From Candidatus Sulfotelmatobacter sp. (GTDB lineage: Bacteria > Acidobacteriota > Terriglobia > Terriglobales > Acidobacteriaceae): DNA of 64,000 nucleotides. Numbering within the stretch: the first letter of the stretch is position 1; each line of letters starts with the position of its first letter. The notes under the pieces are model-generated. The model was not told the origin of the DNA. It made no database searches and saw only the letters and a program-made list of their open reading frames with translations. The stretch is taken from contig JBKQRC010000002.1 in assembly GCA_052326105.1 (NCBI GenBank), positions 11,178 to 75,177 of the forward strand, in the 5' to 3' direction. A program made the translations under genes and the position numbers. This document shows, in pieces, positions 1-64,000 of the stretch.

Positions 1-578
1 AGTTGTGTCGCCGCGTCGCCCTGCGTGATCAATCCAGCAGCCAGGTCTTTCTTAATGTTGGACTCCACTTCCTTGAGGTCCGCCAGCACTTTCTGCGTTT
101 TCAGATTGTCGGCCTGCTTTTGCTGGTCCAGTGTTGCGAGCTCCGGGCCGGTGGCACGATTGTGTGCGCGCTCCCGCGCAATGGCGGCCTGTAATTCAGG
201 TTGCAATTCCAGCAGAGCACCACGGTGTTTCTTCATCTCGGCCAGACCACTGTTCAGTTTTGCTGTGTCCACCTTCAGATCTTCGATGGTCTGCTGGCTG
301 GTCACCAGCTTTTCCCGGAAGTCGAGACTCTTCTCGTCCGCGGCAGAGAGAATGACCGGCGCACCCCACGAGCTGTTCACCGCATAAAAGCCCATTACAA
401 AGGCGTAGATGATGATGCCGGCCAGCACGAGATACAGCACGATAATCGCAAAGATCCGGTAGAGCGTAATCACCAGCTTGTAATGCAGTGATTGCCGGGC
501 GGGAGCTTTCCTGGGTTCGGAAATAACCGCTTCAACTTTGGTTTCGCGAGGAAGCGACTCAACTGGTGGCGTTGCCAA
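1..578 (-). CDS. membrane-anchored coiled-coil protein, HlyD/membrane-fusion-like (partial; 3' end runs off the left edge)
   Basis: The reverse-strand frame is open from about 578 to the window edge; it is absent from the ORF track because there is no stop in the window. My translation gives ...KLVITLYRIFAIIVLYLVLAGIIIYAFVMGFYAV (TM helix) followed by a long coiled-coil-like stretch (EKLVTSQQTIEDLKVDTAKLNSGLAEMKK...LDQQKQADNLKTQKVLADLKEVE). It overlaps the stop of the upstream GT2 gene. The start codon is uncertain (TTG near 578). Confidence 0.55.
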   Translation of the reverse strand, partial: MATPPVESLPRETKVEAVISEPRKAPARQSLHYKLVITLYRIFAIIVLYLVLAGIIIYAFVMGFYAVNSSWGAPVILSAADEKSLDFREKLVTSQQTIEDLKVDTAKLNSGLAEMKKHRGALLELQPELQAAIARERAHNRATGPELATLDQQKQADNLKTQKVLADLKEVESNIKKDLAAGLITQGDAATQ

Positions 579-1821
579 GGGACACCTCTTGTTGTTCTTT
601 GGTTCGAGTTCCCCAGTCTGCCGAGTCCATCGTGCACAAGGCCAGGGGCGTGAGAAACAGGCTGCTGACGAGTGACCATGCTACATAAGCGCCAAAGGCA
701 AGTGGGTGGGTAACCGCTTCTTTCGCGCTATATTTCTTGATTACCCAGGTAAGCACAGCTCCAATCGCAAGCGCGGTGATCAAAGGAATCGGCCCAGCCC
801 ACGCCAGTGGGTCCGACGTAAGCGCGGTCACTACCACCAGAAATCCGACCAGCGCTCCCACCGGAGTCAGGACCAGCGTCAGCACCGTGTTGGGGTGCAG
901 CTTCCAGACATGTTGCGGCAGCGTTTTCAAAGTAAAAAAGAAGTCGCGCACGATGCTGCGCCGCCAGCGGAGTTGCTGCTTGAACAGCACCGAAAGCGTG
1001 GTCGGCACCGTGGTCCAGCACAGTGCGTCATTGTTGATGTAAGTTCCGTAACCCCGCAGCAACGTCTGATGAGTCAGGAACCGGTCTTCTCCCTGATTCA
1101 CCGGAATCCCGAACCAGTTGCGCGCGCGGATGGAAGGTTCGATCTCCAGCAGCAATTGGCGCCGGATGGCGAACAGGCATCCGCTGATGCAGCACACACT
1201 GCGAGTCCAGTTCTCGGGAATCTTGTAAAGCTCAAATGCGGAGTAGTAGACCACGGTCTGAATGGCGGTGATTACGCTGTCGTTCGGATTTCTGACTCCC
1301 ACTCTGCCGCCTACCGATCCCATGCGCGGCTCGCCGAAGCAGGCAGTCAGCTCCCGAATCGCCTGCGGATGGAAGATGCAATCCGAATCAATCGAGATGA
1401 TGATCTCCGCCGTGGAGAGCTGCAGCGCATTGCAGACGGAGCGCGCCTTTCCGCTGTTCACCTCATTTCGCCCGGTCCTTACGCGAATGTTGGTGAAGTC
1501 GCGCTGCGCTTTGAGCATCCATTCGTAGCTGTCGTCGACCGAGCAGTCGTCCTGTGCGATCACCTCAAACTTGTCGTTCGGATAGTTGCTCTTGCTGATG
1601 CTCTCGATCGTTTCGTAGACCGTCTTACCCTCGTTGAAGCAGGGCATGAGCACGCTCACCGTTGGCTCGTAGGTGTAATCCTTCTTGGCCTTTGTGCCGG
1701 GGAAAGAAAACCTCATGATGATCCCCATCAAATACTTGACCACGGAGATCAACAGGCACAGCACCAGGATGAGCCAGAAAAGGATGGGAGCCATGACCGC
1801 CCGCGCCTCCAGAATTCGCAC
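559..1821 (-). CDS. family 2 glycosyltransferase, processive synthase type (NodC/hyaluronan/PNAG-synthase-like)
   Basis: 420 aa ORF. It has an N-terminal TM helix, a GT2 core (VLMPCFNEG, QDDCSVDDS, SIDSDC, QGEDR), a Q-x-x-R-W motif (FKQQLRWRRS) and several C-terminal TM helices. Confidence 0.9.
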   Translation of the reverse strand: MRILEARAVMAPILFWLILVLCLLISVVKYLMGIIMRFSFPGTKAKKDYTYEPTVSVLMPCFNEGKTVYETIESISKSNYPNDKFEVIAQDDCSVDDSYEWMLKAQRDFTNIRVRTGRNEVNSGKARSVCNALQLSTAEIIISIDSDCIFHPQAIRELTACFGEPRMGSVGGRVGVRNPNDSVITAIQTVVYYSAFELYKIPENWTRSVCCISGCLFAIRRQLLLEIEPSIRARNWFGIPVNQGEDRFLTHQTLLRGYGTYINNDALCWTTVPTTLSVLFKQQLRWRRSIVRDFFFTLKTLPQHVWKLHPNTVLTLVLTPVGALVGFLVVVTALTSDPLAWAGPIPLITALAIGAVLTWVIKKYSAKEAVTHPLAFGAYVAWSLVSSLFLTPLALCTMDSADWGTRTKEQQEVSLGNATS

Positions 1822-1896
1822 AATATCACAACCGGGGCGGTGCCTGAATTCAGGAAAACAATGCCCACAGTGGACGGAGCAGAACTGGAGAACGAC

Positions 1897-2976
1897 TCAG
1901 AAGATGTGCATCTTGATGCTCAGGTACTTCTTGGGGTTTTCGCGGATCCCCTTCACCAGATCGCGCGTCTCGATCAGCGCCTGGTTGGCGTTGTTGAACA
2001 GGGAGTCGTCCTTGAACATCCGGCCGACCGTACCCTGCCCCGCTTCCAGTTCCGTGGTCAACTCGGAAAGCTTGGTGATGGTGGTGTCGAGTTTCTTGGC
2101 CAGTTCCTCATCCCGGGTCAGCTTGCCCAGCGTTCCCTTCCCTGCATTGATGTCTTCGGTCAGCTTCTTGATGTTGGCAACGGTGTCGTTGGCGTTGTCG
2201 TAGAGCGATGGATCCTTCACGAACTTGCCCGCTGTGCCCTTGCCCTGCTGGATGTCATCGATGACTGCGTTCATCTTGTCGAGCGTGGCCAGGAACTTAT
2301 CGTAGGCGTCGTTGCGGCTGATCAGCGCGCCCAGACTGCCCTGCCCGCTGCTCACCTGTTCCACGATCTTCTGAAACTCCGCCACGGTGACTGAGAAGCG
2401 GTTGTAGAGCGTGGGATCGTAAATCAACTTGCCCAGGGATCCCTTGCCGCTCTCGGCGAAAGCCAGAATGCGGTCGGCGCGCTTCAACAGCGCGTCCATA
2501 TTCTGCAGCGTGCCCTGGCTGGCGCGCACCACCTGGTTGAAATCCGGATGCACCTGCGTGGGCAGGATGTCCCCGTTCCGCGCCTCCGAACCAACTGCTT
2601 GTGAGCTGTCAATATCGAGGTAGGTTTCGCCCAGCACGCCCGCCGTGTCGAGTGAGATCTCCGAATCCCGGCGTAGACCGTAGATGTATTTTGTGCTCAC
2701 CTTCATAGTGACTTCGACGGGAGTGAGCTGTTTGTCCTTGTCGGGAACAATGAGGATCCTCGTCACGTTTCCGATATCCACGCCGCTCAGGCGCACGGGA
2801 GCCCCCTCGCGCAGACCTTGGGCGTTATCGAAAAATGCATGGATCGTGATGCGAGTAGTAAATAGCCCGGCCGTGTTGGACATCAGAAACAGCAGCAACG
2901 CCAGGACCAGGCCGGCCACGATTACCGTGATCCCGACCCGGAGCTCCGACCACTTGAGCTGCTTCTGACTAGGCAA
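1897..2976 (-). CDS. MlaD/MCE-domain protein
   Basis: 359 aa ORF. An N-terminal TM helix is followed by an MCE fold signature (GLREGAPVRLSGVDIGNVT...ISLDTAGVLGETYLDI) and about five tandem ~35-aa GKG(S/T)LGKL...D(P)SLY repeats. Confidence 0.9.
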   Translation of the reverse strand: MPSQKQLKWSELRVGITVIVAGLVLALLLFLMSNTAGLFTTRITIHAFFDNAQGLREGAPVRLSGVDIGNVTRILIVPDKDKQLTPVEVTMKVSTKYIYGLRRDSEISLDTAGVLGETYLDIDSSQAVGSEARNGDILPTQVHPDFNQVVRASQGTLQNMDALLKRADRILAFAESGKGSLGKLIYDPTLYNRFSVTVAEFQKIVEQVSSGQGSLGALISRNDAYDKFLATLDKMNAVIDDIQQGKGTAGKFVKDPSLYDNANDTVANIKKLTEDINAGKGTLGKLTRDEELAKKLDTTITKLSELTTELEAGQGTVGRMFKDDSLFNNANQALIETRDLVKGIRENPKKYLSIKMHIF

Positions 2977-3078
2977 CGTTTTTCCTCAAAACGCGAGCCG
3001 ACCGCGGCCACAGTTGGGGATCAAGTATATCTTCTGGCGGCACGCCCACGGCAGAATGATAACAAACCGGAGGCAGCT

Positions 3079-5478
3079 CTAGGCCGCTTTTGTGCGCAGG
3101 ACCGGCATCAGTCCCAGCGCCATGAGATACGCGCCCGCTCCGCATGCCAGCGTAGCCGTCAAGCCGAATTGGATCGCGATCAGCATGGCCAGCACCGATC
3201 CCAGCACGCTGGCCGCCGCGTTCATGGCCCAGGCCCACTCCACCGCATTTTTGTTGCCGTCTTGCCCGGCGCGCGAATCCGCAGCCGCAGCCAGGGCGCG
3301 CAACCCCGTCGGGAATGGCATCCCCATGACGAAGCCCAGCGGGATCAGAAGCGCGCCGCTCACCAGCAGCCGGTATCCGAAGGCCAGCCCGATTAGTCCC
3401 GCCAGACGGCTGGGGAGGAAGAACACATACACCAGAAGCGTCGCGATCACCAGCGTTAGCGGCAGCCAGCCCATTTCCGTGCGCGGCAGCCAGAGCCGCG
3501 AGAACAGGCTCCCTGCCCCGCTCGAAAGCAGCAAAAGGAAAATCACCACGGTGAGAGCGTATGTGGGATGTCCGAGGAACAACACGAAGCGCTGGATGAA
3601 TGCGATCTCCACCAGAATGTAGCCCAGTCCCACCGCCACGAAATAAAACAAGGGGAGCGGCGATTGGCGGCCTCTTCTGGCTTTCAACGCCAGGGGCAGA
3701 ACCAGAAACGCTACTACGGCACAGAGAGAAATGATCAGCACCAGAAACAGCACCAGCACACCGAGATTGACCTTCCAGTCGATTCCGGTGCGCAGGCCTT
3801 TCTCGCTGAGAATCTGACCCACCTTGAGGGTGAAAAAGAAAAACGGCGCGTTGTCGCTGACTGGCGACACGTTATAGGCGTAGCTTCGAGCAAAAGCGTA
3901 AGGATCGTTGCTGGCAATCAACTCGGAAAAAGGATTCTTGCCGGGCCGCGACGGCAGATAAAGCGGCGTAATGTTATCGTAGTCGTCCAGATAGTTACCG
4001 ACCGTTTCTTCTTCCTCTTCGGTGAACGGCGTCTTCTTCGCCAGCACCACGACCGGGATTCCGTCTTCGTCGAGTTCTCCCTGCGATGCGACCACGAAAT
4101 GCCGCGCCGGATTAGTCACTCCCAGCCGATGCAGCGCTTCCATGGCGACCGCGACCACGCGCAGCGCCTCGCGGGGATGGCGGAATTCCCAGCGCGTGAT
4201 GGCAATCATGCCATCCGGCTTGAGATGCTCGAAATATTCCCGGAAGGCCTCGACCGTGTACAGATTGTTCTCGCTGAGGGCAAACGCGCCCGCCGCCGTC
4301 GAAGCCCAGGTATCCACCAGCGTCATCTGCACCACATCGAACTTCTGCGACGCCGAACGCAGGAACGACCGCCCGTCGCTCACGTGAATATGCACTTCGG
4401 GCCGTTCATAGAGGTGCAGCGAGTAGTCGGCGTAACGCCCGCGCATGATGGTGGTGGCGATGATGGGATTGATTTCGATCCCGGTCACGTTCGGACTGCC
4501 GCTCGCCACCGCGCGCAGTACGTCAACTCCGCCGCCCGGACCGATGATGGCGAACTCTCCGTGCGGCCGCAGCGCGTTGGCCAGAGCCGGCGGAGCGGAC
4601 ATGAGATCGTATTCCCAATCCGTGCCCTTCCAGTGCGCCAGGTCCGCATTCATGATGTAAGTGTTGGCGTCGGCATCAATCACGATCGCCTTGGCCCATC
4701 CCTGCCGATCCACTTCCACGCGCGAGATCGCATTCCAGCGCGCAAACTCCACCCACGCCGGATCGCGGAACATGCCCTTGGCGTAAACCACGTCGATGAG
4801 ACGGCCGGAATAATTCGCCCCGATCAGCGCCACCAGCGCCAGGGCCAGCAGAGCCGCATTCCGGCGCACAGTTCGAACTTCGGCCCAGATCATCCCGGCA
4901 ACGGCCAGCGCCACGCCTGAAACCAGGATCGCATTCGGCCCGCCTAGCCAGTTCAGCACCGGCACGATCGCCAGACAGGCCAGCGCTCCGCCGCACAGGT
5001 CTGCGCCGTAGAGACGCGCAATGCGATGCGTCTCCCGCGCAAACACCACCGAGAACAACAGTCCGGTGAGGAAGAACGGCACAGCAGCAGCCAGATAGAT
5101 CGCGGTCAGCCACAGGAAGTTTTTCGCGGAAACCGCCAGCGTGACTCGCCCATGCAGCACGATTTCCAGCACCACCACCACGACCAGCGAATTCGCCATG
5201 CACAGCCGCGCGGCCAGCGCTCGCGTCTCTGTCTCTGCCAGCCGGACCTTCAGCAGATATGCGATCACGCCACCAGCGCCCAGTCCGAGCAGCGCGATCG
5301 AAATCGCGAGAAAGGCAAAGTGATAGAAGAGCACGACCGAAAACAGGCGCGTCAGCCCAAGTTCGAGCAGCAGAGCGGCGAAGCTGGTGAGGGCAAGACC
5401 GGCCAGCAGGGTCTTATCCGGGATGTCAGTCCGAGTCGTACCGGAAGCGGAGATGGGAGTCGCAACGGTGACGGACAT
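3079..5478 (-). CDS. polytopic membrane protein fused to a spermidine/spermine-synthase-like methyltransferase-fold domain
   Basis: 799 aa ORF. It has about 7 TM helices N-terminally, a central soluble domain with IIGPGGGVDVLRAV...VTGIEINP...DVVQMTLVD (aminopropyl/methyltransferase fold), then more TM helices. Confidence 0.85.
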   Translation of the reverse strand: MSVTVATPISASGTTRTDIPDKTLLAGLALTSFAALLLELGLTRLFSVVLFYHFAFLAISIALLGLGAGGVIAYLLKVRLAETETRALAARLCMANSLVVVVVLEIVLHGRVTLAVSAKNFLWLTAIYLAAAVPFFLTGLLFSVVFARETHRIARLYGADLCGGALACLAIVPVLNWLGGPNAILVSGVALAVAGMIWAEVRTVRRNAALLALALVALIGANYSGRLIDVVYAKGMFRDPAWVEFARWNAISRVEVDRQGWAKAIVIDADANTYIMNADLAHWKGTDWEYDLMSAPPALANALRPHGEFAIIGPGGGVDVLRAVASGSPNVTGIEINPIIATTIMRGRYADYSLHLYERPEVHIHVSDGRSFLRSASQKFDVVQMTLVDTWASTAAGAFALSENNLYTVEAFREYFEHLKPDGMIAITRWEFRHPREALRVVAVAMEALHRLGVTNPARHFVVASQGELDEDGIPVVVLAKKTPFTEEEEETVGNYLDDYDNITPLYLPSRPGKNPFSELIASNDPYAFARSYAYNVSPVSDNAPFFFFTLKVGQILSEKGLRTGIDWKVNLGVLVLFLVLIISLCAVVAFLVLPLALKARRGRQSPLPLFYFVAVGLGYILVEIAFIQRFVLFLGHPTYALTVVIFLLLLSSGAGSLFSRLWLPRTEMGWLPLTLVIATLLVYVFFLPSRLAGLIGLAFGYRLLVSGALLIPLGFVMGMPFPTGLRALAAAADSRAGQDGNKNAVEWAWAMNAAASVLGSVLAMLIAIQFGLTATLACGAGAYLMALGLMPVLRTKAA

Positions 5479-5665
5479 AGTTGGGGTAGACGCGCCAGTC
5501 TAGCAGACGGGGCGAACGGAGAGGAACGAACTTCTGATATCGGCCTGTTAACCACAGACATTGGCGACAATGGTCGCGGACACTGTAGCCCGACCGGTCA
5601 GAACCTGTGAGTTCGTAGAATTGTATGATTCGAGTGATTGGCGGCCCCAATCCTGGAGGATGGCG

Positions 5666-6781
5666 ATGTCGACGTTTACGCGGCGTCAATTCAATCAGAC
5701 CCTGACGGCAGCTATTGGCTCGGGCTTGCACCCCGGTGTGCTGGGGGTTAGCTCATCAGCGGGGATGCAACCACCGACTTCAGCCGGATCCATTACCGAC
5801 GTGCCGGGCATCAAAGCCGCTCATTCAACAGACTCGCGCCGGCCTACGGGCTGCACCGCGTTGCTCTTCGAGGGCAAAGTTACCGCCGGTGTGGACTACG
5901 ATGGCTCGGCCCCCGGCTCACATTTGGGTGTCTTGCTTCAACCGGTCAGTCCAATTGACGCGATCCATGGAATTCTGTTGGCCGGTGGAGGACCCCTCGG
6001 CCTGTCGGCCGTCCCAGGAGCGGTTCGCTACCTGGAGGAGCACAAGATCGGACTAGATTGGGGAATCCCCGGGGTTCGAATTCCGATTGTTGTGGGCGCG
6101 GTGATTGACGACTTGTCGCTGGGAGACGGGAGAATTCGCCCGGACGCGGACGCCGGCTACAGGGCCTGCAGCGCGGCCACCTCGGCGCAACTTGAAGAAG
6201 GCAATGTTGGCGCGGGGGCAGGGGCGACGGTTGGAAAAATGCTGAAAGACGCGGGTTACAAGGGAATGAAGTCCGGCCTCGGCACCTCCAGCCTTCGGCT
6301 TGGTGACGTCGTTATCGGCGCGCTGGTGGTGGCCAATGCGGTCGGTGATATCGTGGACCGGCACACTGGGAAAATCGTTGCGGGAGCGATCCGGCCGGAT
6401 GGCAAGGGATTCGCCAATCTCAGTGAAACGCTCAAGCAGCTGGCCTCACGTTCAGTTTCCTCCTCCTTAGCCCTCAACGATGTGCCATTGCGCAGCACAA
6501 CGCTGGTGGTGGTTGCAACCAACGTCTCTTTCACCAAGACCGAGCTGACCGAGATTGCCATGATGGCCTCGACCGGGGCGGCGCGAGCCATCAATCCTTA
6601 CCATACGAATGGCGACGGTGACTCCACTTTTGCGGTTTCAACCAACAAGATACGTTCCGACCTCGGGATTTCTATGATTGGGGCATTGGCCGCGGACTTG
6701 GTCTCCGAAACTGTGGTTCGCGCCGTCACCTGCAGCAAGTCGGTTGAAGGCTGGCTGGCTGCCCGTGATTTGCAGTTCTAG
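5666..6781 (+). CDS. P1/S58 (DmpA/BapA-type) aminopeptidase family protein with Tat-like signal
   Basis: The ORF track gives 5561..6781. An internal MAMSTFTRRQFNQTLTAAIGSG is Tat-signal-like and is preceded by GGAGG at 5655-5659. Motifs ITDVPGIKAAH, PTGCTALLF, GVDYDGSAPGS and LLAGGGPLGL are typical of the DmpA family. The start could be 5660 or 5666. Confidence 0.8.
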   Translation: MSTFTRRQFNQTLTAAIGSGLHPGVLGVSSSAGMQPPTSAGSITDVPGIKAAHSTDSRRPTGCTALLFEGKVTAGVDYDGSAPGSHLGVLLQPVSPIDAIHGILLAGGGPLGLSAVPGAVRYLEEHKIGLDWGIPGVRIPIVVGAVIDDLSLGDGRIRPDADAGYRACSAATSAQLEEGNVGAGAGATVGKMLKDAGYKGMKSGLGTSSLRLGDVVIGALVVANAVGDIVDRHTGKIVAGAIRPDGKGFANLSETLKQLASRSVSSSLALNDVPLRSTTLVVVATNVSFTKTELTEIAMMASTGAARAINPYHTNGDGDSTFAVSTNKIRSDLGISMIGALAADLVSETVVRAVTCSKSVEGWLAARDLQF

Positions 6782-7137
6782 TTTTGCGTTGGCTGGCTGG
6801 CGTGTTCGAGGCGTTTCATTCCGGGAAAAATTCGGGGGTTGGGGATACCCCCTCCCCCCCCATCCCTGGGAAGCCTTGACTGGCGCGGGTTGCACTGCCT
6901 CCGCTTTGACCATGTTCTGCTCTCTTGGCTGTGAATGGCAAGGTCAGATGTCACAGGATGGGAGCGGTCGCTGTGGATTTCGGAGGGGAAGTATGGGCAG
7001 CTGGGAAACGCAAGTCTGGGTATCCGAGGCGCCCACGCACCTTATTCACTTCAATGGTGCTAAGTTCCCAGGGCCTCAAATCGATTAGCGCGTTCCGACT
7101 TCAGCAGGTTCTCGGTAGCTAAGCGGCGAAATAGGAA

Positions 7138-8892
7138 CTACAAAGCGGATTCCTTAGGAATGCGCCGTTGTGCCGTTGCGTTCGAGATTGCCGCCCGCCC
7201 CAGCAGCACACCGTCCACAACATCCTCCACACGCGCGCGCAGCCAGCGGTTGGGCTCGTGACGCCCTCGCACATGCAGCTTCAGGTAGTTGTCAGTGAGG
7301 GCTTCGGTGAAGGGGAGAACCGAGATTTCTCGCTCGTCGTCGCCGCGCTTGAGCGCGGCTTCCGACGGCTCGGAATGACAATGGGAGGAAGATTCGCGGG
7401 CGGGAGCGGCAGCGCTGGACGTGCCCGCATCACCGTCGCCCGCGCCACACGTACTTCTCAGCGTGATGGCTTCAATTTCTTTGCCGACGAAGCTGCGCGT
7501 GAATGCCAGCTTTTTCTCTGCGGCCAACTGGCGCAAGAGACGGTTGCGCTCGCGGGCTGTGTGCACCGGAACCTGATTCGGAATGCTTGCGGCGGGAGTG
7601 CCGGGGCGGGGCGAGTAGGTGAAGACGTGCAGGTAGGTGAAGGGCAAGTCTTCGATCATGCGGCGCGTGGCTTCGAACTCGGCCTCGGTCTCGCCGGGGA
7701 ATCCGACCATCACGTCGGCGCCGATGGCCGCGGTGGGCATGGCGGCGTGAATCTTCTCAATCTTTTCGCGATAGTGCCAGGGCCGGTACTTGCGATGCAT
7801 GCGGCGCAACACGGCGTCGCTCGCGGATTGCATGGGCACGTGTGCGTGCTTCGCAATGCGCGGAGATCCGGCGACAAGGGAGATCAGGTCGTCGGCCCAA
7901 TCCATCGGCTCGACCGAAGAGATGCGGAGTTTTTCGACGGAGGTCTCGGCGAGGATGGCGCGAATGAGCGACGCCAGTCGTTGGTCGTTCGTCGTTGGTC
8001 GTTGGCGAGACTTGCTGGGGCCGGACGTCTGAGGTCTGAGGTCCGAGGGCTGAGGTCTGAGGTCTCTTCCCCATCTGCCCAGATTGATGCCGCTGAGGAC
8101 GACCTCGCGATAGCCGGCTTCGACCAGCGCTCGTACTTCGCCAATGATGCGGTCGATTCCAAGAGAGCGGCTCTGGCCCCGGACGTACGGAATTACGCAG
8201 AAAGAACAGCGGTTATCGCAGCCGTCCTGCACCTTGAGATTGGGACGCGTGCGTTCGTTGGCGGCGTCGAAGACGGGAGCGGCCAGGAGCTCGGTGTGGG
8301 CGAAGATGTCGGAAACGAAGATCGGTCGTCGGTCGTTGGTCCCTTCGCTCCGCTCAGGGCGGGCTAAGTACGGTCGTTCGCTATTGACCGCCGACAATTC
8401 ATGCGGCCAGGTCACTGAATCGAGGGAAACAAACGTGTTTGCGGAGTGAGCCGTCGAGCTGCGCTCGACCGGACAGCCGAGGGCCTGCCCTGAGCTTACC
8501 GAAGGGGCAGCTGTCCCCACATGACTGTTCTTTCGGATACGCGTCAGGGCGATCCCTGCTAGTTCGTGCTTGTGCGAATTCCCAACAACGCAACTCACTC
8601 CCGGCAGGGCAGCGACTTCTCTCGGAGCGCGTTGGGCATAGCAGCCGGTGACGACGATGCGGGCTTCAGGATTTTGACGCTGAATGCGGCGGATGGCCGC
8701 GCGCGCATCCTGATCGGCGGCAGCGGTCACCGTGCAAGTGTTCAGCACGACAATCGCGGCCTGTCCCGGAGTTGGAGCGCGAGTGACACCAAGTTCCTCG
8801 AACTGGCGTTCGAGAGCGGCGCCGTCGGCTTGGGTCGCACGGCAACCGAAATTCTCTACGTAGTATCCCGACACATCCCTATGGTAGCGCAC
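7138..8892 (-). CDS. mtaB: MiaB/RimO-family radical SAM methylthiotransferase, probably MtaB, carrying in-frame repeat-derived insertions
   Basis: 584 aa ORF. It has an N-terminal YVENFGCRATQAD, NTCTVT, the radical SAM motif GCDNRCSFCVIPYVRG, and a C-terminal TRAM-like end. It is about 130 aa longer than I expect for this family, with low-complexity inserts that match intergenic repeats (see findings). Confidence 0.8.
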   Translation of the reverse strand: MRYHRDVSGYYVENFGCRATQADGAALERQFEELGVTRAPTPGQAAIVVLNTCTVTAAADQDARAAIRRIQRQNPEARIVVTGCYAQRAPREVAALPGVSCVVGNSHKHELAGIALTRIRKNSHVGTAAPSVSSGQALGCPVERSSTAHSANTFVSLDSVTWPHELSAVNSERPYLARPERSEGTNDRRPIFVSDIFAHTELLAAPVFDAANERTRPNLKVQDGCDNRCSFCVIPYVRGQSRSLGIDRIIGEVRALVEAGYREVVLSGINLGRWGRDLRPQPSDLRPQTSGPSKSRQRPTTNDQRLASLIRAILAETSVEKLRISSVEPMDWADDLISLVAGSPRIAKHAHVPMQSASDAVLRRMHRKYRPWHYREKIEKIHAAMPTAAIGADVMVGFPGETEAEFEATRRMIEDLPFTYLHVFTYSPRPGTPAASIPNQVPVHTARERNRLLRQLAAEKKLAFTRSFVGKEIEAITLRSTCGAGDGDAGTSSAAAPARESSSHCHSEPSEAALKRGDDEREISVLPFTEALTDNYLKLHVRGRHEPNRWLRARVEDVVDGVLLGRAAISNATAQRRIPKESAL

Positions 8893-8930
8893 CCGGCCGG
8901 AACCGAGCAGCCAGAGGGCGGGTCAAACCT

Positions 8931-9005
8931 TCGCTTCGTCAGGCCTAGCCTCGTCAACCCTAGCCTCGTCAACCATGGCCTCGTCAACTCTGGCTTCGTC
9001 AAAGC
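8931..9005. repeat. tandem repeat, 15-bp unit x5 (consensus about tagcctcgtcaaccn)
   Basis: Read directly: tcgcttcgtcaggcc / tagcctcgtcaaccc / tagcctcgtcaacca / tggcctcgtcaactc / tggcttcgtcaaagc. It lies between the mtaB-like start and the zinc-ribbon gene stop. Confidence 0.85.
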
Positions 9006-9062
9006 TGGGCCTGCCGCCGCGCCCGCCAACCGCCTCACCTCAGCGGCACCACGGGAACGAGG

Positions 9063-9380
9063 TCAAGCCGAGGCGGCAGGCCTCCGCGACTGGAAACATT
9101 CCCGACAGAAGACGGGGCGTCCCTGCGTGGGACGGAAAGGCACGGTGGTCTCTTTGCCGCAGCCCGAACAGGTGGCCTGGGTTTCGACCTTGGTGTAGCG
9201 GTAGGTCTGTCCGGCCGCAGGCGGGGCGCCGAGCACCGCAACCCGTTTGGCCTTGCACGCCTTGCAGCGCTTGGGTTCGTTCTTGAACTGCTTGTCGTGG
9301 AAGAAAAGCTGCTCCCCGGAGGTGAAAACAAAATCCCCCCCACAATCAATGCACTTCAGCACCTTGTCCTGAAACTCCAT
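9063..9380 (-). CDS. zinc-ribbon domain protein (two CxxC...CxxC modules)
   Basis: 105 aa ORF: CIDCGGDF...CKACKAK and CSGCGKET...CRECF. Small conserved-looking Cys4 x2 protein. Confidence 0.7.
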   Translation of the reverse strand: MEFQDKVLKCIDCGGDFVFTSGEQLFFHDKQFKNEPKRCKACKAKRVAVLGAPPAAGQTYRYTKVETQATCSGCGKETTVPFRPTQGRPVFCRECFQSRRPAASA

Positions 9381-9644
9381 TGAGGATGGCTCCCTTCAGC
9401 CCGTTTCCACGCGCCCACCCGCGGGGAAAGAACTGCGGTGGTACGGAGAAAAACAGGATATGTACATCTCCCCCCTCGCACTGCCCCTTGGACTCGGCCC
9501 GCCATGCTCCGGGAATGGAGCGTGGGTACTGACTATCCCGCTATTATGCCGAAGTGATGAGTATGACATCCCCTGCTGCAGCTCAATCGAGTGGGGGCTC
9601 GATGGAGCGGGGCCGCCCCGGGAGGGGGCAGCCCTTTGCTCGAG

Positions 9645-9842
9645 TCAATCCTGTTCTTTGCGCGTTTTCTTGCGGGCTCGCTTGCGAGCCAGCGCGGCCT
9701 TTACACGTTTTTTTTCGCCGGGCTTCAGGTAGAAGGAGTGGCGCTTAACCTCCTTGATGATGTCTTCCTGTTGCACCTTGCGCTTGAAGCGGCGTAGAGC
9801 GTTCTCGAGGGATTCTCCCTCTTGAAGTCGTACTTCTGCCAA
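9645..9842 (-). CDS. rpsU: 30S ribosomal protein S21
   Basis: 65 aa: MAEVRLQEGESLENALRRFKRKVQQEDIIKEVKRHSFYLKPGEKKR... This is the canonical S21 sequence pattern. Confidence 0.95.
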   Translation of the reverse strand: MAEVRLQEGESLENALRRFKRKVQQEDIIKEVKRHSFYLKPGEKKRVKAALARKRARKKTRKEQD

Positions 9843-10104
9843 ACTGACACACCCCCAAACTCGTCCGGTGGGACCGAATAGTTATTACAAGGAATTAGCT
9901 CTAAGTCAAGGGGAAGGCCGAAATTCCCGAAGTGGAACGTCTTCGGGGAACGGCGCTGAGATCATTTTGAGACGATTTGTCTGCAACATGACCATGAGTC
10001 ACATGCCTCTCCGTTTTAGGTTCGGGCATGTGCTGGGCGGCACGGCTGAAGCCGTGCCCTGATGCGGGGCCCTGGATGATGCGACGACCTTCTCACTCAG
10101 GCCG

Positions 10105-13100
10105 CTAGAAAACAAACTTCAGCGCCAGCTGAACCTGGCGTGGCGCATACGCGGCGTTAGGTTTCATGAAGTTAGTCGGCAGCTCGTAGTAGCCGGGGTA
10201 GGGAGCGATGTTGGCCGTGACCGAACTCTGCACGAACGTGCTGGCCGTGGTGACCAGGCCGTTCGACGTAATGGCAACCCGCTGGTTGTCGCGATTGAAA
10301 AGGTTGAACGATTCGGCCACAAAGTCGAGCTTGCAGCGTTCGGAAAGATGGATTCTACGGGTGAGGCGCGCGTCGGCTGTGGCGTAGTCCGGGCCGGTGA
10401 AGGCATTGCGGCTATAGCCGGGAAGACGATCATTCAAGTCGTTGCCATCCTGATTGGGATCGCCGGCGACGGTCGCGTTGACCGGGCGCCCGCTGCCGTA
10501 GTTCACGACGGTGGAAATTTTCCAGTTGTTGAAGAAGCGGCCGAGCAGTTCATGGCCGCGGTGAAACGGACGCGGCTCGACGGAGACGGCCGCGACCGCG
10601 CGCTGGCGCTGGTCGGTAACGCTCGGTCCGCGCTCGGCGGCGGGAGCGTAGGAATTCTGTACTGTCGCGGGCTGGCCGGCGACCAGAGCATCCTGGCCGT
10701 CGTCAATGGCGCGGGCATAGGTGTAGGAGAGTCGCAGATATGTTCCGTGAGCGACGCGCCGGTTGATGGAGAGCGTGGCTCCGTTGTAATAGCTGGAAGC
10801 GGCGCTCTGGAATTCGTCTATCGCCCCCAGTTGCGCGATGGGGCGCCCGAGAGGATTGATGCAAGGCGGCCAGGGACAGGTCAGCGATTGGGTGAACTGC
10901 CAGGTGGCGAAGGAGTCTACCGTGTAGTATCCGCCCTGGAAGATCGAACCGGTGGAATCGAAGATGGGATAGGTCAGGGCGGCGGGCGGCGGCAGGTTTA
11001 CATCCAAGGCGCGGATCAAATGTTCGCCGTGAACGTTAAGCAGGGAAATAGACAGTGTAGTGCGGTCTGCTACTTCCTTTTCGAATGTGATGCTGGCCTG
11101 CTGCACGCGCGGGGTCACGAAGTTGGAAGCGAAGGCGGAGACTTCATTGGTCACGCCCTGGGTGAATCCCGCGGGCAGAGCGCAGGATGCGGCCATCACC
11201 GGGCAGCTCACCAGCGGATTGGGATAAGTGGGGAAGACCTGGTGATCGTAGTAGTTGGTGTCATTGAGGAAGATTTGTGAGTCGGTGACGCCATTTTCGG
11301 TCTGGATGACCGAGTTGTAGATCTGCGGAATGCGCACATAGAAGATCCCATATCCGGCGCGGACGACCAAGGGGCGCTTGCTGCCGATCGAGTATGCGAG
11401 TCCGGCGCGGGGCACGAAGTTGTAAGGCTGGAACGGAACTTTGCCGGAGGGCGGGAAAAGCGGGTTCGAAAGTAGTCCTTCCGTCTTGAAAGTCTGCAAA
11501 TCCCACCGCACTCCAACGTTCAGGGACAAGTGGTCCGTCAAGCGCACCGTATCTTGCGCGAAAGCCGCATATTCGTTGGTGTCGGGATGCGAGGTGGCGC
11601 TGCCGAAATTCTGCAGGTAGTAGTGCGGAACTTCGTGGGCATAAGCGCGCAGGGGCGAAAGTTGAAGCCCGGCTTCCATCGGCTCGTAGGTGAAAGGATC
11701 GACTTTGATGGGATAGAAGAGAAACTCTCCGCTCTGCTGGCTGGGGAAGAAGTCGTAAATCCAGGTCAACAGGCCGTCGCCGCCGACCTTCCAGGAATTG
11801 CGGTGGCCTTCGAAGCTGATGGTTTCGGCAACGTGCAGGCGATGCTGGCGCGTCTGGCGGGGAAGCAGGTCGGACCGTCCCATGCCGTCGAGTAGGTTGG
11901 GGATTTTCACCAAGACATCGCTGGTATTGCTGTAAGACTGCTGCAAGTCACGCGAGAACTGCGCGCGCAGGTGGCTGATCCAGCGCGGCGACAGGCTTGA
12001 GGTGAGCGAAAGGGACCCGGTTTCGGTGGCGACGGTTTCCTGGCCGTTGTCGCTGATGGAATCGTAAGTAACCGGGCTGCCCGGATCGAGGAACACGTTG
12101 TTTGCTCCCCAGTAGCGCGAAGTGTTTATGCGCAGCGCGAGCTGGTGGTGCGGCGTGAGATTGAGGTCGAGCTTGGCGTAGGCGGAGTTGCCGATCTGCC
12201 CGGCCGGGTATTCTCCCGCCAGCGAGGTCAGTTGCGCTGCGGCCGCGAAGACCAGGGCTTCATCGGTGGAGTCGTAGTCTCCCGGCGAGTAAGGCCCGGT
12301 GCTGGGCTGGGGCACGACCTGCGAACTGCCGTTCAGAAATTCGACCACGTTGGGCACGTGGAAGATATGCTGGTCGAATCCGGCAAAGAAGAACATCTTG
12401 TTGCGTTTCAGCGGACCGCCCATGGTGCCGCCGACCTGTTGTTGGCGATTGTGCGGTTTGAATGCCAGGAAGGGATCGGCCGCGCCGAACGAACTGTCAC
12501 GCAGATAATAGAAGGCAGTTCCGTGCACATGATTGGAGCCCGATTTGGTCACCACGTTGACGACAGCGCCACCCGAACGTCCCGTTTCCGCGCCATAGGA
12601 ATTCGTGGAGACGCGGAATTCCTGCACTACTTCGGTCGAGAACTGGTAAGGGGCGCGGTAGCGTCCTAGAGCCTGGGCGAAGAAGGCGTTGTTGTAATCG
12701 CCTCCATCCACGAGGAAGCTGTTCTGAAAACCGCGAATGCCGCCGAAGGAAAGATCTCCGTTGGTGCCGGAGGTCAGGCTGCGCGGATCCTGGGTCACGC
12801 CGGGTGAGAGCAGCATCAGGTCGGAGAAGCGGCGGCCGTTGAGCGGCAGGTCGCCGATAGCCCGTTCGTCGAGTAGGGTCGAGACTGCGCCGGGCTTGGT
12901 TTCGACCACGGCGGGCTCGGCCGAGACGGTGATGTTCTCATGCGCTCCGGCCACGGTCAGGCGGTATTCCAGTTCGGCAGCGCCGCCAACGTCCACGTGC
13001 AGTTGGGGCGTGACCTGAGGCGACATGCCATCCGCCACCACGCGAGCCGAGTAATCTCCTGGAGGAAGCAATCCCAGGGCAAAGCGGCCTTCGCCGTCAC

Positions 13101-13293
13101 TGGTCGCGGCGTAGCGCACGCCGGTCGCGGTGTTCACAACGACGATTGAGGCCCGGGGAATGCGGCTGCCGGTGGAATCGAGCACCGTGCCGCGGATCGC
13201 TCCGGTCGCGGAGTCCTGAGCCTGCGAGCGAACGAGCAGGGTCACAATGCAAACGGTGATAGCGAGAAACAGAACGGTGCGCGTCAAAGTCAT
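10105..13293 (-). CDS. TonB-dependent outer-membrane receptor with N-terminal carboxypeptidase-regulatory-like domain
   Basis: 1062 aa. It has a signal peptide, a CarboxypepD_reg-like start (GAIRGTVLDSTGSRIPRASIVVVNTATG...GDYSARV), a plug region (LNGRRFSDLMLLSPGV), a long beta-barrel and a terminal aromatic residue (..LKFVF). Confidence 0.9.
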   Translation of the reverse strand: MTLTRTVLFLAITVCIVTLLVRSQAQDSATGAIRGTVLDSTGSRIPRASIVVVNTATGVRYAATSDGEGRFALGLLPPGDYSARVVADGMSPQVTPQLHVDVGGAAELEYRLTVAGAHENITVSAEPAVVETKPGAVSTLLDERAIGDLPLNGRRFSDLMLLSPGVTQDPRSLTSGTNGDLSFGGIRGFQNSFLVDGGDYNNAFFAQALGRYRAPYQFSTEVVQEFRVSTNSYGAETGRSGGAVVNVVTKSGSNHVHGTAFYYLRDSSFGAADPFLAFKPHNRQQQVGGTMGGPLKRNKMFFFAGFDQHIFHVPNVVEFLNGSSQVVPQPSTGPYSPGDYDSTDEALVFAAAAQLTSLAGEYPAGQIGNSAYAKLDLNLTPHHQLALRINTSRYWGANNVFLDPGSPVTYDSISDNGQETVATETGSLSLTSSLSPRWISHLRAQFSRDLQQSYSNTSDVLVKIPNLLDGMGRSDLLPRQTRQHRLHVAETISFEGHRNSWKVGGDGLLTWIYDFFPSQQSGEFLFYPIKVDPFTYEPMEAGLQLSPLRAYAHEVPHYYLQNFGSATSHPDTNEYAAFAQDTVRLTDHLSLNVGVRWDLQTFKTEGLLSNPLFPPSGKVPFQPYNFVPRAGLAYSIGSKRPLVVRAGYGIFYVRIPQIYNSVIQTENGVTDSQIFLNDTNYYDHQVFPTYPNPLVSCPVMAASCALPAGFTQGVTNEVSAFASNFVTPRVQQASITFEKEVADRTTLSISLLNVHGEHLIRALDVNLPPPAALTYPIFDSTGSIFQGGYYTVDSFATWQFTQSLTCPWPPCINPLGRPIAQLGAIDEFQSAASSYYNGATLSINRRVAHGTYLRLSYTYARAIDDGQDALVAGQPATVQNSYAPAAERGPSVTDQRQRAVAAVSVEPRPFHRGHELLGRFFNNWKISTVVNYGSGRPVNATVAGDPNQDGNDLNDRLPGYSRNAFTGPDYATADARLTRRIHLSERCKLDFVAESFNLFNRDNQRVAITSNGLVTTASTFVQSSVTANIAPYPGYYELPTNFMKPNAAYAPRQVQLALKFVF

Positions 13294-13563
13294 ACGGTCG
13301 CCCCTCGGTGCGGAGTCATGGCACGAGATCAGCTCAGAGGGGCGGCCCGGCGCGCGTTAACCGGACGCGAGACGGGAAAAAGCTTGCGGAGAAGTGCCGG
13401 AGGACGACCTCTTGGGAGGGCGCGGCCGGAAAGCTTCTCCGCAGGCGATGGAGAAACCCGAGCTTTGTATAGCACGCGAACGCCGCGGAGTTCAGTGACA
13501 GGCAGAGTCTTTTTCGAAGAAATTCCCGGAGTGGGAATGGAGGTTGGTCGCGTGGCGAAGAGG

Positions 13564-13604
13564 CTGTCGAGCTTCGCTCGACCGGACAGCCGGGCTGTCC
13601 CCAG
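13564..13604 (-). repeat. Family A hairpin repeat (ggggacagcc-n-ggctgtccggtcgagcgaagctcgac)
   Basis: gtcgagcttcgctcgaccggacagccgggctgtcccca. It matches copies at 21278, 49573, 8454 and 62197/62338. Confidence 0.8.
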
Positions 13605-13695
13605 ATGATTTTCATCGTCCTGCGGGCTTCGCGGACCGCGCCCCTTACGCCTAACCATGCTCTCGTGGTATTTTCAATTTCCTTCTGAAACCAGC

Positions 13696-14214
13696 ATGAT
13701 TCGATCCTATAAAGGCGTGCGGCCGACGATTCCAGCGACGTGCTACGTGGACGACTCGGCACAGATCATCGGCGACGTCGTGCTGGGCGAACATGCCTCG
13801 GTGTGGATGAATGCGGTGGTGCGCGGCGATGTGCACGAAATTCGTATTGGGGCATACTCGAACGCGCAGGACAACAGCGTGCTCCATGGCATGAAGCAAC
13901 AATGGGGCGTCTATGTCGGCGAGTATGTTACGGTCGGCCATTCGGTGACGTTGCACGGATGCGTGGTCGAAGACCGCTGCCTGATCGGCATGGGTTCGAT
14001 TATTCTGAATGGAGCGCGCATCGGAGCAGGTTCGATCATCGCCGCGGGAACGCTCATTCCCGAGAAAACGGTGGTCGAGCCGCGATCGCTGTGGGTGGGC
14101 TCCCCGGGCAAGTTCCGGCGCAAGCTGGGGCCTACCGAGGACGAGATGATTCTGCGGTATGCGAGGAATTATCTCGGGTATAAGGATGAGTATTTGAAAG
14201 AAGCTCGTTCATAA
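13696..14214 (+). CDS. gamma-class carbonic anhydrase / left-handed beta-helix (LbH) family protein
   Basis: MIRSYKGVRPTIPATCYVDDSAQIIGDVVLGEHASVWMNAVVRGDVHEIRIGAYSNAQDNSVLHG is the typical gamma-CA/PaaY/YrdA pattern. An internal Met was chosen over the 13657 ORF start. Confidence 0.88.
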   Translation: MIRSYKGVRPTIPATCYVDDSAQIIGDVVLGEHASVWMNAVVRGDVHEIRIGAYSNAQDNSVLHGMKQQWGVYVGEYVTVGHSVTLHGCVVEDRCLIGMGSIILNGARIGAGSIIAAGTLIPEKTVVEPRSLWVGSPGKFRRKLGPTEDEMILRYARNYLGYKDEYLKEARS

Positions 14215-14219
14215 CTGCT

Positions 14220-14328
14220 GCCATCCTGAGGCCTGCGTTCTTTGCGGGCCGAAGGGTCTATGCATTTCGCCCGCATTGGCGTTGCTGCCCGCATACTGCA
14301 TAGGTCCTTCGCTGCGCTCAGGATGACA
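14220..14328. repeat. Family B long imperfect palindrome (catcctgag...gggtctatgca // tgcataggtccttcgctgcgctcaggatgaca)
   Basis: The two arms are inverted copies. They are related to 50522-50607 and the half-copy at 22969-23002. Confidence 0.8.
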
Positions 14329-14362
14329 ACCGGGAGTTGGGAACTAAGAACTGAGAACTGAA

Positions 14363-15649
14363 ATGATCAAAGCGGTGCGAGGAACGCGCGATCTGCTGCC
14401 GCCGGACACGGCGCTGTGGAATTTCGTGGAAGCGGCGGTGCGGGACGTCTTCCGCGCCTACAACTTCCAGGAAATTCGCACGCCGATTTTCGAAGAGACG
14501 GCGCTGTTCTCGCGCAGCGTGGGCGAAGAGACGGATATTGTCTCGAAAGAGATGTATACGTGGGAGGATCGCGGCCGCGCGGCGAGTGAGAAAGGACAGT
14601 CGCTCACGCTTCGTCCTGAAGCTACCGCCGGCATCGTGCGCGCCTACATCGAGCACAAACTTTGGGATCGTGGTCTCAACAAGCTCTACTGCATGGGACC
14701 GATGTTCCGCCGCGAGCGTCCGCAAAAAGGACGCTACCGCCAGTTCTATCAAATCGATGCCGAAATAATTGGACCGGCGTCAGCGGGCAGCGACTCTCCC
14801 GCGCGCGACGCCGAACTCCTCGAAATGCTGGCCACGCTGCTGGATCGGCTCGGCATCACCGATTGGAATCTTGAATTGAATTCCGTCGGCTGCACGAACG
14901 ACCGCGCCAAATTCAACGAAGCGCTGCGCCAGGCGCTGGAACCGGTCGTGGGAAAAATGTGCGCCGATTGCCGGCGGCGCGCCGTGACCAATCCGCTGCG
15001 CGTGTTTGACTGCAAAGTCCCGGAGGATCAGCCGATCATCGAGAAGCTGCCGCGCATCAGCCAGTTTCTGGACGAAGGGTGCCGCGCGCATTTTGAGGCG
15101 GTGCAGGCGATCCTGAAGTCGGTCGGTGTCGAGTTTCAAATCAACGACCGCCTCGTCCGCGGGCTCGATTACTACACGCGCACGGCATTCGAGTTCACCC
15201 ACGGAGCGCTGGGGGCGCAGAACGCCATTCTTGGCGGAGGGCGCTATGACGGGCTTTCCGAAGCACTCGGCGGCCCGGCCGCGCCCGGAATCGGGTTCGC
15301 CATCGGCGAAGACCGGCTGGTCATGTCGCTCAAGGAGACGGCTGAGGGCGTGCTGCGCAAGCCGGATGTGTACGTGGCTCCGATGGCAGGCATGAATGGC
15401 GAGGCGGCCCGCCTGGCGCGGGAACTGCGGCGGCACGATCTGGTGATCGAGTTGGGGGATGATAGCTTCCGGCTGAAAAAATCGTTTGAAGCGGCCACCA
15501 GGGCGGGAGCGAAGTACATTCTGATCGTGGGCGAGAATGAAGTGAAGGCGGATGCGTTTTCGCTGAAGAACCTGGCGACGGGGGAGCAAGTGCAGGTGGC
15601 GCGCGGGGAGTTGGCGGACAAGATTCGCGGTAATGGACACGTCACGTGA
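14363..15649 (+). CDS. hisS: histidine--tRNA ligase
   Basis: 428 aa: MIKAVRGTRDLLP..., class II motifs (MFRRERPQKGRYRQFYQ, GGGRYDGL), and an anticodon-binding C-terminus. Confidence 0.97.
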   Translation: MIKAVRGTRDLLPPDTALWNFVEAAVRDVFRAYNFQEIRTPIFEETALFSRSVGEETDIVSKEMYTWEDRGRAASEKGQSLTLRPEATAGIVRAYIEHKLWDRGLNKLYCMGPMFRRERPQKGRYRQFYQIDAEIIGPASAGSDSPARDAELLEMLATLLDRLGITDWNLELNSVGCTNDRAKFNEALRQALEPVVGKMCADCRRRAVTNPLRVFDCKVPEDQPIIEKLPRISQFLDEGCRAHFEAVQAILKSVGVEFQINDRLVRGLDYYTRTAFEFTHGALGAQNAILGGGRYDGLSEALGGPAAPGIGFAIGEDRLVMSLKETAEGVLRKPDVYVAPMAGMNGEAARLARELRRHDLVIELGDDSFRLKKSFEAATRAGAKYILIVGENEVKADAFSLKNLATGEQVQVARGELADKIRGNGHVT

Positions 15650-15805
15650 GGATTCGTATCAGGGCATCGCTTCAGCGATGCCGCCAAGAATGCGCGGTTA
15701 CGCGCGGCTTTAGCCGCCGGGTTTGCCGCACGGTCGCAGGGGCTGAAGCCAGGGTCCTTTTTGAAGCGATGCGGCATGCCTCAAGGCATGCCCTGATACG
15801 AATCC
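15650..15805. mobile_element. MITE-like element bounded by 18-bp perfect inverted repeats (ggattcgtatcagggcat ... atgccctgatacgaatcc)
   Basis: The terminal inverted repeats were read directly. The interior consists of short GC hairpins (ggcatcgcttcagcgatgcc, ggctttagcc, ggggctgaagcc, ggcatgcctcaaggcatgcc). A related end (gattcgtatcagggtat) occurs at 35947. Confidence 0.6.
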
Positions 15806-15895
15806 CTAGCTCCAGTCTGCACAACCGTTGACGGGGTCCTAGATAAACAGGCCCCGTTTGACGCGGTCGGAGATTCGAGGAACGAGGTGACAGTT

Positions 15896-16369
15896 ATGAA
15901 ATACGGGTTAGCTGCCTTCATCATTTTGCTTTGCTGTGCAATTCCCGCGGTCGTGTTCGGGCAAGGTTCTGCGCCGGCCAAGCCTCCGAGCGCGCTGGAG
16001 CAGACACTCATGGCGGCGGAGAAGAGTTATGTCGAAGCCGCGAAAAAAGGAGACGTAGCTTTTTTCAAGCGCACGCTCGCCGCCGACTTTTCTTTTGTTG
16101 GCTTCGACGGGCAGCTCTACGAACGCCAGGACATGATTGATCAACTGGCCCAGGGCGGCGTCGATCTGCTGCCCTACAACATGAAAGTCGTAACTGTTGG
16201 CGAGGGCTTTGCCATCGTGACCTACGATGTGGTGTTGCGCGTTCCGGCGGCCGAAGATCAGGGCCCGCCTCCGCGCTATCAGCATTTCAGCACGGTGTGG
16301 GTGAAACAGGGGGACGCGTGGAAGATGAAGTTTCAACAGATGTCGGTGTCGCACTGGGGCGACTGGTAG
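15896..16369 (+). CDS. secreted SnoaL/NTF2-like (DUF4440-type) protein
   Basis: Signal peptide MKYGLAAFIILLCCAIPAVVFG, a small alpha+beta-type sequence with ...HFSTVWVKQGDAWKMKFQQ. GAGG lies 8 nt upstream of the ATG at 15896. Confidence 0.65.
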   Translation: MKYGLAAFIILLCCAIPAVVFGQGSAPAKPPSALEQTLMAAEKSYVEAAKKGDVAFFKRTLAADFSFVGFDGQLYERQDMIDQLAQGGVDLLPYNMKVVTVGEGFAIVTYDVVLRVPAAEDQGPPPRYQHFSTVWVKQGDAWKMKFQQMSVSHWGDW

Positions 16370-16514
16370 AAATCACAGTTGTTGATTGTTGATTTGTGAT
16401 GGTCGATTGAAACTCGCTCGGGCCTGTTGACGCGCTTCCTGCGTCAGGCCTAATATCTCGCTGCGGGAATGATCACCTCAGTGAGCAATCAGAGTCAAAC
16501 ATAGCGAGGGCGCG

Positions 16515-17045
16515 ATGAAAACTTTAGCGATGATCTGTGGAGCATGGCTGGTGCTTGTAGCGGCGGCGCTGGCGCAGATGGAGATGCCGAAACCGGGTCC
16601 CGAACACAAGAAACTCGACGTCTTTGCCGGCTCATGGACGCTGGATGGCGACATCAAGCCGGGCCCGATGGGCCCCGGCGGCAAGATGACCGAAACCGAG
16701 AAATGTGAGTGGATGGACGGCAGTTTCTTCCTAGTTTGCCACTCCGATTTCAAGGGCGTCATGGGCGGCGGAACGGGAGTCTCCTACATGGGATACTCCA
16801 ACGACGATAAGGCTTATACCTACCGCGAGTTCAACAGCTGGGGTGAGTTCGAGAATTCCAAAGGCTCGCTGGACGGTGACACCTGGACCTGGACCAGCGA
16901 CGAGAAGATGAACGGCATGGCCATGAAGGGCCGGTTCACCATGAAGATTACTTCCCCCACCTCGTACAACTTCTCCTTCGAAATGTCGCAGGACGGGACC
17001 AAGTGGACGACGGTGATGGATGGGAAGGCGACCAAAGAGAAATGA
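16515..17045 (+). CDS. secreted DUF1579-like protein
   Basis: Signal peptide, then PGPEHKKLDVFAGSWTLDG...CEWMDGSFFLVCH..., as in DUF1579 family proteins. Confidence 0.7.
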   Translation: MKTLAMICGAWLVLVAAALAQMEMPKPGPEHKKLDVFAGSWTLDGDIKPGPMGPGGKMTETEKCEWMDGSFFLVCHSDFKGVMGGGTGVSYMGYSNDDKAYTYREFNSWGEFENSKGSLDGDTWTWTSDEKMNGMAMKGRFTMKITSPTSYNFSFEMSQDGTKWTTVMDGKATKEK

Positions 17046-17089
17046 AGCGACCCGCGGAATTCCCGCGCGGCACGACCGAACAGGTCTCG

Positions 17090-17460
17090 GAACGACTCGG
17101 AATTGGGGTGGCGCAGCGCCCTTCGGCTCCGCTCGGGGCAGGCTTTCAGCGCTGCGATAAGGACTCGTTTTCGGTAGCGGCTTCCAGCCGCCGAGGTACC
17201 TCTGGGGCTGAAGCCCATTCCTTCCGCCAGTTCTATCGCAGGCCTAGAAGGCCTGCGCCACTCAAAATCAGGTGCACCGTTTTTTCAGCGATCTGAGAGT
17301 CGTACCTTTCCCGGGCCGTATTTGCGGTCTAGCAAGCTGCGGAAAAAGTCGCGAATGTGTGCGCCACCGTGGAAGAGCGGCGCTTCAGCGCCGCGTAAGC
17401 GGTTTGAAATCAATGCGGGCTTCAGCCCCGGTGGTCATTCTCCGAGCGACGAGGGACTTT
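17090..17460. repeat. pile-up of Family C short GC-hairpin modules
   Basis: gcgcagcgcc...ggctttcagcgctgcg, gcggcttccagccgc, ggggctgaagccc, gcaggcctagaaggcctgc, ggcgcttcagcgcc, gggcttcagccc, plus a Family B-like arm gtcattctccgagcgacgaggg. Confidence 0.7.
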
Positions 17461-17494
17461 TTTCGCAGCCTCCTAGAGTAGTTGCTCTAAATTT

Positions 17495-20400
17495 CTATTG
17501 CGAGTACTTGGCAGTCTCGGCGTAGATGGGTTTCAGATCGTAGCGCTCGGCCACGTGCTCGGCCCCTTGTTCTTTCCCGATCTCATCCAGCAGGCGCCGG
17601 GCGTCGCGATATTGGGGAACCGCCTCCGACATATTTCCTGACAGCCGAAGGGCCGTGCCTAACAGGTAATGCACGCGCGCGGCCTCTAGGCGGAGACCCT
17701 GCTTTTCGCTTCTCCCCAGGCTGCGCTGCAGTTCCTGACGGGCCGCCGAATAATCCTTGTTCTGGATCATAGCCTCGCCGAGAAGCACCGAAGAGACCAG
17801 AGAGAGATATTTTCTGCCCTGAGAGTCCGCCTGCTGGGCCAGGTTGCGCAATTCGCTCACACTGGCGCGGGCGTGACCCTCGGCAACCGCTACCCTGGCT
17901 GTATCCAATCTTGAGGCGAGCAGAACATCTTTGTCGGCGGTGTGCGAAGCCAGGCGCACGGCCTGCTCGTAGGACGCCTTCGCCGACTTGAGATCCCCCT
18001 GATAAAAGCTGGCGTCTCCACGGCTGTCGAGGACGGCCGCCAGCAGCGAATCATTTTTCAGACCCCGGGCCAAAGTTTCGGCTTCGTCCAACAACTTAGG
18101 CGACTCAGCCCCTCGCCCTGCGGCGGCGAGAGCGCCGGCCAGATCACTCAGTGACTGCGCCATGGTGCTGCTTCTGTCGCCGACATCACGAAAGGCCTTG
18201 ACCGAATCCTCCAGGACACCTACCGCCGGTCCCAGCCGGCCCTGATATTCGAAGACCGTTCCCATGCTATGAGTCATCACGGCCGCGCCCTGGTTGTTGT
18301 TCGACTTGCGATACAGGTCCAGCCCGCGCATATAGGACGTCATGGCTTGATCGTACTGTCCCAGTGCGGTCTGGGCCTCGCCCAGGTTGTGCAGGGTTTC
18401 GGCGATGTCCTCCGGTACGTTCAGCTTCTCGCGAATCTGCAAGGCCTGTTGCAGGTAGGTCAGGGCGTCTTCGTTTTCGCCTTTTTCGGCGTAAGCCAGG
18501 GCAATATTGTTGAGGCACAGACCCTGATAGGCTTCGTCCCCGGCATCGCGCTGAATCTGCAGCGATTCTTTGAACATCTGCATGGCCTGGTCGGGCTGAC
18601 CGCGCTCCATGTAAACGGAGCCCAGGTCAATGAGAGTGTCGCCCGCTTCCTTCTTGGCGCCGATTTCGCGCCGCATCTTCAGCGCGTCGTTATAGGCAGA
18701 CAAAGCAGCGTCGGGTTTTCCCAATTGCAGTTGTTCCTGGGCGATTTCCACCAGACTGGCGGCGACGCCGCGTTTCTGCCCGAGGCGCTGGTTGATGGCC
18801 ATCGAATCCTGATAGTTGCGCAGAGCCTCGGCCGGCTTGTTCATACGTTTGTAGGCGATGCCGGTGGCCTGCAGGATAAGAGCCTGCTGCTCCTGATTAT
18901 CGAGATCAATCGCGAGATGCCGGGCGCGATCGAGCGGATCGAGCGCCGCCTGCGGGTTGCCGGACTTGATCTCGACGCGGCCCATGGCCAGCAGAGCATC
19001 GAGATTCTTGCCGTCGGCCTCGAGCACTTTGCCGTAATAGAAACGCGCCTTGTCCAGAGTCCTTTCACCTTCGTAGAGACTTCCCAGAGCGAACAGCACA
19101 TCCAGGTTATCGGGAAAACTCTTGGCTAGATTCTGGTAGGCGGCGATCGCCTTCTGGTTGTCGTTGGTCACGCGGGCCAGGCTGGCCTCAATGAAATACT
19201 GCTGCGCCAGAGGAAGGTTCTGGCTGAGTTCGACGGCGTGGCGCGCCGACTGCTCGGCCTCGGTGTCGTATCCCAGAGCAGAATAGGCTTCACCCAGACG
19301 CGAATAGGCCACAGCGAATTGCGGATCCTCTTTCGTCGCCGCCTCCAGCCTCTTCTGTGCTTCCAGATTGTTGCCCTGGCGCAGGAATTGCAGGCCTTCG
19401 TTGTAATCTCGCAGCGCGTCCACCGAAGTGGAGGTCGGCTTGAACGACTGCGCCTGCAGTTCCTTCACCAGGTCCGAGGAGAGTGCCAGATTCTTGCGGA
19501 TCATGTCGGCCAGGCGGTCTACCGCGCCCGACAGATCCTTTTGGCTCGACGCCTCCGCTTTCACCTGGATGGTGCGATTGTGCTTGCGGTCCTGGAGCGT
19601 GGCGTCAATGCGGATCTGGTCGCCGAGTTTCGTGTACTGACCCCAGACCAGCGTATCGGCATTGGCGAATTCCGCGACGCGGCCCAAGGTCGAAGAGTCG
19701 ACAATCGAGTTCGGAGTAATTCTCAGGTCATGGAAGACCTGCTGCACCCGGTCCGAGGAGACCGTGCGCAGGTGCGCCGATTGGCCCACGTCGGTGCTCA
19801 GCATGTCGGCCAGACTCGGTCCAAGCCAGTCCCAGGATTGGTCGCCCGACGCGTTCTGAAACGGCATCACCGCCAGTGACAAAACCGGGGCAGCGTTAGC
19901 CCTCTGCGCCGAGGGTGTAAAGAGCCGGCCGCGAAACGCGTAGCCGACAATCGCCAGCACCAGCACCGTGGCCAGGCCCGCCACCAGCGGCCAGGGAACC
20001 GTCTGGCCCCAGGGCTTCACGTCAGGGTGGAAACTCAAAGTCGCAGCGGCGCGCTTCCCTTGCCAGGCATCCAGGTCGCGCAGCATTTCGCTGGCGCTCT
20101 GGTAGCGCAGCGCGGGATCCCGTTCCAGACACTTGCTGACCACTGCGCTGAGGTGGCCGGGAATCGTGTTGTCGTGATCGGAGACCGGGATGGCCCGTTC
20201 CTGCGTGCGCTTGATCAGACTGGCCAGCGCGCTCTCCGCTTTGAACGGCATTTTTCCGGTCAATAGTTCGTAGAGAATCAACCCGGCGGTGAACAGGTCG
20301 GAGCGCTGGTCCAGTTCTTTGCCCAGAGCCTGTTCGGGCGACATATATTCCATCGTCCCTACCAGTGCTCCGGTCTGGGTCATACCGTCGCTGCCCATGG

Positions 20401-21148
20401 TGCGGGCCAAGCCAAAATCCATGACCAGAATCCGGCCGGTGTCTTCCCGCATGATGTTTTGCGGCTTCAGGTCGCGATGAATCACGCCCACGGCGTGGGC
20501 GGCTTCGAGAGCCTGGCAGACCTGTTGCATGATCTCGACCGCTTCTTCCGGAGAGAACTTCTTCTTCTCCTGAATCAGCGAGCGCAGGTCGCGGCCCTCG
20601 ACGAACTCCATGGTGATGAACTTCACACCATCGGCGTCGCCCAGATCGTAGATGCGGATTACATTCTTGTGCGTGACCTGGCGGGAGAGCAGCAGTTCCT
20701 GCTTGAAGCGGGCGAGCATTGCAGAACTGGAGGCTAGTTCTGGCCGGATCAGTTTCAGCGCCACGGGACGGTCCAGCTCGCGGTCCCGCGCCTTATACAC
20801 GGCGCCCATTCCTCCTTCGCCCAGAAGTTGCAGGATCTCGTAGCGATCACCGAGCACGTCGCCGGGTTCGAAGAGCGGGGCGCTCACCTGAAGACGGGGC
20901 GGCCGACGCACGGAAGGAGGAGGGGAAGTAAGCGGCGGCGGCATTCCCTCCACCATGGTCGCATCAGGGTCAACGAACGTCGCTTCGGGATCGGACGATG
21001 CCTTGGGAAACTCGATCACGGTCGGACTGTCGGCGTCGGAAGGAGCGTTGGAGGACGAACTGTCTCCTTTTACCGGAACGCTTACGCCGCCCTGGTTCGC
21101 GGCGTTCCCACTATCCTGCGGATTGAGCCGTGGATTCCGTTCTTGCAT
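17495..21148 (-). CDS. membrane Ser/Thr protein kinase with large extracytoplasmic TPR-repeat region
   Basis: 1217 aa. It has a Hanks kinase core (GEGGMGAVYKA, HRDLKPQNI, DFGLA, GTMEYMSPEQ), one TM helix, a TolB-N-like segment (LAVMPFQNASGD...) and many TPR units. Confidence 0.9.
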   Translation of the reverse strand: MQERNPRLNPQDSGNAANQGGVSVPVKGDSSSSNAPSDADSPTVIEFPKASSDPEATFVDPDATMVEGMPPPLTSPPPSVRRPPRLQVSAPLFEPGDVLGDRYEILQLLGEGGMGAVYKARDRELDRPVALKLIRPELASSSAMLARFKQELLLSRQVTHKNVIRIYDLGDADGVKFITMEFVEGRDLRSLIQEKKKFSPEEAVEIMQQVCQALEAAHAVGVIHRDLKPQNIMREDTGRILVMDFGLARTMGSDGMTQTGALVGTMEYMSPEQALGKELDQRSDLFTAGLILYELLTGKMPFKAESALASLIKRTQERAIPVSDHDNTIPGHLSAVVSKCLERDPALRYQSASEMLRDLDAWQGKRAAATLSFHPDVKPWGQTVPWPLVAGLATVLVLAIVGYAFRGRLFTPSAQRANAAPVLSLAVMPFQNASGDQSWDWLGPSLADMLSTDVGQSAHLRTVSSDRVQQVFHDLRITPNSIVDSSTLGRVAEFANADTLVWGQYTKLGDQIRIDATLQDRKHNRTIQVKAEASSQKDLSGAVDRLADMIRKNLALSSDLVKELQAQSFKPTSTSVDALRDYNEGLQFLRQGNNLEAQKRLEAATKEDPQFAVAYSRLGEAYSALGYDTEAEQSARHAVELSQNLPLAQQYFIEASLARVTNDNQKAIAAYQNLAKSFPDNLDVLFALGSLYEGERTLDKARFYYGKVLEADGKNLDALLAMGRVEIKSGNPQAALDPLDRARHLAIDLDNQEQQALILQATGIAYKRMNKPAEALRNYQDSMAINQRLGQKRGVAASLVEIAQEQLQLGKPDAALSAYNDALKMRREIGAKKEAGDTLIDLGSVYMERGQPDQAMQMFKESLQIQRDAGDEAYQGLCLNNIALAYAEKGENEDALTYLQQALQIREKLNVPEDIAETLHNLGEAQTALGQYDQAMTSYMRGLDLYRKSNNNQGAAVMTHSMGTVFEYQGRLGPAVGVLEDSVKAFRDVGDRSSTMAQSLSDLAGALAAAGRGAESPKLLDEAETLARGLKNDSLLAAVLDSRGDASFYQGDLKSAKASYEQAVRLASHTADKDVLLASRLDTARVAVAEGHARASVSELRNLAQQADSQGRKYLSLVSSVLLGEAMIQNKDYSAARQELQRSLGRSEKQGLRLEAARVHYLLGTALRLSGNMSEAVPQYRDARRLLDEIGKEQGAEHVAERYDLKPIYAETAKYSQ

Positions 21149-21277
21149 GTGGCGTCAGGTCAGGGAACGGCTTGGAGGGCCCCACAGCGTCCCCATAAAC
21201 GATGGAGGAAAGTATATACCGGTGCGCGGCAGGATGCAGCAGGGAAGGTCGGGGTAATGTCGGCTTGCGGAAACAAC

Positions 21278-21326
21278 TGTGTGGGGACAGCCGCCCCCGG
21301 CTGTCCGGTCGAGCGGAGCTCGACAG
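21278..21326 (+). repeat. Family A hairpin repeat
   Basis: tgtggggacagccgcccccggctgtccggtcgagcggagctcgacagc. Confidence 0.8.
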
Positions 21327-21332
21327 CGGGGT

Positions 21333-22916
21333 TTAGGCCCCGGACCTGCTCCCGCCCCGGGCAATCTCGATCAATTTCGGCAGGACCTTGCCGAATGCTG
21401 CCCCTTCCGCAGGCCGTCCGAACTCGAAATAGATCTTGCGGTACAGGTCGTAGAGATCTCCGTACACCCGTTGGGTTTCGGGCTGCGGTTCGAAGACCGT
21501 GTACGCGGGGCAAACCTTGCGCTGCGCCGCGTCGATGGTTGGGAAGCTTCCCGCCGCCAGAAATGCGAAAATCGCCGAGCCCAATCCCGTCACCTTGCTG
21601 GACGGAACCAGCACCGGGCGCCCCAGCACGTTGGCATAGACCTGGTTCAGGACCGGGTTGCTCTGCGGAATTCCTCCGCCATTGATGACCCGCTGCGTGG
21701 GCGCGCCGTACTCGCTCATGCGGTCGAGAATCACGCGCGTGTGGAACGCCGTGCCTTCGATGGCGGCGAACAGCTCGTCCTGCGCCGTGTGCTGCAGATT
21801 CCATCCCAGCGTCATGCCGCCCAGGCGGGGATTGACCAGAACCGTGCGATCGCCGTTGTCCCAAGTCATGCGCAGTAAACCGGTCTGCCCCGCGCGGTAG
21901 CCGGCCAATCCTTTGCTCAATTCTTCGACGGTGGTGCCGGCCCGGTGTGCGATCGCGCTGAAAATGTCTCCGGTAGCGGAAAGGCCCGCCTCAATCCCGG
22001 TGAACTGCGGATGCACGCTTCCCGGCACGACTCCGCAGACTCCCGGAATGAGCTGGGCTTTGGGCGCGTAGGCGATGATGCAGGTGGACGTGCCCACCAC
22101 GTTGACCACGTCGCCTTCTTTCGCACCGGCGCCGATCGCATCCCAGTGCGCGTCGAAAGCGCCCACGGGAATGGGAATGCCCGCGCGCAGGCCCAGTTTC
22201 TCCGCCCATGGCCCCGAGAGTTTTCCCGCAATTTTGTCGGAGGTCGCATACTCACCCGCGAGTTCCGCCCGCACTCCGGTGAGCAGCGGGTCCACCTTCA
22301 CCAGGAAACTTTCCGGAGGAAGACCGCCGAGTGATGCGTTCCACATCCACTTATGGCCCATGGCGCAGACGCTGCGCTTCACCTGCCTGGCATCGGTGAT
22401 GCCGCACAGCGTCGCTGCGACCATGTCGCAGTGCTCAAAGGCGGAGGCAAATTTCGCGCGCTTCTCGGGGTTGTGGCGCAGCCAGTGCAGCAGCTTGGCG
22501 AATCCCCATTCCGAGGAATACACTCCGCCGCACCACTCGATGGCTTCGAGTTTTTCCTGGTGGGCTCGTTCCGTGATTTCGGCGGCTTCCTGCTTCGCCC
22601 GGTGATCGCACCACAAATAATAGTCATCCAGGGGAACCAGACCTTCGCCCACCGGAATCACGCTCGAGCCGGTGGTGTCGAGCGCGATGGACTGTACCTG
22701 GTCGCCCGTGATTCCCGCCGACTTCACCGCCTGCCGCGTGGCCTCGGCCAAGGCCCGCATGTGATCTTCATGGGATTGCGTGGCGAAGTCGGGGTCTTCG
22801 CGCTTGCGATGCAGAGGAATCTCCGCGACGGCCGATGCCACGAGGCCGCGCTCGCTGTCTACAATCGAAACCCGCACGCTCAGCGTGCCAAAATCCACTC
22901 CCGCAACGATGGCCAT
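21333..22916 (-). CDS. araB: ribulokinase (FGGY carbohydrate kinase)
   Basis: 527 aa: MAIVAGVDFGTLSVRVSIVD..., ALDTTGSSVIP, and an FGGY C-terminal domain (VINGGGIPQSNPVLNQVYANVLGRPV). It sits in an operon with araD and an isomerase. Confidence 0.88.
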   Translation of the reverse strand: MAIVAGVDFGTLSVRVSIVDSERGLVASAVAEIPLHRKREDPDFATQSHEDHMRALAEATRQAVKSAGITGDQVQSIALDTTGSSVIPVGEGLVPLDDYYLWCDHRAKQEAAEITERAHQEKLEAIEWCGGVYSSEWGFAKLLHWLRHNPEKRAKFASAFEHCDMVAATLCGITDARQVKRSVCAMGHKWMWNASLGGLPPESFLVKVDPLLTGVRAELAGEYATSDKIAGKLSGPWAEKLGLRAGIPIPVGAFDAHWDAIGAGAKEGDVVNVVGTSTCIIAYAPKAQLIPGVCGVVPGSVHPQFTGIEAGLSATGDIFSAIAHRAGTTVEELSKGLAGYRAGQTGLLRMTWDNGDRTVLVNPRLGGMTLGWNLQHTAQDELFAAIEGTAFHTRVILDRMSEYGAPTQRVINGGGIPQSNPVLNQVYANVLGRPVLVPSSKVTGLGSAIFAFLAAGSFPTIDAAQRKVCPAYTVFEPQPETQRVYGDLYDLYRKIYFEFGRPAEGAAFGKVLPKLIEIARGGSRSGA

Positions 22917-23202
22917 GGTCGAAGTCTCATTTCATGGATTGTTATGCCCGGGTCGTCATGCCCGGGATGTCATTCCGAGGAGCGAAGCGACGAGGAACCT
23001 GCTTCTCGCCCCGGGACGGACGATAGCATACAAGGCGGAAGAGCGGCCCTTTAGGGCCGCGTCCAAGCGCCAAAAGGATCGGCCTTTAGGCCCTGAGGGC
23101 CACCGGGGCTGAAGGCCGGAGTTCTTGGGGCAACTGTCTACGCGGCGCCGAAGCGCGGCTCTTCCACGGTTGCCTTACTGTTTCAACAAAGCCGGGGAGT
23201 TC

Positions 23203-24618
23203 CTACCGTCCGTGCCAGTGCATCTGCCAGCCCAAGTATCGCGTGGTGGCTTCGTAGGTCGCGCCCGCGACCGTCGAGAAATTCGCCGCCACGTGATGCT
23301 CGAATCCGTTCTCGCAGATGTAATGCAGCAGCTGCTGCAGCTGCGGAATCTCGACCACTCCCGCGCCCCCGAACGTGTTCAGCGGATCGCTGGTGAAGGC
23401 GCCTTCGCCAACATAGCCCCGCATCACGCCTGCGGTATCGTCGGTGGAGAAGCGGGCAAAGCTCATCGCGCCCGCTTTCACCCGCCCCACGATCGTGCCG
23501 AAAGTATTGTCCTTGCCCACCGTGCCCGCGATGATCTCCTGGAAGTCCATGCGCGAATCCTGGAAAAAATGTTTGGGCAGGTTGCTGCAGTGGAAGCAGA
23601 CAGCCTTATTGGGATCGTCGCCATAATTGTTGTTCCAGTCGAGCAGCGCGCTCGGCGTCTCCGACGCCAGCGCGAGGGCATACATGCCCAGCGTACCGCA
23701 GATATCCACCTCGCACGCCGCCGGCAGCAGATTGTTGCTCATCATGCTCATGATGGTGCAGGGCACGACGCCAAAGTATTCTTCCATCGCGGTCCAGCAC
23801 TGTACCGCGCTGATCTTCACGTCGGTGGATTTCATCCAGTCGTCGATCACGTAGCCGAGCTTTGCCATCTTGATCAAGGCCGGTTCGGGAACACCGCTGG
23901 TGGTGACGTATTTCCGGATTTCCGCCATCTTCCCCTGCACCCCGGCGTGATCGTCCTTCAGCCGGCCGATGCGCCCGAGGATTTCAGACAGGTCCACCGT
24001 CTCGGTGGTGATGCCGTTCGCTTCGAGAAGTTTTTCGCTGTAGCGCACGGTATTGAACGCCGCCGGACGCGCCCCGATGCTGCCCACGCGCAGGTTGCGG
24101 AATCCGTTGACGATGCGGCAGACGGCGGCGAACCATGCCAGGTCTTTCTGAAAATCGGCGGAGTCCGGGCTTTCCGTATGCAGCCGCGTCAGCGAATATG
24201 GGACTCCATACTGGCGCAGGTTGTTGCAGGCCGACATCTTGCCGCAGAAACTGTCGCGCCGCGAGGCAATCGTCATCTTGGCGGGAGCGTCGGGCGTGGC
24301 CTGCACCAGCACAGGAACTCTCAGCCCCGCCAGGCGCAGCGTATCGGCGATGGCGCGCTCGTCCCCGAAATTGGGGAGCGACACGATGGTGCCGTCAATG
24401 CGCTCGCGGTTCTTCTGAAACAGGGCAGCGCACCGCTTCGCCTCCTCATGCGTTTCGACGGCGCCGTGCTTGCTTTCTTCCGGCCCCAGCACGACGCAAT
24501 CCATCCCGGCCTTGGCCAGAGCCTGGATCATTTCTTCGCGGCCAGTCTTGGCCAGATGATCCGGAAAAAAGCCGCGGTTCCCGATGATGACGCCCATCGT
24601 CATTTTCTTTTGAGCCAT
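23203..24618 (-). CDS. L-fucose/L-arabinose isomerase family protein (putative non-canonical L-arabinose isomerase)
   Basis: 471 aa. The N-terminal MTMGVIIGNRGFFPDHLAKTGREE... pattern matches FucI/AraA-superfamily proteins. It lies between the symporter and araB. Confidence 0.8.
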   Translation of the reverse strand: MAQKKMTMGVIIGNRGFFPDHLAKTGREEMIQALAKAGMDCVVLGPEESKHGAVETHEEAKRCAALFQKNRERIDGTIVSLPNFGDERAIADTLRLAGLRVPVLVQATPDAPAKMTIASRRDSFCGKMSACNNLRQYGVPYSLTRLHTESPDSADFQKDLAWFAAVCRIVNGFRNLRVGSIGARPAAFNTVRYSEKLLEANGITTETVDLSEILGRIGRLKDDHAGVQGKMAEIRKYVTTSGVPEPALIKMAKLGYVIDDWMKSTDVKISAVQCWTAMEEYFGVVPCTIMSMMSNNLLPAACEVDICGTLGMYALALASETPSALLDWNNNYGDDPNKAVCFHCSNLPKHFFQDSRMDFQEIIAGTVGKDNTFGTIVGRVKAGAMSFARFSTDDTAGVMRGYVGEGAFTSDPLNTFGGAGVVEIPQLQQLLHYICENGFEHHVAANFSTVAGATYEATTRYLGWQMHWHGR

Positions 24619-24654
24619 AAGAATGCCCCTTCCTTAAACTATGAATGCGAGAAA

Positions 24655-24894
24655 TCAGGAATTACCAGCCATCCGCGCACGTTCCCGCGCCGGCGAAAAA
24701 CGCAGGCTGAAAAACAGGCCAAGGACCAGCAGCAGTCCGCCCCACCAGATATTGGCGTGCACGTTATAGAGCACAACCCGTATCGCCGGGGGATGCGCCA
24801 GCTCGTAAACTCCCGTGAGAAAGATCACAGCACCGTTCACCGCCAGACACACGCCGATGAAGAACCAAATCGACAACGATCCACCGGATTTCAT
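24655..24894 (-). CDS. small two-TM membrane protein downstream of the symporter
   Basis: MKSGGSLSIWFFIGVCLAVNGAVIFLTGVYEL...WWGGLLLVLGLFFSL. GGGGGA lies about 6 nt upstream of the ATG at 24894. The longer ORF-track start (24933) would overlap the symporter gene. Confidence 0.5.
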   Translation of the reverse strand: MKSGGSLSIWFFIGVCLAVNGAVIFLTGVYELAHPPAIRVVLYNVHANIWWGGLLLVLGLFFSLRFSPARERARMAGNS

Positions 24895-24904
24895 CGTTTT
24901 CCCC

Positions 24905-26668
24905 CTACCAGAAAATGATTTGCAGAATGACAAACCCGATCGCCACCACCGCCCCCCAGAACAGCGGGCTATGGAACATGGACACGTGCTCGTCTTTTGG
25001 AATCGGTGTGAGACCGTACACCAGATCCTTCAGCTCAGAGTCGGGCTTGGGCTGGGTCACCATGCTGACCGCTACCGTGACGATGATGCAGATCAGGCAG
25101 CACCAGAGAGCGCGGAACATGTTCTGCGCCTGGTCCTGTGCCTGCATTGAAAGCGCCACGTATCGCACCGCTCCGGGATCAACTTTTACCCAGGTGTACA
25201 TTCCGACTGAAGACAAAGTTCCAGCAAGCAGCCCCGCCCAACCTCCCGCCGGAGTGGCCCGCTTCCACATCATTCCCAGAAGCACGGTGCCGAAGAGGGG
25301 AGCAATGAAGAAGCTGAACAGCGCCTGGACGTAGTCCATGATGCTGTGGGCGTAGACCGCCAGATACGCCGCTCCGATGCTGACGATGACTCCCAGTACG
25401 GTGCACCAGCGACCCATCCGGACTTTCGAATCGTCCGACGCATTTTTGTTGATCAGGGCACCGTAGATGTCATACGTCCAAACGGTGGTGAAGGCGCTGA
25501 CGTTGCCCGCCATTCCGGACATAAAGCCTGCGATCAGAGCTGTGATGCCGAGACCCAGCAGGCCCGGTCCGCAGTAGCGTGCCAACATCAGCGGCAGAAC
25601 TTCGTCATAACCGTGCAGCCCCTGCGCCTGTCCAGCCGGAGACCACGCAAGGTCTGCGGGCACCAGCCGCAACAGACTGCCGGTGTGCGGATCGCGGAGG
25701 AGGGCCAAGCCGAGCAAACCGGGAAGAATGACGATGAAAGGAACGCACATCTTGAAAGCCGCGCCGATGATCGGTGCGAGTTTGGCCGAGCGCAGATCCT
25801 TCGCCGCGAGCACGCGCTGCACGACCAGGAAGTCAGTCGTCCAGTAGCCCATCGAGATCACTGCTCCGAGGCCAAACACAATTCCGACCCAATTGATTCC
25901 CATCGGATTGTCGGTGAAATGGCCCAAGGTCGACCACGCGTGCGTGTACGTGCCGGGGTTGGCCACATGTTGTTCGGTAAGATTCTGAAGGATCTTGGCC
26001 TTGAGTCCGGTCCACCCGCCCGCCTCGACCAACCCCAGAATTGGTATCAGCAAGGCTCCGGCCCAGATCAGAAAAAACTGGAGAACCTCATTGAAGATCG
26101 CCGAACGCAAACCGCCAAGAGCCACGTAAATCATGACCGTGATGGATGACACCAGAATGCTGAAGTGAATGTTCCATCCCAGGACGACCCTCATCACGAC
26201 AGCCATGGCGTACATGTTGATGCCGCTCATCAGGACGGTCATGAACCCAAACGAGATCGAGGAGATGGCCTGGGCGCCTTGCCCATAGCGCAGCTTGAGA
26301 TATCCGGGGACCGAGTGGGTCTTGCAGATGTGGTAGAACGGCATCATCACCAGTGCCAGGAAGAGCATTGCGGGGATGGCGCCGATCCAATACCAGTGAG
26401 CCGCGAGAATGCCATACTTATAGGCGTTGCCCGCCCAGCCCATCAGTTCGAGCGATCCCAGATTCGCCGACAGGAACGCGAGGCCCGCCACCCACGCCGT
26501 CATTTCCCGCCCGGCCATGAAGAAGCCTTCGCCGGTATTCGCCTGTCCCTTCAGGTAGAGGCCGATCGCCAGCACCAGCGCGAAGTAGAAAACGATGATG
26601 ACCAGGTCGACCGGCGACAAATGCACCAGCGTGGAGGAGGAACCGGACAACAGGAGAGCAGGGATCAT
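24905..26668 (-). CDS. sodium:solute symporter (SSS) family transporter
   Basis: 587 aa, about 14 TM helices, with typical SSS motifs (FFMAGREMTAWVAGLAFLSANLGS...). Its start overlaps the araD stop (ATGA). Confidence 0.9.
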   Translation of the reverse strand: MIPALLLSGSSSTLVHLSPVDLVIIVFYFALVLAIGLYLKGQANTGEGFFMAGREMTAWVAGLAFLSANLGSLELMGWAGNAYKYGILAAHWYWIGAIPAMLFLALVMMPFYHICKTHSVPGYLKLRYGQGAQAISSISFGFMTVLMSGINMYAMAVVMRVVLGWNIHFSILVSSITVMIYVALGGLRSAIFNEVLQFFLIWAGALLIPILGLVEAGGWTGLKAKILQNLTEQHVANPGTYTHAWSTLGHFTDNPMGINWVGIVFGLGAVISMGYWTTDFLVVQRVLAAKDLRSAKLAPIIGAAFKMCVPFIVILPGLLGLALLRDPHTGSLLRLVPADLAWSPAGQAQGLHGYDEVLPLMLARYCGPGLLGLGITALIAGFMSGMAGNVSAFTTVWTYDIYGALINKNASDDSKVRMGRWCTVLGVIVSIGAAYLAVYAHSIMDYVQALFSFFIAPLFGTVLLGMMWKRATPAGGWAGLLAGTLSSVGMYTWVKVDPGAVRYVALSMQAQDQAQNMFRALWCCLICIIVTVAVSMVTQPKPDSELKDLVYGLTPIPKDEHVSMFHSPLFWGAVVAIGFVILQIIFW

Positions 26669-27366
26669 TGCTTATTGACCTGTCCGTAATAGGCGTTACG
26701 GCCATGCTTGCGCAGGAAGTGCTTGTCGTGCAATTCCCGCGCCAGCGGCCGGGTTTCAGCGTGAATTGCGATCGTGTGGCACGCCATGCGCGCCACATAT
26801 TCCAGAATCACCGCGTTGTGCGCGGCTTCGGCGGCGCTCGGGCCCCAGCAGAACGGAGCGTGCCCGGCCACCAGCACGGCTGGAATCGCATCCGGGTCGA
26901 GATTGGCAAATCTCCGGCAGATCGCGGAGCCGGTTTCCTGCTCGTAGTCTCCGGCGATTTCCGCAGCGGTCAGCCGCTCCGTGACCGGAACCGGCCCGTG
27001 GAAATAATCCGCATGCGTGGTGCCGAAACAAGGGATGGGCTGCTCGGCCTGGGCCCAGGCGGTGGCAAATTCGGAATGGGTATGGGCCACGCCGCCGATA
27101 TTTGGAAAGTGCTTGTACAGTTCCAGATGCGTGGCCAGGTCGGACGAGGGGCGAAGATTTCCGTCCACTATCTTTCCGCCGAGATCGGAGATCACAATAT
27201 GCGCGGCCGTCAGCTCTTCGTATGGAACACCGCTGGGCTTGATGGCAACCAGTTCCTCACCGCGATCAATTCCGCTGGCGTTGCCGAAAGTGTACAGAAC
27301 CAGTCCACGGCGCACCAGTTCCAGGTTGGCTTCGAGGACCTGTTCGCGCAGCGTCTTCAGCAGCAT
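26665..27366 (-). CDS. araD: L-ribulose-5-phosphate 4-epimerase
   Basis: 233 aa: LVLYTFGNASGIDR...VAIKPSGVPYEEL...GGVAHTHSEFATAWAQA...FGTTHADYF (class II aldolase/AraD pattern). Confidence 0.93.
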   Translation of the reverse strand: MLLKTLREQVLEANLELVRRGLVLYTFGNASGIDRGEELVAIKPSGVPYEELTAAHIVISDLGGKIVDGNLRPSSDLATHLELYKHFPNIGGVAHTHSEFATAWAQAEQPIPCFGTTHADYFHGPVPVTERLTAAEIAGDYEQETGSAICRRFANLDPDAIPAVLVAGHAPFCWGPSAAEAAHNAVILEYVARMACHTIAIHAETRPLARELHDKHFLRKHGRNAYYGQVNKQ

Positions 27367-27410
27367 AGGGTTGCCGCCGCAGGGGAATTTTCAACCGGCA
27401 ATAGTCTCAC

Positions 27411-27424
27411 CGTAATCGTTTACG
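27411..27424. promoter_or_regulatory. candidate LacI-family operator (cgtaatCGtttacg) upstream of araD
   Basis: Imperfect 14-bp palindrome with a central CG, about 45-58 bp upstream of the araD start. It shares the core AATCGTTT with the palindrome at 41357-41374. Confidence 0.35.
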
Positions 27425-27479
27425 TAACTGCCCATTTAACCGGACCCGGCTGTCTTTGTCAAAGATTCGATGCTTAATA

Positions 27480-27700
27480 GCTCTATGTCGCACCTTGATT
27501 CTGGGTGGCGCAGGCCTTCCAGGCCTGCGACAGAGCTGGCAGAAAGAATGGGCTTTAGCTCCAGAGGCACCTCAGCGGCTTTAAGCCGCTACTGAAAACA
27601 GGCCCCTAATCGCAGCGCTCCAAGCGCTGCGCCACCCAAATTCTGAGTTTTTCCGCAACAGGCGCTGAGTCTGCGATTCGGAGCGTCGCTACAGCCCGAT
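27480..27700. repeat. Family C hairpin-module cluster
   Basis: gcgcaggccttccaggcctgcg, gggctttagctc, gcggctttaagccgc, cgcagcgctccaagcgctgcg. Confidence 0.7.
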
Positions 27701-27707
27701 AACCGCC

Positions 27708-30428
27708 TCAGGGATTGGGCCGCATGTCGCTGGAGATTCCGCCGGCGGCGGGGGCATAGCACTTCAGCGTGTAATCCATGACCATGCGATCGGCGCTGAA
27801 CCGCCAACCCAGCGTGCGGATGGCTCGTTTCATGCGCTTGATCCAGCCTCGGGGAAGACCGTCGCGATCCCGCTGGTAGTAGAGGGGAATGACTTGGTCG
27901 CGCAGCGTGCGCAGCAAGTCCTCGCCATCCCGGGTGTCATGCACGCTCATGTTCGAATGAGTTCTGCCGGTGCCAATGGCAAAACCGTTCATGCCATCGT
28001 AGGCTTCGGCCCACCAGCCATCGAGGATGGAGAGATTCAATCCTCCATTGAGTACGACTTTCTGGCCGCTGGTGCCTGACGCTTCCTGGGGCCGGCGCGG
28101 GTTGTTCAGCCAGACGTCCACGCCCTGCACAAAATGGCGCCCGACGTTAATGTCGTAGTCCTCGACGAACACGAACTTGTCGCGGAACTGCGGGTCGCGC
28201 ATCATTCCTGCAATCTGCTGCAGAACTCGCTTGCCGGGTTCGTCCAGCGGGTGGGCCTTGCCGGCGAACACAAATTGAACGGGGCGGTTCGGGTCGTTCA
28301 CCATCGCGGCCAGTTTCTCGATGTCTTTCAGAACCAGATTGGCCCGCTTGTAGGTGGCGAAGCGGCGGGCAAAGCCGATGGTGAGCGCATCCGGACTCAG
28401 CACCCGTTCCAGCCGCTGCAGCACTTCGCGCGACTCTCCCCGGCGTTCTGCCTGTTCCACGGCCCGCCGGCGCACAAACTCGATCAGCTGTGACTTGAGG
28501 GAAAGATGCGTCTCCCAAAGTTCGCCGTCGTCCACATCCTCGATGCCTTCCCAGATCTTGGCTTCGCTGCTGCGCTGTTGCCAGCCTGTGCCCAAGTGGC
28601 GGTCGTAGAGGCGAAACATATGCGTCGCCAGCCAGGAGGGAACGTGGACTCCGTTGGTGATGTGTCCGATGGGAACATCGTCCTCCGCCTTGCCGTGGAA
28701 CAGCCCGGTCCACATGGCGCGGGAGACTTCGGCATGGAGCGCCGAGACGGCGTTAGCGCGGCGCGAGAGGCGCAGCGCCAGGACCGTCATGCAGAAGAGT
28801 TCCTCGGTGTTGTCCGGCTTCTCGCGGCCCAGACCGAGCAGGCTTTCCTGGGTCAGGCCCAGCGCCTCGCGCAAGGGCCCAATGTGCTCCTCCACCAGAG
28901 CCGCGCTGAAGCGGTCGTGGCCAGCCGGGACCGGCGTGTGCGTGGTGAAGACCACTTCGCGGGACACTCGCGGAACCGCGGCCTCAAAACTGATGCCTTC
29001 GTCCTCCATCCGCATGCGAATGGCCTCCAGCACCGCAAACCCGCTATGGCCTTCATTCAGGTGGAGCACGCCGGGAGAAATCCCCAACGCCTTCAGAGCC
29101 CGCAGTCCTCCCACACCGAGCAGCACCTCTTGACGAATCCGGATGCGGAGATCCCCGCCGTACAACCGCGAAGTGAGCTCGCGGTCTTCTGGCTCATTCC
29201 CCTCCACATCCGAATCCAACAGCAGAAGGTCGCGGCGTCCAACTTTCACGCGCCAGACCTTGGCCTGAATCCGGCCACTCCGGGTCTGGATTGCCACGAC
29301 GACCGGCCTGCCGTCTTTGCCAATCGCTGCTTCCATGGGCAAGTGATTCAGGTCGGTTTCGAGATATTCTTCCCGCTGCCATCCCCCCAGATCGAGCCGT
29401 TGCCGGAAGTACCCCTGGCCGTAGAACAACCCAATCCCCACGAGCGGGATATCAAGGTCAGAGGCGCTCTTGATGTGGTCTCCCGCCAGCACTCCCAGGC
29501 CGCCCGAGTAAACCGGCAACGACTCGTGCAAACCAAACTCCGCCGAGAAATAGGCCACCGGGTGGGGCCGCAGCACGCCGGCATGCCGGGCGCCCCAGGT
29601 GCGATCCGCCTCCAGGTATTCCAGCAGACGGCGGTAGGCATAGTTCACCCGGCTATGCAGCCTGAGTTCCGCCGCCCGGGTCTCCAGTTTCGCGAGAGGA
29701 AGTTCTCCCAGCAGCGAAATGGGATTGTGATTCAGCTTGCTCCAGCGGGCCGGATCAAGGTCAACGAACAGACTGGAAGAGTTGTGGTCCCAGCTCCACC
29801 AGAGATTTCGCGCGAGTTCCCAAAGACGCTCCTGCAACGGAGCGATGAAGCGGTCCAGGGCGCGGGCTTCGCTGACCACTGGAGCCACCTGGGTGGCGGC
29901 TTCAGTCAACATCCGGATCTCGTCTTCGCCAAAAACGCGCGCCTCAATGGTCTGCACCACCAGGACACCCTGCAGAACACCTCGATCAATGAGGGGAACG
30001 CCAAGGAAGGACTGGTACGCCTCCTCGCCGGCCTCGCGGAAGTACTTGAAGCGGGGGTGGCTCTTGACCTGGCTTACGGCGACGGGGCGCAATTGTTCCG
30101 CCACCAGTCCGGTGAGCCCTTCGTGAATCGCCATCCGCAGATTGCCGATGCACTCCCGGCGCAGTCCCACCGTTGCGGCCAGTACCAGATTGGCGCGATC
30201 CGGTTCAAGCAGGTATGCCGAGCAGACGTCTGTTCTAAATCGCTTGGCGACGAGCGCCACAACGTTCATCAGGATTTCGGCGGGTGACCCGCCTTCCGCC
30301 CCGAGGTTCCCGATCTCTTCCAGAGTCAGGACATTCCATGCGTCCCGCGAACGTACTTCTGGCTCCATTTCCTGTGCTGCCTCGTCGTATCGGTCCAAAG
30401 TCTGTTTCCCCAGCCTCCGGGAGGTCAT
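27708..30428 (-). CDS. glgP: alpha-glucan (glycogen/maltodextrin) phosphorylase with N-terminal GAF domain
   Basis: 906 aa. The N-terminal ~190 aa are GAF-like (VCSAYLLEPDRANLVLAATVGL...GLTGLVAEQLRPV...SFLGVPLI..GVLVVQT). The remainder is alpha-glucan phosphorylase (YFSAEFGLHESLPVYSGGLGVLAGDH, ...SGQKVVLNGGLNLSILDGWW). Confidence 0.9.
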   Translation of the reverse strand: MTSRRLGKQTLDRYDEAAQEMEPEVRSRDAWNVLTLEEIGNLGAEGGSPAEILMNVVALVAKRFRTDVCSAYLLEPDRANLVLAATVGLRRECIGNLRMAIHEGLTGLVAEQLRPVAVSQVKSHPRFKYFREAGEEAYQSFLGVPLIDRGVLQGVLVVQTIEARVFGEDEIRMLTEAATQVAPVVSEARALDRFIAPLQERLWELARNLWWSWDHNSSSLFVDLDPARWSKLNHNPISLLGELPLAKLETRAAELRLHSRVNYAYRRLLEYLEADRTWGARHAGVLRPHPVAYFSAEFGLHESLPVYSGGLGVLAGDHIKSASDLDIPLVGIGLFYGQGYFRQRLDLGGWQREEYLETDLNHLPMEAAIGKDGRPVVVAIQTRSGRIQAKVWRVKVGRRDLLLLDSDVEGNEPEDRELTSRLYGGDLRIRIRQEVLLGVGGLRALKALGISPGVLHLNEGHSGFAVLEAIRMRMEDEGISFEAAVPRVSREVVFTTHTPVPAGHDRFSAALVEEHIGPLREALGLTQESLLGLGREKPDNTEELFCMTVLALRLSRRANAVSALHAEVSRAMWTGLFHGKAEDDVPIGHITNGVHVPSWLATHMFRLYDRHLGTGWQQRSSEAKIWEGIEDVDDGELWETHLSLKSQLIEFVRRRAVEQAERRGESREVLQRLERVLSPDALTIGFARRFATYKRANLVLKDIEKLAAMVNDPNRPVQFVFAGKAHPLDEPGKRVLQQIAGMMRDPQFRDKFVFVEDYDINVGRHFVQGVDVWLNNPRRPQEASGTSGQKVVLNGGLNLSILDGWWAEAYDGMNGFAIGTGRTHSNMSVHDTRDGEDLLRTLRDQVIPLYYQRDRDGLPRGWIKRMKRAIRTLGWRFSADRMVMDYTLKCYAPAAGGISSDMRPNP

Positions 30429-30844
30429 ACCCCATCGGTCTTGCTATTCATGATGTCATAGTCCGCGCCGTTGCGCGGACGGAAGGGGCCACCCAGGGGG
30501 ATTATTTTACGAGGTACCGGGATGACGCGCACGGCCTCCTCGGGTCAGGAATCGAGTGCTCCTGAAAAGGTGCGTAAAATGAGGAAAACGCGCATTGCGC
30601 ACGCCCGCGAGTAGGAGTAAAATTCGGGCCAATCCAGCCTTACCAGTCGAAGATGGAGCGACCAGCCCGGCATTTGGTGGTTCGAGCACGAAATATCGCG
30701 CGACGTTGGTCGCGAGGAAAGACACGAACAGGAGCCCGGCCCGCGTGTTCAGCGGCGTGGCCGCAGACAGGCGGCTGCCGACGCTTCATGACCTTGCTTG
30801 CGTATCTATCCAGCCCGTGAAGCAGCGAGATGAGGAGTGGCAAG

Positions 30845-33001
30845 ATGGAAGGAAAAGTCTCCCGCGTGGTTCGGCTTGGTGCAGGTTTACTGGGATTGAT
30901 GACCCTGGGATGGGTCCTGATCGGCCATGCCGCCAAACCCGTCCTGGAGGGGCTGCCCACGGACTGGACTCATCGGCATATCATCTTTTCCCAGCCTGCG
31001 ACGGCGGAGTTGGCAGGCATCGTTGCCCGTGATCCGCGGTACTGGCAGCAATGGTACCGGCAGAACGTCGCGCATGTCCTCGATGACGGCGTTGAGAATT
31101 CCGCCGAGATAGCCACTTGGCGCGATCGCCCCAAGGCGACGAGCAGCATACATCGCGACTGGTCCGAGGGTCTCGGCAATCTTGGTACCGTTGGTGCGGG
31201 CAACTATCCCGCCAAGTATTCGTTCAGCGTCACCACGGCAAGCTGCGGCAGTGCGGCCACGCCGGACTTTGTGGCTTTCAGCACCGGTTTGACAGGCTCG
31301 GGAACACAGGCCAGCATCGTTGCCTTCGACAATCTTTATTCTGGATGCCCCACCGGAACCATACCTTCGGTCTATTGGGCCTACAACACCGGCGGGCAGA
31401 TTCTCACTTCTCCCGTATTTTCGCGCGATGGTTCGCAGCTGGCTTTTGTGCAAACCAGTGCCGGCGCAGCCAGCCTGGTTCTGTTGAGGTGGAAGGCCTC
31501 GACCACTGAGACGGTAGGCGGTCCGGTAGCTCCTACGTCGGTTCCTCCAGCTTCATATCCCGGCTGTACTACGCCCTGCATGACTACAATCGCCTTGACC
31601 AGCGGCGGCGGGACCCCCGCCGCGACCAACGATACGACCTCGTCGGTTTTCTACGACTACGTGGGCGATACTGCCTGGGTGGGCGATGCCAAAGGCTGGC
31701 TGCATCAGTTCACTCCAGTGTTCAGTAACACTGCCGCCCCGGCCGAAATCAGGACGGCGCCCTGGCCCGTTCAGGTCAATACAACCGCGCCCACCGCGCT
31801 CACCAGTCCCGTCCATGATCATGTGTCGGGCAATGTCTTCGTGGAGGATCAGGGAGGGTTTCTCTACGCCGTGAGTGCCTCATCTGGAGCGGTGACCACG
31901 TCGGGCCGGTTGGATTTCGCTCCCGCCGCCGATATCGTTGGCGGTCTTGTCGTGGACCCGTCCGCGCAGAAGGTGTATGTCTTTGCCTCCAGCGACGGCA
32001 CCACCAATTGCACGGGTCCAGCTCCCTGCTCGGCGGTCTACCAATTGGCCACCAACTTCACCGGCGGAACGGGCTCGGAAGTCACGGTCGGGACCAGCAG
32101 TGCGGCTCCTAATCCCTTGTATGACGGCGCCTTCGACAACGCCTACCAAACTTCCTTGAACGCCACCGGAAATATCTATGTTTGCGGAGATACAGGGGTC
32201 AACCCGATGCTGTGGCAGGTCCCGATTACGGCCGGAACCTTTGGCACTGCCCTAGAGGTTGCGCCGCTAACTCCCGTTGGAAACCATCGCGCGTGTTCTC
32301 CCGTGACCGATATCTTGAACCCAAGTGCAGCCGGAGGCGCACCCGAGGAGCGGGTGTTCTTTAGCGTGACCCTCAACGCCCACCCGACGATATGCGCCAA
32401 TGGGGGCTGTGCCCTGAGCCTGGTGAATATGCCTTGGCAGAAAGGTACTACCTACTCGGTGGGTCAGGAGGTTCTGATTTACAGGATTGCGAGCACCGCT
32501 TTCTACGTCGATGTGGCTATCAACGCGACGCCCGGCACCTCGGGGGGGACCGTTCCCGCATGGCCGGCCGCGATCGGTAACGTTACGCACGATGGCGGCG
32601 TCACATGGCTCAACCAGGGAACCGCTGTTTTTACAGCGCTGGCGAACTGGGCAGGAGGGCATGCCTACGCTCAACGCGCCCGTATTGTCGACAGTAATGG
32701 CAACGTCGAGGTCGTGATCGTAGGGGGAGCGGGAACTTCCGGCGGCACCGATCCTGCCTGGGCCACAACGGCTGGCCTGAATACCACCGACGGCACAGTG
32801 ACGTGGGTCAATGCCGGTGTATTGGCCGCCGCAGGTTTGCCCGCGACCGGAGGCACAAGCGGAATTATCATAGATAACACCGTCAGCCAGACAACGCAGG
32901 CGGGAGCTTCTCAGCTATACTTCAGCACTCTGGGCAATGAGGCTTGTCCGACAACGTCAACCGGCTGCGCAGTGCAGGCGTCTCAGACTCAATTAAAATA
33001 G
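30845..33001 (+). CDS. secreted hypothetical protein, beta-propeller-like middle region and two C-terminal ~60-aa repeat modules
   Basis: The ORF track gives 30830..33001. The ATG at 30845 has GAGGAG 7 nt upstream. It has a signal/anchor (VVRLGAGLLGLMTLGWVLIGHA) and blade-like segments (VYWAYNTGGQILTSPVFSRDGSQLAFV; GNVFVEDQGGFLYAV; KVYVFASSDG). I recognise no named family. Confidence 0.7.
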   Translation: MEGKVSRVVRLGAGLLGLMTLGWVLIGHAAKPVLEGLPTDWTHRHIIFSQPATAELAGIVARDPRYWQQWYRQNVAHVLDDGVENSAEIATWRDRPKATSSIHRDWSEGLGNLGTVGAGNYPAKYSFSVTTASCGSAATPDFVAFSTGLTGSGTQASIVAFDNLYSGCPTGTIPSVYWAYNTGGQILTSPVFSRDGSQLAFVQTSAGAASLVLLRWKASTTETVGGPVAPTSVPPASYPGCTTPCMTTIALTSGGGTPAATNDTTSSVFYDYVGDTAWVGDAKGWLHQFTPVFSNTAAPAEIRTAPWPVQVNTTAPTALTSPVHDHVSGNVFVEDQGGFLYAVSASSGAVTTSGRLDFAPAADIVGGLVVDPSAQKVYVFASSDGTTNCTGPAPCSAVYQLATNFTGGTGSEVTVGTSSAAPNPLYDGAFDNAYQTSLNATGNIYVCGDTGVNPMLWQVPITAGTFGTALEVAPLTPVGNHRACSPVTDILNPSAAGGAPEERVFFSVTLNAHPTICANGGCALSLVNMPWQKGTTYSVGQEVLIYRIASTAFYVDVAINATPGTSGGTVPAWPAAIGNVTHDGGVTWLNQGTAVFTALANWAGGHAYAQRARIVDSNGNVEVVIVGGAGTSGGTDPAWATTAGLNTTDGTVTWVNAGVLAAAGLPATGGTSGIIIDNTVSQTTQAGASQLYFSTLGNEACPTTSTGCAVQASQTQLK

Positions 33002-33187
33002 ATGGACCAGGTTCCTCCTATGGCTATGAACGATGTGCCCTCTGACAATCCGCGTACTCCAGTTATGAAGAAGCCGTATGAAAAGCCATCGTTCCGGTAC
33101 GAACAGGTGTTTGTTACCACCGCCCTTTCGTGCGGGAAGGTGGCCGGCACACAGGGCAACTGCCTTCATCTCGGCAGCGCGTCATGA
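33002..33187 (+). CDS. candidate RiPP precursor peptide (61 aa; 40 aa if started at ATG 33065)
   Basis: ...MKKPYEKPSFRYEQVFVTTALSCGKVAGTQGNCLHLGSAS. It has a YxxPxF motif, a TT pair, two Cys and a C-terminal Ser. Its stop overlaps the ATG of the next gene (ATGA at 33184-33187). Third-position GC is high, like the neighbouring genes. Small ORFs arise by chance in GC-rich DNA, so confidence is moderate. Confidence 0.5.
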   Translation: MDQVPPMAMNDVPSDNPRTPVMKKPYEKPSFRYEQVFVTTALSCGKVAGTQGNCLHLGSAS

Positions 33188-33663
33188 AGCCTCTGCCGCC
33201 AGCATCCGGCGAAGCCCATGCTGTCAAATGCGAACTGGCGGGCGACATCCTGCATTCGTCTGGAACCTTGCGCCTGCGGGTGATGGGCTGGAGCATGCTG
33301 CCCAGCTTGTGGCCCGGCGACACGCTGGTGATTGAGCGGGTGGAGAGCGGCGCGGTTTCTGAAGGAGATATTGTCCTGTTCGGCCGCGACCGCCGGCTTT
33401 TTGCCCACCGCGTGGTAGCGAAAAGCAGCCCGGCCGGGGACACGAGGATTTTGACCCGCGGCGACGCCATGCCGCAGCCGGACCCGCCCCTGTCAGAGCA
33501 CGATATGCTGGGAAAAGTCACGTCTGTCGTTCGCAATGGGAAGTGTATTGAGCCGAGCAGGACTCCGCGCCTTTCCGAGCGCGCGGTTGCAGCTTTGGTT
33601 CGAAACTCGGAAATCGCTGCCCGTGTCGTTGTGGGCGTACACGGCATGCGTCAAACGTCGTAA
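33184..33663 (+). CDS. S26-family peptidase, SipW/ER (Ser-His) type, apparently soluble
   Basis: VMGWSMLPSLWPGDTLVIERV (S-M-x-P catalytic Ser box), GDIVLFGRDRRLFAHRVV (His where bacterial LepB has Lys) and TRGDAMPQPDPP (cf. SipW TKGDNN..D). There is no clear N-terminal TM anchor. The start was taken at ATG 33184 (ATGA overlap) rather than the track start 33130. Confidence 0.75.
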   Translation: MKPLPPASGEAHAVKCELAGDILHSSGTLRLRVMGWSMLPSLWPGDTLVIERVESGAVSEGDIVLFGRDRRLFAHRVVAKSSPAGDTRILTRGDAMPQPDPPLSEHDMLGKVTSVVRNGKCIEPSRTPRLSERAVAALVRNSEIAARVVVGVHGMRQTS

Positions 33664-33676
33664 GATCGAGTATCCC

Positions 33677-34507
33677 TTGCCAGAATTAACCGCCGAAGTC
33701 GAATGCCTCAGCCTCGTGATCGAAATCGGAGGCATGCCCGTCCGTGTGAATACGACGGACCCGGGCTTCCTGGCCATGCTCGAGCGCCGCTACTCAGGCT
33801 TTTTGGGCTTATCAGAAAAAGCTGAAATGGAATTTGATGTTGATCTGGTTCAGCCTGGCTCGGCTGAGCTTGGCTTCGCCGATCCCGATGCCGGCGTGAG
33901 CGTGACTCAGCATCGGGGCCGCTGGTCTCTGACTCGCGGCGATTTTCGGGCCGAGTGGGAACCGGCAGCCCGGAAGGGCTGGATTCGCCAGTCGGCCAAT
34001 CCTTATTCGATCGATGCGGTGCTTCGCATTGTGCATTCGCTTGTGCTGGCCCGGCAGGGCGGCTTCCTGCTGCACTCGGCCAGCGCCCTGCGAAACGGGA
34101 AGGCATTCCTTTTCGCCGGCGTTTCCGGCGCGGGGAAGACCACCATTTCCCGGCTGGCGCCTTCCGACGCTACTCTTCTTACCGACGAAATCTCCTACGT
34201 CCGCAAACAGGGCGACGGTTATGTGGCCTTCGGCACTCCGTTCACCGGGGAACTGGCCAAGCTGGGCGAGAATGTTTCGGCGCCGGTCGCCGCACTCTAC
34301 CTGCTGGCACAAGGCCCGGAAAACAGGATTGACCCGGTCGCGCCCGGCGAAGCCGCCCGGTCTCTTCTTGCCAATGTTTTGTTTTTCGCGGAAGATGAAG
34401 AACTGGTGCAGGCCGAGTTTCATTCCGCTTTCGAGTTCGTAAGCCGGGTACCGGTTTCGCGCCTTACCTTTGTGCCCGATGCCCGGGTGTGGGAGTTGAT
34501 TCGATGA
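33677..34507 (+). CDS. HPr-kinase-like P-loop serine kinase (HprK-related)
   Basis: LHSASALRNGKAFLFAGVSGAGKTTISRL...LLTDEISYV...FGTPFTGE is the HprK C-terminal-domain pattern with a Walker A motif. The start is uncertain: TTG 33677, GTG 33716 and ATG 33734 are candidates, or GTG 33623/TTG 33629 overlapping the peptidase gene. The ORF-track start 33536 would overlap by 128 nt. Confidence 0.75.
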   Translation: MPELTAEVECLSLVIEIGGMPVRVNTTDPGFLAMLERRYSGFLGLSEKAEMEFDVDLVQPGSAELGFADPDAGVSVTQHRGRWSLTRGDFRAEWEPAARKGWIRQSANPYSIDAVLRIVHSLVLARQGGFLLHSASALRNGKAFLFAGVSGAGKTTISRLAPSDATLLTDEISYVRKQGDGYVAFGTPFTGELAKLGENVSAPVAALYLLAQGPENRIDPVAPGEAARSLLANVLFFAEDEELVQAEFHSAFEFVSRVPVSRLTFVPDARVWELIR

Positions 34508-34821
34508 GCAGGCTTTTTGTGGCGCGGAATCCCCGGGTGGCGGCGCGCTGCCTCGACGGCGAAATGATGATTATGTCGGGGCGGGATTCGACTCTCTTCA
34601 CCCTGAACCGGACGGCGACCATCCTCTGGCAAGCGGCGGACGGGACGACCCCGCTGGATGAGATCGTGCAATCGAAGATTTGCCCCGAATTCGATGTCGA
34701 ACCCGCCGAGGCGCTGCAGGATGCCGAGACTCTGGCGCGGGAACTTGCCGGCCATGAGATCTTGCAGATCTCCGAAGAACCGATCCCGGCGGGAAAGGCA
34801 TTGGCTGGAGAATCCCGATGA
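34504..34821 (+). CDS. PqqD-family protein (RiPP recognition element-like chaperone)
   Basis: MSRLFVARNPRVAARCLDGEMMIMSGRDSTLFTLNRTATILWQAADGTTPLDEIV...AETLARELAGHEIL is the typical PqqD/RRE pattern. The ATG at 34504 overlaps the kinase stop (ATGA). Confidence 0.85.
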   Translation: MSRLFVARNPRVAARCLDGEMMIMSGRDSTLFTLNRTATILWQAADGTTPLDEIVQSKICPEFDVEPAEALQDAETLARELAGHEILQISEEPIPAGKALAGESR

Positions 34822-35927
34822 GCGGACTGCTCGAGCAGATGACCGAGAAGGCGCTGGCCCTGAACATTCCGCTCAGCGTCCAACTCGATCTCACCTACCG
34901 CTGCAATGAGCGGTGCGTGCACTGCTATCTCGATCATGACGATCACGGCGAGATGACGACCGAGGAAATCAAGCATCTCCTCGACGAAATGGCCGCGGCG
35001 GGCGTCTTCATTTTGACCCTAAGCGGCGGTGAAATCTTCGTACGCAAGGATTTCTTCGAAATTCTCGAGTACGCCCGCCAGCGGACCTTCTGCATAAAGC
35101 TCAAGACCAATGCCATCCTGATTCGCGAAGCCGAGGCGGCGCGCATCCGCGATCTCGGCGTCGAATCCATCCAGATCAGCATTTACTCTCACCGCCCCGA
35201 AGTTCACGATGCCATCACGCTGGTGCGGGGCTCGCTCGAGCGCTCTCTGGATGCGATTCGCTTTCTCAAGTCGCAGGGGTTGCGTGTCGTCATAGCCAAC
35301 GTTCTGATGATCCAGAATGTGCAGGATTACACCGGTGTACGCGCGCTGGCCGAAGAATTGGGCGTCGAGTCCACGCTTGATCCGACGATCACGCCGATGA
35401 TGGATGGCAACCGCTCGGTCCTGAACCTGGCCGTCGACCAGAGCGCCCTGCAGCAGGTCTTTCGCGATACGGGCCTGGTGGGGAATGTGGACGAATTCTG
35501 CGCGGTCGCAGCGCCCGCCGATGAGAGCGCGCTGTCATCCCTACCCTGCAGCGCCAGTCACACCACTTGCTATGTTTCGCCGTATGGCGACGTTTTTCCC
35601 TGCGTCCAGTTTCCGCTTCCCACCGGCAATGTCAGGAAGCAGCGCTTCCTTGACATCTGGCGGCACTCGGATCAGATGAATGAAGTGCGTGGGATCCGAA
35701 TCAAGGATCTGACGACCTGCACCCAGTGCTCTCACGTGTCAAGCTGCTCGCGGTGTCCCGGCTTGGCCTTTATGGAAGGAAATATGCGCGGGCCCTCGAC
35801 GCAGGATTGCGAGAAGTCCTTCGCGAGGACCGGAGTTCCGTCGGCAAATATGCTGTCGAAAAAGCGCGCACGGGCAAATCTCGTCCAGATTCGGACGCTT
35901 CCGGCCTTGGCAAGCGCGTCTGCTTAA
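34818..35927 (+). CDS. radical SAM enzyme with SPASM domain
   Basis: CNERCVHC (CxxxCxxC, nt 34902-34925), GGEIF, and a C-terminal SPASM pattern (LPCSASHTTCYVSPYGDVFPC...GNV...FLDIW...CTQCSHVSSCSRCPGLA). The ATG overlaps the PqqD stop (ATGA). Confidence 0.9.
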   Translation: MSGLLEQMTEKALALNIPLSVQLDLTYRCNERCVHCYLDHDDHGEMTTEEIKHLLDEMAAAGVFILTLSGGEIFVRKDFFEILEYARQRTFCIKLKTNAILIREAEAARIRDLGVESIQISIYSHRPEVHDAITLVRGSLERSLDAIRFLKSQGLRVVIANVLMIQNVQDYTGVRALAEELGVESTLDPTITPMMDGNRSVLNLAVDQSALQQVFRDTGLVGNVDEFCAVAAPADESALSSLPCSASHTTCYVSPYGDVFPCVQFPLPTGNVRKQRFLDIWRHSDQMNEVRGIRIKDLTTCTQCSHVSSCSRCPGLAFMEGNMRGPSTQDCEKSFARTGVPSANMLSKKRARANLVQIRTLPALASASA

Positions 35928-36052
35928 CAGACCGTGTCGCGAATACGATTCGTATCAGGGTATGCCTTCAGGCATACCGCGAGTACTGAGTTATCTCTGC
36001 GCCTTCAGGCGCTGAATTTGCGACTCTGAGTTTCGCCACGGCTTGTTGACTC

Positions 36053-37240
36053 GTGCGCGCGGGTCGTACCAAAATCATGCCCGGGACTGGCGCCACGCCC
36101 GATGCCGAGTGGTCCATACTGCTAGCCGCGTGTTCCCGAGCGCCGTTCGAGGAGAAACGCAGCCTCCTTCTGCCCCAGCTTCAGCAACCGGTTCGCTGGC
36201 AGAGACTTTTTGCTCTCGCCGATGAGCACGGCGTCCAGCCACTCTTATACGAGTCGCTATCGCGCCTTCAGGAAGCGGTTCCTGCCAATGAGTTTGGTTC
36301 CCTGCAACAAAGTTGCCGGACCAATCTGCACAAAGCCCTGTTGCTTTCGCGCGAGTTGATTCGAATCATCGAGCACCTCTCTGCACTCGGCATTGAGGTC
36401 ATGCCTCACAAGGGCCCGGCCTTGGCCGAAGTTCTCTACGCCGACATCGCCTTGCGGCAGGCTGGCGATATCGACCTGATCGTCCATCCGCAGGATTTGC
36501 ATCGCATCCGCGATGCGGTCGGCGAACTCGGCTACACGCCACACGACCATTTCTCCGCCAGGGAAGAACGGGCGTATCTGAAATCGGGATACGAATATGC
36601 CTTCGACGGTGTCGCCGGGCCCAACCTTCTGGAGTTGCAGTGGGCGATTCAGCCGCGATTTTATGCAGTCGATTTCGACATGGACGGCCTGTTCCAGCGG
36701 GCCGTGACTATCACGGTGGCTGGCCGGCCGATGAAGACTCCGGCACCCTCCGACCTGCTTCTCACTCTGTCACTGCACGCGGCCAAGCATGTGTGGAGGC
36801 GGCTCGCCTGGCTCTGCGATATCGCGCAGCTGATCAGCCTGCCCAACCTCGACTGGGACTGGATCGGATCGCAGGCCCAAGACTTGGGAATGTTGCGAAT
36901 CTTGCGCGTCACCCTGCTCGCGGCCAGCCAGTTGCTGCGCGCTTCCATCCCCGCCGCGGTACAGAAGATTTTCCCCGAAGATCGCGAAGCGCCTGCGCTG
37001 GCAGAGGAGATCCGGACTTATATCGTCAGCGAGTCTGCCTTCAATGTCGAGTCGCTGGCGTATTTCCGCCTGATGATGCGCCTGCGCGAAAGGCCGGCAG
37101 ACCGGATGCGATTTCTCGCGCGCCTGGTGTTTACGCCCGGCCCCGGCGAATGGGCGGCGGTTCATCTCCCCGGACCTTTATTCCCGCTATACCGTCTGGT
37201 CCGGATTTCTCGTCTGGCGGCGAGACTGGCCGGAGCTTGA
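36053..37240 (+). CDS. uncharacterised nucleotidyltransferase family protein (PF14907/NTP_transf_5-like)
   Basis: The N-terminal EWSILLAACSRAPFEEKRSLL...VRWQRLFALADEHGVQPLLYESL and central KGPALAEVLYADIALRQAGDIDLIV match my memory of this family. The start is GTG 36053 or ATG 36077. Confidence 0.75.
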   Translation: MRAGRTKIMPGTGATPDAEWSILLAACSRAPFEEKRSLLLPQLQQPVRWQRLFALADEHGVQPLLYESLSRLQEAVPANEFGSLQQSCRTNLHKALLLSRELIRIIEHLSALGIEVMPHKGPALAEVLYADIALRQAGDIDLIVHPQDLHRIRDAVGELGYTPHDHFSAREERAYLKSGYEYAFDGVAGPNLLELQWAIQPRFYAVDFDMDGLFQRAVTITVAGRPMKTPAPSDLLLTLSLHAAKHVWRRLAWLCDIAQLISLPNLDWDWIGSQAQDLGMLRILRVTLLAASQLLRASIPAAVQKIFPEDREAPALAEEIRTYIVSESAFNVESLAYFRLMMRLRERPADRMRFLARLVFTPGPGEWAAVHLPGPLFPLYRLVRISRLAARLAGA

Positions 37241-37260
37241 ATGGAAGTTGATCTGGCGCT

Positions 37261-38454
37261 TTAGGCCGGCTGCTCCGCGGGCGCGCGTTTCCAGTCGCGC
37301 AGGTACAGAAGGAACATGGCCGCGGCTCCGAACAGCGGCACGGCCAGTCCCGCTTTGAGAGTGCCGAAGCGAGTCGATGCCACACCGACGATCCATGGCA
37401 ACGATCCCCCTCCGAGGTTGGACAGCGTGAACATGACAGAACCCACTCGCGATGCCGCCATGCCGAATTCCCGGGACATCAGCGAAATGGTGATGGGATA
37501 CACCGCCGACAGGCCCAATCCGGCAAGCGAAGCACTCGCGACCACTCCTGGCAAGTTGTGCGACATGACAAGACCCATCATTCCGGCGCAAGCAACTAGC
37601 AATCCCGCCTGCACCAGTCGAACGTCATCCACCGTTCGCAAGAACAGCGGCGCCAGCCAGCGGCCGAGCATGAGCGAGGCATAAAAAAAAGACGGGGTCA
37701 TCAGCGCCATAGTCAGCGTCAAGGTTCCCAGGCTTTTCGCATACGAAGCCACCCACAATCCGAAGCTGTTCTCCGTCCCCACATAGACGAAGAAGAGTAT
37801 TCCCAGGACGGGCAGAGCGCGGTTTCTCCAGTCAATCCGCGGACCTTTATTCCCGCCATCCACGCTGACAGCCGGTTCCACGATGGAAGCGGGCATGACC
37901 GCGATGCCAGCCGCCACCAGGAAAGAGAAGCCCGCCACCACGTATAGAAGTAGCGGAATCCGGAGGTTCTTCGCCGCGGCCGCTACCAGAAACGGGCACG
38001 CCACCGCCCCCGCGCTCCAACAGAAGTTGAGCGTATTCAAGGACGCGCTTCTCCGCCTGGGATTCACCTCAGCTACCAGTAAGTTGCCCGCAGGCACTGC
38101 GAGCCCCAGCCCTATTCCATAGGCCGCGATGCAGACCATACCCAGCGCTTTCGAGCCGGCAAGCAACAGCACGATCCCGGCAGCCACCAGCAGAAGGCCG
38201 GCCTTGATCGCGAAGCGATATCCGCGGCGCGCAATCAACCAACCGGAGAGCGACACCGCCAGTGTCGCAGCCAGGTATTGAACGGTAAACAGAACGCCTG
38301 CCTGCGAGTAGTTCAACGACCATCGCGCCGATAGCGTTGGCAGCATCGGGCCGAGCAGCACGGTCACGATGCCGATGGGGACAAACGCCGCGCACGCCGA
38401 GAGAGTCAGAGGTCTGGCGGAGCCTGGAGCTTGTGCTGTGTCGGGAGCGGGCAT
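37261..38454 (-). CDS. MFS transporter
   Basis: 397 aa, 12 predicted TM helices, MFS-like loop motifs. It is convergent with the nucleotidyltransferase gene, with a 20-bp gap. Confidence 0.85.
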   Translation of the reverse strand: MPAPDTAQAPGSARPLTLSACAAFVPIGIVTVLLGPMLPTLSARWSLNYSQAGVLFTVQYLAATLAVSLSGWLIARRGYRFAIKAGLLLVAAGIVLLLAGSKALGMVCIAAYGIGLGLAVPAGNLLVAEVNPRRRSASLNTLNFCWSAGAVACPFLVAAAAKNLRIPLLLYVVAGFSFLVAAGIAVMPASIVEPAVSVDGGNKGPRIDWRNRALPVLGILFFVYVGTENSFGLWVASYAKSLGTLTLTMALMTPSFFYASLMLGRWLAPLFLRTVDDVRLVQAGLLVACAGMMGLVMSHNLPGVVASASLAGLGLSAVYPITISLMSREFGMAASRVGSVMFTLSNLGGGSLPWIVGVASTRFGTLKAGLAVPLFGAAAMFLLYLRDWKRAPAEQPA

Positions 38455-38632
38455 GAGGATGGCTGGGGCGTTTATGTTATCACTGCGCCTCGGAGTAGCG
38501 CCGCCCTCCCGGCGGCGGTGCGGCAGGGGTCCTCACCCGCCGCGCCGAGGGCGAGACGCCCTCGGGACAGCCGGCAAGATGCCGGCGCTACTCGTTCAGC
38601 ATCGTGATCATCATGCGGTCACGGTGCCAGGT

Positions 38633-39679
38633 TTATCGGGGAGCCTTCCCGGTGGACTCCCGCACCACCAGTTCGGGTTCGATGGCAATCTCCGCTGGGT
38701 ATTCCTTGCTGCCTTCAATGCGCTCCAGCAGGCTCTGGGCGGCCACTTCTCCCATACGGCTCAGCGGCTGCCGTACCGTGGTCAGACTGGGAGTCTGCAA
38801 CGCCGCGCCGGGAATGTCATCAAACCCCATCACCGAAACATCCTGGGGGACGCGCAGCCCGTGCTCCTGAAGAGCCCGTATCGCGCCGATCGCGGAGATG
38901 TCATTGTAGGCGAACAATGCAGTGAAGGGCTTCTTGCGCGTCAGCAACTGCTTGGCAAACGGATATCCCAGCATCGGCGTCGGGTCGTCGCTGTCGAGCT
39001 GCACGATCAAGTCGGGATCGATCTTTAACCCAATCTCCTGAGCCACCCGGCAAATCGAGTCCCAGCGATCCTTCGAATCCGAGCTGATGGGATTCCCCTT
39101 CATGAAAGCGATGCGCTCATGCGACAGGTCTTTCAAGTGGTGAAGAGCCAAAACTGCAGCCCGCTGGTGATCAAGGACAATGTTGGTGACTCCTTTTATC
39201 TTCTTGTGGCCGGCTACGGCCACCGTGGGCAACACAGGCTTTTCGTGTACGGTCGTATCCACGGTGATGATGCCCTCGACTCCGCGCTCCGACAGAATGT
39301 GCGAATAGTGATCCAGCAACTGGGGGTCGTGGCGGTGGGCCACCGTCAGGAAGAAATAGTTGTGCTTCCTCAGGTACTGCTCAATGCCGCTGATCACGGC
39401 GGAACCGTAGGAGTCGCCAATCTCTTCCGCGATCACTCCGATGGTATAGGTCCGCTTATTGCGCAGAGTGCGGGCAAAGAAATTGGGGCGGTAGTTGAGT
39501 TCCTTGGCCGCGGCGTGGATTCGGTTCTTGGTTCCCTGGGGAATGGAACGGGCCGACGGTGCATCGTTGAGAACCGCGGACACCGTCCCGGGAGTAAGCC
39601 CCAAATGTCCGGCTACGGTCTTAAGTGTGACTGCAGGGGAATCCTGGTGAGACTTGCTGTTCTGGCCCATGGTTCGCAC
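38633..39679 (-). CDS. LacI-family transcriptional regulator
   Basis: N-terminal HTH (VTLKTVAGHLGLTPGTVSAVLND...SIPQGTKNRIHAAAKELNYRPN) plus a periplasmic-binding-fold sugar sensor domain. Confidence 0.92.
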   Translation of the reverse strand: MRTMGQNSKSHQDSPAVTLKTVAGHLGLTPGTVSAVLNDAPSARSIPQGTKNRIHAAAKELNYRPNFFARTLRNKRTYTIGVIAEEIGDSYGSAVISGIEQYLRKHNYFFLTVAHRHDPQLLDHYSHILSERGVEGIITVDTTVHEKPVLPTVAVAGHKKIKGVTNIVLDHQRAAVLALHHLKDLSHERIAFMKGNPISSDSKDRWDSICRVAQEIGLKIDPDLIVQLDSDDPTPMLGYPFAKQLLTRKKPFTALFAYNDISAIGAIRALQEHGLRVPQDVSVMGFDDIPGAALQTPSLTTVRQPLSRMGEVAAQSLLERIEGSKEYPAEIAIEPELVVRESTGKAPR

Positions 39680-39699
39680 CCTTGAGGGGCCTCCCTAAT

Positions 39700-41244
39700 C
39701 TATCCTTTTGCGTAACGCTCACTGTTCGGCCTCGATCCGCTTATGGCGAAAAAGAGGATGTAGAGGTAGCAGAGAACTGGTAGGAAAAAGGCGTGATGGA
39801 TGCCGATACGATCAGCAATCGCGCCCTGCATCACCGGGACGATGGCTCCGCCCACGATCGCCATGATCATCACTCCCGAGCCGTCGCCGGTCAGCGGGCC
39901 GAGCTCGGCCACGCCCAGCGTGAAAATGCTGGGGAACATGATGGAATTGAAAAATCCGACCAGGATGATGCTCCACATGGCAACGTGCCCCGTGGCCAGC
40001 ATGGAAATCGCCACAAGGGAAGCAGCGCACACTGCACAAATGCCAAGCAGCAATCTCGTGGGCACAACCAAACGGCCACCGCGAAGAGCCATGCCGATCC
40101 CTAGGACAGCTGCTACGACAGCGACCAGGGCAAACAGCGGCCGGGCAGCAACCAGGACCGAGACGAGCGCCCACAGAAGCGCGACAAAATCGAGATGGCC
40201 AACCGGAGCGGCGAGTTTGTCAGCCCATGTGTGCGCAACCCAGGAGGAGATCAAAAAGAGCAGAACGCCTCCAACCGACGCCAACCCCATATAGACGGCT
40301 TTTGCTCCGCTCAGGAGTGCGGATCCGAAGAAACGACCGACCATTGCACCGCCCCAGTAAAGTGCGACGAAACCGGCAGCCACCTTTTCCGTCAGGCCGC
40401 CAATCTCAGGCTGGCTGAAGTAATTCACCAGAAAACTTCCGATGGACACTTCACCGCCGACATAAACGAAGATCGCGATCGCGCCAAAAATCAAGTTCCA
40501 GTGGTTCCAGATTGAGTCGTTTACTTTCTCGCCGACTTTGTGCTGCGCGTGCTCGATCTTCGGTAGCCTGAAACTGCCGATGGCCACTGCCAACACCACC
40601 AGCGCAATACCCAAACCCACATAGGGCGTCTTCACCGTTGCCGCCTCGTGCAGGCGGTAGGCCTGCAGGGCATCGGGTGCCAGCGCTCGTATATCACCGA
40701 TGGACTTGGCTGTCGCGCTGAGGATCAGCAGCCCGCCGAAGAACGGCGCCAGAAACGTACCCAGAGAGTTGAACGCCTGTGTCAGATTGAGCCGGCTCGA
40801 CGCTCGCTCGGGCCTCCCCAACACCGTGACATACGGATTCGCCGCTACCTGCAGGCAAGTGATGCCCGCGGCAAGAACAATGAGGGCACCCAGAAACAAC
40901 GGATACGACGGAGCGCTGGCGGCCGGAACAAAAAGGAACGCACCCACGCCCATGGTGAGCAGACCCGCCACCATCGACCGCTGGTATCCGATCCAATCGA
41001 TGAGCTTGGCCGAAGGAATGGAGAAAACAAAATAGGCCCCGAAGAACGCAAACTGAATCAGCATCGCCTGCGCGTAGTTGAGGTCAAAAATCGACTTCAG
41101 GTGAGGAACCAGGATGTCGTTCAAACAAGTGAGAAATCCCCACATGAAAAAAAGAGTGGTCACCGTAGCCAGCGGGGCTCCGTAGCCCTGGTCCGTCCTG
41201 GGCGCCGTCACTGTCGTCGAGGTATTAGGGGCGGTGATTGCCAT
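39700..41244 (-). CDS. sugar MFS transporter, FucP/GluP (fucose or glucose/galactose:H+ symporter) family, with extra hydrophobic insert
   Basis: LFFMWGFLTCLNDILVPHLK, QFAFFGAYF, FFNSIMFPSIFTLG and GGAIVPVMQGAIAD are FucP/GluP hallmarks. An internal Met (MAITAP...) was chosen as the start. About 80 extra residues lie before the PTRLL..FNSIMFP region. Confidence 0.85.
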   Translation of the reverse strand: MAITAPNTSTTVTAPRTDQGYGAPLATVTTLFFMWGFLTCLNDILVPHLKSIFDLNYAQAMLIQFAFFGAYFVFSIPSAKLIDWIGYQRSMVAGLLTMGVGAFLFVPAASAPSYPLFLGALIVLAAGITCLQVAANPYVTVLGRPERASSRLNLTQAFNSLGTFLAPFFGGLLILSATAKSIGDIRALAPDALQAYRLHEAATVKTPYVGLGIALVVLAVAIGSFRLPKIEHAQHKVGEKVNDSIWNHWNLIFGAIAIFVYVGGEVSIGSFLVNYFSQPEIGGLTEKVAAGFVALYWGGAMVGRFFGSALLSGAKAVYMGLASVGGVLLFLISSWVAHTWADKLAAPVGHLDFVALLWALVSVLVAARPLFALVAVVAAVLGIGMALRGGRLVVPTRLLLGICAVCAASLVAISMLATGHVAMWSIILVGFFNSIMFPSIFTLGVAELGPLTGDGSGVMIMAIVGGAIVPVMQGAIADRIGIHHAFFLPVLCYLYILFFAISGSRPNSERYAKG

Positions 41245-41356
41245 AAGTCCGTATCCATCCTCACAAGAAGCCTGGGAAACTCGGAACCTCGCATGATAGC
41301 ATCGAACGACAGGCATGATGCAGCATTATTCTTGGGCCCAGACTGATTTCACCCTC

Positions 41357-41374
41357 TAGAAAATCGTTTCTCTA
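41357..41374. promoter_or_regulatory. candidate LacI-family operator (tagaaaatCGtttctcta)
   Basis: 18-bp imperfect palindrome (7 of 9 arm positions pair) with a central CG, about 115 bp upstream of the FucP-like start, which heads the FucP-LacI gene pair. Confidence 0.35.
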
Positions 41375-41598
41375 GCTCAACCATCTTCTCTGCTGAAAAG
41401 CTGCTCGTCGACCTCGCACAGATCAGATTCTTCCTCACGCGAACTCAAGTCCAGACCCGCTCAGGTCCTCTTCACTCCGCAGTTCTGCGCGAGTATGCAG
41501 GTTGACCAATACGGAATTGGATTCAATGGAGGTCGCTGCCGCAAGGCGAACCATGTGCCGGGGGCGGGACACGGGGTCAGCGGACACAGGCCCGGTCG

Positions 41599-42279
41599 TC
41601 AGATGTGGGCAAGCGCTCTTTGCTCGGTCAGCCGCTGACCAAAGAAGTTCAGGCAATCTTCCATTCCCTCGCCGCTCTTGGCGGAGAGGCGGAAGATCTG
41701 CATTCCCGGCCGCACTGCCTGAATATTCGTGCGCGCCGCTTCCCAGTCAAACTCGGCGGCGCTCGCCATGTCGTTCTTGGTGACAACCGCGACGTCGGCG
41801 CTGTTGAAGATCGTCGGATACTTCAGCGGCTTGTCTTCGCCCTCGGTCACCGACATCAACACCAGCCGCAGATTTTCGCCCAGATCATACGAGGACGGGC
41901 ACACCAGGTTCCCCACATTCTCGATGAAAAGGAAGTCGAGCTGATGCAGATCCCACTCCTGCAGCGCGTTCTCGACCATCGCCGCTTCCAGATGGCAGAG
42001 CGTGCCGGTCGTGATCTGCTTCACCGGAGCCTTGCTTCGTGCCAGCCGGACGGCATCGTTCTCCGTCGCCAGATCCCCGACCAGCGCCGCCACACGATAT
42101 CGCGGCTGCAGCAGGGTGAGCGTCTTCTCCAGGAACGTGGTCTTCCCCGACCCTGGACTTGAAACCAGGCTCACGACATAGACTCCCGCCCCACGAAACT
42201 GTTCCCGCAACGCGCGCGCGATCACGTCATTCTGTTTGAGAACATTTCTGCGCACTTCGACCAGGCGTGGCTCGCTCAT
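41599..42279 (-). CDS. hypB: Ni-metallochaperone GTPase HypB
   Basis: MSEPRLVEVRRNVLKQNDVIA...VSLVSSPGSGKTTFLEKT...ENVGNLVCPSSYDLGE...TKNDM. The start at 42279 overlaps the hypA stop (ATGA). Confidence 0.9.
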   Translation of the reverse strand: MSEPRLVEVRRNVLKQNDVIARALREQFRGAGVYVVSLVSSPGSGKTTFLEKTLTLLQPRYRVAALVGDLATENDAVRLARSKAPVKQITTGTLCHLEAAMVENALQEWDLHQLDFLFIENVGNLVCPSSYDLGENLRLVLMSVTEGEDKPLKYPTIFNSADVAVVTKNDMASAAEFDWEAARTNIQAVRPGMQIFRLSAKSGEGMEDCLNFFGQRLTEQRALAHI

Positions 42280-42623
42280 TCCTGCACCTCCAAAGCGAAG
42301 ACTTCCAGTTCCTTGCCTTGCAGAATGTCCCGGGTCGGCGCGCCGCATTCCGGACAGGCAAACCACTGGATCGAGTCCAGGGTTCGCCGTTGCTGGCACT
42401 TCGGACAAAACACAACTACCGGAACGTCTTCCACAATCAAACGCGATCCCTGCAGTGCCGTGTCCTGGCAGGCCATTTCATAGGAAAACATCAGGGCGTC
42501 CTTGACCACCCCGGAAAGCGCGCCCAGCCTGAAATGGACAGCGCTTACCTGCAAGCCGCCGCGCTGTGAGGACTCTTCCAGTGCCGCGTCCACAATGCCC
42601 ATCGCGATAGACAGTTCGTGCAT
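42276..42623 (-). CDS. hypA: Ni-insertion zinc-finger protein HypA
   Basis: MHELSIAMGIVDAALEES...CPKC...CPECG, 115 aa from the internal Met. This is the classic HypA pattern. Confidence 0.9.
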   Translation of the reverse strand: MHELSIAMGIVDAALEESSQRGGLQVSAVHFRLGALSGVVKDALMFSYEMACQDTALQGSRLIVEDVPVVVFCPKCQQRRTLDSIQWFACPECGAPTRDILQGKELEVFALEVQE

Positions 42624-42698
42624 GTCTACACCCTGCGTATTCTGTCTGCGATCGCAGAATCTGTCCAAGCCGCAAATCAGCTCCGGCGAATGCCCGCA

Positions 42699-44399
42699 TC
42701 ATTTCGCAAGCCGGCCGATAAAGACTCCGTAAGGCCCCAGGGTCACAGTTTCTCCCTTTGCTGCCGACTTCTCCGTCGCCACCAGGCTCTTGGCGGAAGA
42801 GAACCCTTTCTTGCTCAGGTCAAAGTTCACCGTCTGCTCGGTCCCCGACATGTTCAGAGCCACCAGCACGGCCTGATCTTTGTACGTGCGCAGGTACGCG
42901 AGCACATTCTGATCGTTCTCGTCCAGCGGCACATAATTCCCATCCATGAGGGCCTGGTTCTTGTGCCGCAGCCGCAGCACCTGCTTGTAGAACGATAGGA
43001 CGGAATCCGGATCTTTGGACTCGTCCGCGACATTGTGCGTCTTGTAGCTCGGCGGCACCGGAAGCCACGGCGCAGTTTTCGAGAAGCCTGCGTTCTCGCT
43101 CTCATCCCACTGCATGGGAGTGCGCTCGCCGTCCCGGCCTTTTTCCTCGGGCCAGCCGGTAACGCCAAGCGGATCCTTGACGTCTTCTTTGCGGGTGGGC
43201 GGCGTTGTCGTCATACCAATTTCTTCGCCGTAATACATGATGGGCGTTCCACGCAGGGTCAGGTAAAGTCCCGCCATCACTTTTGCGATCTGATCGTTGT
43301 GTTCGCCGTCGCCGTAGCGATTGTAGGACCGCACGATATCGTGGTTGCTGATGACGAAGGTGGGCCAGCCGGAAGCCGCATCCACTGCGGCGATCTGCTT
43401 GCGGAATTCGACTGGTGAGAGCTTGTTCACGGTGGTAAAGAGAAAATCCATGGGCAGCTGCAACTCGTTGTTGCCGTCGCCGTAGTAGCGGTTCAGTTCC
43501 GCGATATCGTCAGTCCAGGTTTCGCCGATGAGCACCGCGTCGTATTGATCCGCGATCTTGCGCAGTTCGCGCAGCACATCGTGCACCTCGGGCAGCTTGT
43601 CGTTGTATTTGTTTTCTTCGATGGGATCGCCGAAGGCGTTCTTGCCGGGGCGCGCAATCGGGTTGTCGTGCAGGTCCGGATCTTCGAACAGTGTGTCCAC
43701 CGCATCCAGACGGAATCCCGAAGCTCCTCGTTTTAACCACCAGCGCTCAACCCCGAACATCGCATCCTTTACCGCCGGGTTGCGCCAGTTCAGATCGGGC
43801 TGCGCCGCCTCAAAGAAGTGGTAATAGTACTGGTCTGTTGTCGGATCGAATGTCCAGGCCGAACCCCCGAAATCCGAGACCCAGTTGTTCGGAGGCTGCC
43901 CCGGTCCCTTTCCGTCGCGCCAGATGTACCAGTCCCGGTGCTCTGACGTGCGCGACGATTTCGAATCCAGAAACCACTTGTGCTGGTCGGAAGTATGATT
44001 CACCACGAAATCGAGGATGATGTGGATCCCGCGCTTCTTCGCTTCTCGGGCCAGCTTGTCGAAGTCCGACAGCGTCCCATACATGGGATCGATATTCTCG
44101 TAATCGGAAACGTCGTAGCCAAAGTCTTTTTGCGGCGACGGGAAGCAGGGCGAAATCCAGATCGCATCCACCCCCAGCTTCTTCAGATAATCCAGCTTCG
44201 ACGTGATGCCGTTCAGGTCGCCGACTCCGTCATTGTTGCTGTCGGCGAAGCTGCGCGGATAAATCTCATAAAACACCGCATTCTGCCACCATTGATGCCC
44301 TGCGGCATCCGCGGCTTTGCCGGAATTCTGGGCGCCGGCCGCAAGCAGCGAGAGGCACAGAAATCCGCATATCAGGATCCAACCGGACTTTCCTTGCAT
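42699..44399 (-). CDS. secreted GH13 alpha-glucosidase / oligo-1,6-glucosidase-like enzyme
   Basis: Signal peptide, then WWQNAVFYEIYPRSFADSNNDGVGDLNGI, GVDAIWISP, GIHIILDFVVNHTS, GFRLDAV and IGETW (GH13 conserved regions). An internal Met at 44399 was chosen as the start. Confidence 0.9.
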   Translation of the reverse strand: MQGKSGWILICGFLCLSLLAAGAQNSGKAADAAGHQWWQNAVFYEIYPRSFADSNNDGVGDLNGITSKLDYLKKLGVDAIWISPCFPSPQKDFGYDVSDYENIDPMYGTLSDFDKLAREAKKRGIHIILDFVVNHTSDQHKWFLDSKSSRTSEHRDWYIWRDGKGPGQPPNNWVSDFGGSAWTFDPTTDQYYYHFFEAAQPDLNWRNPAVKDAMFGVERWWLKRGASGFRLDAVDTLFEDPDLHDNPIARPGKNAFGDPIEENKYNDKLPEVHDVLRELRKIADQYDAVLIGETWTDDIAELNRYYGDGNNELQLPMDFLFTTVNKLSPVEFRKQIAAVDAASGWPTFVISNHDIVRSYNRYGDGEHNDQIAKVMAGLYLTLRGTPIMYYGEEIGMTTTPPTRKEDVKDPLGVTGWPEEKGRDGERTPMQWDESENAGFSKTAPWLPVPPSYKTHNVADESKDPDSVLSFYKQVLRLRHKNQALMDGNYVPLDENDQNVLAYLRTYKDQAVLVALNMSGTEQTVNFDLSKKGFSSAKSLVATEKSAAKGETVTLGPYGVFIGRLAK

Positions 44400-44524
44400 G
44401 ATCGCTCCGTGACTGACGCGTTGGACGATTCTTGAGTGTAACCTTTTTTCGGAAGAGCTTGCTTTCCGGGAAAGGAAAACCGCATCGCACGGGCCTTGCA
44501 AAGTCGCGCCTCTCTTGAATATAA

Positions 44525-46402
44525 GTGGTAGGGCGAATCTTCAACGACCCGCGCGGATCAGGTAGCGACCTCTTGTTCTCTTCACGCCGCATCTTTTTGA
44601 AATCTCTCAGCCATTCGGCTCTTGTGCTTTCGCTCGAAAGCGTGCTGGCGCTGGCTCGTCCACGCAGGTTGCTGGCTGGTCCGCGGCCACAGCAAAAGAC
44701 TCCCTCCAAGGAAGACCCGGCGCAGAAAGCCGATCTGGGCGTCAGCTTCGTCAACGTTGCCCGCGAATCCGGGCTGAACGTTAAGACCATCTTCGGTGGA
44801 GAGCACAAGAACAAGTACCTGCTCGAAACCACCGGATGCGGCGTCGCCTTCTACGATTACGACAACGACGGGTGGCTGGACATATTTCTTGTGAACGGTT
44901 CGCGCCTGGAAGGTTTTCCGGCCGGCAGTGAACCCACTTCGCACCTGTTTCGCAACAATCGTGACGGCACATTCACCGATGTCACTGCGAAAGCCGGTTT
45001 GATGCATTTCGGCTGGGGACAAGGCGTTTGCGTGGGCGACTACGACAACGATGGCTGGGATGACCTGTTCGTTACGTACTTCGGCAAGAACGTCCTCTAT
45101 CACAACAACGGTGATGGCACGTTCACTGACGTCAGCGAGAAGGCAGGCGTGGCGGGCAAGAGCACGCGATGGAACACCGGCTGCGCCTTCGTTGACTATG
45201 ACCGCGACGGCCGCCTGGATCTTTTTGTCGCCAACTATATTGACTTCGATCTGGCCACCGCTCCCGTGCCCGAATCGGGCCCATGCCTGTACAAGGGCTC
45301 TATGGTCGCGTGTGGACCGCCGGGCCTCAAGGGTGGGAAGAACATCCTCTACCACAACAACGGCGACGGCACCTTCACCGACGTTTCCGAGGCTTCGGGG
45401 ATACTTCGCACCGAAAGCACGTTCGGCCTGGGCGTGCTCACCGCCGATCTCGACAACGACGGCTGGCCTGACATCTACGTGGCCAACGATTCTGCCCCGA
45501 GCGCGCTCTACCAGAACAAGAAGAACGGCAAGTTCGAGGATATCGCCATCGAAGCTGGTTGCGCCCTCAGCCCCGATGGCAAGCCACAGGCCGGCATGGG
45601 TGTTTCCGCCGCTGACTATGACCTCGACGGCAATCTTGACCTCGTCAAAACCAACTTTGCCGGCGACACGCCTTCCCTCTATCACAATCAGGGCGGAGCG
45701 AGTTTCGAAGACGTCACCTTCACGGCGGGTCTGGGCACCCACACGCAATTCTTGGGATGGGGCTGCGGCTTTTTCGATATGGATAACGACGGCTGGGCCG
45801 ACATTTTGATCTGCAACGGCCACGTCTATCCCGAAGTCGACCAGATCAAAGGCGAAGCAGGATATGCCCAGCGCAAACTGCTTTACCAGAATCTGCACGA
45901 CGGCCGTTTCGCGGACGTGTCCCTGCAGGCGGGGCCGGGGATTTCCCAGCCGGCTCCGTCGCGCGGCGCGGCCTTCGGCGATTTCGACAACGACGGCGAC
46001 ATTGATGTCGTCATTAACACCATCAACGACTGCCCGCAACTTCTGCGCTGCGACGCCAAACTCGACAACAATTGGATCAAGATTCGCACCATTGGGACGA
46101 AGTCAAACCGCAGCGGAATCGGCGCCCGCTTGATGTGCCTCACCCGTCCTCGCGGAGAATCCAACCCGCACCAGCAGATCGATGAAGTCCGCAGCGGCGG
46201 CGGCTATTTCTCGCAGAATGATCTGCGAGTTCACTTCGGCCTGGGGAAAGCCGAGAAAGTGGACGTGCTCGAGATTCGCTGGCCCAGCGGCCAGGTCGAT
46301 ACGCTGAAAGACGTCAAGGCAAACCAGTTGATTTTCGTCAGAGAAGGCCAGGGCATTATCCGCACCATGCAGTTCGCGAAAAACCCCAATTCCGGCAAGT
46401 AA
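44525..46402 (+). CDS. CRTAC1/ASPIC-UnbV family protein with FG-GAP/VCBS repeats
   Basis: Tat-like SRRIFLKSLSHSAL, repeated DYDNDGW.D.F..N motifs, and a C-terminal ASPIC/UnbV pattern (RSGGGYFSQNDLRVHFGLG...VEIRWPSG). Confidence 0.88.
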   Translation: MVGRIFNDPRGSGSDLLFSSRRIFLKSLSHSALVLSLESVLALARPRRLLAGPRPQQKTPSKEDPAQKADLGVSFVNVARESGLNVKTIFGGEHKNKYLLETTGCGVAFYDYDNDGWLDIFLVNGSRLEGFPAGSEPTSHLFRNNRDGTFTDVTAKAGLMHFGWGQGVCVGDYDNDGWDDLFVTYFGKNVLYHNNGDGTFTDVSEKAGVAGKSTRWNTGCAFVDYDRDGRLDLFVANYIDFDLATAPVPESGPCLYKGSMVACGPPGLKGGKNILYHNNGDGTFTDVSEASGILRTESTFGLGVLTADLDNDGWPDIYVANDSAPSALYQNKKNGKFEDIAIEAGCALSPDGKPQAGMGVSAADYDLDGNLDLVKTNFAGDTPSLYHNQGGASFEDVTFTAGLGTHTQFLGWGCGFFDMDNDGWADILICNGHVYPEVDQIKGEAGYAQRKLLYQNLHDGRFADVSLQAGPGISQPAPSRGAAFGDFDNDGDIDVVINTINDCPQLLRCDAKLDNNWIKIRTIGTKSNRSGIGARLMCLTRPRGESNPHQQIDEVRSGGGYFSQNDLRVHFGLGKAEKVDVLEIRWPSGQVDTLKDVKANQLIFVREGQGIIRTMQFAKNPNSGK

Positions 46403-46550
46403 ATTCCTCCGCGTCCTCCGCGGTTTTTCTCTGCGAACTCTGCGATTTCGGCCTTCTGCTGACTTCGGCCATGACGAAATTCGACCCGAGGCTTTATCAT
46501 GTCTTACCCCCCAGGGGCAACGGAAACTAGATGCCCCCGATTGGCGGCCT

Positions 46551-47507
46551 ATGGCTTCAATTCAGGAATCTGTCGCGCTTTCGTCCACTTCACGTCCAGC
46601 TGCTGCGGACACGGTTGAACTGACCGGCGTTTCGAAGAGCTACGGTGACTTTGTCGCCGTGGATAGCCTTTCCTTCTCGATCCAGCCGGGCGGAATCTAC
46701 GGCCTGCTCGGACCCAACGGAGCCGGAAAGACCAGCACCCTGCGCATGATGATCGGCATCATCGTTCCCGACTCCGGGCAGATTTCCATCTTCGGTGAAC
46801 CTCTCACTCGCGCTCATATGGACAGGTTCGGCTATCTGCCCGAAGAGCGCGGCCTGTACCGCAAGATGAAAGTACTGGAACACCTTGTCTTGCTTGGCCA
46901 GTTAAAAGGGCTCACCGGCGCCGAGGCCACGAAGCGGGCGCAGAGTTGGTGCGAGCGCTTCGAACTAACTGCCTGGACGGGGAAGAAGGTGGAAGAACTT
47001 TCCAAGGGTATGCAGCAGAAGGTACAGTTCATCGGCGCGATTCTTCATGATCCGAGACTGGTCATCATGGACGAACCCTTTGCGGGGCTTGATCCCGCCA
47101 ACGCCGTGGCGCTGAAAGATGTTCTGCTCGAATTGGCAAAAAAAGGAAAAACCATCCTGTTGTCAACCCACCGCATGGATCAGGTGGAACGATTGTGCCA
47201 GTCGATTTGTCTCATCAATCATGGACGCGCTGTCCTCGAAGGCGATCTGAATCAGATCAAGGCGAGATATGGCCGCCGCAATGTCCAGATCAAATACGAC
47301 GGGGATGCGCGCTTCCTGCAAGAACCCAGGCTGGTGCAGTCGTTCAACGATTACGGCAACTATGTGGAAGCGCGGCTGGCGCCGGGCGCCGACGCGCAGG
47401 AGTTCCTGCACCTGGCGTCTTCGTGCGCGAAGTTGAGCAAGTTCGAACTGATGGAACCCTCGCTGGAAGAAATTTTCATCGACGTGGTGGGTAAACCGAA
47501 TGCGTAA
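46551..47507 (+). CDS. ABC transporter ATP-binding protein (NatA-like)
   Basis: Walker A GPNGAGKTS, signature LSKGMQQK, Walker B VIMDEP. Confidence 0.92.
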   Translation: MASIQESVALSSTSRPAAADTVELTGVSKSYGDFVAVDSLSFSIQPGGIYGLLGPNGAGKTSTLRMMIGIIVPDSGQISIFGEPLTRAHMDRFGYLPEERGLYRKMKVLEHLVLLGQLKGLTGAEATKRAQSWCERFELTAWTGKKVEELSKGMQQKVQFIGAILHDPRLVIMDEPFAGLDPANAVALKDVLLELAKKGKTILLSTHRMDQVERLCQSICLINHGRAVLEGDLNQIKARYGRRNVQIKYDGDARFLQEPRLVQSFNDYGNYVEARLAPGADAQEFLHLASSCAKLSKFELMEPSLEEIFIDVVGKPNA

Positions 47508-48801
47508 TACCTGGCTGATTTTGAAACGAGAATATCTGCAACGCGTGCGCACCCGCTCCTTTCTTGTGCTCACCGTGTTGTTGCCCGCCATCATGACAGT
47601 GCTGATGGCTCTCCCCGCAAAACTCGCGGTCATGGGGCTGAAGGCACAGCATCTCGTGATCGTCGCGTCGACCGGGCAGTTTGGCGAAACCGTCCGCCAG
47701 CAACTTCTGGCCGCCCCCAGTGACGACGAGGACGACGATACAGACCGCGCCGAGAGCAGCACGAAACAGAAACCCGAAGACCAATACATCGTCGACGTGG
47801 ACGTCAATCCCACGGAGGCTGAGCGCGCCGCTTTGCGGGACAAGGTGAGCACACGTTTGATCGATGGTTACTTATGGCTCACCGACGATGCCATCGCAGC
47901 CCGCAAAATCACGTGGTACAGCCGTGAGATGATGCCATTTCGCGAGCGATCGTGGTTCAGCGAGGCCGTCAGCCGCGTCGTACAGCAGCGGGAACTTTCC
48001 AGCAAAGGCATGACCGCAGCCCAAGCCGATCAGATGCTTCGGCCGGTTAAAGTGAAGCCGGTTCGCATCGAACGCGGGAAGGAGGCCAAGGGGAGCGGCA
48101 CCGGGCACTTTCTGGAGATCGTCGTAATGGTCATGCTGCTCTACATGGCCGTACTTTTCTACGGAATCTCGGTGATGCGCTCCGTGCTGGAAGAAAAGAC
48201 TTCGCGCATCATAGAGGTGCTGCTCTCCTCCGCCAGTTCGACCGAGTTGATGGCCGGCAAACTGCTCGGGGTCGGCGCAGTTGGTTTGACCCAGATTCTA
48301 GTCTGGGCCGTGATGGCTGGGCTCATTGCTCTGCCCTCACTGGCAGCGCAGCCCAATCTCAGCGAGCTAGCGATCTCACCGTGGGTGATGGCTGCCTTTG
48401 CTCTTTTCTTTCTTCTCGGATACCTGCTCTACAGCACCATGTATGCAACCATCGGGGCCATCACCACCACCGAGCAGGAAGGCCAGCAGTTGCAATTCCT
48501 GATCGTGATTCCGCTCGTGCTTTCGGTGTTCATGCTGATGCCGGTGATCCGCACGCCCGACTCGGCCGCGGTCGTCTGGATGTCGATGATTCCCTTCTTC
48601 GCGCCTATCCTGATGTACGCGCGCATCGTGGTGCAAACCCCGCCCCTGTGGCAGATTGCGCTGTCACTCGGTTTGCTGATCGCAACCGTATGGGGCCTTC
48701 TCATCTTCTGCGCCCGCATCTACCGCATCGGCGTGCTCATTTATGGCAAGCGCCCCAATCTGCCCGAAATCCTGAAGTGGTTGAAATACGCGAAGGCGTG
48801 A
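47500..48801 (+). CDS. ABC-2 type transporter permease (NatB-like)
   Basis: 433 aa. It has an N-terminal TM helix, a large extracytoplasmic loop and 5 C-terminal TM helices. It overlaps the ATPase gene by 8 nt. Confidence 0.85.
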   Translation: MRNTWLILKREYLQRVRTRSFLVLTVLLPAIMTVLMALPAKLAVMGLKAQHLVIVASTGQFGETVRQQLLAAPSDDEDDDTDRAESSTKQKPEDQYIVDVDVNPTEAERAALRDKVSTRLIDGYLWLTDDAIAARKITWYSREMMPFRERSWFSEAVSRVVQQRELSSKGMTAAQADQMLRPVKVKPVRIERGKEAKGSGTGHFLEIVVMVMLLYMAVLFYGISVMRSVLEEKTSRIIEVLLSSASSTELMAGKLLGVGAVGLTQILVWAVMAGLIALPSLAAQPNLSELAISPWVMAAFALFFLLGYLLYSTMYATIGAITTTEQEGQQLQFLIVIPLVLSVFMLMPVIRTPDSAAVVWMSMIPFFAPILMYARIVVQTPPLWQIALSLGLLIATVWGLLIFCARIYRIGVLIYGKRPNLPEILKWLKYAKA

Positions 48802-48804
48802 GGC

Positions 48805-48882
48805 AGGTCTGGGGTGTTAGGTGTTGGGTCTGAGGTCCGGGGTCTGAGGTCCGAAGTCCGAGGTCTGCGGACCGAAGTCTGA
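48805..48882. repeat. short-period (about 8 bp) tandem repeat, motif gaggtc(t/c)g
   Basis: ggtctggggtgttaggtgttgggtctgaggtccggggtctgaggtccgaagtccgaggtctgcggaccgaagtctga. The same motif occurs inside the mtaB-like gene at about 8030-8066. Confidence 0.8.
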
Positions 48883-48890
48883 TCTCAACC

Positions 48891-48920
48891 AAAAACGGCA
48901 GGGCCGACCCCCTGCCGTTT
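48891..48920 (-). terminator. rho-independent terminator for the HU gene (possibly bidirectional)
   Basis: Stem cggcaggg / ccctgccg with a 6-nt loop. On the minus strand it is followed by TTTTT; on the plus strand by TTT only. Confidence 0.6.
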
Positions 48921-48948
48921 CCCACGATCTTGGAATTATCTTCTGGCC

Positions 48949-49227
48949 TTATTTCTTATTTACAGCCTTCTTGAGTTCGGCCCCAGGGGTAAACTTCGCG
49001 ACTCTGCGGGCAGCGATCTTGATAGTGGCGCCGGTTTGCGGGTTGCGCCCGTTCCGTGCCTTTCTTTGCGACACGGAGAACGTGCCGAAGCCTATCAAAG
49101 CCACCCGATCTCCTTTGCGAAGAGCGGAGGTAACGCTGTCCACGGCAGTATCAATCGCAGTCGTGGCCTGCGCCTTGCTGATTTCACACGCGCCTGCGAT
49201 CTTGTCAACCAGATCGGCCTTGTTCAT
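48949..49227 (-). CDS. HU-family DNA-binding protein
   Basis: MNKADLVDKIAGACEISKAQATTAIDTAVDSVTSALRKGDRVALIGFGTFSVSQRKARNGRNPQTGATIKI. GGAG RBS is present. The longer ORF-track N-terminus (to 49524) is rejected. Confidence 0.93.
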   Translation of the reverse strand: MNKADLVDKIAGACEISKAQATTAIDTAVDSVTSALRKGDRVALIGFGTFSVSQRKARNGRNPQTGATIKIAARRVAKFTPGAELKKAVNKK

Positions 49228-49572
49228 AGTTTCTCCTCGCAGGTCTCTTTCGTTCCCAGCCTGCACCGGGAGGAAAATTGGCTTGGGCTGAGTTGGGAAA
49301 CCTGACCGTTCGTATTGTGCTCCCTCTGCGGCGAATGTCAACTGTGAAAATCCGCGCTGGAAGCCTGTTCTGCAATTACTAGGCCCGAAATGGGCCGACC
49401 CAGGTGGTTTTTCGCCTGCCGGGGAAGGTTTTCCAACGCCCTCCACAGGCCGCGCGGTTCCTTCACAGGATGTACACAGGCCGCCAGCCTTTCTGGCTTG
49501 CGCAAGATGTACCTTCGGGTGCAAAGTCGAAATGTAGGAGTTTGGCAGGTCTCAGTCGGCGGAAATGGTCGT

Positions 49573-49619
49573 GCAGGGACAGCCGCCCTCGGCTGTCCGG
49601 TCGAGTGAAACTCGACGGG
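49573..49619 (+). repeat. Family A hairpin repeat
   Basis: gcagggacagccgccctcggctgtccggtcgagtgaaactcgacggg. Confidence 0.8.
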
Positions 49620-49682
49620 TGCGCGTCAGGAGAGTCGAGACTCAGATACTGTCTGATTTCTCAGTCGAAGGTAGGGTCCCAG

Positions 49683-50474
49683 GTGATCAAGGCTCCCGCG
49701 GAAGTATGCCCTCTTTGTGAAGGTACAGGCTGGAAAACCGTGCCCAGCAACGGCGCCGGCCGCAGCACCAGCGAGCGCCGCGTAACCCGCTGCGACTGCC
49801 AGTTGCGGGCGCGGGCGCAGTCGCTGCTGGCCGCGGCCCGCATTCCGCGCCGCTACGAACACTGCGAACTGGCGAACTATGACACCGATTTCCCCGGCGC
49901 CGATCCCTCGCTGGCAGAGGGTCATTTCGTAGCCTCCAGCTTCGCGAAAAAGTGCGATCCGCGGGGCGATAAGGGCCTGCTGATCATCGGCCAAATCGGC
50001 ACCGGCAAGACTCACCTGGCGGTTGGCATCATCAAGGAACTGATCCTGGACCGGGGCATCTCGTGCCTGTTTTACGACTATCGCGAGCTGCTGAAGGAGA
50101 TTCAGAACTCTTACAACTCGGCGGTGCAGACGACGGAACTGGACGTTCTCCGGCCCGTGTTCGAAACCGACGTTCTGGTGCTTGACGAACTCGGCGCCGT
50201 CAAGCCCACAGAATGGGTGTGGGACACGGTCAGCCTCATCCTGAACACGCGCTACAACGATAATCGCACCACCATCATCACTACGAATTTTGAGGATCAG
50301 CCGGCGGCGGCCGTTGCCGGCTCGATCTCGCTCGCAAGGGCCGCGGGGCGCGGCGAGACTCTGGGCGATCGCATCGGGGAGCGCATGCGCTCCCGCCTGC
50401 ACGAGATGTGCCGCATCGTCACCCTCGACGGCGCCGATTTCCGCCAGAAATACCGCAGCGCCAGCTTCCGGTAA
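49683..50474 (+). CDS. DnaC/DnaI/IstB-like AAA+ ATPase with N-terminal Cys-rich zinc-ribbon-like segment
   Basis: CPLCEGTGW...CDC followed by LLIIGQIGTGKTHLAVGI (Walker A), VLVLDELG (Walker B) and TIITTN. The start was taken at GTG 49683, because the upstream part of the track ORF is a Family A repeat. Confidence 0.72.
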   Translation: MIKAPAEVCPLCEGTGWKTVPSNGAGRSTSERRVTRCDCQLRARAQSLLAAARIPRRYEHCELANYDTDFPGADPSLAEGHFVASSFAKKCDPRGDKGLLIIGQIGTGKTHLAVGIIKELILDRGISCLFYDYRELLKEIQNSYNSAVQTTELDVLRPVFETDVLVLDELGAVKPTEWVWDTVSLILNTRYNDNRTTIITTNFEDQPAAAVAGSISLARAAGRGETLGDRIGERMRSRLHEMCRIVTLDGADFRQKYRSASFR

Positions 50475-50521
50475 CTTCTTCGCCGCAGATCAACGCGGAT
50501 TTACGCGGATCAAAACCACCC

Positions 50522-50607
50522 TTGTCATTCTGAGCGAAGCGAAGAACCTATGCATTCTTTGGCGCGAATAAAACTGCACGGGTCCTTCGCTGCGCTCAGG
50601 ATGACAA
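50522..50607. repeat. Family B palindromic repeat (ttgtcattctgagcgaagcgaagaacctatgca ... gtccttcgctgcgctcaggatgacaa)
   Basis: Inverted arms read directly. Same family as 14220-14328. Confidence 0.8.
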
Positions 50608-50764
50608 ATGCTTACTCCGTGCCTGCGTGTCGCTAGCCGCGTGTTCCTCTGCGTCCCGCGTAGTTCTTGGGTGGCGCAACGCAGCGCTACGATAAGCGGT
50701 GGTTGTCTTGTGGAAGATTTAAGCCGCTGATGTCTTGGGCCCGCAGTCCCACTAGAATGATCCT

Positions 50765-51919
50765 GTGCTGACCGAACGCCTGGAATTTACGCCTGAGGGC
50801 GACGCCGAGGTTTTTGCCGCGGTCCCTGCCGCCCCGGCGGTGTTTCTTCTGCGCGGAGCCGACGCCCAGTCCGAGCCCTACGTCAGCAAGACCGCCAATC
50901 TGCGGCGGCGACTGCAGCGTCTGCTCGGGCCAGTCGAAGAGCGCACAAAAAAGCTCAATCTTCGCGATCGCGTCCGCCTGATCGAATACACGCCAACCGG
51001 CTCCGATTTCGAATCCGGCTTTTTGCTCTATGCCGTGCTGCGAGGCGCCTTTCCCAAGACCTACTCAGCCCGCCTGCGCTTCCGCTTCGCGCCCCTGGTG
51101 AAGCTGCATCTCGAAAACGAATACCCCCGCGCCTCCATCACTACGCGGCTTGGCCGGCTCAGCGGACGTTCGCTCTACTACGGCCCGTTCGTCTCGCGCG
51201 TCGCCGCCGAGAAGTTCATGAACGACTCTCTTGACTTCTTCAAGATGCGCCGCTGTGTGGACGACCTGCATCCTGACCCGAAGTTCCCCGGCTGCATCTA
51301 TTCCGAAATGAAGATGTGCCTGGCTCCGTGCTTCAAAGGCTGCACTGACGAAGAGTACAGCGTGGAAGTGAACCGCGTTCAGGCCTACGTCGATTCCGCC
51401 GGCGACTCACTCCTCCGCCAGTTCTCAGCCGAACGCGAAGTCGCGTCTGCGAACCTGGCATTTGAGGAAGCTGCCACCATTCATGCGCGCGTGGAGAAAC
51501 TGAAGCCCGTCGTCAGCCAGCTTCCCGAGATCGTTCAGCGCCTCGACCGCATGTCCGCGCTCATGATTCAGCCCAGCCATCTCGCGGGATCGGTTGCCTT
51601 CTTCCGCATTACGAGCGGCCGAATCGCGGGGCCGATTCCGTTTGTGATTCAGGCCGCCGAACACGCCAAGTCACAATCTATGGAATCGCGAGTGCAGGAA
51701 GCGCTGAATTCTTCTCCCGCTGCGCCGGCGAAATCCGCTCTGGAAACAATGGAGCACCTGGCCCTGCTCAAGCGCTGGTATTACCGCGGCACGCGCACGG
51801 GAGAAATCTTCTTCGCTGACGCCAAAGGAGAGCTGCCCATGCGCCGCGTGGTTCGCGGCATTTCGCGCATCTTTCGCGGTGAGAAGCCGGAGGCGGAGCC
51901 ACTTCCGGAGCGATCCTGA
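50765..51919 (+). CDS. UvrC-N-terminal-like protein (degenerate GIY-YIG + Cys-rich + UVR motif), lacking the UvrC C-terminal half
   Basis: AVFLLRG...EPYVSKTANLRRRLQRL (GIY-YIG-like), YYGPF, CIYSEMKMCLAPCFKGC, and UVR-like ANLAFEEAATIHARVEKL. Only 384 aa, with no EndoV/HhH2 region. Confidence 0.7.
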   Translation: MLTERLEFTPEGDAEVFAAVPAAPAVFLLRGADAQSEPYVSKTANLRRRLQRLLGPVEERTKKLNLRDRVRLIEYTPTGSDFESGFLLYAVLRGAFPKTYSARLRFRFAPLVKLHLENEYPRASITTRLGRLSGRSLYYGPFVSRVAAEKFMNDSLDFFKMRRCVDDLHPDPKFPGCIYSEMKMCLAPCFKGCTDEEYSVEVNRVQAYVDSAGDSLLRQFSAEREVASANLAFEEAATIHARVEKLKPVVSQLPEIVQRLDRMSALMIQPSHLAGSVAFFRITSGRIAGPIPFVIQAAEHAKSQSMESRVQEALNSSPAAPAKSALETMEHLALLKRWYYRGTRTGEIFFADAKGELPMRRVVRGISRIFRGEKPEAEPLPERS

Positions 51920-52023
51920 ATCGTTACGCCAGCAAGAAGCTTCACCACAGAGGACACAGAGGACGCGAGGGAGAACGGGTCCCTCCCTGCCCTCATTGTC
52001 TTTTGTGGTTGAAGTTTTTGGCT

Positions 52024-53064
52024 CTATCCCTGCACTGTCGCTTCCGTGGCCTTCCATCCAAACCACCGCCGTCCCACCCAGCGCACCGCGCGCCACCCGA
52101 TTACCGTTGCCAGCACGATCGTCCCCAGCCACAACAGCACCGCTGGCAGGTAAAACAGAACCGATGTCATTGCGGTAGCGTAACTCGCCAAGCTATCCAG
52201 TCCAACGCGCAGGGCCAGCTTCAACTGATATAGCGGACGCCAGTTCAGTGCGAACACCTGCGCCTCGGCCTCCGATCGCAGCGAGATCGAGATGGCCACC
52301 GTCTCGATCTGCTGGGACAGCGCATTGAACTCCGCCTGCTGTTGCTCAATCTGCCCCCGCACCTCGCTCAGCTTTTCGCTGACCGCAAGCATGTCTTTCA
52401 CCGTGTGCGCCTGTTTCAGGATCGTCAGATACTGTGTTTCTTCCGCCCGCAGATTGCGCAGATTCGCGTCCTCATCCACGTACTGGCGCGTGACATCCTG
52501 CGCTTCAAGTTTTTCGTTCTCGACGCGCAGCGCCAGCTTGCGGATCTCCGCTCGCGCCTGGTCAAAGTGCGCCGCGGGCACACGCAGCGTCAGCATTTCC
52601 GCCGTCGCATTCTGTCCGCCGCCTCCCGCGCTCATCACGTAACCACCCAAACTCACGGCGATGGCCGTTATCCTGTCGGCCACTTCCGCCGGATGCTGCA
52701 CCACCATCTCGATCGAACTCGTGCGGATGATCTTCCGCCCGGCCCCGGCGTTCGGCTCGGTGTGCGGCGTCCGCCCCGCGGCCACGCCGGGATCAGCCTG
52801 GCCTGCCGGCTGATCCGCCGCCATGAGCGCGGTGGCGACTGCCGCAGGCTTCGCCTTCGTGGCGGGACGGTAGTACATGTTGCTCGCCAACCCAGTCTCC
52901 AAAGCGCGCTGCTGGGCGACTCTGCTCGACTCGTTTGCGGCCATCCGCGACCGCAGAAGGTTGGGTGTTGCTATCGCCGCCAGCAACACCGCACCCACAA
53001 TGGCGGCGACGATCCACAGCCATGGTTTCGCGCTAGCACGAACGGAATCTGCAATAGACGACAT
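52024..53064 (-). CDS. DUF4349-like membrane-anchored protein
   Basis: N-terminal TM helix, then IIRTSSIEMVVQHPAEVADRI...LTLRVPAAHFDQARAEI...coiled coil...and C-terminal TM helices. AAGGGGGA RBS precedes the ATG at 53064. Confidence 0.75.
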   Translation of the reverse strand: MSSIADSVRASAKPWLWIVAAIVGAVLLAAIATPNLLRSRMAANESSRVAQQRALETGLASNMYYRPATKAKPAAVATALMAADQPAGQADPGVAAGRTPHTEPNAGAGRKIIRTSSIEMVVQHPAEVADRITAIAVSLGGYVMSAGGGGQNATAEMLTLRVPAAHFDQARAEIRKLALRVENEKLEAQDVTRQYVDEDANLRNLRAEETQYLTILKQAHTVKDMLAVSEKLSEVRGQIEQQQAEFNALSQQIETVAISISLRSEAEAQVFALNWRPLYQLKLALRVGLDSLASYATAMTSVLFYLPAVLLWLGTIVLATVIGWRAVRWVGRRWFGWKATEATVQG

Positions 53065-53136
53065 GAGCGTTCCCCCTTTGAGAGAACGCCGAATCAGCGC
53101 GGTCTTGCGGCCGTTTCTCCTGGGCGATGCCCGAAG

Positions 53137-53170
53137 CAAAAAACGGGGCGGCCCGCGAAAGGCCGCCCCG
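53137..53170 (-). terminator. rho-independent terminator downstream of gyrB
   Basis: 10-bp GC stem cggggcggcc / ggccgccccg, followed on the minus strand by TTTTTT. Confidence 0.65.
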
Positions 53171-53209
53171 ATCTTTTGGTTTTATCCGCGTAAATCCGCG
53201 GCAAGGAAG

Positions 53210-56002
<2,793 letters not shown>

Positions 56003-56045
56003 TTATTGAAATTGCAAATACTTAGGACCGTTTCGGACTGTTTAG

Positions 56046-56054
56046 ATTATACCA
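56046..56054 (-). promoter_or_regulatory. possible extended -10 promoter element (TGGTATAAT on the minus strand) for gyrB
   Basis: It lies in the only clearly AT-rich patch of the window (about 55990-56070). I see no good -35 element. It would give a leader of roughly 150 nt. Confidence 0.3.
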
Positions 56055-56260
56055 CAAAACGAGCTTTTTTCGCCCTCCTCTAAGCCCTCGAATCGAGTGA
56101 GTAATGGGTGGATTTCTTGAAGGAACTAACGATGCCTCGGGGGAGTGTCCAGGAGCCGCTGTGCGGGTTCTTTCCGGTCGCCGTGGCGCTCTCGCATTTC
56201 TTTGAGTAAGATAGATTCCCTTCGCAAGATATTCCGCTCGTCCATTTTGAGGAGGCCTCT

Positions 56261-56833
56261 ATGGCGCAGCAGATTCCGTCCGGTATTGTGCGTTCAGCTT
56301 CGACATGGTCCATCGTATGGGGCGTTTCGCTCATCATCTTGGGCATGCTGGCGGTGGGATCGCCTTTTCTCGCCGCCGTCGCGGTCAACGCGGTACTCGC
56401 CTGGCTTATCGTTTTGGCAGGTGTGGTCCACTTGACCGTCGCTTTTCACACACGCGAAGCAGGCAGTCTGATCTGGAGACTGCTGGTAGGGCTCGCATAT
56501 ATCTGCTTTGGTGTGTACCTGATTGCGCGTCCAGCAGTGGGTGTGGCGTCGCTCACTTTAGTGCTGGCATCGCTCTTTCTGGTGGAGGGCATCCTGAACA
56601 TTATTTTGTTTTTCAGGACACGGTCAATCCGCGGATCCGGTTGGGTTTTGCTCGACGGGATCGTCACTCTGTTGTTGGGGCTGATGATCTACACCCAATG
56701 GCCGTCGAGTTCGGCCTGGGCGATCGGCACGCTGGTCGGCGTGAGCATGATCATCAGCGGCGTTACGCGGGTGATGGTATCCTTCGCGGTCCGCAAGGCA
56801 GCGGACACGATCGAGTCGAAATTGGCTGCTTAG
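56261..56833 (+). CDS. HdeD/DUF308-family membrane protein
   Basis: 190 aa, six TM helices with the repeated W..GV..I.LG pattern (WGVSLIILGMLAV..., WVLLDGIVTLLLGLMI). Confidence 0.78.
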   Translation: MAQQIPSGIVRSASTWSIVWGVSLIILGMLAVGSPFLAAVAVNAVLAWLIVLAGVVHLTVAFHTREAGSLIWRLLVGLAYICFGVYLIARPAVGVASLTLVLASLFLVEGILNIILFFRTRSIRGSGWVLLDGIVTLLLGLMIYTQWPSSSAWAIGTLVGVSMIISGVTRVMVSFAVRKAADTIESKLAA

Positions 56834-56949
56834 TGGGTCGGGGCAACACTTGGAAAAGCTCGCTCTCGCGACGCGAGGCAGAATGCGGCGCCTCGGGCTA
56901 AGTGTGCGCTGAGACCTGGCGTTGACCAAGCTGTACGGAGGAGGACGGC

Positions 56950-57600
56950 ATGGGAGGCATGATTCCGTTAGGCGACGCCTCGCGACGCCCGGCACGGGTG
57001 CCCCTGGTTACCGCCCTCATCATCGTTGTGAATGCCGTTGTTTTTGTGCTTGAGCTGATCCGAGGCGACTCATTCGTGATGCAGTGGTCTGTGGTGCCCG
57101 CGCAAATTGTTTCCGGCCATCACTGGATCACGATTCTGACCGCCATGTTCATGCATGGCAGTTGGTCGCACATCATCGGCAACATGATTTTCTTATGGGC
57201 CTTTGCCCCCGAAATCGAAGATGCCATGGGCCGGGGCCGGTATCTTGTCTTCTACCTGGTTGGCGGGCTCGTGGCGATGCTTGCCCAGGTTCTGGCCGAC
57301 CCACATTCCACGGTGCCCAACCTCGGCGCCAGCGGTGCCATCGCAGCCGTGATGGGCGCGTTTCTAGTCACCTATCCTCGCGATCAGATTCGCACGCTTC
57401 TGTTCATATTCGTTTTCGCGCGAATCAGGTTCATCCCGGCGGCCCTCTTAATTGGTTTCTGGTTTCTCACTCAGCTCTTCCACGCAGGCGCTGTGGCACA
57501 CGTGCAGACCGGCGGCGTGGCTTACCTGGCGCATGTTGGCGGCTTTATCTTCGGAGCTGCTACTGCCCGTCTGTTCGAGGGCTCGCGTCGAATCGCGTGA
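56950..57600 (+). CDS. rhomboid-family intramembrane serine protease
   Basis: FMHGSWSHIIGNMIFLW, GASGAIAAVMGAF (catalytic GxSG) and AHVGGFIFG. Confidence 0.88.
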   Translation: MGGMIPLGDASRRPARVPLVTALIIVVNAVVFVLELIRGDSFVMQWSVVPAQIVSGHHWITILTAMFMHGSWSHIIGNMIFLWAFAPEIEDAMGRGRYLVFYLVGGLVAMLAQVLADPHSTVPNLGASGAIAAVMGAFLVTYPRDQIRTLLFIFVFARIRFIPAALLIGFWFLTQLFHAGAVAHVQTGGVAYLAHVGGFIFGAATARLFEGSRRIA

Positions 57601-57654
57601 AATAATCGCTTCGTCTGTCCGAGAGGCGTCGCCCAGCCGACTTCTTCTCAGCAG

Positions 57655-57680
57655 TAAGAAAGGCGGCCGCAAGGCCGCCC
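57655..57680. terminator. GC hairpin between the convergent rhomboid and ftsH genes (candidate bidirectional terminator)
   Basis: ggcggcc-gcaa-ggccgcc. TTTCTT follows on the minus strand. The plus-strand U-tract is poor. Confidence 0.4.
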
Positions 57681-57718
57681 CCAACTGACAACTGATTACT
57701 GACTACTGAGCACTGTTC

Positions 57719-59629
57719 TTACGCCGTAGCCGGCCGCTCCCCAGTCTTGGGCGCTCGTCCCGGCTGCAAGTCCGGCTTGATCACGTGTTGCACGCCATCG
57801 TCTGGCTTTGACGGCGGCGCCTGCACCGGAGGAAGTTCCTGGCCTTCGACCAACAGCTTGATCTCGTGGGCATCGAGAACTTCCCGTTCAATCAGCGCCC
57901 GCGCAATCCTCTCCAGCGTATCGCGATTGTCCGACAAGATCTGCTTGGCGGTGTTGTAGCCCGTATTGACCAGCTTACGCACTTCCTGGTCAATCTTGAT
58001 TGCCGTGTCTTCGCTGTAATCGCGGTGCTGCGCGATCTCGCGGCCCAGGAAGATCTGTTCTTCCTTTTTGCCGAACGTCAGCGGACCCAGATCGCTCATG
58101 CCCCACTCGCAAACCATCTTGCGCGCCATGTCCGTGGCCCGCTCGATGTCGTTGCCGGCCCCTGTACTCATGCAGTTCAGGAACAGCTCTTCGGCGATGC
58201 GCCCGCCCATCAGAATGGCGATCTCGGTCTCCAGATAGTTCTTGTAGTAGTTGTGCCTGTCGTCAATGGGCAGCTGCATGGTCACGCCCAGAGCCATGCC
58301 GCGCGGAATAATCGTGACCTTGTGCAGCGGATCAGAGTTCGGCATCTTCGCCGCCACCAGGGCATGCCCGGCCTCATGGTAGGCCGTGTTCTTCTTTTCC
58401 TCATCGGTGAGCAGCAACGACTTGCGCTCCACTCCCATCAGGACTTTGTCTTTGGCCAGCTCGAAGTCGTACATCAGAACCGCTTTGCGGTTCTGCCGGG
58501 CCGCCGCCAGGGCCGCCTCGTTGACCATGTTCTCGATATCCGCCCCAGAGAATCCCGGCGTCCCGCGCGCCAGCACGGAAAGATCAACGTCCTCAGCCAG
58601 CGGCTTCTTGCGGGTGTGCACGCGCAGGATTTCCTCGCGCCCGCGCACATCCGGACGGCTTACCACCACGCGCCGGTCAAACCGCCCCGGCCGCAACAGC
58701 GCCGGATCGAGCACGTCGGGCCGGTTGGTCGCGGCCATCAGAATCACGCCTTCGTTCGACTCGAACCCGTCCATTTCCACCAGCAGTTGATTCAGCGTCT
58801 GCTCGCGCTCGTCGTGTCCGCCGCCCAGGCCGGCGCCGCGATGCCGTCCGACCGCGTCGATCTCGTCAATGAAAATAATGCAGGGAGCGTTTTTCTTGCC
58901 CTGCTCAAACAGGTCGCGCACGCGGCTGGCGCCTACGCCGACGAACATCTCGACAAAATCCGATCCCGAAATGGAGAAGAACGGAACGTTGGCTTCGCCC
59001 GCAACCGCGCGCGCCAGAAGCGTTTTGCCCGTTCCCGGAGGCCCGACCAGCAGCACGCCCTTGGGAATGCGTCCGCCGAGTTTCTGGAACTTCTGCGCCT
59101 CGCGCAGAAACTCGATAATCTCGCGCAGCTCTTCCTTGGCTTCTTCCACTCCCGCCACGTCTTTGAACGTGACTTTCTTCTGCTGCATGGAGAGCAGGCG
59201 CGCCCGGCTCTTGCCGAACGACAATGCCTTGTTCCCGCCCGTCTGCATCTGGCGCAACATGAACAGCCACACCGCCCCGATCAGGACAAATGGAACCACC
59301 TGAATCAGCCACGCCCAGTTTCCGCCGTTAATATCGCGGACGTGGACGTCGACGTTCTTCGTCTTCAGCGTGTTCAACACTTCAGGAGTGAAGTAGCTGA
59401 CCAGCGCCGTGGTGTGGAACGCGGACCCATCCTTAAGTTTGCCGCGGACTTGCATGCCGTCGACCGTGAGCTCACGGACGTCGCCCTGATCGATGTGATT
59501 CATGAACTGAGTGAAGTCCAACTCTGCGTCCTTCTGGCTGTCGCGCGCGCTCTTCACCAGTTGGTACAGCAACACCGCTGACACGATAATCAGCGCCCAG
59601 AACAACACTGTCTTTACAGTCGAGTTCAC
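57719..59629 (-). CDS. ftsH: ATP-dependent zinc metalloprotease FtsH
   Basis: 636 aa: [32 protein letters not shown], and the HEAGH zinc motif. Confidence 0.97.
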
Positions 59630-59784
59630 CTAGAAGACTCCTCAAACTCGGTTAGCCGGATACACCAACTCCCGAGGCTTCCACTCGTAATTAGATGCCC
59701 CTCAACAACTTTTGACTGGCGAAATCGCTTAGAAGCCTATTCTACCTTTTCCCCAGGAAAAAGGCGCGTTCCGGCGAATATGAC

Positions 59785-60354
59785 TTAAGTCACTGGGGCT
59801 CTTAGACTTGACGCCGCTACGTAGGGCAGATTACGGCTCGTCTGCTCGACCGCGCCCAGGCCGTATCCCACCAGAAAGGTTTCATCCACCAGAAACCCGA
59901 AATAGTCGGGCTGCAGCGACACCCGCCGCGCCGCCTGCCGGTCGAGCAGGGTCACCAGTTTCACCGATGCCGCGCCCCGCGCCCGCAGGTCGGCCATCAG
60001 GAATTCGCTGGTCACTCCCGAGTGCACCAGCCCTTCCACCAGCAGAATATGCTGCCCGCGAATGTCCGGCTCGTGGCTGAAGAAAATCTCCATCACCTCG
60101 TCGGCGGACCCGCCCTTGGTCCGGCTGTATTTCGGCTTGATGAACTGGCACACGACCGGAACGTCCAGCACGCGCACCAGGTCGGCCAGGAACATGAACG
60201 CGTTCTCCAGCACCGCCAGCACCTGAATGGCCTGCCCCTCGACCGTCTCCAGTTTGTAGTCGTCGGAGATCTGCCGCCCCAGTTCCTTGACCCGCTTCTG
60301 AATCTGCTCGGTCGTGATGACCTGCCGCAGGGGCTCGACTCTCGCACCGCTCAT
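59785..60354 (-). CDS. hpt: hypoxanthine phosphoribosyltransferase
   Basis: MSGARVEPLRQVITTEQIQKRVKELGRQISDDY...ILLVEGLVHSGVTS (PRPP-binding-like)...DYFGF.V...FLVGYGL. The longer track ORF (to 60966) overlaps tilS and is rejected. Confidence 0.9.
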   Translation of the reverse strand: MSGARVEPLRQVITTEQIQKRVKELGRQISDDYKLETVEGQAIQVLAVLENAFMFLADLVRVLDVPVVCQFIKPKYSRTKGGSADEVMEIFFSHEPDIRGQHILLVEGLVHSGVTSEFLMADLRARGAASVKLVTLLDRQAARRVSLQPDYFGFLVDETFLVGYGLGAVEQTSRNLPYVAASSLRAPVT

Positions 60355-60391
60355 GGAAGTTTGCCTGCCTCCCGCCACATCGTCCCCAATT

Positions 60392-62173
60392 CTACGTCGC
60401 TGGCCTCTCGAAAAGAGGCTTTTCTGCGATGAGAATTGCTTCCCGCCCCGGCTTCGCCCGAAGTCTTGCCGGCGACGGAAATCCGCGCACCCACACGATC
60501 TCGTCCCCGCTCTGGACCACCGGCCACAGCTTGCGCTCCGGCTGCGCCACATGGCGCTCCTGCAGCAGTTCCTTGATCTTCTTGGGGGACTTGGTATGGG
60601 CCGGCCAGAATCGGTCTCCTGGACGCCAGTTCCGCACCCGTAACGGTCCGGGCAACGATGCCGCGTCCAAGAGTTGCTCAGGATTATAACCTGCCGCCGC
60701 TTCCGCCGGAACGCGCCGTGCCTCGATCTGCAGGCCCATCTCGTTAACCACGATTGTTCCCGGGATCGGCAGTTCGTATTCATAGTTCTGCTCTCCGGCC
60801 GGCGCGCGCAGGTCGGGAGTCTGAAAGACAATTTCATCGGGCTCGCGCCGTACCTTCCACCCCAGCGGCAGCGACAACTCTCTGCCCGACCCGCCGTCTT
60901 CCGCGGCAAAGCGCAGAATTTCTTCCACGTGCTTGAACTCCAGCGGAATCCCCGCCCGCTCGCCAATGGCCTTGACCAGCCTGCGCTGCACCGCCGTGGG
61001 CTCGCCCAGAAACCAAAGCAGGCTTACCCGCGCGTTCCGGACCAGCCAAGCGGCGTTGTCAATGCGCGATTGCAGTTCTTGACCGCCGGGTGAATTCAGC
61101 CCTGCGATCTGAACCAGTCCATCATTAAGCGCCTCCGGCACCCACTCCGGCTCCGACCAGTGCACCGTAGTCCCCATCCATCCCGCGATCTCGTTTTCCC
61201 AGTAGTCTTCTTCTCCGCGCGCGATCTCGGCCAGTTCCGCCAGATTCTCGACGACGGCGGGATTGAATTCCCCCTCCAGCAGCGGAACTACCAGCTTGCG
61301 CACGCGGTTGCGAGTCAGCGCCGCGTCGCTATTGCTCGAGTCTTCGCGCCAAGATTGCCCGATATCTTCGAGATATTGCTCCAGGTCACGACGGCGAACC
61401 AGGAGCAGCGGCCGCACAATCTCGCCGCAGATTTCTCCCTCCTCCTCCTCCACCGGAATTCGCGGATAGATCCCTCCCAGCCCCCGCAGCCCAGAGCCGC
61501 GAATCATCCGCATCAAAACCGTCTCCGCCTGATCGTCAAGCGTGTGCCCGGTCGCGATCTTGTCCAAATGGGGGATCTGGGTGCCCCACCCTTCTCGCGT
61601 TTTTTGCGAGAGGGTGGGGACTTTGGCTTGCGCGGCCTGGACGTGTCTTGAAAGGGCGCGGCTTCCAGCCGCGCCGTCGGCAGCGACCTCTGGATCGGGC
61701 TTTAGCCCCTGAGGTTTGCTTTGGATTGGGAATTCGCTTTTGGCTGGCGCAGCGCTTTCAGCGCTGCGATCCGGGGCCTCACTATGACTCTGGGCTTTAG
61801 CCCCTGACGGACTTTCCCCTAACAGGCTCCGAAAGAATCCATACCGCAACTCCCGCGCCGCCGCCTCCACGCTGACGCGTTCCTCAACCGCATGCTGTGC
61901 TACGTCCTCACTGTCGGAGTAAAACTCCAGCCCATGCTCGCGCGCCAGATTGCCGACGAACTGCTCGTCTCCGTCAGATTCCGCCCGGCGCAGCTTGTGA
62001 TTGAAATGAACGACCGAAAGGACAATCCCAAACTCACTCCGCAACTCCAGCAGCAACCGCAACAGCGCAACCGAATCAATCCCGCCGGAAACGGCCACGC
62101 CAACGCGATCCCCGGCCCGCAGCAGCTCCTGCCGCCGGATGTGGGAAAGCACGCGCTCGCCTAAGGGATGCAC
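60392..62173 (-). CDS. tilS: tRNA(Ile)-lysidine synthetase TilS with ~85-aa in-frame repeat-derived insertion
   Basis: PP-loop VAVSGGIDSVAL, HFNHKLR, ATGHTLDDQAETVLMR, and a C-terminal RNWRPGDRF. It sits in the conserved tilS-hpt-ftsH arrangement. At 593 aa it is clearly longer than typical TilS. Confidence 0.85.
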   Translation of the reverse strand: MHPLGERVLSHIRRQELLRAGDRVGVAVSGGIDSVALLRLLLELRSEFGIVLSVVHFNHKLRRAESDGDEQFVGNLAREHGLEFYSDSEDVAQHAVEERVSVEAAARELRYGFFRSLLGESPSGAKAQSHSEAPDRSAESAAPAKSEFPIQSKPQGLKPDPEVAADGAAGSRALSRHVQAAQAKVPTLSQKTREGWGTQIPHLDKIATGHTLDDQAETVLMRMIRGSGLRGLGGIYPRIPVEEEEGEICGEIVRPLLLVRRRDLEQYLEDIGQSWREDSSNSDAALTRNRVRKLVVPLLEGEFNPAVVENLAELAEIARGEEDYWENEIAGWMGTTVHWSEPEWVPEALNDGLVQIAGLNSPGGQELQSRIDNAAWLVRNARVSLLWFLGEPTAVQRRLVKAIGERAGIPLEFKHVEEILRFAAEDGGSGRELSLPLGWKVRREPDEIVFQTPDLRAPAGEQNYEYELPIPGTIVVNEMGLQIEARRVPAEAAAGYNPEQLLDAASLPGPLRVRNWRPGDRFWPAHTKSPKKIKELLQERHVAQPERKLWPVVQSGDEIVWVRGFPSPARLRAKPGREAILIAEKPLFERPAT

Positions 62174-62196
62174 GCCAACATGGTATAGCAGGAACC

Positions 62197-62359
62197 ATGT
62201 GGGGACAGCCGCCCTCGGATCCAGCGGACCGAAGCAACGCAGGCGACACAGCCTGGAACACGTGCGACCACGAATGGGAAGGGTACAGCTTCAGCAGTTA
62301 CGAAAGCAGATTGGCGAGCTGGCGCTCGCCCCGACAGCCGAGGGCGGCTGTCCCCACAT
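62197..62359. mobile_element. MITE-like element: two inverted Family A ends (atgtggggacagccgccctcgg ... ccgagggcggctgtccccacat) flanking about 120 bp
   Basis: 22-bp perfect terminal inverted repeats at 62197-62218 and 62338-62359, in the tilS-thrS intergenic region. Confidence 0.6.
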
Positions 62360-62374
62360 GAGCTTTGGTAGAGC

Positions 62375-64000
62375 TTAATCCAGTCCCGCGCTCTTCTCCG
62401 CGATCAGCTTTCTGACTTTCTCCACAAACTCCGCCGCCGGCATGTCCTCCGTCTTCTCTTTTCCCCGCGAGCGGACGTTCACTTTCCCCGACTCCGCTTC
62501 TTTGTCGCCGACCACCAGCAAGAACGGCACCTTCTGCATGGCATGCTCGCGAATTTTGGCGTTCATTTTTTCGTTGCGAGCGTCCACCTCGACGCGCACT
62601 CCGACCGCCTTCAGCTGAGCCGCGACTTTATTCGCGTATTCCGCGTGCCGCTCGCTGATCGGAATCATCACTGCCTGCACCGGCGACAGCCACACTGGAA
62701 AGGCTCCCGCATAGTGCTCGATCAGCACGCCAAAGAATCGCTCGATCGACCCGTAGAGCGCGCGATGCACCATGACCGGCTGCTTGCGCGACCCGTCCTC
62801 GGCCACATACTCGAGTCCAAAGCGCTGGGGCAGGTTGAAATCGAACTGCACGGTCGAAAGCTGCCACAGCCGCCCAATCGCATCCACCAGCTTGATGTCA
62901 ATTTTCGGCCCGTAAAACGCGGCCTCGCCGGGAATCGTCTTGTACTCGATCTTCTGCTCTTTCAGCACCTTCTCCAGCGACTGCGTGGCATGATTCCACT
63001 GCTCTTCGCTGCCCACAAAGTTCTTGCGGTCGTCTGGATTCCAGGTCGAGAGCTCCGTCTGGAACTTGTCGAATCCAAAATCCCTGAGCGTGTCGAAAGC
63101 GAACTCGAGGCAGGCGGCAATCTCGCCCTCGATCTGCTCCGGCGTGCAGAAAATGTGCGCGTCGTCCTGGGTAAACCCGCGCACCCGCAACAGCCCGTGC
63201 ATTACGCCCGAACGCTCGTAGCGATACACCGTCCCCAGCTCGCCCAGCCGCACCGGCAGGTCGCGATACGATTTCAGCGAGTCTTTGTAAATCAGAATGT
63301 GGCCGGGACAGTTCATCGGCTTCAACCGGTATTCGGCGTCGTCGAGTTCCATCGCGTCGAACATGTTCTGCGAGTAATAGCCCTCGTGCCCCGACGTGTA
63401 GAACAGCTGCCGCCGCGCCACATGCGGCGTCGACACCAGCGCGTAGCCGCGCTTGATGTACTCCGTGCGCATCCAGTCTTCCATCTCTTTGCGAATGATC
63501 CCGCCCTTGGGATGCCAGAAGATCAGCCCCGGCCCGGCTAGCTCCTGAATCGAAAACAGATCGAGCTGCTTGCCCAGCACGCGATGATCGCGCTTCTTCG
63601 TTTCTTCGACGTGCTTCAGATAATCGTCAAGGTCTCTTTTCGAGAAAAATGACGTTCCGTAGATGCGCTGCAGTTGCGGATTCTTCTCGTCCCCCAGCCA
63701 GTACGCGCCCGCAATATTGAGCAGCTTGAACGCCTTGATTTTCCCCGTCGAAGGAACGTGCGGCCCGCGGCAGAAATCGGTGAACTTGCCGGTGCGGTAG
63801 ATGGAAATCTTTTCATCGGGCTTGGTGAATTGCTCGATGAAATGGCACTTCATGAAATCGCCTTCTTTTTTAAACTCGGCCAGCCCCTGGTCGCGAGGCA
63901 GAAACTCGCGCGCGTAGGGAATGTTCTGCTGCACGAGTTCCTGCATCTTCTTCTCGATTTTCTCGAGATCCTCGGGCGTAAACGCGGTCGGGCGATAGAA
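62375..64000 (-). CDS. thrS: threonine--tRNA ligase (partial; N-terminus beyond the right edge)
   Basis: Class II core and anticodon-binding domain (RGFTQDDAHIF, FYGPKID, HRALYGSIERF). The frame stays open upstream of the listed Met (…FYRPTAFTPEDLEKIEKKMQELV), so the gene continues past 64000. Confidence 0.95.
   Translation of the reverse strand, partial: FYRPTAFTPEDLEKIEKKMQELVQQNIPYAREFLPRDQGLAEFKKEGDFMKCHFIEQFTKPDEKISIYRTGKFTDFCRGPHVPSTGKIKAFKLLNIAGAYWLGDEKNPQLQRIYGTSFFSKRDLDDYLKHVEETKKRDHRVLGKQLDLFSIQELAGPGLIFWHPKGGIIRKEMEDWMRTEYIKRGYALVSTPHVARRQLFYTSGHEGYYSQNMFDAMELDDAEYRLKPMNCPGHILIYKDSLKSYRDLPVRLGELGTVYRYERSGVMHGLLRVRGFTQDDAHIFCTPEQIEGEIAACLEFAFDTLRDFGFDKFQTELSTWNPDDRKNFVGSEEQWNHATQSLEKVLKEQKIEYKTIPGEAAFYGPKIDIKLVDAIGRLWQLSTVQFDFNLPQRFGLEYVAEDGSRKQPVMVHRALYGSIERFFGVLIEHYAGAFPVWLSPVQAVMIPISERHAEYANKVAAQLKAVGVRVEVDARNEKMNAKIREHAMQKVPFLLVVGDKEAESGKVNVRSRGKEKTEDMPAAEFVEKVRKLIAEKSAGLD

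Follow-up and report, generated by a model that had tools for sequence, protein, structure and literature searches.

The window, a 64,000-nucleotide stretch of DNA from a soil acidobacterium, carries a compact six-gene operon for a small modified peptide between positions 33020 and 37240, with all genes on the forward strand (Table 1). From 5' to 3' the operon encodes a 55-residue peptide, a SipW-type Ser/His peptidase, an HprK-like P-loop protein of the ScmC family, a PqqD protein, a radical SAM/SPASM enzyme and a PF14907 protein. An earlier note on this DNA had described six packed, co-directional genes with three start/stop overlaps, which is borne out by the open reading frames as well as by the gene calls of the source contig, and its domain assignments proved right (scores in Table 1). 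The overlaps are 4 bp long (ATGA) and lie at the peptide/peptidase, ScmC/PqqD and PqqD/radical SAM junctions, while 13 bp separate the peptidase and ScmC genes if the NCBI-called TTG start holds. An alternative ATG at 33002 would lengthen the peptide to 61 residues and an alternative GTG at 36053 the PF14907 protein to 395 residues, so that the spacer before the latter gene measures 125-149 bp depending on the start chosen. This spacer, with its two hairpins, has a predicted folding energy of -51.1 kcal/mol (z = -2.7 against shuffled sequences), matched no Rfam family and is lineage-specific; the same two genes overlap in loci L001-L003 and lie 13-33 bp apart in L004-L006. The operon probably starts further upstream at 30845, with the gene of a 718-residue secreted protein (BIG) whose stop codon adjoins the peptide ORF.

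Table 1. Features of the peptide operon, with positions in the window
Feature	Position	Strand	Basis
BIG, secreted Cys-rich protein, 718-723 aa	30845..33001	+	ORF and gene call
Precursor peptide, 55 aa, MAMNDVPSDNPRTPVMKKPYEKPSFRYEQVFVT / TALSCGKVAGTQGNCLHLGSAS (predicted leader / core)	33020..33187	+	ORF table
Predicted core peptide TALSCGKVAGTQGNCLHLGSAS, 22 aa	33119..33184	+	boundary inferred by LppS homology
S24/S26-type (S26B-like) Ser/His leader peptidase, 159 aa	33184..33663	+	Pfam Peptidase_S24, TIGR02228
ScmC-family P-loop protein, 276 aa	33677..34507	+	precomputed Pfam PF27840 ScmC
Discrete PqqD-type RiPP recognition element (RRE), 105 aa	34504..34821	+	PF05402, 44.7 bits
Radical SAM/SPASM peptide maturase, 369 aa	34818..35927	+	PF04055, 85.9 bits; PF13186, 42.1 bits
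Structured intergenic spacer	35928..36076	+	two hairpins with UUCA loops
PF14907 (NTP_transf_5) nucleotidyltransferase-fold enzyme, 387 aa	36077..37240	+	PF14907, 201.9 bits

At least 80 Terriglobia genomes, counted at species level, keep this arrangement, which with its radical SAM enzyme is so far unstudied. The gene set thus co-occurs well beyond the source genome: the order peptide, peptidase, ScmC, PqqD, radical SAM is the same in almost every one of 86 related loci, and this five-gene core persists even amid wholly different flanks (an RND pump, a SET-domain protein, CysK or an M48 peptidase). The cluster enzymes are 60-87% identical between species, which argues that they are under selection. 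The radical SAM/SPASM gene is present in each of the 86 Acidobacteriota-type loci, the PF14907 gene in about 48 of them, and in the distant loci L072, L075, L078, L079, L082, L085 and L090 the latter occupies other positions or the opposite strand. Among seven distant ScmC loci, PqqD follows ScmC immediately in five, and the contigs of the other two end at or just past ScmC. The distant, low-GC metagenome locus L090 has the same gene set in another order together with a B12-radical SAM enzyme and an ABC exporter; its ScmC protein is 39% identical to that of the window and its precursor is homologous (RPYEKP...VFEQLALACGK...C...SSS-stop).

The earlier note had seen in the kinase-like, PqqD and PF14907 genes a kinship to the accessory set of paeninodin-type lasso clusters, and rightly so, as phosphorylated lasso peptides share this set (PMC8498205). 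The locus could accordingly be a decayed or split lasso cluster in which these three genes are leftovers and the cyclase and B2 protease have disappeared or are encoded at another genomic site, a reading with which a YxxP motif in the leader and the lasso B1 model as top NCBIfam match of PqqD (25.4 bits) would agree. However, as the earlier note had stated, the two lasso enzymes are missing: neither an Asn-synthetase-like cyclase nor a transglutaminase-type B2 protein is called within 10 kb on either side of the radical SAM gene. None is called within 8 kb in L001-L006, none in the five distant loci with usable flanks, and neither enzyme belongs to a gene family that recurs around the 86 related loci. 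The conserved gene order with its tight overlaps and the sequence conservation of the enzymes likewise speak against decay, positions 7-9 of the core offer neither Asp nor Glu for a macrolactam, and a cyclase-free pathway with such a gene set is functional in Bacillota (PMC13381572). Taken together, decay from a lasso cluster is extremely improbable.

That cyclase-free pathway belongs to the linear polyphosphorylated peptide (LPP) family published in May 2026 and described as restricted to Bacillota (Popov et al., Nat Commun 2026; PMC13381572). Its core set consists of LppA, the HprK-like kinase LppK, the RRE LppB, the SpI-like peptidase LppS, LppN and LppD, its leader consensus is YxxPxVLxHQxIxFET, and LppK polyphosphorylates a single Ser (PMC13381572). 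The view of the earlier note that the combination fits no characterised RiPP class has to be dropped, since a precursor, SipW-type peptidase, HprK-like kinase, RRE and NTP transferase without a cyclase make up the core of LPP. Assignment to this named family nevertheless succeeds only in part: five of the six window genes and the precursor leader (YxxP...F-E/V-T) have LPP counterparts, whereas a radical SAM/SPASM enzyme, a core with the ALxCGK motif and an invariant C-terminal Ser, a linked beta-propeller protein and acidobacterial hosts are new with respect to LPP.

These differences bear on whether the locus is simply an LPP member in which the radical SAM enzyme is a lineage-specific secondary tailoring enzyme rather than a class-defining one, the product being an essentially linear phosphorylated peptide. 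Apart from the shared genes and leader, cluster 3 of the SpI sequence network already holds acidobacterial SpI peptidases associated with RREs (PMC13381572). Such a membership is unlikely, however, given that the radical SAM gene is universal in the related loci while the LPP core gene PF14907 is found in only about half of them, that the MsbA-like exporter of LPP is missing, that Leu replaces the S3 phospho-acceptor of LPP in the window core, and that ALxCGK has been seen only together with a radical SAM enzyme. Moreover, radical SAM enzymes are not mentioned in the text of the LPP paper or in those of its supplementary files that were examined (PMC13381572). We therefore regard it as probable that the locus is a RiPP operon evolutionarily related to the LPP pathway, into which a radical SAM/SPASM maturase has been recruited as an integral component.

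The precursor matched no NCBIfam model even at E = 10. Its 77 distinct homologues share the invariant or near-invariant residues K-K-P-Y-x-K-P-x-F-R-x-E-x-V-F-(V/E)-T-x-A-L-x-C-G-K, and the stretches between the invariant positions are variable, like those of bioactive RiPPs. The conserved core pattern is x-A-L-x-C-G-K-x8-10-C-x6-8-Ser; the window core shows the ALxCGK motif, a second Cys nine residues past the first and a C-terminal Ser, and across homologues the second Cys comes 8-10 residues after the first, the last Cys is followed by a tail of 6-8 residues and the C-terminal Ser is invariant (76/76 intact distinct peptides). ALxCGK was found only in precursors from radical SAM-encoding loci, namely the 77 distinct Terriglobia-type peptides and those of L088 and L090, and not among the LPP precursors in the supplement of PMC13381572. 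Residues 1-33 form the predicted leader, within which the discrete PqqD protein would bind the Y-x-K-P-x-F part and present the precursor to the enzymes, similar to LppB or lasso B1. The highest-scoring NCBIfam models for PqqD are those of lasso B1 and of GeoRSP PqqD, all under cutoff, while BLASTP gives about 30 bits to LppB and to the "other" RREs of cluster 3 and 21.6-24.3 bits to lasso B1.

LppS cuts after T-1 of F-E-T, only together with the RRE and with S29, H68 and D93 as catalytic residues (PMC13381572), and by homology the leader is predicted to be removed after F-V-T33; in L090, Q takes the place of T in this motif. The window peptidase exceeds the cutoff of Pfam Peptidase_S24 (26.2 bits) and stays below that of TIGR02228, the archaeal-type signal peptidase I (45.1 bits, cutoff 51.85). 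G35, S37, M38, P40, H75, R76, G93 and D94 are invariant in 63/63 homologues and D100 is present in 62, no conserved Lys was found among them, and no membrane segment is obvious by eye in the window protein. In BLASTP it is nearer to the RRE-associated SpI peptidases of cluster 3 (42% identity, 70 bits) than to LppS-type (27-31%) and true SipW proteins (25%). The soluble enzyme would thus cut with the aid of the RRE and release the 22-residue core.

The ScmC protein is predicted to be an ATP-dependent peptide kinase on the basis of its P-loop motifs, its gene context and the analogies with LPP and lasso systems. It contains a Walker A motif (GVSGAGKTT) and conserved H133 and D170-E171; this evidence has to carry the assignment, since the family stays under the curated cutoffs of all HprK-related models (TIGR04249 ScmC 35.7 bits, HprK_rel_A 22.9, HprK_rel_B 20.9), a profile search against the PDB matched only P-loop proteins and PEPCK, and Foldseek with a poor model (pLDDT 53) returned only ATP-dependent PEPCK (E 1.7e-4). 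Lasso HprK-type kinases are specific for a C-terminal Ser (PMC8498205), and by analogy with the site of paeninodin-type kinases the invariant C-terminal Ser is the most likely acceptor, which may be phosphorylated several times. Tailoring by the PF14907 enzyme, which corresponds to LppN and the lasso "N" protein, is optional; where the enzyme is present, as in the window, it might add a sugar or nucleotide to the phosphate. LppN was inactive in the published heterologous system (PMC13381572).

The radical SAM/SPASM enzyme shows a CxxxCxxC motif and a Cys-rich SPASM domain and has more than 7100 homologues at below 1e-20, the best 120 clusters being at least 81% identical. Radical SAM/SPASM enzymes form alpha-, beta- and gamma-thioethers, and WgkB cross-links a W-G-K motif (PMC9389541). 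In the window the enzyme would act in or beside A-L-x-C-G-K, most likely by forming a thioether or another cross-link at Cys38, perhaps with Lys40. The Cys pair as such may be a mere disulfide, because several Paenibacillus LPP cores without any radical SAM enzyme also have two Cys about 10 residues apart. Since MftC works on the C-terminal residue of its substrate, the C-terminal Ser could alternatively be the target of the radical SAM enzyme.

The best curated matches of this enzyme are MftC (146.8 bits, cutoff 265), AhbD (145.6, cutoff 500), NirJ2 and others, with PqqE reaching 103.4 bits, which raises the possibility of a redox cofactor or small molecule that follows the logic of PQQ and mycofactocin, with a few invariant residues modified and a small product excised for use intracellularly or by the propeller protein encoded upstream. 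The housekeeping-like conservation of the enzymes, the lack of a dedicated exporter in the acidobacterial loci (source contig and L001-L006) and the beta-propeller nature of the upstream protein, with a faint, PQQ-like PF13570 match in a few of its homologues, would fit such a product. Nonetheless, all these radical SAM scores lie far under the family cutoffs, the precursor has neither the E-x3-Y motif of PqqA nor the C-terminal GVY of MftA, and the cluster encodes no second protease or oxidase. The variable precursor loops, the ABC exporter of L090 and the release of the whole 45-aa core in the homologous LPP system (PMC13381572) also argue against a cofactor, so that we consider it quite unlikely.

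For the probable LPP-related peptide, a role tied to the co-encoded secreted protein BIG is likely. BIG has an N-terminal signal or anchor, a beta-propeller of about seven blades and two C-terminal repeats (GTSGGTxPxW...DGxVTWxNxG), and its homologues are all annotated as hypothetical; with an AlphaFold2 model (pLDDT 66), Foldseek gives only generic beta-propellers (E about 1e-6). A BIG homologue lies directly upstream of 54 of the 68 peptide copies. Arrays of BIG paralogues occur in L059, L072, L074 and L081, and in L072, L077 and L081 extra peptide copies stand behind BIG copies.

The cluster in the window is probably an acidobacterial relative of the linear polyphosphorylated peptide (LPP) pathway of Bacillota, with an integral radical SAM (rSAM)/SPASM maturase and a conserved core motif of its own. 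It also belongs to a broader, uncharacterised family of ScmC-PqqD(-rSAM) cassettes, flagged by TIGRFAMs as SynChlorMet. Between 30.8 and 37.2 kb the forward strand carries a run of co-directional genes, for which the window ORFs and the source-contig gene calls concur, and 4-bp ATGA overlaps join three of the junctions (peptide/peptidase, ScmC/PqqD and PqqD/rSAM). An earlier note had described this region as a compact RiPP-like operon of peptide, SipW-type peptidase, HprK-like kinase, PqqD, rSAM/SPASM and nucleotidyltransferase genes, a description borne out by the ORFs, the domain matches, the overlaps and the lack of lasso genes in the 10 kb on either side of the rSAM gene. Promoter and terminator scans gave nothing useful. 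The divergent neighbour of the operon, an alpha-glucan phosphorylase gene, encodes a protein of 78-94% identity among syntenic loci.

Features of the peptide cassette in the window and at distantly related loci
Locus	Feature	Position	Strand	Remarks
Window	Alpha-glucan phosphorylase	27708-30428	-	906 aa; DUF3417 + Phosphorylase, N-terminal GAF domains; divergent neighbour
Window	Secreted protein "BIG"	30845-33001	+	718 aa; no Pfam match at E ≤ 0.01
Window	Peptide	33020-33187	+	55 aa; alternative ATG at 33002
Window	S24/S26-type peptidase	33184-33663	+	159 aa; Pfam S24 26.2 bits; TIGR02228 45.1 bits (cutoff 51.85)
Window	P-loop protein	33677-34507	+	276 aa; PF27840 ScmC
Window	PqqD	34504-34821	+	105 aa; PF05402 44.7 bits
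Window	rSAM/SPASM	34818-35927	+	369 aa; PF04055 + PF13186
Window	Structured spacer between rSAM and PF14907 genes	35928-36076		two hairpins with identical UUCA loops
Window	PF14907 protein	36077-37240	+	387 aa; 201.9 bits
L090/L091	ScmC, PqqD, rSAM/SPASM, 61-aa peptide, S24 peptidase, B12-rSAM, ABC exporter, PF14907			GC 40%
L088	ScmC, PqqD, rSAM/SPASM, S24-like peptidase, peptide			GC 64%
L087	ScmC, PqqD, PF14907	4616-6461		38% GC metagenome contig; without rSAM
L092	GNAT, ScmC, PqqD	986-3114		without rSAM

This gene set is not a random one, as shown by its recurrence across 86 loci of the Acidobacteriota type, in which gene presence and order were followed by tblastn with the window proteins. 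The order peptide-peptidase-ScmC-PqqD-rSAM is kept in nearly all of them, and ScmC, PqqD and the rSAM enzyme are each encoded in 86/86. About 40 of these loci retain the order between flanks wholly unlike those of the window, comprising genes for an RND pump, a membrane fusion protein, a SET-domain protein, CysK, threonine aldolase and an M48 peptidase. The PF14907 gene, by contrast, occurs in no more than about 48 loci, chiefly the close, fully syntenic ones; six more distant loci have it elsewhere or on the opposite strand. Four loci (L014, L018, L027 and L076) have lost both the upstream protein and the peptide: the cluster has either decayed in some lineages, or its precursor gene has moved. 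At about 9100-10000 in the same four loci, a GAF-glycogen phosphorylase gene abuts the peptidase gene or a truncated ScmC gene.

More than 7100 homologues of the rSAM enzyme were found below 1e-20, the top 120 clusters (90% identity) being mostly of soil-metagenome origin and all at least 81% identical to the window protein. For the ScmC-like protein, representative clusters at 50% identity number 204 below 1e-30 and 3367 below 1e-10. A scan of GTDB species genomes with a ScmC profile returned at least 392 relatives, the best 80 of which come nearly all from Terriglobia metagenome-assembled genomes and all carry the cassette. L016, L029, L051, L064, L066 and L078 also carry near-identical cassettes, on contigs assigned to bins of Verrucomicrobiia, Binatia, Deferrimicrobiaceae or Methylomirabilota. 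The L016 peptide is the same as that of L001, which speaks for mis-binning more than for horizontal transfer.

The cassette is accompanied by a precursor family of 77 distinct peptides, which follow the pattern K-K-P-Y-x-K-P-x-F-R-x-E-x-V-F-(V/E)-T up to the predicted cleavage site and x-A-L-x-C-G-K-x(8-10)-C-x(6-8)-S, then the stop codon, beyond it. Within the core, 76-77 of the 77 peptides have the Ala, Leu, first Cys and Lys, the C-G-K Gly is kept in 69/77, and the two Cys are spaced by 9 residues in 56/77. All 76 intact distinct peptides end in Ser, as does the window precursor (...GSAS), the sole exception being a read-through ORF at L055. In the leader segment Y-E-K-P-S-F, the Tyr and Pro are each kept in 76/77 and the Phe in 74/77 peptides, so that it has the form of the [Y/W]xxPx[L/V/I/F/A] motif by which RREs read lasso leaders (PMC13381572). 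None of the NCBIfam models matched the peptide.

LPPs were defined in Bacillota, and stated to be restricted to that phylum, by Popov et al. (Nat Commun 2026; May 2026; PMC13381572). Their core genes encode the precursor LppA, an HprK-like kinase LppK, a discrete RRE LppB, a SipW/archaeal-type leader peptidase LppS, an MsbA-like exporter LppD and an NTP transferase LppN, without a cyclase (PMC13381572). The present cassette shares with them a discrete PqqD-type RRE, a soluble SipW/archaeal-type leader peptidase of the Ser/His(/Asp) kind and an NTP transferase of the PF14907 type, and both lack the lasso cyclase and B2 protease. Its P-loop protein is the putative counterpart of the HprK-like LppK. 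The leaders are probably homologous, KKPY-x-x-P ... F-E/V-T in the window corresponding to YxxPxVLxHQxIxFET in the LPP consensus YxxPxVLxHQxIxFETxxS (PMC13381572). If a 2-residue deletion is allowed, MNKQPYTAPQIMEQQDITFET followed by VPS (a Paenibacillus LPP) pairs with KKPYEKPSFRYEQVFVT followed by TAL (the window). The same deletion is needed to align the LPP logo with Y20-x-x-P23-x-F25 ... V30-F31-V/E-T33, which is kept in the 77 distinct peptides. LppS cuts after T-1 in an RRE-dependent manner, using S29, H68 and D93 as catalytic residues (PMC13381572). In the peptidase family studied here, S37, H75 and D94 are invariant (63/63), D100 is kept in 62/63 and no Lys is conserved, which predicts a Ser/His/Asp catalytic set. 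Cleavage after T-x-A, following the -3/-1 rule of signal peptidases, was considered and dropped in favour of F-V/E-T, since LppS cuts after the homologous T-1 and the peptide of the distant locus L090 has Gln at the -3 position of the T-x-A scheme.

Several features nevertheless set the cassette apart from LPPs. An rSAM/SPASM maturase, whose gene overlaps PqqD by 4 bp in the window, is encoded at all 86 loci, whereas radical SAM is not mentioned in the text or the examined supplements of PMC13381572. LPP products stay linear, no further primary modifying enzyme being part of that pathway. The leader is 2 residues shorter, and in place of the phospho-acceptor S3 of the LPP "xxS", which is an invariant Leu at position +3, the peptides have an invariant Ser at the C-terminus. 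In contrast to LPP C-termini, which are highly variable and 35-200 aa long, the core is short and of fixed length and carries ALxCGK, a motif seen only at loci with an rSAM gene and absent from the LPP precursors in the part of the PMC13381572 supplement examined. PF14907 is optional here while LppN is a core LPP component, and the MsbA-like exporter is missing: no ABC exporter was called in the related loci L001-L006 or within 10 kb of the source-contig rSAM gene, and only the distant L090 has one. The genomic setting differs as well, with linkage to a secreted beta-propeller protein in Acidobacteriota as opposed to capsule loci in Bacillota.

The peptidase is nearer to SSN cluster 3 of PMC13381572 (42% identity by BLASTP) than to LppS-type peptidases (27-31%, E down to 1.5e-13), with true SipW last (25%). 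That cluster consists of SpI peptidases beside "other" RREs from Acidobacteriota, Myxococcota, Chloroflexota and candidate phyla, and was left unstudied there (PMC13381572). The BLASTP score of PqqD to an LppB (30.4 bits) equals that to the cluster-3 "other" RREs. As an LPP relative, the cassette extends into Acidobacteriota a pathway type described as Bacillota-restricted as recently as May 2026, and contradicts that stated host restriction. It also indicates that a module of RRE, HprK-like kinase and SipW-type peptidase is able to combine with radical SAM chemistry. Separately, a C-x10-C loop closes several LPP precursors of Paenibacillus, such as FETKPSKPHPCDNGGHTGSPNCK, and resembles the C-x9-C loop of the present family (PMC13381572 Supplementary Data 1).

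A leader with a YxxP motif and a discrete PqqD RRE that reads it are also found in paeninodin/pseudomycoidin-type lasso clusters, in which HprK-type kinases act specifically on the C-terminal Ser of the linear precursor and, in pseudomycoidin, the enzyme equivalent to PF14907 adds a hexose to the phosphate (PMC8498205). In contrast to those clusters, the cassette has no Asn-synthetase-like cyclase or transglutaminase-type B2 protease, is predicted to rely on a serine peptidase for leader removal and includes an rSAM/SPASM enzyme. The lack of the two lasso enzymes, claimed at first from the sequence alone, holds for the window and for the related loci: neither was called in L001-L006, within 10 kb of the source-contig rSAM gene or in five distant loci with usable flanks, and neither recurs as a neighbour family in the 86 loci. 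A decayed lasso cluster is ruled out, as the cyclase and B2 are absent across the related loci examined while the cassette itself is conserved.

The SynChlorMet cassette of TIGRFAMs/NCBIfam is a computationally defined set of ScmC, the PqqD-like ScmD and two rSAM/SPASM proteins, ScmE and ScmF. The present cassette resembles it in that a ScmC-family P-loop protein (PF27840) is directly followed by PqqD and rSAM/SPASM, and a close homologue is named "SynChlorMet cassette protein ScmC" in UniRef. It differs in having one rSAM gene instead of two, and the equivalog cutoffs are missed by a wide margin (ScmC TIGR04249, 35.7 against 125; ScmE, 105.7 against 400; ScmF, 64.6 against 400), although the P-loop protein falls within the broader Pfam family PF27840. 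It differs further in that its precursor can be identified and in its genes for a SipW-type peptidase and PF14907. We know of no precursor or product for the SynChlorMet cassette and, to our knowledge, no substrate had previously been identified for ScmC/SynChlorMet-type cassettes, for which the family described here supplies a concrete set of precursors whose invariant residues and probable cleavage site can be named. A literature search returned nothing relevant on SynChlorMet/ScmC, on PF14907 or HPr kinase together with radical SAM, or on RiPPs of Acidobacteria.

The contexts of ScmC proteins 34-39% identical to that of the window show how this wider family is assembled. Homologous peptides are encoded at L090 (RPYEKPRAEDEKVFEQLALACGK...C...SSS, then stop) and L088 (DYKKPRIASEKSFETSALACGK....), and a regex search for LPP-like precursors in the rSAM-less loci L087, L092 and L093 found none. 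Distant loci with homologous peptides but rearranged gene content argue that the gene set is linked by function and not by descent alone; ScmC-PqqD is the constant pair, to which rSAM, peptidase and PF14907 are joined as modules. A plasmid search with ScmC gave a 26%-identical Prevotella protein as its sole match. In Prevotella sp. oral taxon 299 F0039 (L096, NC_022111.1; 7608-8965) the gene for this 302-aa protein overlaps that of a 162-aa S24-like peptidase, and the pair is flanked by genes for a sigma-70 factor and a TonB-dependent receptor. A remote version of the kinase-peptidase pair is in this case present in a cultured organism.

The kinase assignment of the ScmC protein is a prediction that rests on the P-loop GVSGAGKTT, a conserved His and Asp-Glu, the gene context and weak model matches. 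The last are local hits to HprK_rel_A (22.9 bits) and HprK_rel_B (20.9 bits), against cutoffs of 200. A ScmC profile searched against the PDB matched only P-loop proteins and PEPCK, HprK being absent, and the Foldseek matches of a poor AF2 model (pLDDT 53, from an alignment of homologues only 79-94% identical) were all PEPCK, which lends weak support. In LPPs, core residue S3 receives multiple phosphates from LppK, the unphosphorylated precursor is poorly cleaved, and LppN was inactive in the heterologous host (PMC13381572). In the proposed pathway, PqqD would bind the YxKPxF segment of the leader and hand the precursor to the other enzymes, and the ScmC-family enzyme would phosphorylate the peptide. 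The favoured site is the invariant C-terminal Ser, since that is the residue used by lasso HprK-type kinases and since an invariant Leu occupies the S3 site of LPPs in the present family. The peptidase would then cut the leader off after F-V-T33 to give TALSCGKVAGTQGNCLHLGSAS, and the PF14907 protein, where encoded, would elaborate the phosphate. In three loci, among them L037 (12333-13379), the gene directly 3' of the rSAM gene, at the position of PF14907 in the window, encodes a PF13528 glycosyltransferase (436 bits), which may be an alternative decorating enzyme.

As for the rSAM/SPASM enzyme, the restriction of ALxCGK to loci with an rSAM gene, and its absence from the LPP precursors in the examined part of that supplement, suggest that it acts at or near this motif. 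Thioethers are known from rSAM/SPASM enzymes, and WgkB makes a cross-link on the W-G-K motif, which the invariant C-G-K recalls (PMC9389541). The most economical guess would thus be a Cys thioether or a Cys-Lys cross-link, while cyclophane-type chemistry is argued against by the presence of an aromatic residue in only 17/77 cores. With sactipeptides, ranthipeptides and WGK/tryglysin peptides the cassette shares an RRE-dependent rSAM/SPASM enzyme and a Cys-containing core, here with two invariant Cys, the thioether itself being only predicted. A kinase, a SpI-like peptidase and PF14907 are, however, foreign to these classes, and the scores of all family models stay below cutoff (StsB, 96.2 against 625; AlbA, 81.7 against 850; WgkB, 117.9 against 650). 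Alternatively, the Cys pair may form a disulfide and not be an rSAM product, as two Cys are also found in some LPP cores made without any rSAM enzyme. The rSAM enzyme could also act on the C-terminal residue, for which MftC, acting on the C-terminal residue of its substrate, is a precedent. The window precursor differs from those of mycofactocin and PQQ in lacking a C-terminal GVY or E-x3-Y, and the MftC and PqqE models score below cutoff (146.8 against 265 and 103.4 against 381.35). Modification at or near ALxCGK remains the preferred reading.

A homologue of the secreted protein BIG is encoded directly 5' of 54 of the 68 peptide copies with enough upstream sequence. BIG has a signal sequence, ten invariant and two near-invariant Cys, a propeller of about seven blades and two C-terminal repeats. 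None of its homologues is an annotated relative, and Foldseek with an AF2 model yielded a generic WD40/BamB/TolB/MADH-heavy-chain fold at low TM scores, uninformative on function. Tandem arrays of BIG paralogues lie upstream of the cassette in the distant loci L059, L072, L074 and L081. Additional copies of the peptide gene come after single paralogues in L072 (5118-5357, 9287-9520), L077 (1561-1833, 6447-6923, 9259-9489; three copies with identical cores) and L081 (6557-6691, 9291-9473). This co-duplication suggests that BIG works together with the peptide; its absence from about nine loci with full upstream sequence marks it as an accessory and not a core component. That the modified peptide is a dedicated partner of the propeller protein (ligand, small subunit or cofactor carrier) and not a free antibiotic is a rather unlikely reading, drawn chiefly from the duplication of the two genes as a unit. 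Its precedent is quinohemoprotein amine dehydrogenase, in which an rSAM-cross-linked gamma subunit assembles with a beta-propeller subunit. Were it true, a hybrid LPP/rSAM pathway would build a widespread acidobacterial two-component extracytoplasmic system. The recurrent pairing with the propeller protein points to a role in abundant, poorly cultured soil bacteria.

The sequence that separates the rSAM gene from the PF14907 gene has a folding energy of -51.1 kcal/mol (z = -2.7) and contains the hairpins GGUAUGCC-UUCA-GGCAUACC and GCGCC-UUCA-GGCGC; an Rfam search with it matched no family. The two genes overlap in L001-L003 and are 13-33 bp apart in L004-L006, so that the long structured spacer looks lineage-specific. 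It might serve as an uncoupler or attenuator of the expression of the optional PF14907 tailoring gene.

Follow-up and report, generated by a model that had tools for sequence, protein, structure and literature searches.

Among the described systems closest to the locus studied here, the phosphorylated and phosphoglycosylated lasso peptides (paeninodin, pseudomycoidin and BsfA) have a YxxPx(L/F) leader, a discrete, B1-like PqqD protein, an HprK-related kinase-like gene, an NTP_transf_5-type gene and a precursor that ends in Ser. In lasso precursors, the C-terminal Ser is phosphorylated by HprK-like kinases, and the phosphate can then be glycosylated by an enzyme of the NTP_transf type (PMC8498205). 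Action of the kinase, too, depends on the lasso B1 RRE, with the YxxPxL motif at positions −17 to −12 (PMC10368454). The sacti- and ranthipeptide systems (SkfA/SkfB, subtilosin AlbA and SCIFF/CteB) are characterized by a short precursor gene adjoining a gene for a full-SPASM radical SAM (rSAM) enzyme, a PqqD-type recognition element and conserved Cys in the C-terminal part of the peptide. Mycofactocin (MftA/B/C) and PQQ (PqqA/D/E) are similarly encoded at a chromosomal locus and combine a small, very conserved precursor with an rSAM/SPASM enzyme and a PqqD-like chaperone that is a discrete protein. In the in-silico systems SynChlorMet (Scm) and GeoRSP of TIGRFAMs/NCBIfam, an ScmC-family protein, a PqqD homologue and an rSAM/SPASM enzyme are encoded side by side. 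A precursor is not known to have been identified for the Scm cassette. Literature searches on SynChlorMet, ScmC, GeoRSP, PF27840, PF14907/NTP_transf_5 and combinations of rSAM, PqqD, HPr kinase and nucleotidyltransferase returned nothing on the peptide described below or on ScmC-type cassettes, and a peatland BGC survey gave only the generic classes "ranthipeptide" and "RRE-containing".

We analyzed a stretch of 64,000 nucleotides from Candidatus Sulfotelmatobacter sp. (the window), in which a preliminary description had proposed that a small open reading frame (ORF) encodes a precursor peptide. The peptide is very probably the substrate of RiPP modification systems of a family not described before, which is common in peat-soil Acidobacteria. 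This reading is based on the conserved peptide traveling with chaperone, rSAM, kinase-like, protease and, usually, nucleotidyltransferase genes. The features of the locus, which has elements of all four groups above, are as follows:

30845..33001, plus strand: 718-residue protein with an N-terminal TM/signal-anchor helix, then a beta-propeller, and a beta-rich domain at the C-terminus (ORF opens at 30830)
33002..33187, plus strand: mechanical small ORF, translation MDQVPPMAMNDVPSDNPRTPVMKKPYEKPSFRYEQVFVTTALSCGKVAGTQGNCLHLGSAS followed by the stop
33002..33019, plus strand: spacer with a ribosome-binding-like element, ATGGACCAGGTTCCTCCT, containing the first ATG of the mechanical ORF
33020..33187, plus strand: probable precursor peptide gene, 55 residues plus stop: MAMNDVPSDNPRTPVMKKPYEKPSFRYEQVFVTTALSCGKVAGTQGNCLHLGSAS
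33020..33130, plus strand: predicted leader, residues 1-37, with a basic/hydrophilic N-terminus, K-K-x-Y20-x-x-P23-x-F25, E28-x-x-F31 and A35-L36-S37
33131..33184, plus strand: predicted core, residues 38-55, with C38-G-K40, C48 and S55 separated by variable stretches
33184..33663, plus strand: S24/S26-like serine peptidase, soluble, 159 residues; start overlaps the peptide stop (ATGA)
33677..34507, plus strand: ScmC-family P-loop kinase-like protein; TTG at 33677 gives 276 residues, start uncertain
34504..34821, plus strand: discrete PqqD-family protein (RiPP recognition element), 105 residues; ATG at 34504 overlaps the ScmC stop (ATGA)
34818..35927, plus strand: radical SAM enzyme with full SPASM, 369 residues; start overlaps the PqqD stop (ATGA)
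36053..37240, plus strand: NTP_transf_5 nucleotidyltransferase-family protein, 395 residues (Pfam PF14907, E 1.6e-59)
37261..38454, minus strand: MFS transporter (Pfam MFS_1, E 2.5e-22)

Enzyme Genes Downstream of the Peptide

ATGA overlaps were found at three junctions (peptide/peptidase, ScmC/PqqD and PqqD/rSAM), the first of which, formed by the TGA at 33185-33187 and the ATG at 33184-33186, had already been pointed out. The peptidase matched Pfam Peptidase_S24 (E 5e-6) and S26 (E 1.6e-3), and reached 45.6 bits with the NCBIfam archaeal-type signal peptidase I model, whose cut-off is 51.85. Its S26-type catalytic Ser and His are conserved, and in 71 orthologues, including one from a distant cassette (L101), the segments G-x-S37-M-x-P, H75-R76 and G93-D94 and residue D100 were at least 95% conserved. 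By analogy with these families, the protein is a candidate leader peptidase.

The mechanical ORF of the ScmC-like protein opens at 33536, inside the peptidase gene. Orthologues of this protein carry the precomputed Pfam family PF27840 (ScmC), and its own matches to NCBIfam were weak (ScmC, 35.7 bits with a cut-off of 125; HprK_rel_A, E 4e-5; HprK_rel_B, E 1.6e-4), as was a match to PEPCK_ATP (E 1.2e-3). The Walker A sequence GVSGAGKTT is intact and conserved, and there are conserved His, Asp and Glu residues. In Foldseek searches the AF2 model (pLDDT 93.8) matched ATP-PEPCK with E 6e-9 (TM about 0.5) and HprK/P with E 1e-4 (TM 0.25-0.31 of the query). As the model is nearer to PEPCK than to HprK/P, the label "protein/peptide Ser kinase" is not secure. 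The PqqD protein, whose mechanical ORF starts at GTG 34489, matched Pfam PqqD (E 1.7e-11) and had weak NCBIfam matches to lasso PqqD chaperones and the GeoRSP PqqD (22 bits, cut-off 100), all below cut-off.

The rSAM enzyme (Pfam Radical_SAM, E 4.5e-24; SPASM, E 1.1e-10) has CNERCVHC as its CX3CX2C motif, and its SPASM cysteines lie in C-x12-G-x4-C and CTQCSHVSSCSRC. All 63 of its NCBIfam matches were below cut-off, the best being MftC (146.8 bits, cut-off 265), then AhbD, NirJ2, WgkB and GeoRSP (116, cut-off 400); the maturase models StsB (96, cut-off 625), AlbA (82, cut-off 850) and SkfB (74, cut-off 300) scored lower. The nearest solved relatives were SkfB (E 6e-16), then PqqE, SuiB and CteB, all of which are peptide-modifying enzymes. 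None of the ScmC-like, NTP_transf_5 and propeller proteins had a significant match in sequence searches of the PDB. With the enzymes under all curated NCBIfam cut-offs, the chemistry of a specific family cannot be carried over to them.

These results set the locus apart from several of the systems introduced above. Unlike in sacti- and ranthipeptide systems, the RRE is a separate protein that is not fused to the rSAM enzyme. All curated sacti/ranthi maturase models are far below cut-off, and any thioether is here a predicted one. The cassette also adds a PEPCK/HprK-fold P-loop protein, an NTP_transf_5 protein and a signal-peptidase-like protease, and the peptide has just two Cys, an invariant C-x-K and a terminal Ser. 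Compared with the Scm and GeoRSP systems, scores were far under the equivalog cut-offs, including those for ScmE (105.7, cut-off 400) and ScmF (64.6, cut-off 400), the locus has one rSAM gene rather than the two of SynChlorMet (ScmE and ScmF), its gene set is extended by a peptidase and a nucleotidyltransferase, and the precursor peptide is clearly recognizable.

Identification of the Peptide Gene

The small ORF had been described as starting at the ATG at 33002, directly after a 718-residue gene stopping at 33001. The stop of the upstream ORF was confirmed, and NCBI also calls a protein of 718 residues. An ORF does exist in the proposed frame from 33002; however, the homologues, of 53-57 residues, open at MAMND or MTMND, which corresponds to the Met of the ATG at 33020 and a peptide of 55 residues. 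In about 70 loci, AGGT or GGGT and a pyrimidine-rich, CCTCCT-like tract were present directly 5' of the conserved ATG, and bases 33002-33019 match this arrangement. Judged from this alignment of starts, the ATG at 33020 is the most likely start, rather than that at 33002. A start at Met16 (MKKPYEK) was ruled out because Met16 is not conserved, and a lipoprotein or signal peptide because there is no hydrophobic h-region. Read-through from, or fusion with, the upstream ORF was also ruled out, as in most loci the two are out of frame or 15-45 nt apart; apparent fusions in two loci (L062 and L076) were discounted because they are in error-prone long-read MAGs with obvious frameshifts. The peptide was called hypothetical in every source, and a promoter and terminator scan of 30300-37500 found nothing above shuffled expectation.

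No Pfam family matched the peptide, nor did any NCBIfam family at E up to 10. An ORF this short, in DNA of 60% G+C and mostly without an annotation name, could have arisen by chance or be an untranslated stretch that separates two real genes. However, 483 clustered database homologues of 53-57 residues were identified, and the family was present in at least 140 species genomes, nearly all of Terriglobia or 'Ca. Sulfotelmatobacter'. Among 71 distinct DNA versions of the conserved block, variability at codon positions 1, 2 and 3 was 0.052, 0.032 and 0.387, respectively. Together with the homologues, this concentration of variation at third codon positions shows that the gene is translated and that its product is under purifying selection. 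In addition, the pattern Y..P-x13/14-C-x-[KR]...C...[ST]-stop had 100 matches in six frames of 1.73 Mb, all of them at family peptide genes, and exactly one match in the window, at 33077. The homologues, codon-position signal and exclusivity of the motif refute a chance ORF, the probability of which we consider negligible.

Invariant Residues and the Predicted Leader/Core Boundary

The sequence elements highlighted in the preliminary description were all located in the ORF, namely YEKPSF (33077-33094), TT 8-9 residues past its Phe, two Cys codons in the tail (33131-33133 for Cys1 and 33161-33163 for Cys2) and a C-terminal Ser codon (33182-33184), such that the peptide ends ..GSAS. To assess which of these are family characters, motifs were counted in 239 cluster representatives (sets of 120 and 119). 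The distance from Tyr to Cys1 was 18 in 238 of these, a second Cys, usually 9 residues past Cys1, was likewise present in 238, and the terminal residue was Ser in 236 and Thr in three. Cys1 and the Lys/Arg of C-x-K were found in every motif-bearing sequence, and the residues between the core invariants varied among homologues. Y20, P23 and F31 were invariant across both subfamilies and the distant members, and residue +5 of the YxxPx motif was hydrophobic (F, I, M or V) in most members, although not in L101. Identity of the peptide across species was 65-97%, including the invariant residues within the putative core. Conservation of this order is unusually high for a RiPP, which counts against that reading.

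The resemblance to a lasso leader (YxxPxF...TT) that had been proposed was upheld for the conserved Tyr and Pro and was less clear for the TT. The latter is kept in two subfamilies (T33-T34 in the window and the KRKYEPPE subfamily) and is missing in the most distant members, with QL, AN and AA in its place in L101, L090 and L089, respectively; the sequences of the distant members around the first Cys are ..EQLALACGK, ..EANVLACGK and ..TAAAGCGK. This absence suggests that TT is not the equivalent of the lasso Thr(-2), and with the lasso spacing (Tyr at -17) position -2 in the window is Ala35, not Thr. The conserved block runs through Ala-Leu-Ser/Ala-Cys-x-Lys, and a boundary between leader and core immediately ahead of the first Cys is more probable than one directly behind TT.

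We also considered whether the peptide could be a true lasso precursor, with the genes for its cyclase and B2 protease at another site, given its YxxPxF motif with Thr downstream, the lasso B1 model being the best curated match of the PqqD protein (25 bits), and the accompanying kinase-like and NTP_transf_5 genes, which Firmicutes lasso clusters also have. However, as had been noted for the cluster, there was no lasso cyclase among its genes or the syntenic loci. The cluster genes, the window's 20 other large ORFs and the precomputed Pfam annotations of the syntenic loci included no Asn-synthetase-like or transglutaminase-like gene, and an rSAM/SPASM enzyme and an S26-like protease are present in place of the cyclase and the B2 cysteine protease. 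The macrolactam acceptor is also missing, as in agreement with the earlier description no Asp or Glu follows TT in the window translation, the family tails have no conserved acidic residue, at core positions 7-9 or elsewhere, and Asp or Glu occurred in only 23 of the 239 tails (17/120 and 6/119), at no fixed position. The lasso-leader models of NCBIfam gave no match at E up to 10, and the locus further departs from phospho-lasso systems in the non-conserved Thr(-2) and in a kinase-like protein whose predicted structure is closer to PEPCK than to HprK/P. A true lasso precursor was ruled out on the lack of a cyclase and B2 protease in the window and the syntenic loci, of an acidic acceptor and of a leader-model match, and we regard it as highly improbable.

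Gene Order and Linkage across Genomes

The usual gene order is peptide, S24/S26-like peptidase, ScmC-like protein, PqqD, rSAM/SPASM and NTP_transf_5, and about 70 of 80 Terriglobia species loci had the arrangement peptide-S24-ScmC-PqqD-rSAM(-NTase). At least 140 Terriglobia species have the locus as a single chromosomal copy in a syntenic position, flanked by genes of housekeeping type. The preliminary description had proposed to check whether related S26/PqqD/rSAM clusters have, at the equivalent position, a small ORF in the same frame with YxxPxF, the Cys pair and the terminal Ser, and this is what was found. The linkage of this conserved ORF to PqqD/rSAM cassettes supports its reading as a precursor peptide. 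Relatives of the peptide were, moreover, found beyond these clusters, in shuffled cassettes whose ScmC is 33-39% identical. The orders in these distant cassettes were:

L090: ScmC-PqqD-rSAM-pep-NTase
L092 and L110: S24-ScmC-PqqD-pep-rSAM-NTase
L101: ScmC-PqqD-rSAM-pep-S24-B12 rSAM-ABC exporter-NTase
L103: ScmC-PqqD-pep-rSAM
L105: ScmC-PqqD-rSAM-S24...pep

A metagenome scan with a 5-sequence ScmC alignment (a generic P-loop pattern) returned 10 loci. One Terriglobia locus (L084) had the peptide with S24, ScmC, PqqD and rSAM in a completely different neighborhood, and the ScmC loci without an rSAM gene (L104, L106 and L107) had no such peptide. The PqqD protein was present in every cassette carrying the peptide, the peptidase was also found in the divergent cassettes L092, L101, L105 and L110, and the NTP_transf_5 gene was found in most Terriglobia loci and in L090, L092, L101 and L110. 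Despite these rearrangements, the peptide is genetically inseparable from the cassette of PqqD, rSAM/SPASM, ScmC-like and S24/S26-like genes, usually with NTP_transf_5. The absence of the peptidase from L090, and of the nucleotidyltransferase from three Terriglobia loci (L069, L079 and L084), indicates that the peptidase and nucleotidyltransferase steps are not universal. There are also counter-cases to the linkage: one locus (L029) kept the peptide after loss of ScmC, PqqD and rSAM, and six Terriglobia loci had an intact peptide beside the propeller gene with no enzymes within 9 kb.

The Upstream Beta-Propeller Protein

The protein encoded upstream of the peptide is 100% identical to an NCBI record of 718 residues (P0271) and matched no Pfam or NCBIfam family. 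Its AF2 model (mean pLDDT 70.7) has a helix at residues 5-30, and its best Foldseek matches were propellers of the BamB/WD40 type (E about 1e-6). A homologue was directly 5' of the peptide in nearly all 88 Terriglobia-type loci, with L084 as the sole clear exception, and within Terriglobia the peptide is linked more tightly to the propeller gene than to the enzymes, a link absent from the preliminary description. The propeller is thus a conserved partner of the peptide within Terriglobia and may belong to the system.

It could therefore be argued that the peptide is a small protein that acts mainly as a partner or ligand of the propeller (for example as its subunit, its tether or its cognate signal), with the enzymes as one dispensable context. 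In keeping with this, the six loci without enzymes in the 9-kb flank (L064, L067, L071, L076, L085 and L088) continue with genes for an uncharacterized protein, an OmpA-family protein and a PAS/sigma-54 activator, and their peptides keep both Cys and the terminal Ser. The two ORFs of the window share a frame with one TAG between them, and beta-propeller genes were also found near the cassette in L090, L105 and L110. However, in cassettes outside Terriglobia it is ScmC-PqqD-rSAM that precedes the peptide, rather than a homologue of the window propeller, and L084 has the peptide and enzymes without the propeller. The orphan peptides may be extra substrates modified in trans; the core of the L084 peptide, CGKTGTQGSC, resembles the orphan cores, CGKTGTQGQC, and the fusions in L062 and L076 are subject to the frameshift errors noted above. 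On balance, a primary role as a propeller partner appears quite improbable.

Proposed Maturation Pathway and Possible Functions

Based on these data, we think it likely that 33020..33187 encodes a 55-residue ribosomal precursor that is modified by the products of five downstream genes, which are probably co-transcribed and partly translationally coupled. In the proposed pathway, the discrete PqqD would bind the leader through its K-K-x-Y-x-x-P-x-Phi segment, a motif of the type bound by lasso B1 proteins, and hand the peptide to the rSAM/SPASM enzyme, which would act by a radical mechanism on the region of the core from C-x-K to the second Cys. Its product would most probably be a thioether (sacti/ranthi-type) or another cross-link at Cys38 and/or Cys48. 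The ScmC-like P-loop protein (PEPCK/HprK fold) may phosphorylate the C-terminal Ser/Thr hydroxyl, as HprK-like kinases do in paeninodin-type lasso systems, and the NTP_transf_5 enzyme may further decorate the terminal phosphate, as in pseudomycoidin. The signal-peptidase-like Ser/His protease would cut the leader after Ala(-3)-Leu-Ser/Ala(-1), releasing a peptide of about 18 residues from Cys38. No macrolactam is expected to form, so the product would not be a lasso peptide. Each of these chemical steps (the Cys cross-link, the modification of the terminal Ser and the cleavage after Ala-Leu-Ser/Ala) is inferred by analogy with the systems named.

The comparison with mycofactocin and PQQ raises the alternative that the peptide is the precursor of an intracellular cofactor or conserved signal, in the manner of PqqA and MftA, rather than of a secreted, diversifying product, with the same enzymes yielding a small conserved moiety, for example from Cys-x-Lys, or a housekeeping signal. 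The single-copy, chromosomal and syntenic locus in so many species, the identity across species with invariant residues in the putative core, an operon without an exporter, and a best curated rSAM match to the mycofactocin maturase MftC, followed by AhbD and NirJ, are all compatible with such a role. However, MftC is far under its cut-off, as is PqqE (103, cut-off 381), and among solved structures the sactisynthase SkfB comes closest. Both the C-terminal Gly-Val-Tyr of MftA and the Glu-x3-Tyr of PqqA are missing from the peptide, and the locus has no genes for MftD/E/F or PqqB/C. Although the sequence of the tail varies, its length, second Cys and terminal Ser are kept, which suggests that the product includes the tail in full. 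L101 also has an ABC exporter and an extra B12-rSAM, which are typical of secreted RiPPs. A cofactor precursor of this kind is, in our assessment, unlikely; a modified peptide product remains our preferred reading. For this product, the high conservation and the link to the propeller suggest a physiological role, as a signal or cofactor, rather than one in warfare.

More tentatively, the peptide might be the founding member of a new RiPP class, in which an rSAM-cross-linked 18-mer (approximately) has its leader cut after Ala-x-Ser/Ala by a cytoplasmic signal-peptidase-like enzyme and its terminal Ser phosphorylated and then nucleotidylated or glycosylated, and which is single-copy and tied to a propeller in peat-soil Terriglobia. 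If this possibility is correct, the locus would represent not an antibiotic but a conserved system of signal and receptor, or one resembling a cofactor pathway, and would supply the missing precursor type for ScmC/PqqD/rSAM cassettes. The mix of lasso-type leader logic and tailoring genes with rSAM chemistry and a signal-peptidase-like leader protease is unusual. The family, of several hundred sequences after clustering, is sharply defined by its invariants (YxxP, a C-x-K whose distance from it is fixed, another Cys and a Ser at the C-terminus), and its hosts, Terriglobia and 'Ca. Sulfotelmatobacter', are dominant, mostly uncultured bacteria of peat and soil. With a substrate, a probable recognition motif, a probable cleavage site and three candidate modification sites named, a formerly anonymous set of rSAM, PqqD, kinase-like and nucleotidyltransferase genes becomes directly testable.

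The operon has no dedicated exporter gene, which also counts against the precursor reading. The MFS gene at its 3' side, on the opposite strand, keeps its place in most Terriglobia loci but is lacking in the divergent cassettes, of which L101 has the ABC exporter instead; a role of the MFS protein as exporter is conceivable at most.

Sequence and start of the peptide gene

The ORF at 33002..33187 (+) translates exactly as quoted in the preliminary description, with YEKPSF at 33077-33094, TT placed 8-9 residues C-terminal to the Phe of that motif, Cys codons at 33131-33133 and 33161-33163, a terminal Ser at 33182-33184 and no Asp or Glu downstream of TT. As also described there, the stop codon TGA overlaps the ATG of the peptidase gene in an ATGA at 33184-33187, and the upstream 718-aa gene ends at 33001. 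The proposed start, ATG 33002, is most likely to be moved to ATG 33020. Peptide homologues are 53-57 aa long and begin with the Met of ATG 33020, as determined by protein search and alignment, and the 18 bases 5' of this codon, ATGGACCAGGTTCCTCCT, match a conserved AGGT/GGGT and CCTCCT-like tract from about 70 related loci. Based on the homologue starts and on this tract directly preceding the start codon, we assign the gene as follows, with residue numbering in the 55-aa form:

33020..33187, + strand, peptide gene, 55 aa: MAMNDVPSDNPRTPVMKKPYEKPSFRYEQVFVTTALSCGKVAGTQGNCLHLGSAS

The tract abutting the start (33002-33019; ..AGGTT(C/T)C(T/C)CCT-ATG) was unusually conserved at the equivalent position in the about 70 loci, and its pyrimidine part looks like an anti-Shine-Dalgarno rather than a Shine-Dalgarno sequence.

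The protein search identified 483 homologues, none bearing a functional name or Pfam domain; the best 120 of the 483 were 64-97% identical to the peptide. Within a 24-codon conserved block, compared across 71 distinct DNA versions, the minor-allele fraction was 0.052, 0.032 and 0.387 at codon positions 1, 2 and 3, respectively, and Y, K, P, F, V, T, A, L and C were among the residues that were invariant despite 2-5 different codons. On this comparative evidence, the peptide gene is real and translated. A family regular expression (Y..P, 13-14 residues, C-x-K/R, a second Cys and Ser/Thr-stop) had 100 matches in 1.73 Mb read in six frames, exactly one of them in the window; all were at family peptide genes and none away from them.

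In the window, a 723-codon ORF and the peptide ORF share one frame across 30830-33187, separated by a single TAG (32999-33001). Read-through or fusion of the two is unlikely, as in most other loci 15-45 nt and a frame change lie between them, and the loci in which there is no intervening stop (L062 and L076) are both long-read MAG contigs with obvious frameshifts.

Anatomy of the peptide family

Alignments (A1, A5 and A9) and statistics over 239 cluster representatives showed a hydrophilic/basic N-terminus of about 17 residues, followed by K-[KR]-x-Y-x-x-P-x-Phi (Tyr and Pro invariant), E-x-[VL]-F (Phe invariant) and (TT)-A-L-[S/A]-C-x-K (Cys and Lys/Arg invariant). The Tyr-to-Cys distance was 18 in all but one representative (238/239). 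A second Cys was likewise present in 238/239, mostly with 9 residues between it and the first, and was followed by 6-8 variable residues and a C-terminal Ser (236/239) or Thr (3/239). Acidic residues occurred in the tail of 23/239 representatives, at no fixed position. A second subfamily of 201 proteins, all unnamed, was retrieved with a profile of distant peptides; it has G/M/K/A after the first Cys, where the subfamily of the window has Gly. The TT that had been described as part of the leader motif was kept in the two subfamilies, but was replaced in the distant loci L101 (QL), L090 (AN) and L089 (AA).

The cassette in Terriglobia

Scanning one genome per species gave 140 matching stretches. 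The 80 loci retained from these belong almost entirely to Terriglobia, Acidobacteriaceae and 'Ca. Sulfotelmatobacter' MAGs, the peat MAG SbA1 among them. About 70 of the 80 shared the order of the window (a ~700-aa protein, peptide, S24/S26-like peptidase, ScmC-family protein, PqqD, rSAM/SPASM and NTP_transf_5), with an MFS transporter on the opposite strand after NTP_transf_5. In the window, genes overlap by 4 bases (ATGA) at the peptide/peptidase (33184), ScmC/PqqD (34504) and PqqD/rSAM (34818) junctions, a pattern suggestive of tight translational coupling that would include the precursor and the first enzyme.

In one locus (L084) the peptide, S24, ScmC, PqqD and rSAM genes lie together amid unrelated genes, with a PLP enzyme upstream and a SET-domain protein and AcrB downstream, and there is neither a 700-aa protein nor a nucleotidyltransferase. 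This arrangement indicated that the five-gene unit moves as a block. A 'Ca. Sulfotelmatobacter' MAG locus (L029, 9001-10603) has lost ScmC, PqqD and rSAM and has NTP_transf_5 directly after a peptidase remnant; its peptide gene is intact (..CGKISITQVNCTSTTLKAS).

The cassette in distant relatives

The ScmC-like protein belongs to a large family: searched against representatives clustered at 50% identity, it had 10,517 matches with E<1e-3, and 204 with E<1e-30. Distant loci were chosen through full-length ScmC representatives of 34-39% identity (HMMER; 33-39% by tblastn on the loci cited here). Every such locus with an rSAM/SPASM gene and sufficient flanking DNA had a small ORF of the family, at differing positions within the cassette.

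Gene order at distant ScmC loci (pep, family peptide; NTase, NTP_transf_5)
L090: ScmC-PqqD-rSAM-pep-NTase
L092, L110: S24-ScmC-PqqD-pep-rSAM-NTase
L101: ScmC-PqqD-rSAM-pep-S24-B12 rSAM-ABC exporter-NTase
L103: ScmC-PqqD-pep-rSAM
L105: ScmC-PqqD-rSAM-S24 ... pep
L089: ScmC-PqqD, then pep on the opposite strand beside a transposase

The peptide is genetically bound to PqqD, rSAM/SPASM, ScmC and S24, and usually to the NTase. We consider gene context in these distant relatives the decisive comparative evidence; the precursor role proposed at S26/PqqD/rSAM clusters is supported by the recurrence of the small ORF in close and distant cassettes alike. No family peptide was found at three ScmC loci without an rSAM gene (L104, L106 and L107), so the ScmC family may have other substrates. 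At these, ScmC-PqqD lies downstream of an acetyltransferase (L104), ScmC, PqqD and an NTP_transf_5 fragment lie amid cell-envelope genes (L106), and ScmC adjoins a NUDIX hydrolase (L107).

One 99-kb metagenome contig (L109/L110) carries the whole S24-ScmC-PqqD-peptide-rSAM-NTase cassette as a tandem duplicate. The two 55-aa peptides are identical, and the second copy has a split S24 gene. Three genes for SAM-methyltransferases are close by, as are genes for beta-propellers of the PQQ/SBBP type. The divergent L101 cassette (9184-14738), with its extra B12-binding rSAM enzyme, its ABC exporter and a peptide with three Cys (..ALACGKCAGAAGPVAKVGCGALPSSS), is a more elaborate variant whose product is probably secreted.

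Cassette enzymes and a proposed pathway

PqqD is a discrete protein of 105 aa with a PqqD domain (Pfam E 1.7e-11) and weak, sub-threshold matches to the lasso B1 and GeoRSP PqqD models. By analogy with lasso B1 proteins, it would bind the YxxPxPhi segment of the leader; lasso leaders have a YxxPx motif at -17..-12, and B1 is needed for the kinase too (PMC10368454).

The rSAM protein has CNERCVHC and a complete set of SPASM cysteines. No curated family reached its cut-off (best MftC, 146.8/265, then AhbD, NirJ2, WgkB and GeoRSP), and its closest solved relatives, SkfB (E 6e-16), PqqE, SuiB and CteB, are all peptide modifiers. The putative target of this enzyme is the C-x-K ... C region, where a thioether or other cross-link would be the most plausible product.

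Orthologues of the ScmC-like protein are assigned to PF27840; it has a Walker A motif (GVSGAGKTT) and conserved His and Asp-Glu. Its AF2 model (33677-34507; pLDDT 93.8) has two domains, both matched by ATP-dependent PEPCK as the best solved fold (E 6e-9, TM ~0.5), whereas HprK/P matched more weakly (E 1e-4) and in the P-loop domain only. These matches point to a predicted phosphotransferase fold of the PEPCK/HprK class. Following the model of paeninodin and pseudomycoidin for phosphorylation and decoration of a C-terminal Ser (PMC8498205), the ScmC-like protein may phosphorylate the invariant C-terminal Ser/Thr, which the NTP_transf_5 enzyme (domain E 1.6e-59) may then decorate.

The peptidase is soluble, with no hydrophobic segment; G-x-S37-M-x-P, H75-R76, G93-D94 and D100 were kept in 71 orthologues and in the distant L101, and its score against the archaeal/ER-type signal peptidase I model was just below the cut-off. 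This signal-peptidase-like enzyme would cleave after A35-L36-S37 of the peptide. Type I signal peptidases follow a -3/-1 rule of small residues, with which the Ala at -3 and Ser/Ala/Thr/Gly at -1 of the putative site in 237/239 sequences agree. Lasso spacing (Tyr = -17) would shift the leader boundary one residue earlier, to L36|S37, and either boundary would give a mature peptide of about 18-19 residues, (S)CGKVAGTQGNCLHLGSAS.

Comparison with known systems

Judged from its genes, the cassette resembles RRE-dependent rSAM/SPASM RiPPs in working logic and has tailoring genes in common with phosphorylated lasso systems. A lasso identity was rejected, as three defining lasso features were looked for and not found. 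No Asn-synthetase-like or transglutaminase-like gene was found in the window or syntenic loci. SynChlorMet, GeoRSP, mycofactocin and PQQ equivalogs were rejected because all scores were below cut-off. The peptide matched no Pfam or NCBIfam model (NCBIfam to E 10), and the searchable literature yielded no account of the peptide or of ScmC cassettes. We conclude that this is very probably an uncharacterised RiPP class, of conjectural chemistry; the system is well-defined, widespread and open to direct testing.

The upstream protein and other genes of the window

The upstream protein, for which an NCBI MAG record named 'Candidatus Sulfotelmatobacter sp.' has a 100% identical entry called at 718 aa, has no family assignment, and a ~700-aa protein of this kind is encoded directly 5' of the peptide at almost every Terriglobia locus. 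Modelling predicts it to be a membrane-anchored beta-propeller. Some loci do not agree with the proposed pathway, among them L029. Six others (L064, L067, L071, L076, L085 and L088) had this protein and an intact peptide (at ~9001) with no modifying enzymes within the flank (9 kb; less in short contigs, e.g., L071); what followed was an unknown protein of 540-740 aa, a member of the OmpA family and a PAS/sigma-54 activator. Together with L029 and the propeller synteny, these loci indicated that, within Terriglobia, the link of the peptide to the propeller is no looser than its link to the enzymes. Modification of the orphan copies may occur in trans; their cores (CGKTGTQGQC) resemble the core found in L084 (CGKTGTQGSC), whose cassette has no propeller. 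Strong conservation, synteny on the chromosome and an operon without an exporter would be compatible with a cofactor- or signal-like role.

Elsewhere in the window, the large ORFs at 706-2394, 3079-5478 and 23125-24918 had no Pfam family. The gene at 17495-21148 (-) encodes a Ser/Thr protein kinase of 1217 aa with long TPR arrays fused to it, and that at 49404-50474 (+) an IstB-like (IS21 helper) ATPase. A second rSAM gene, at 7138-8892 (-), is of the UPF0004/MiaB-like type and is unrelated to that of the cassette.
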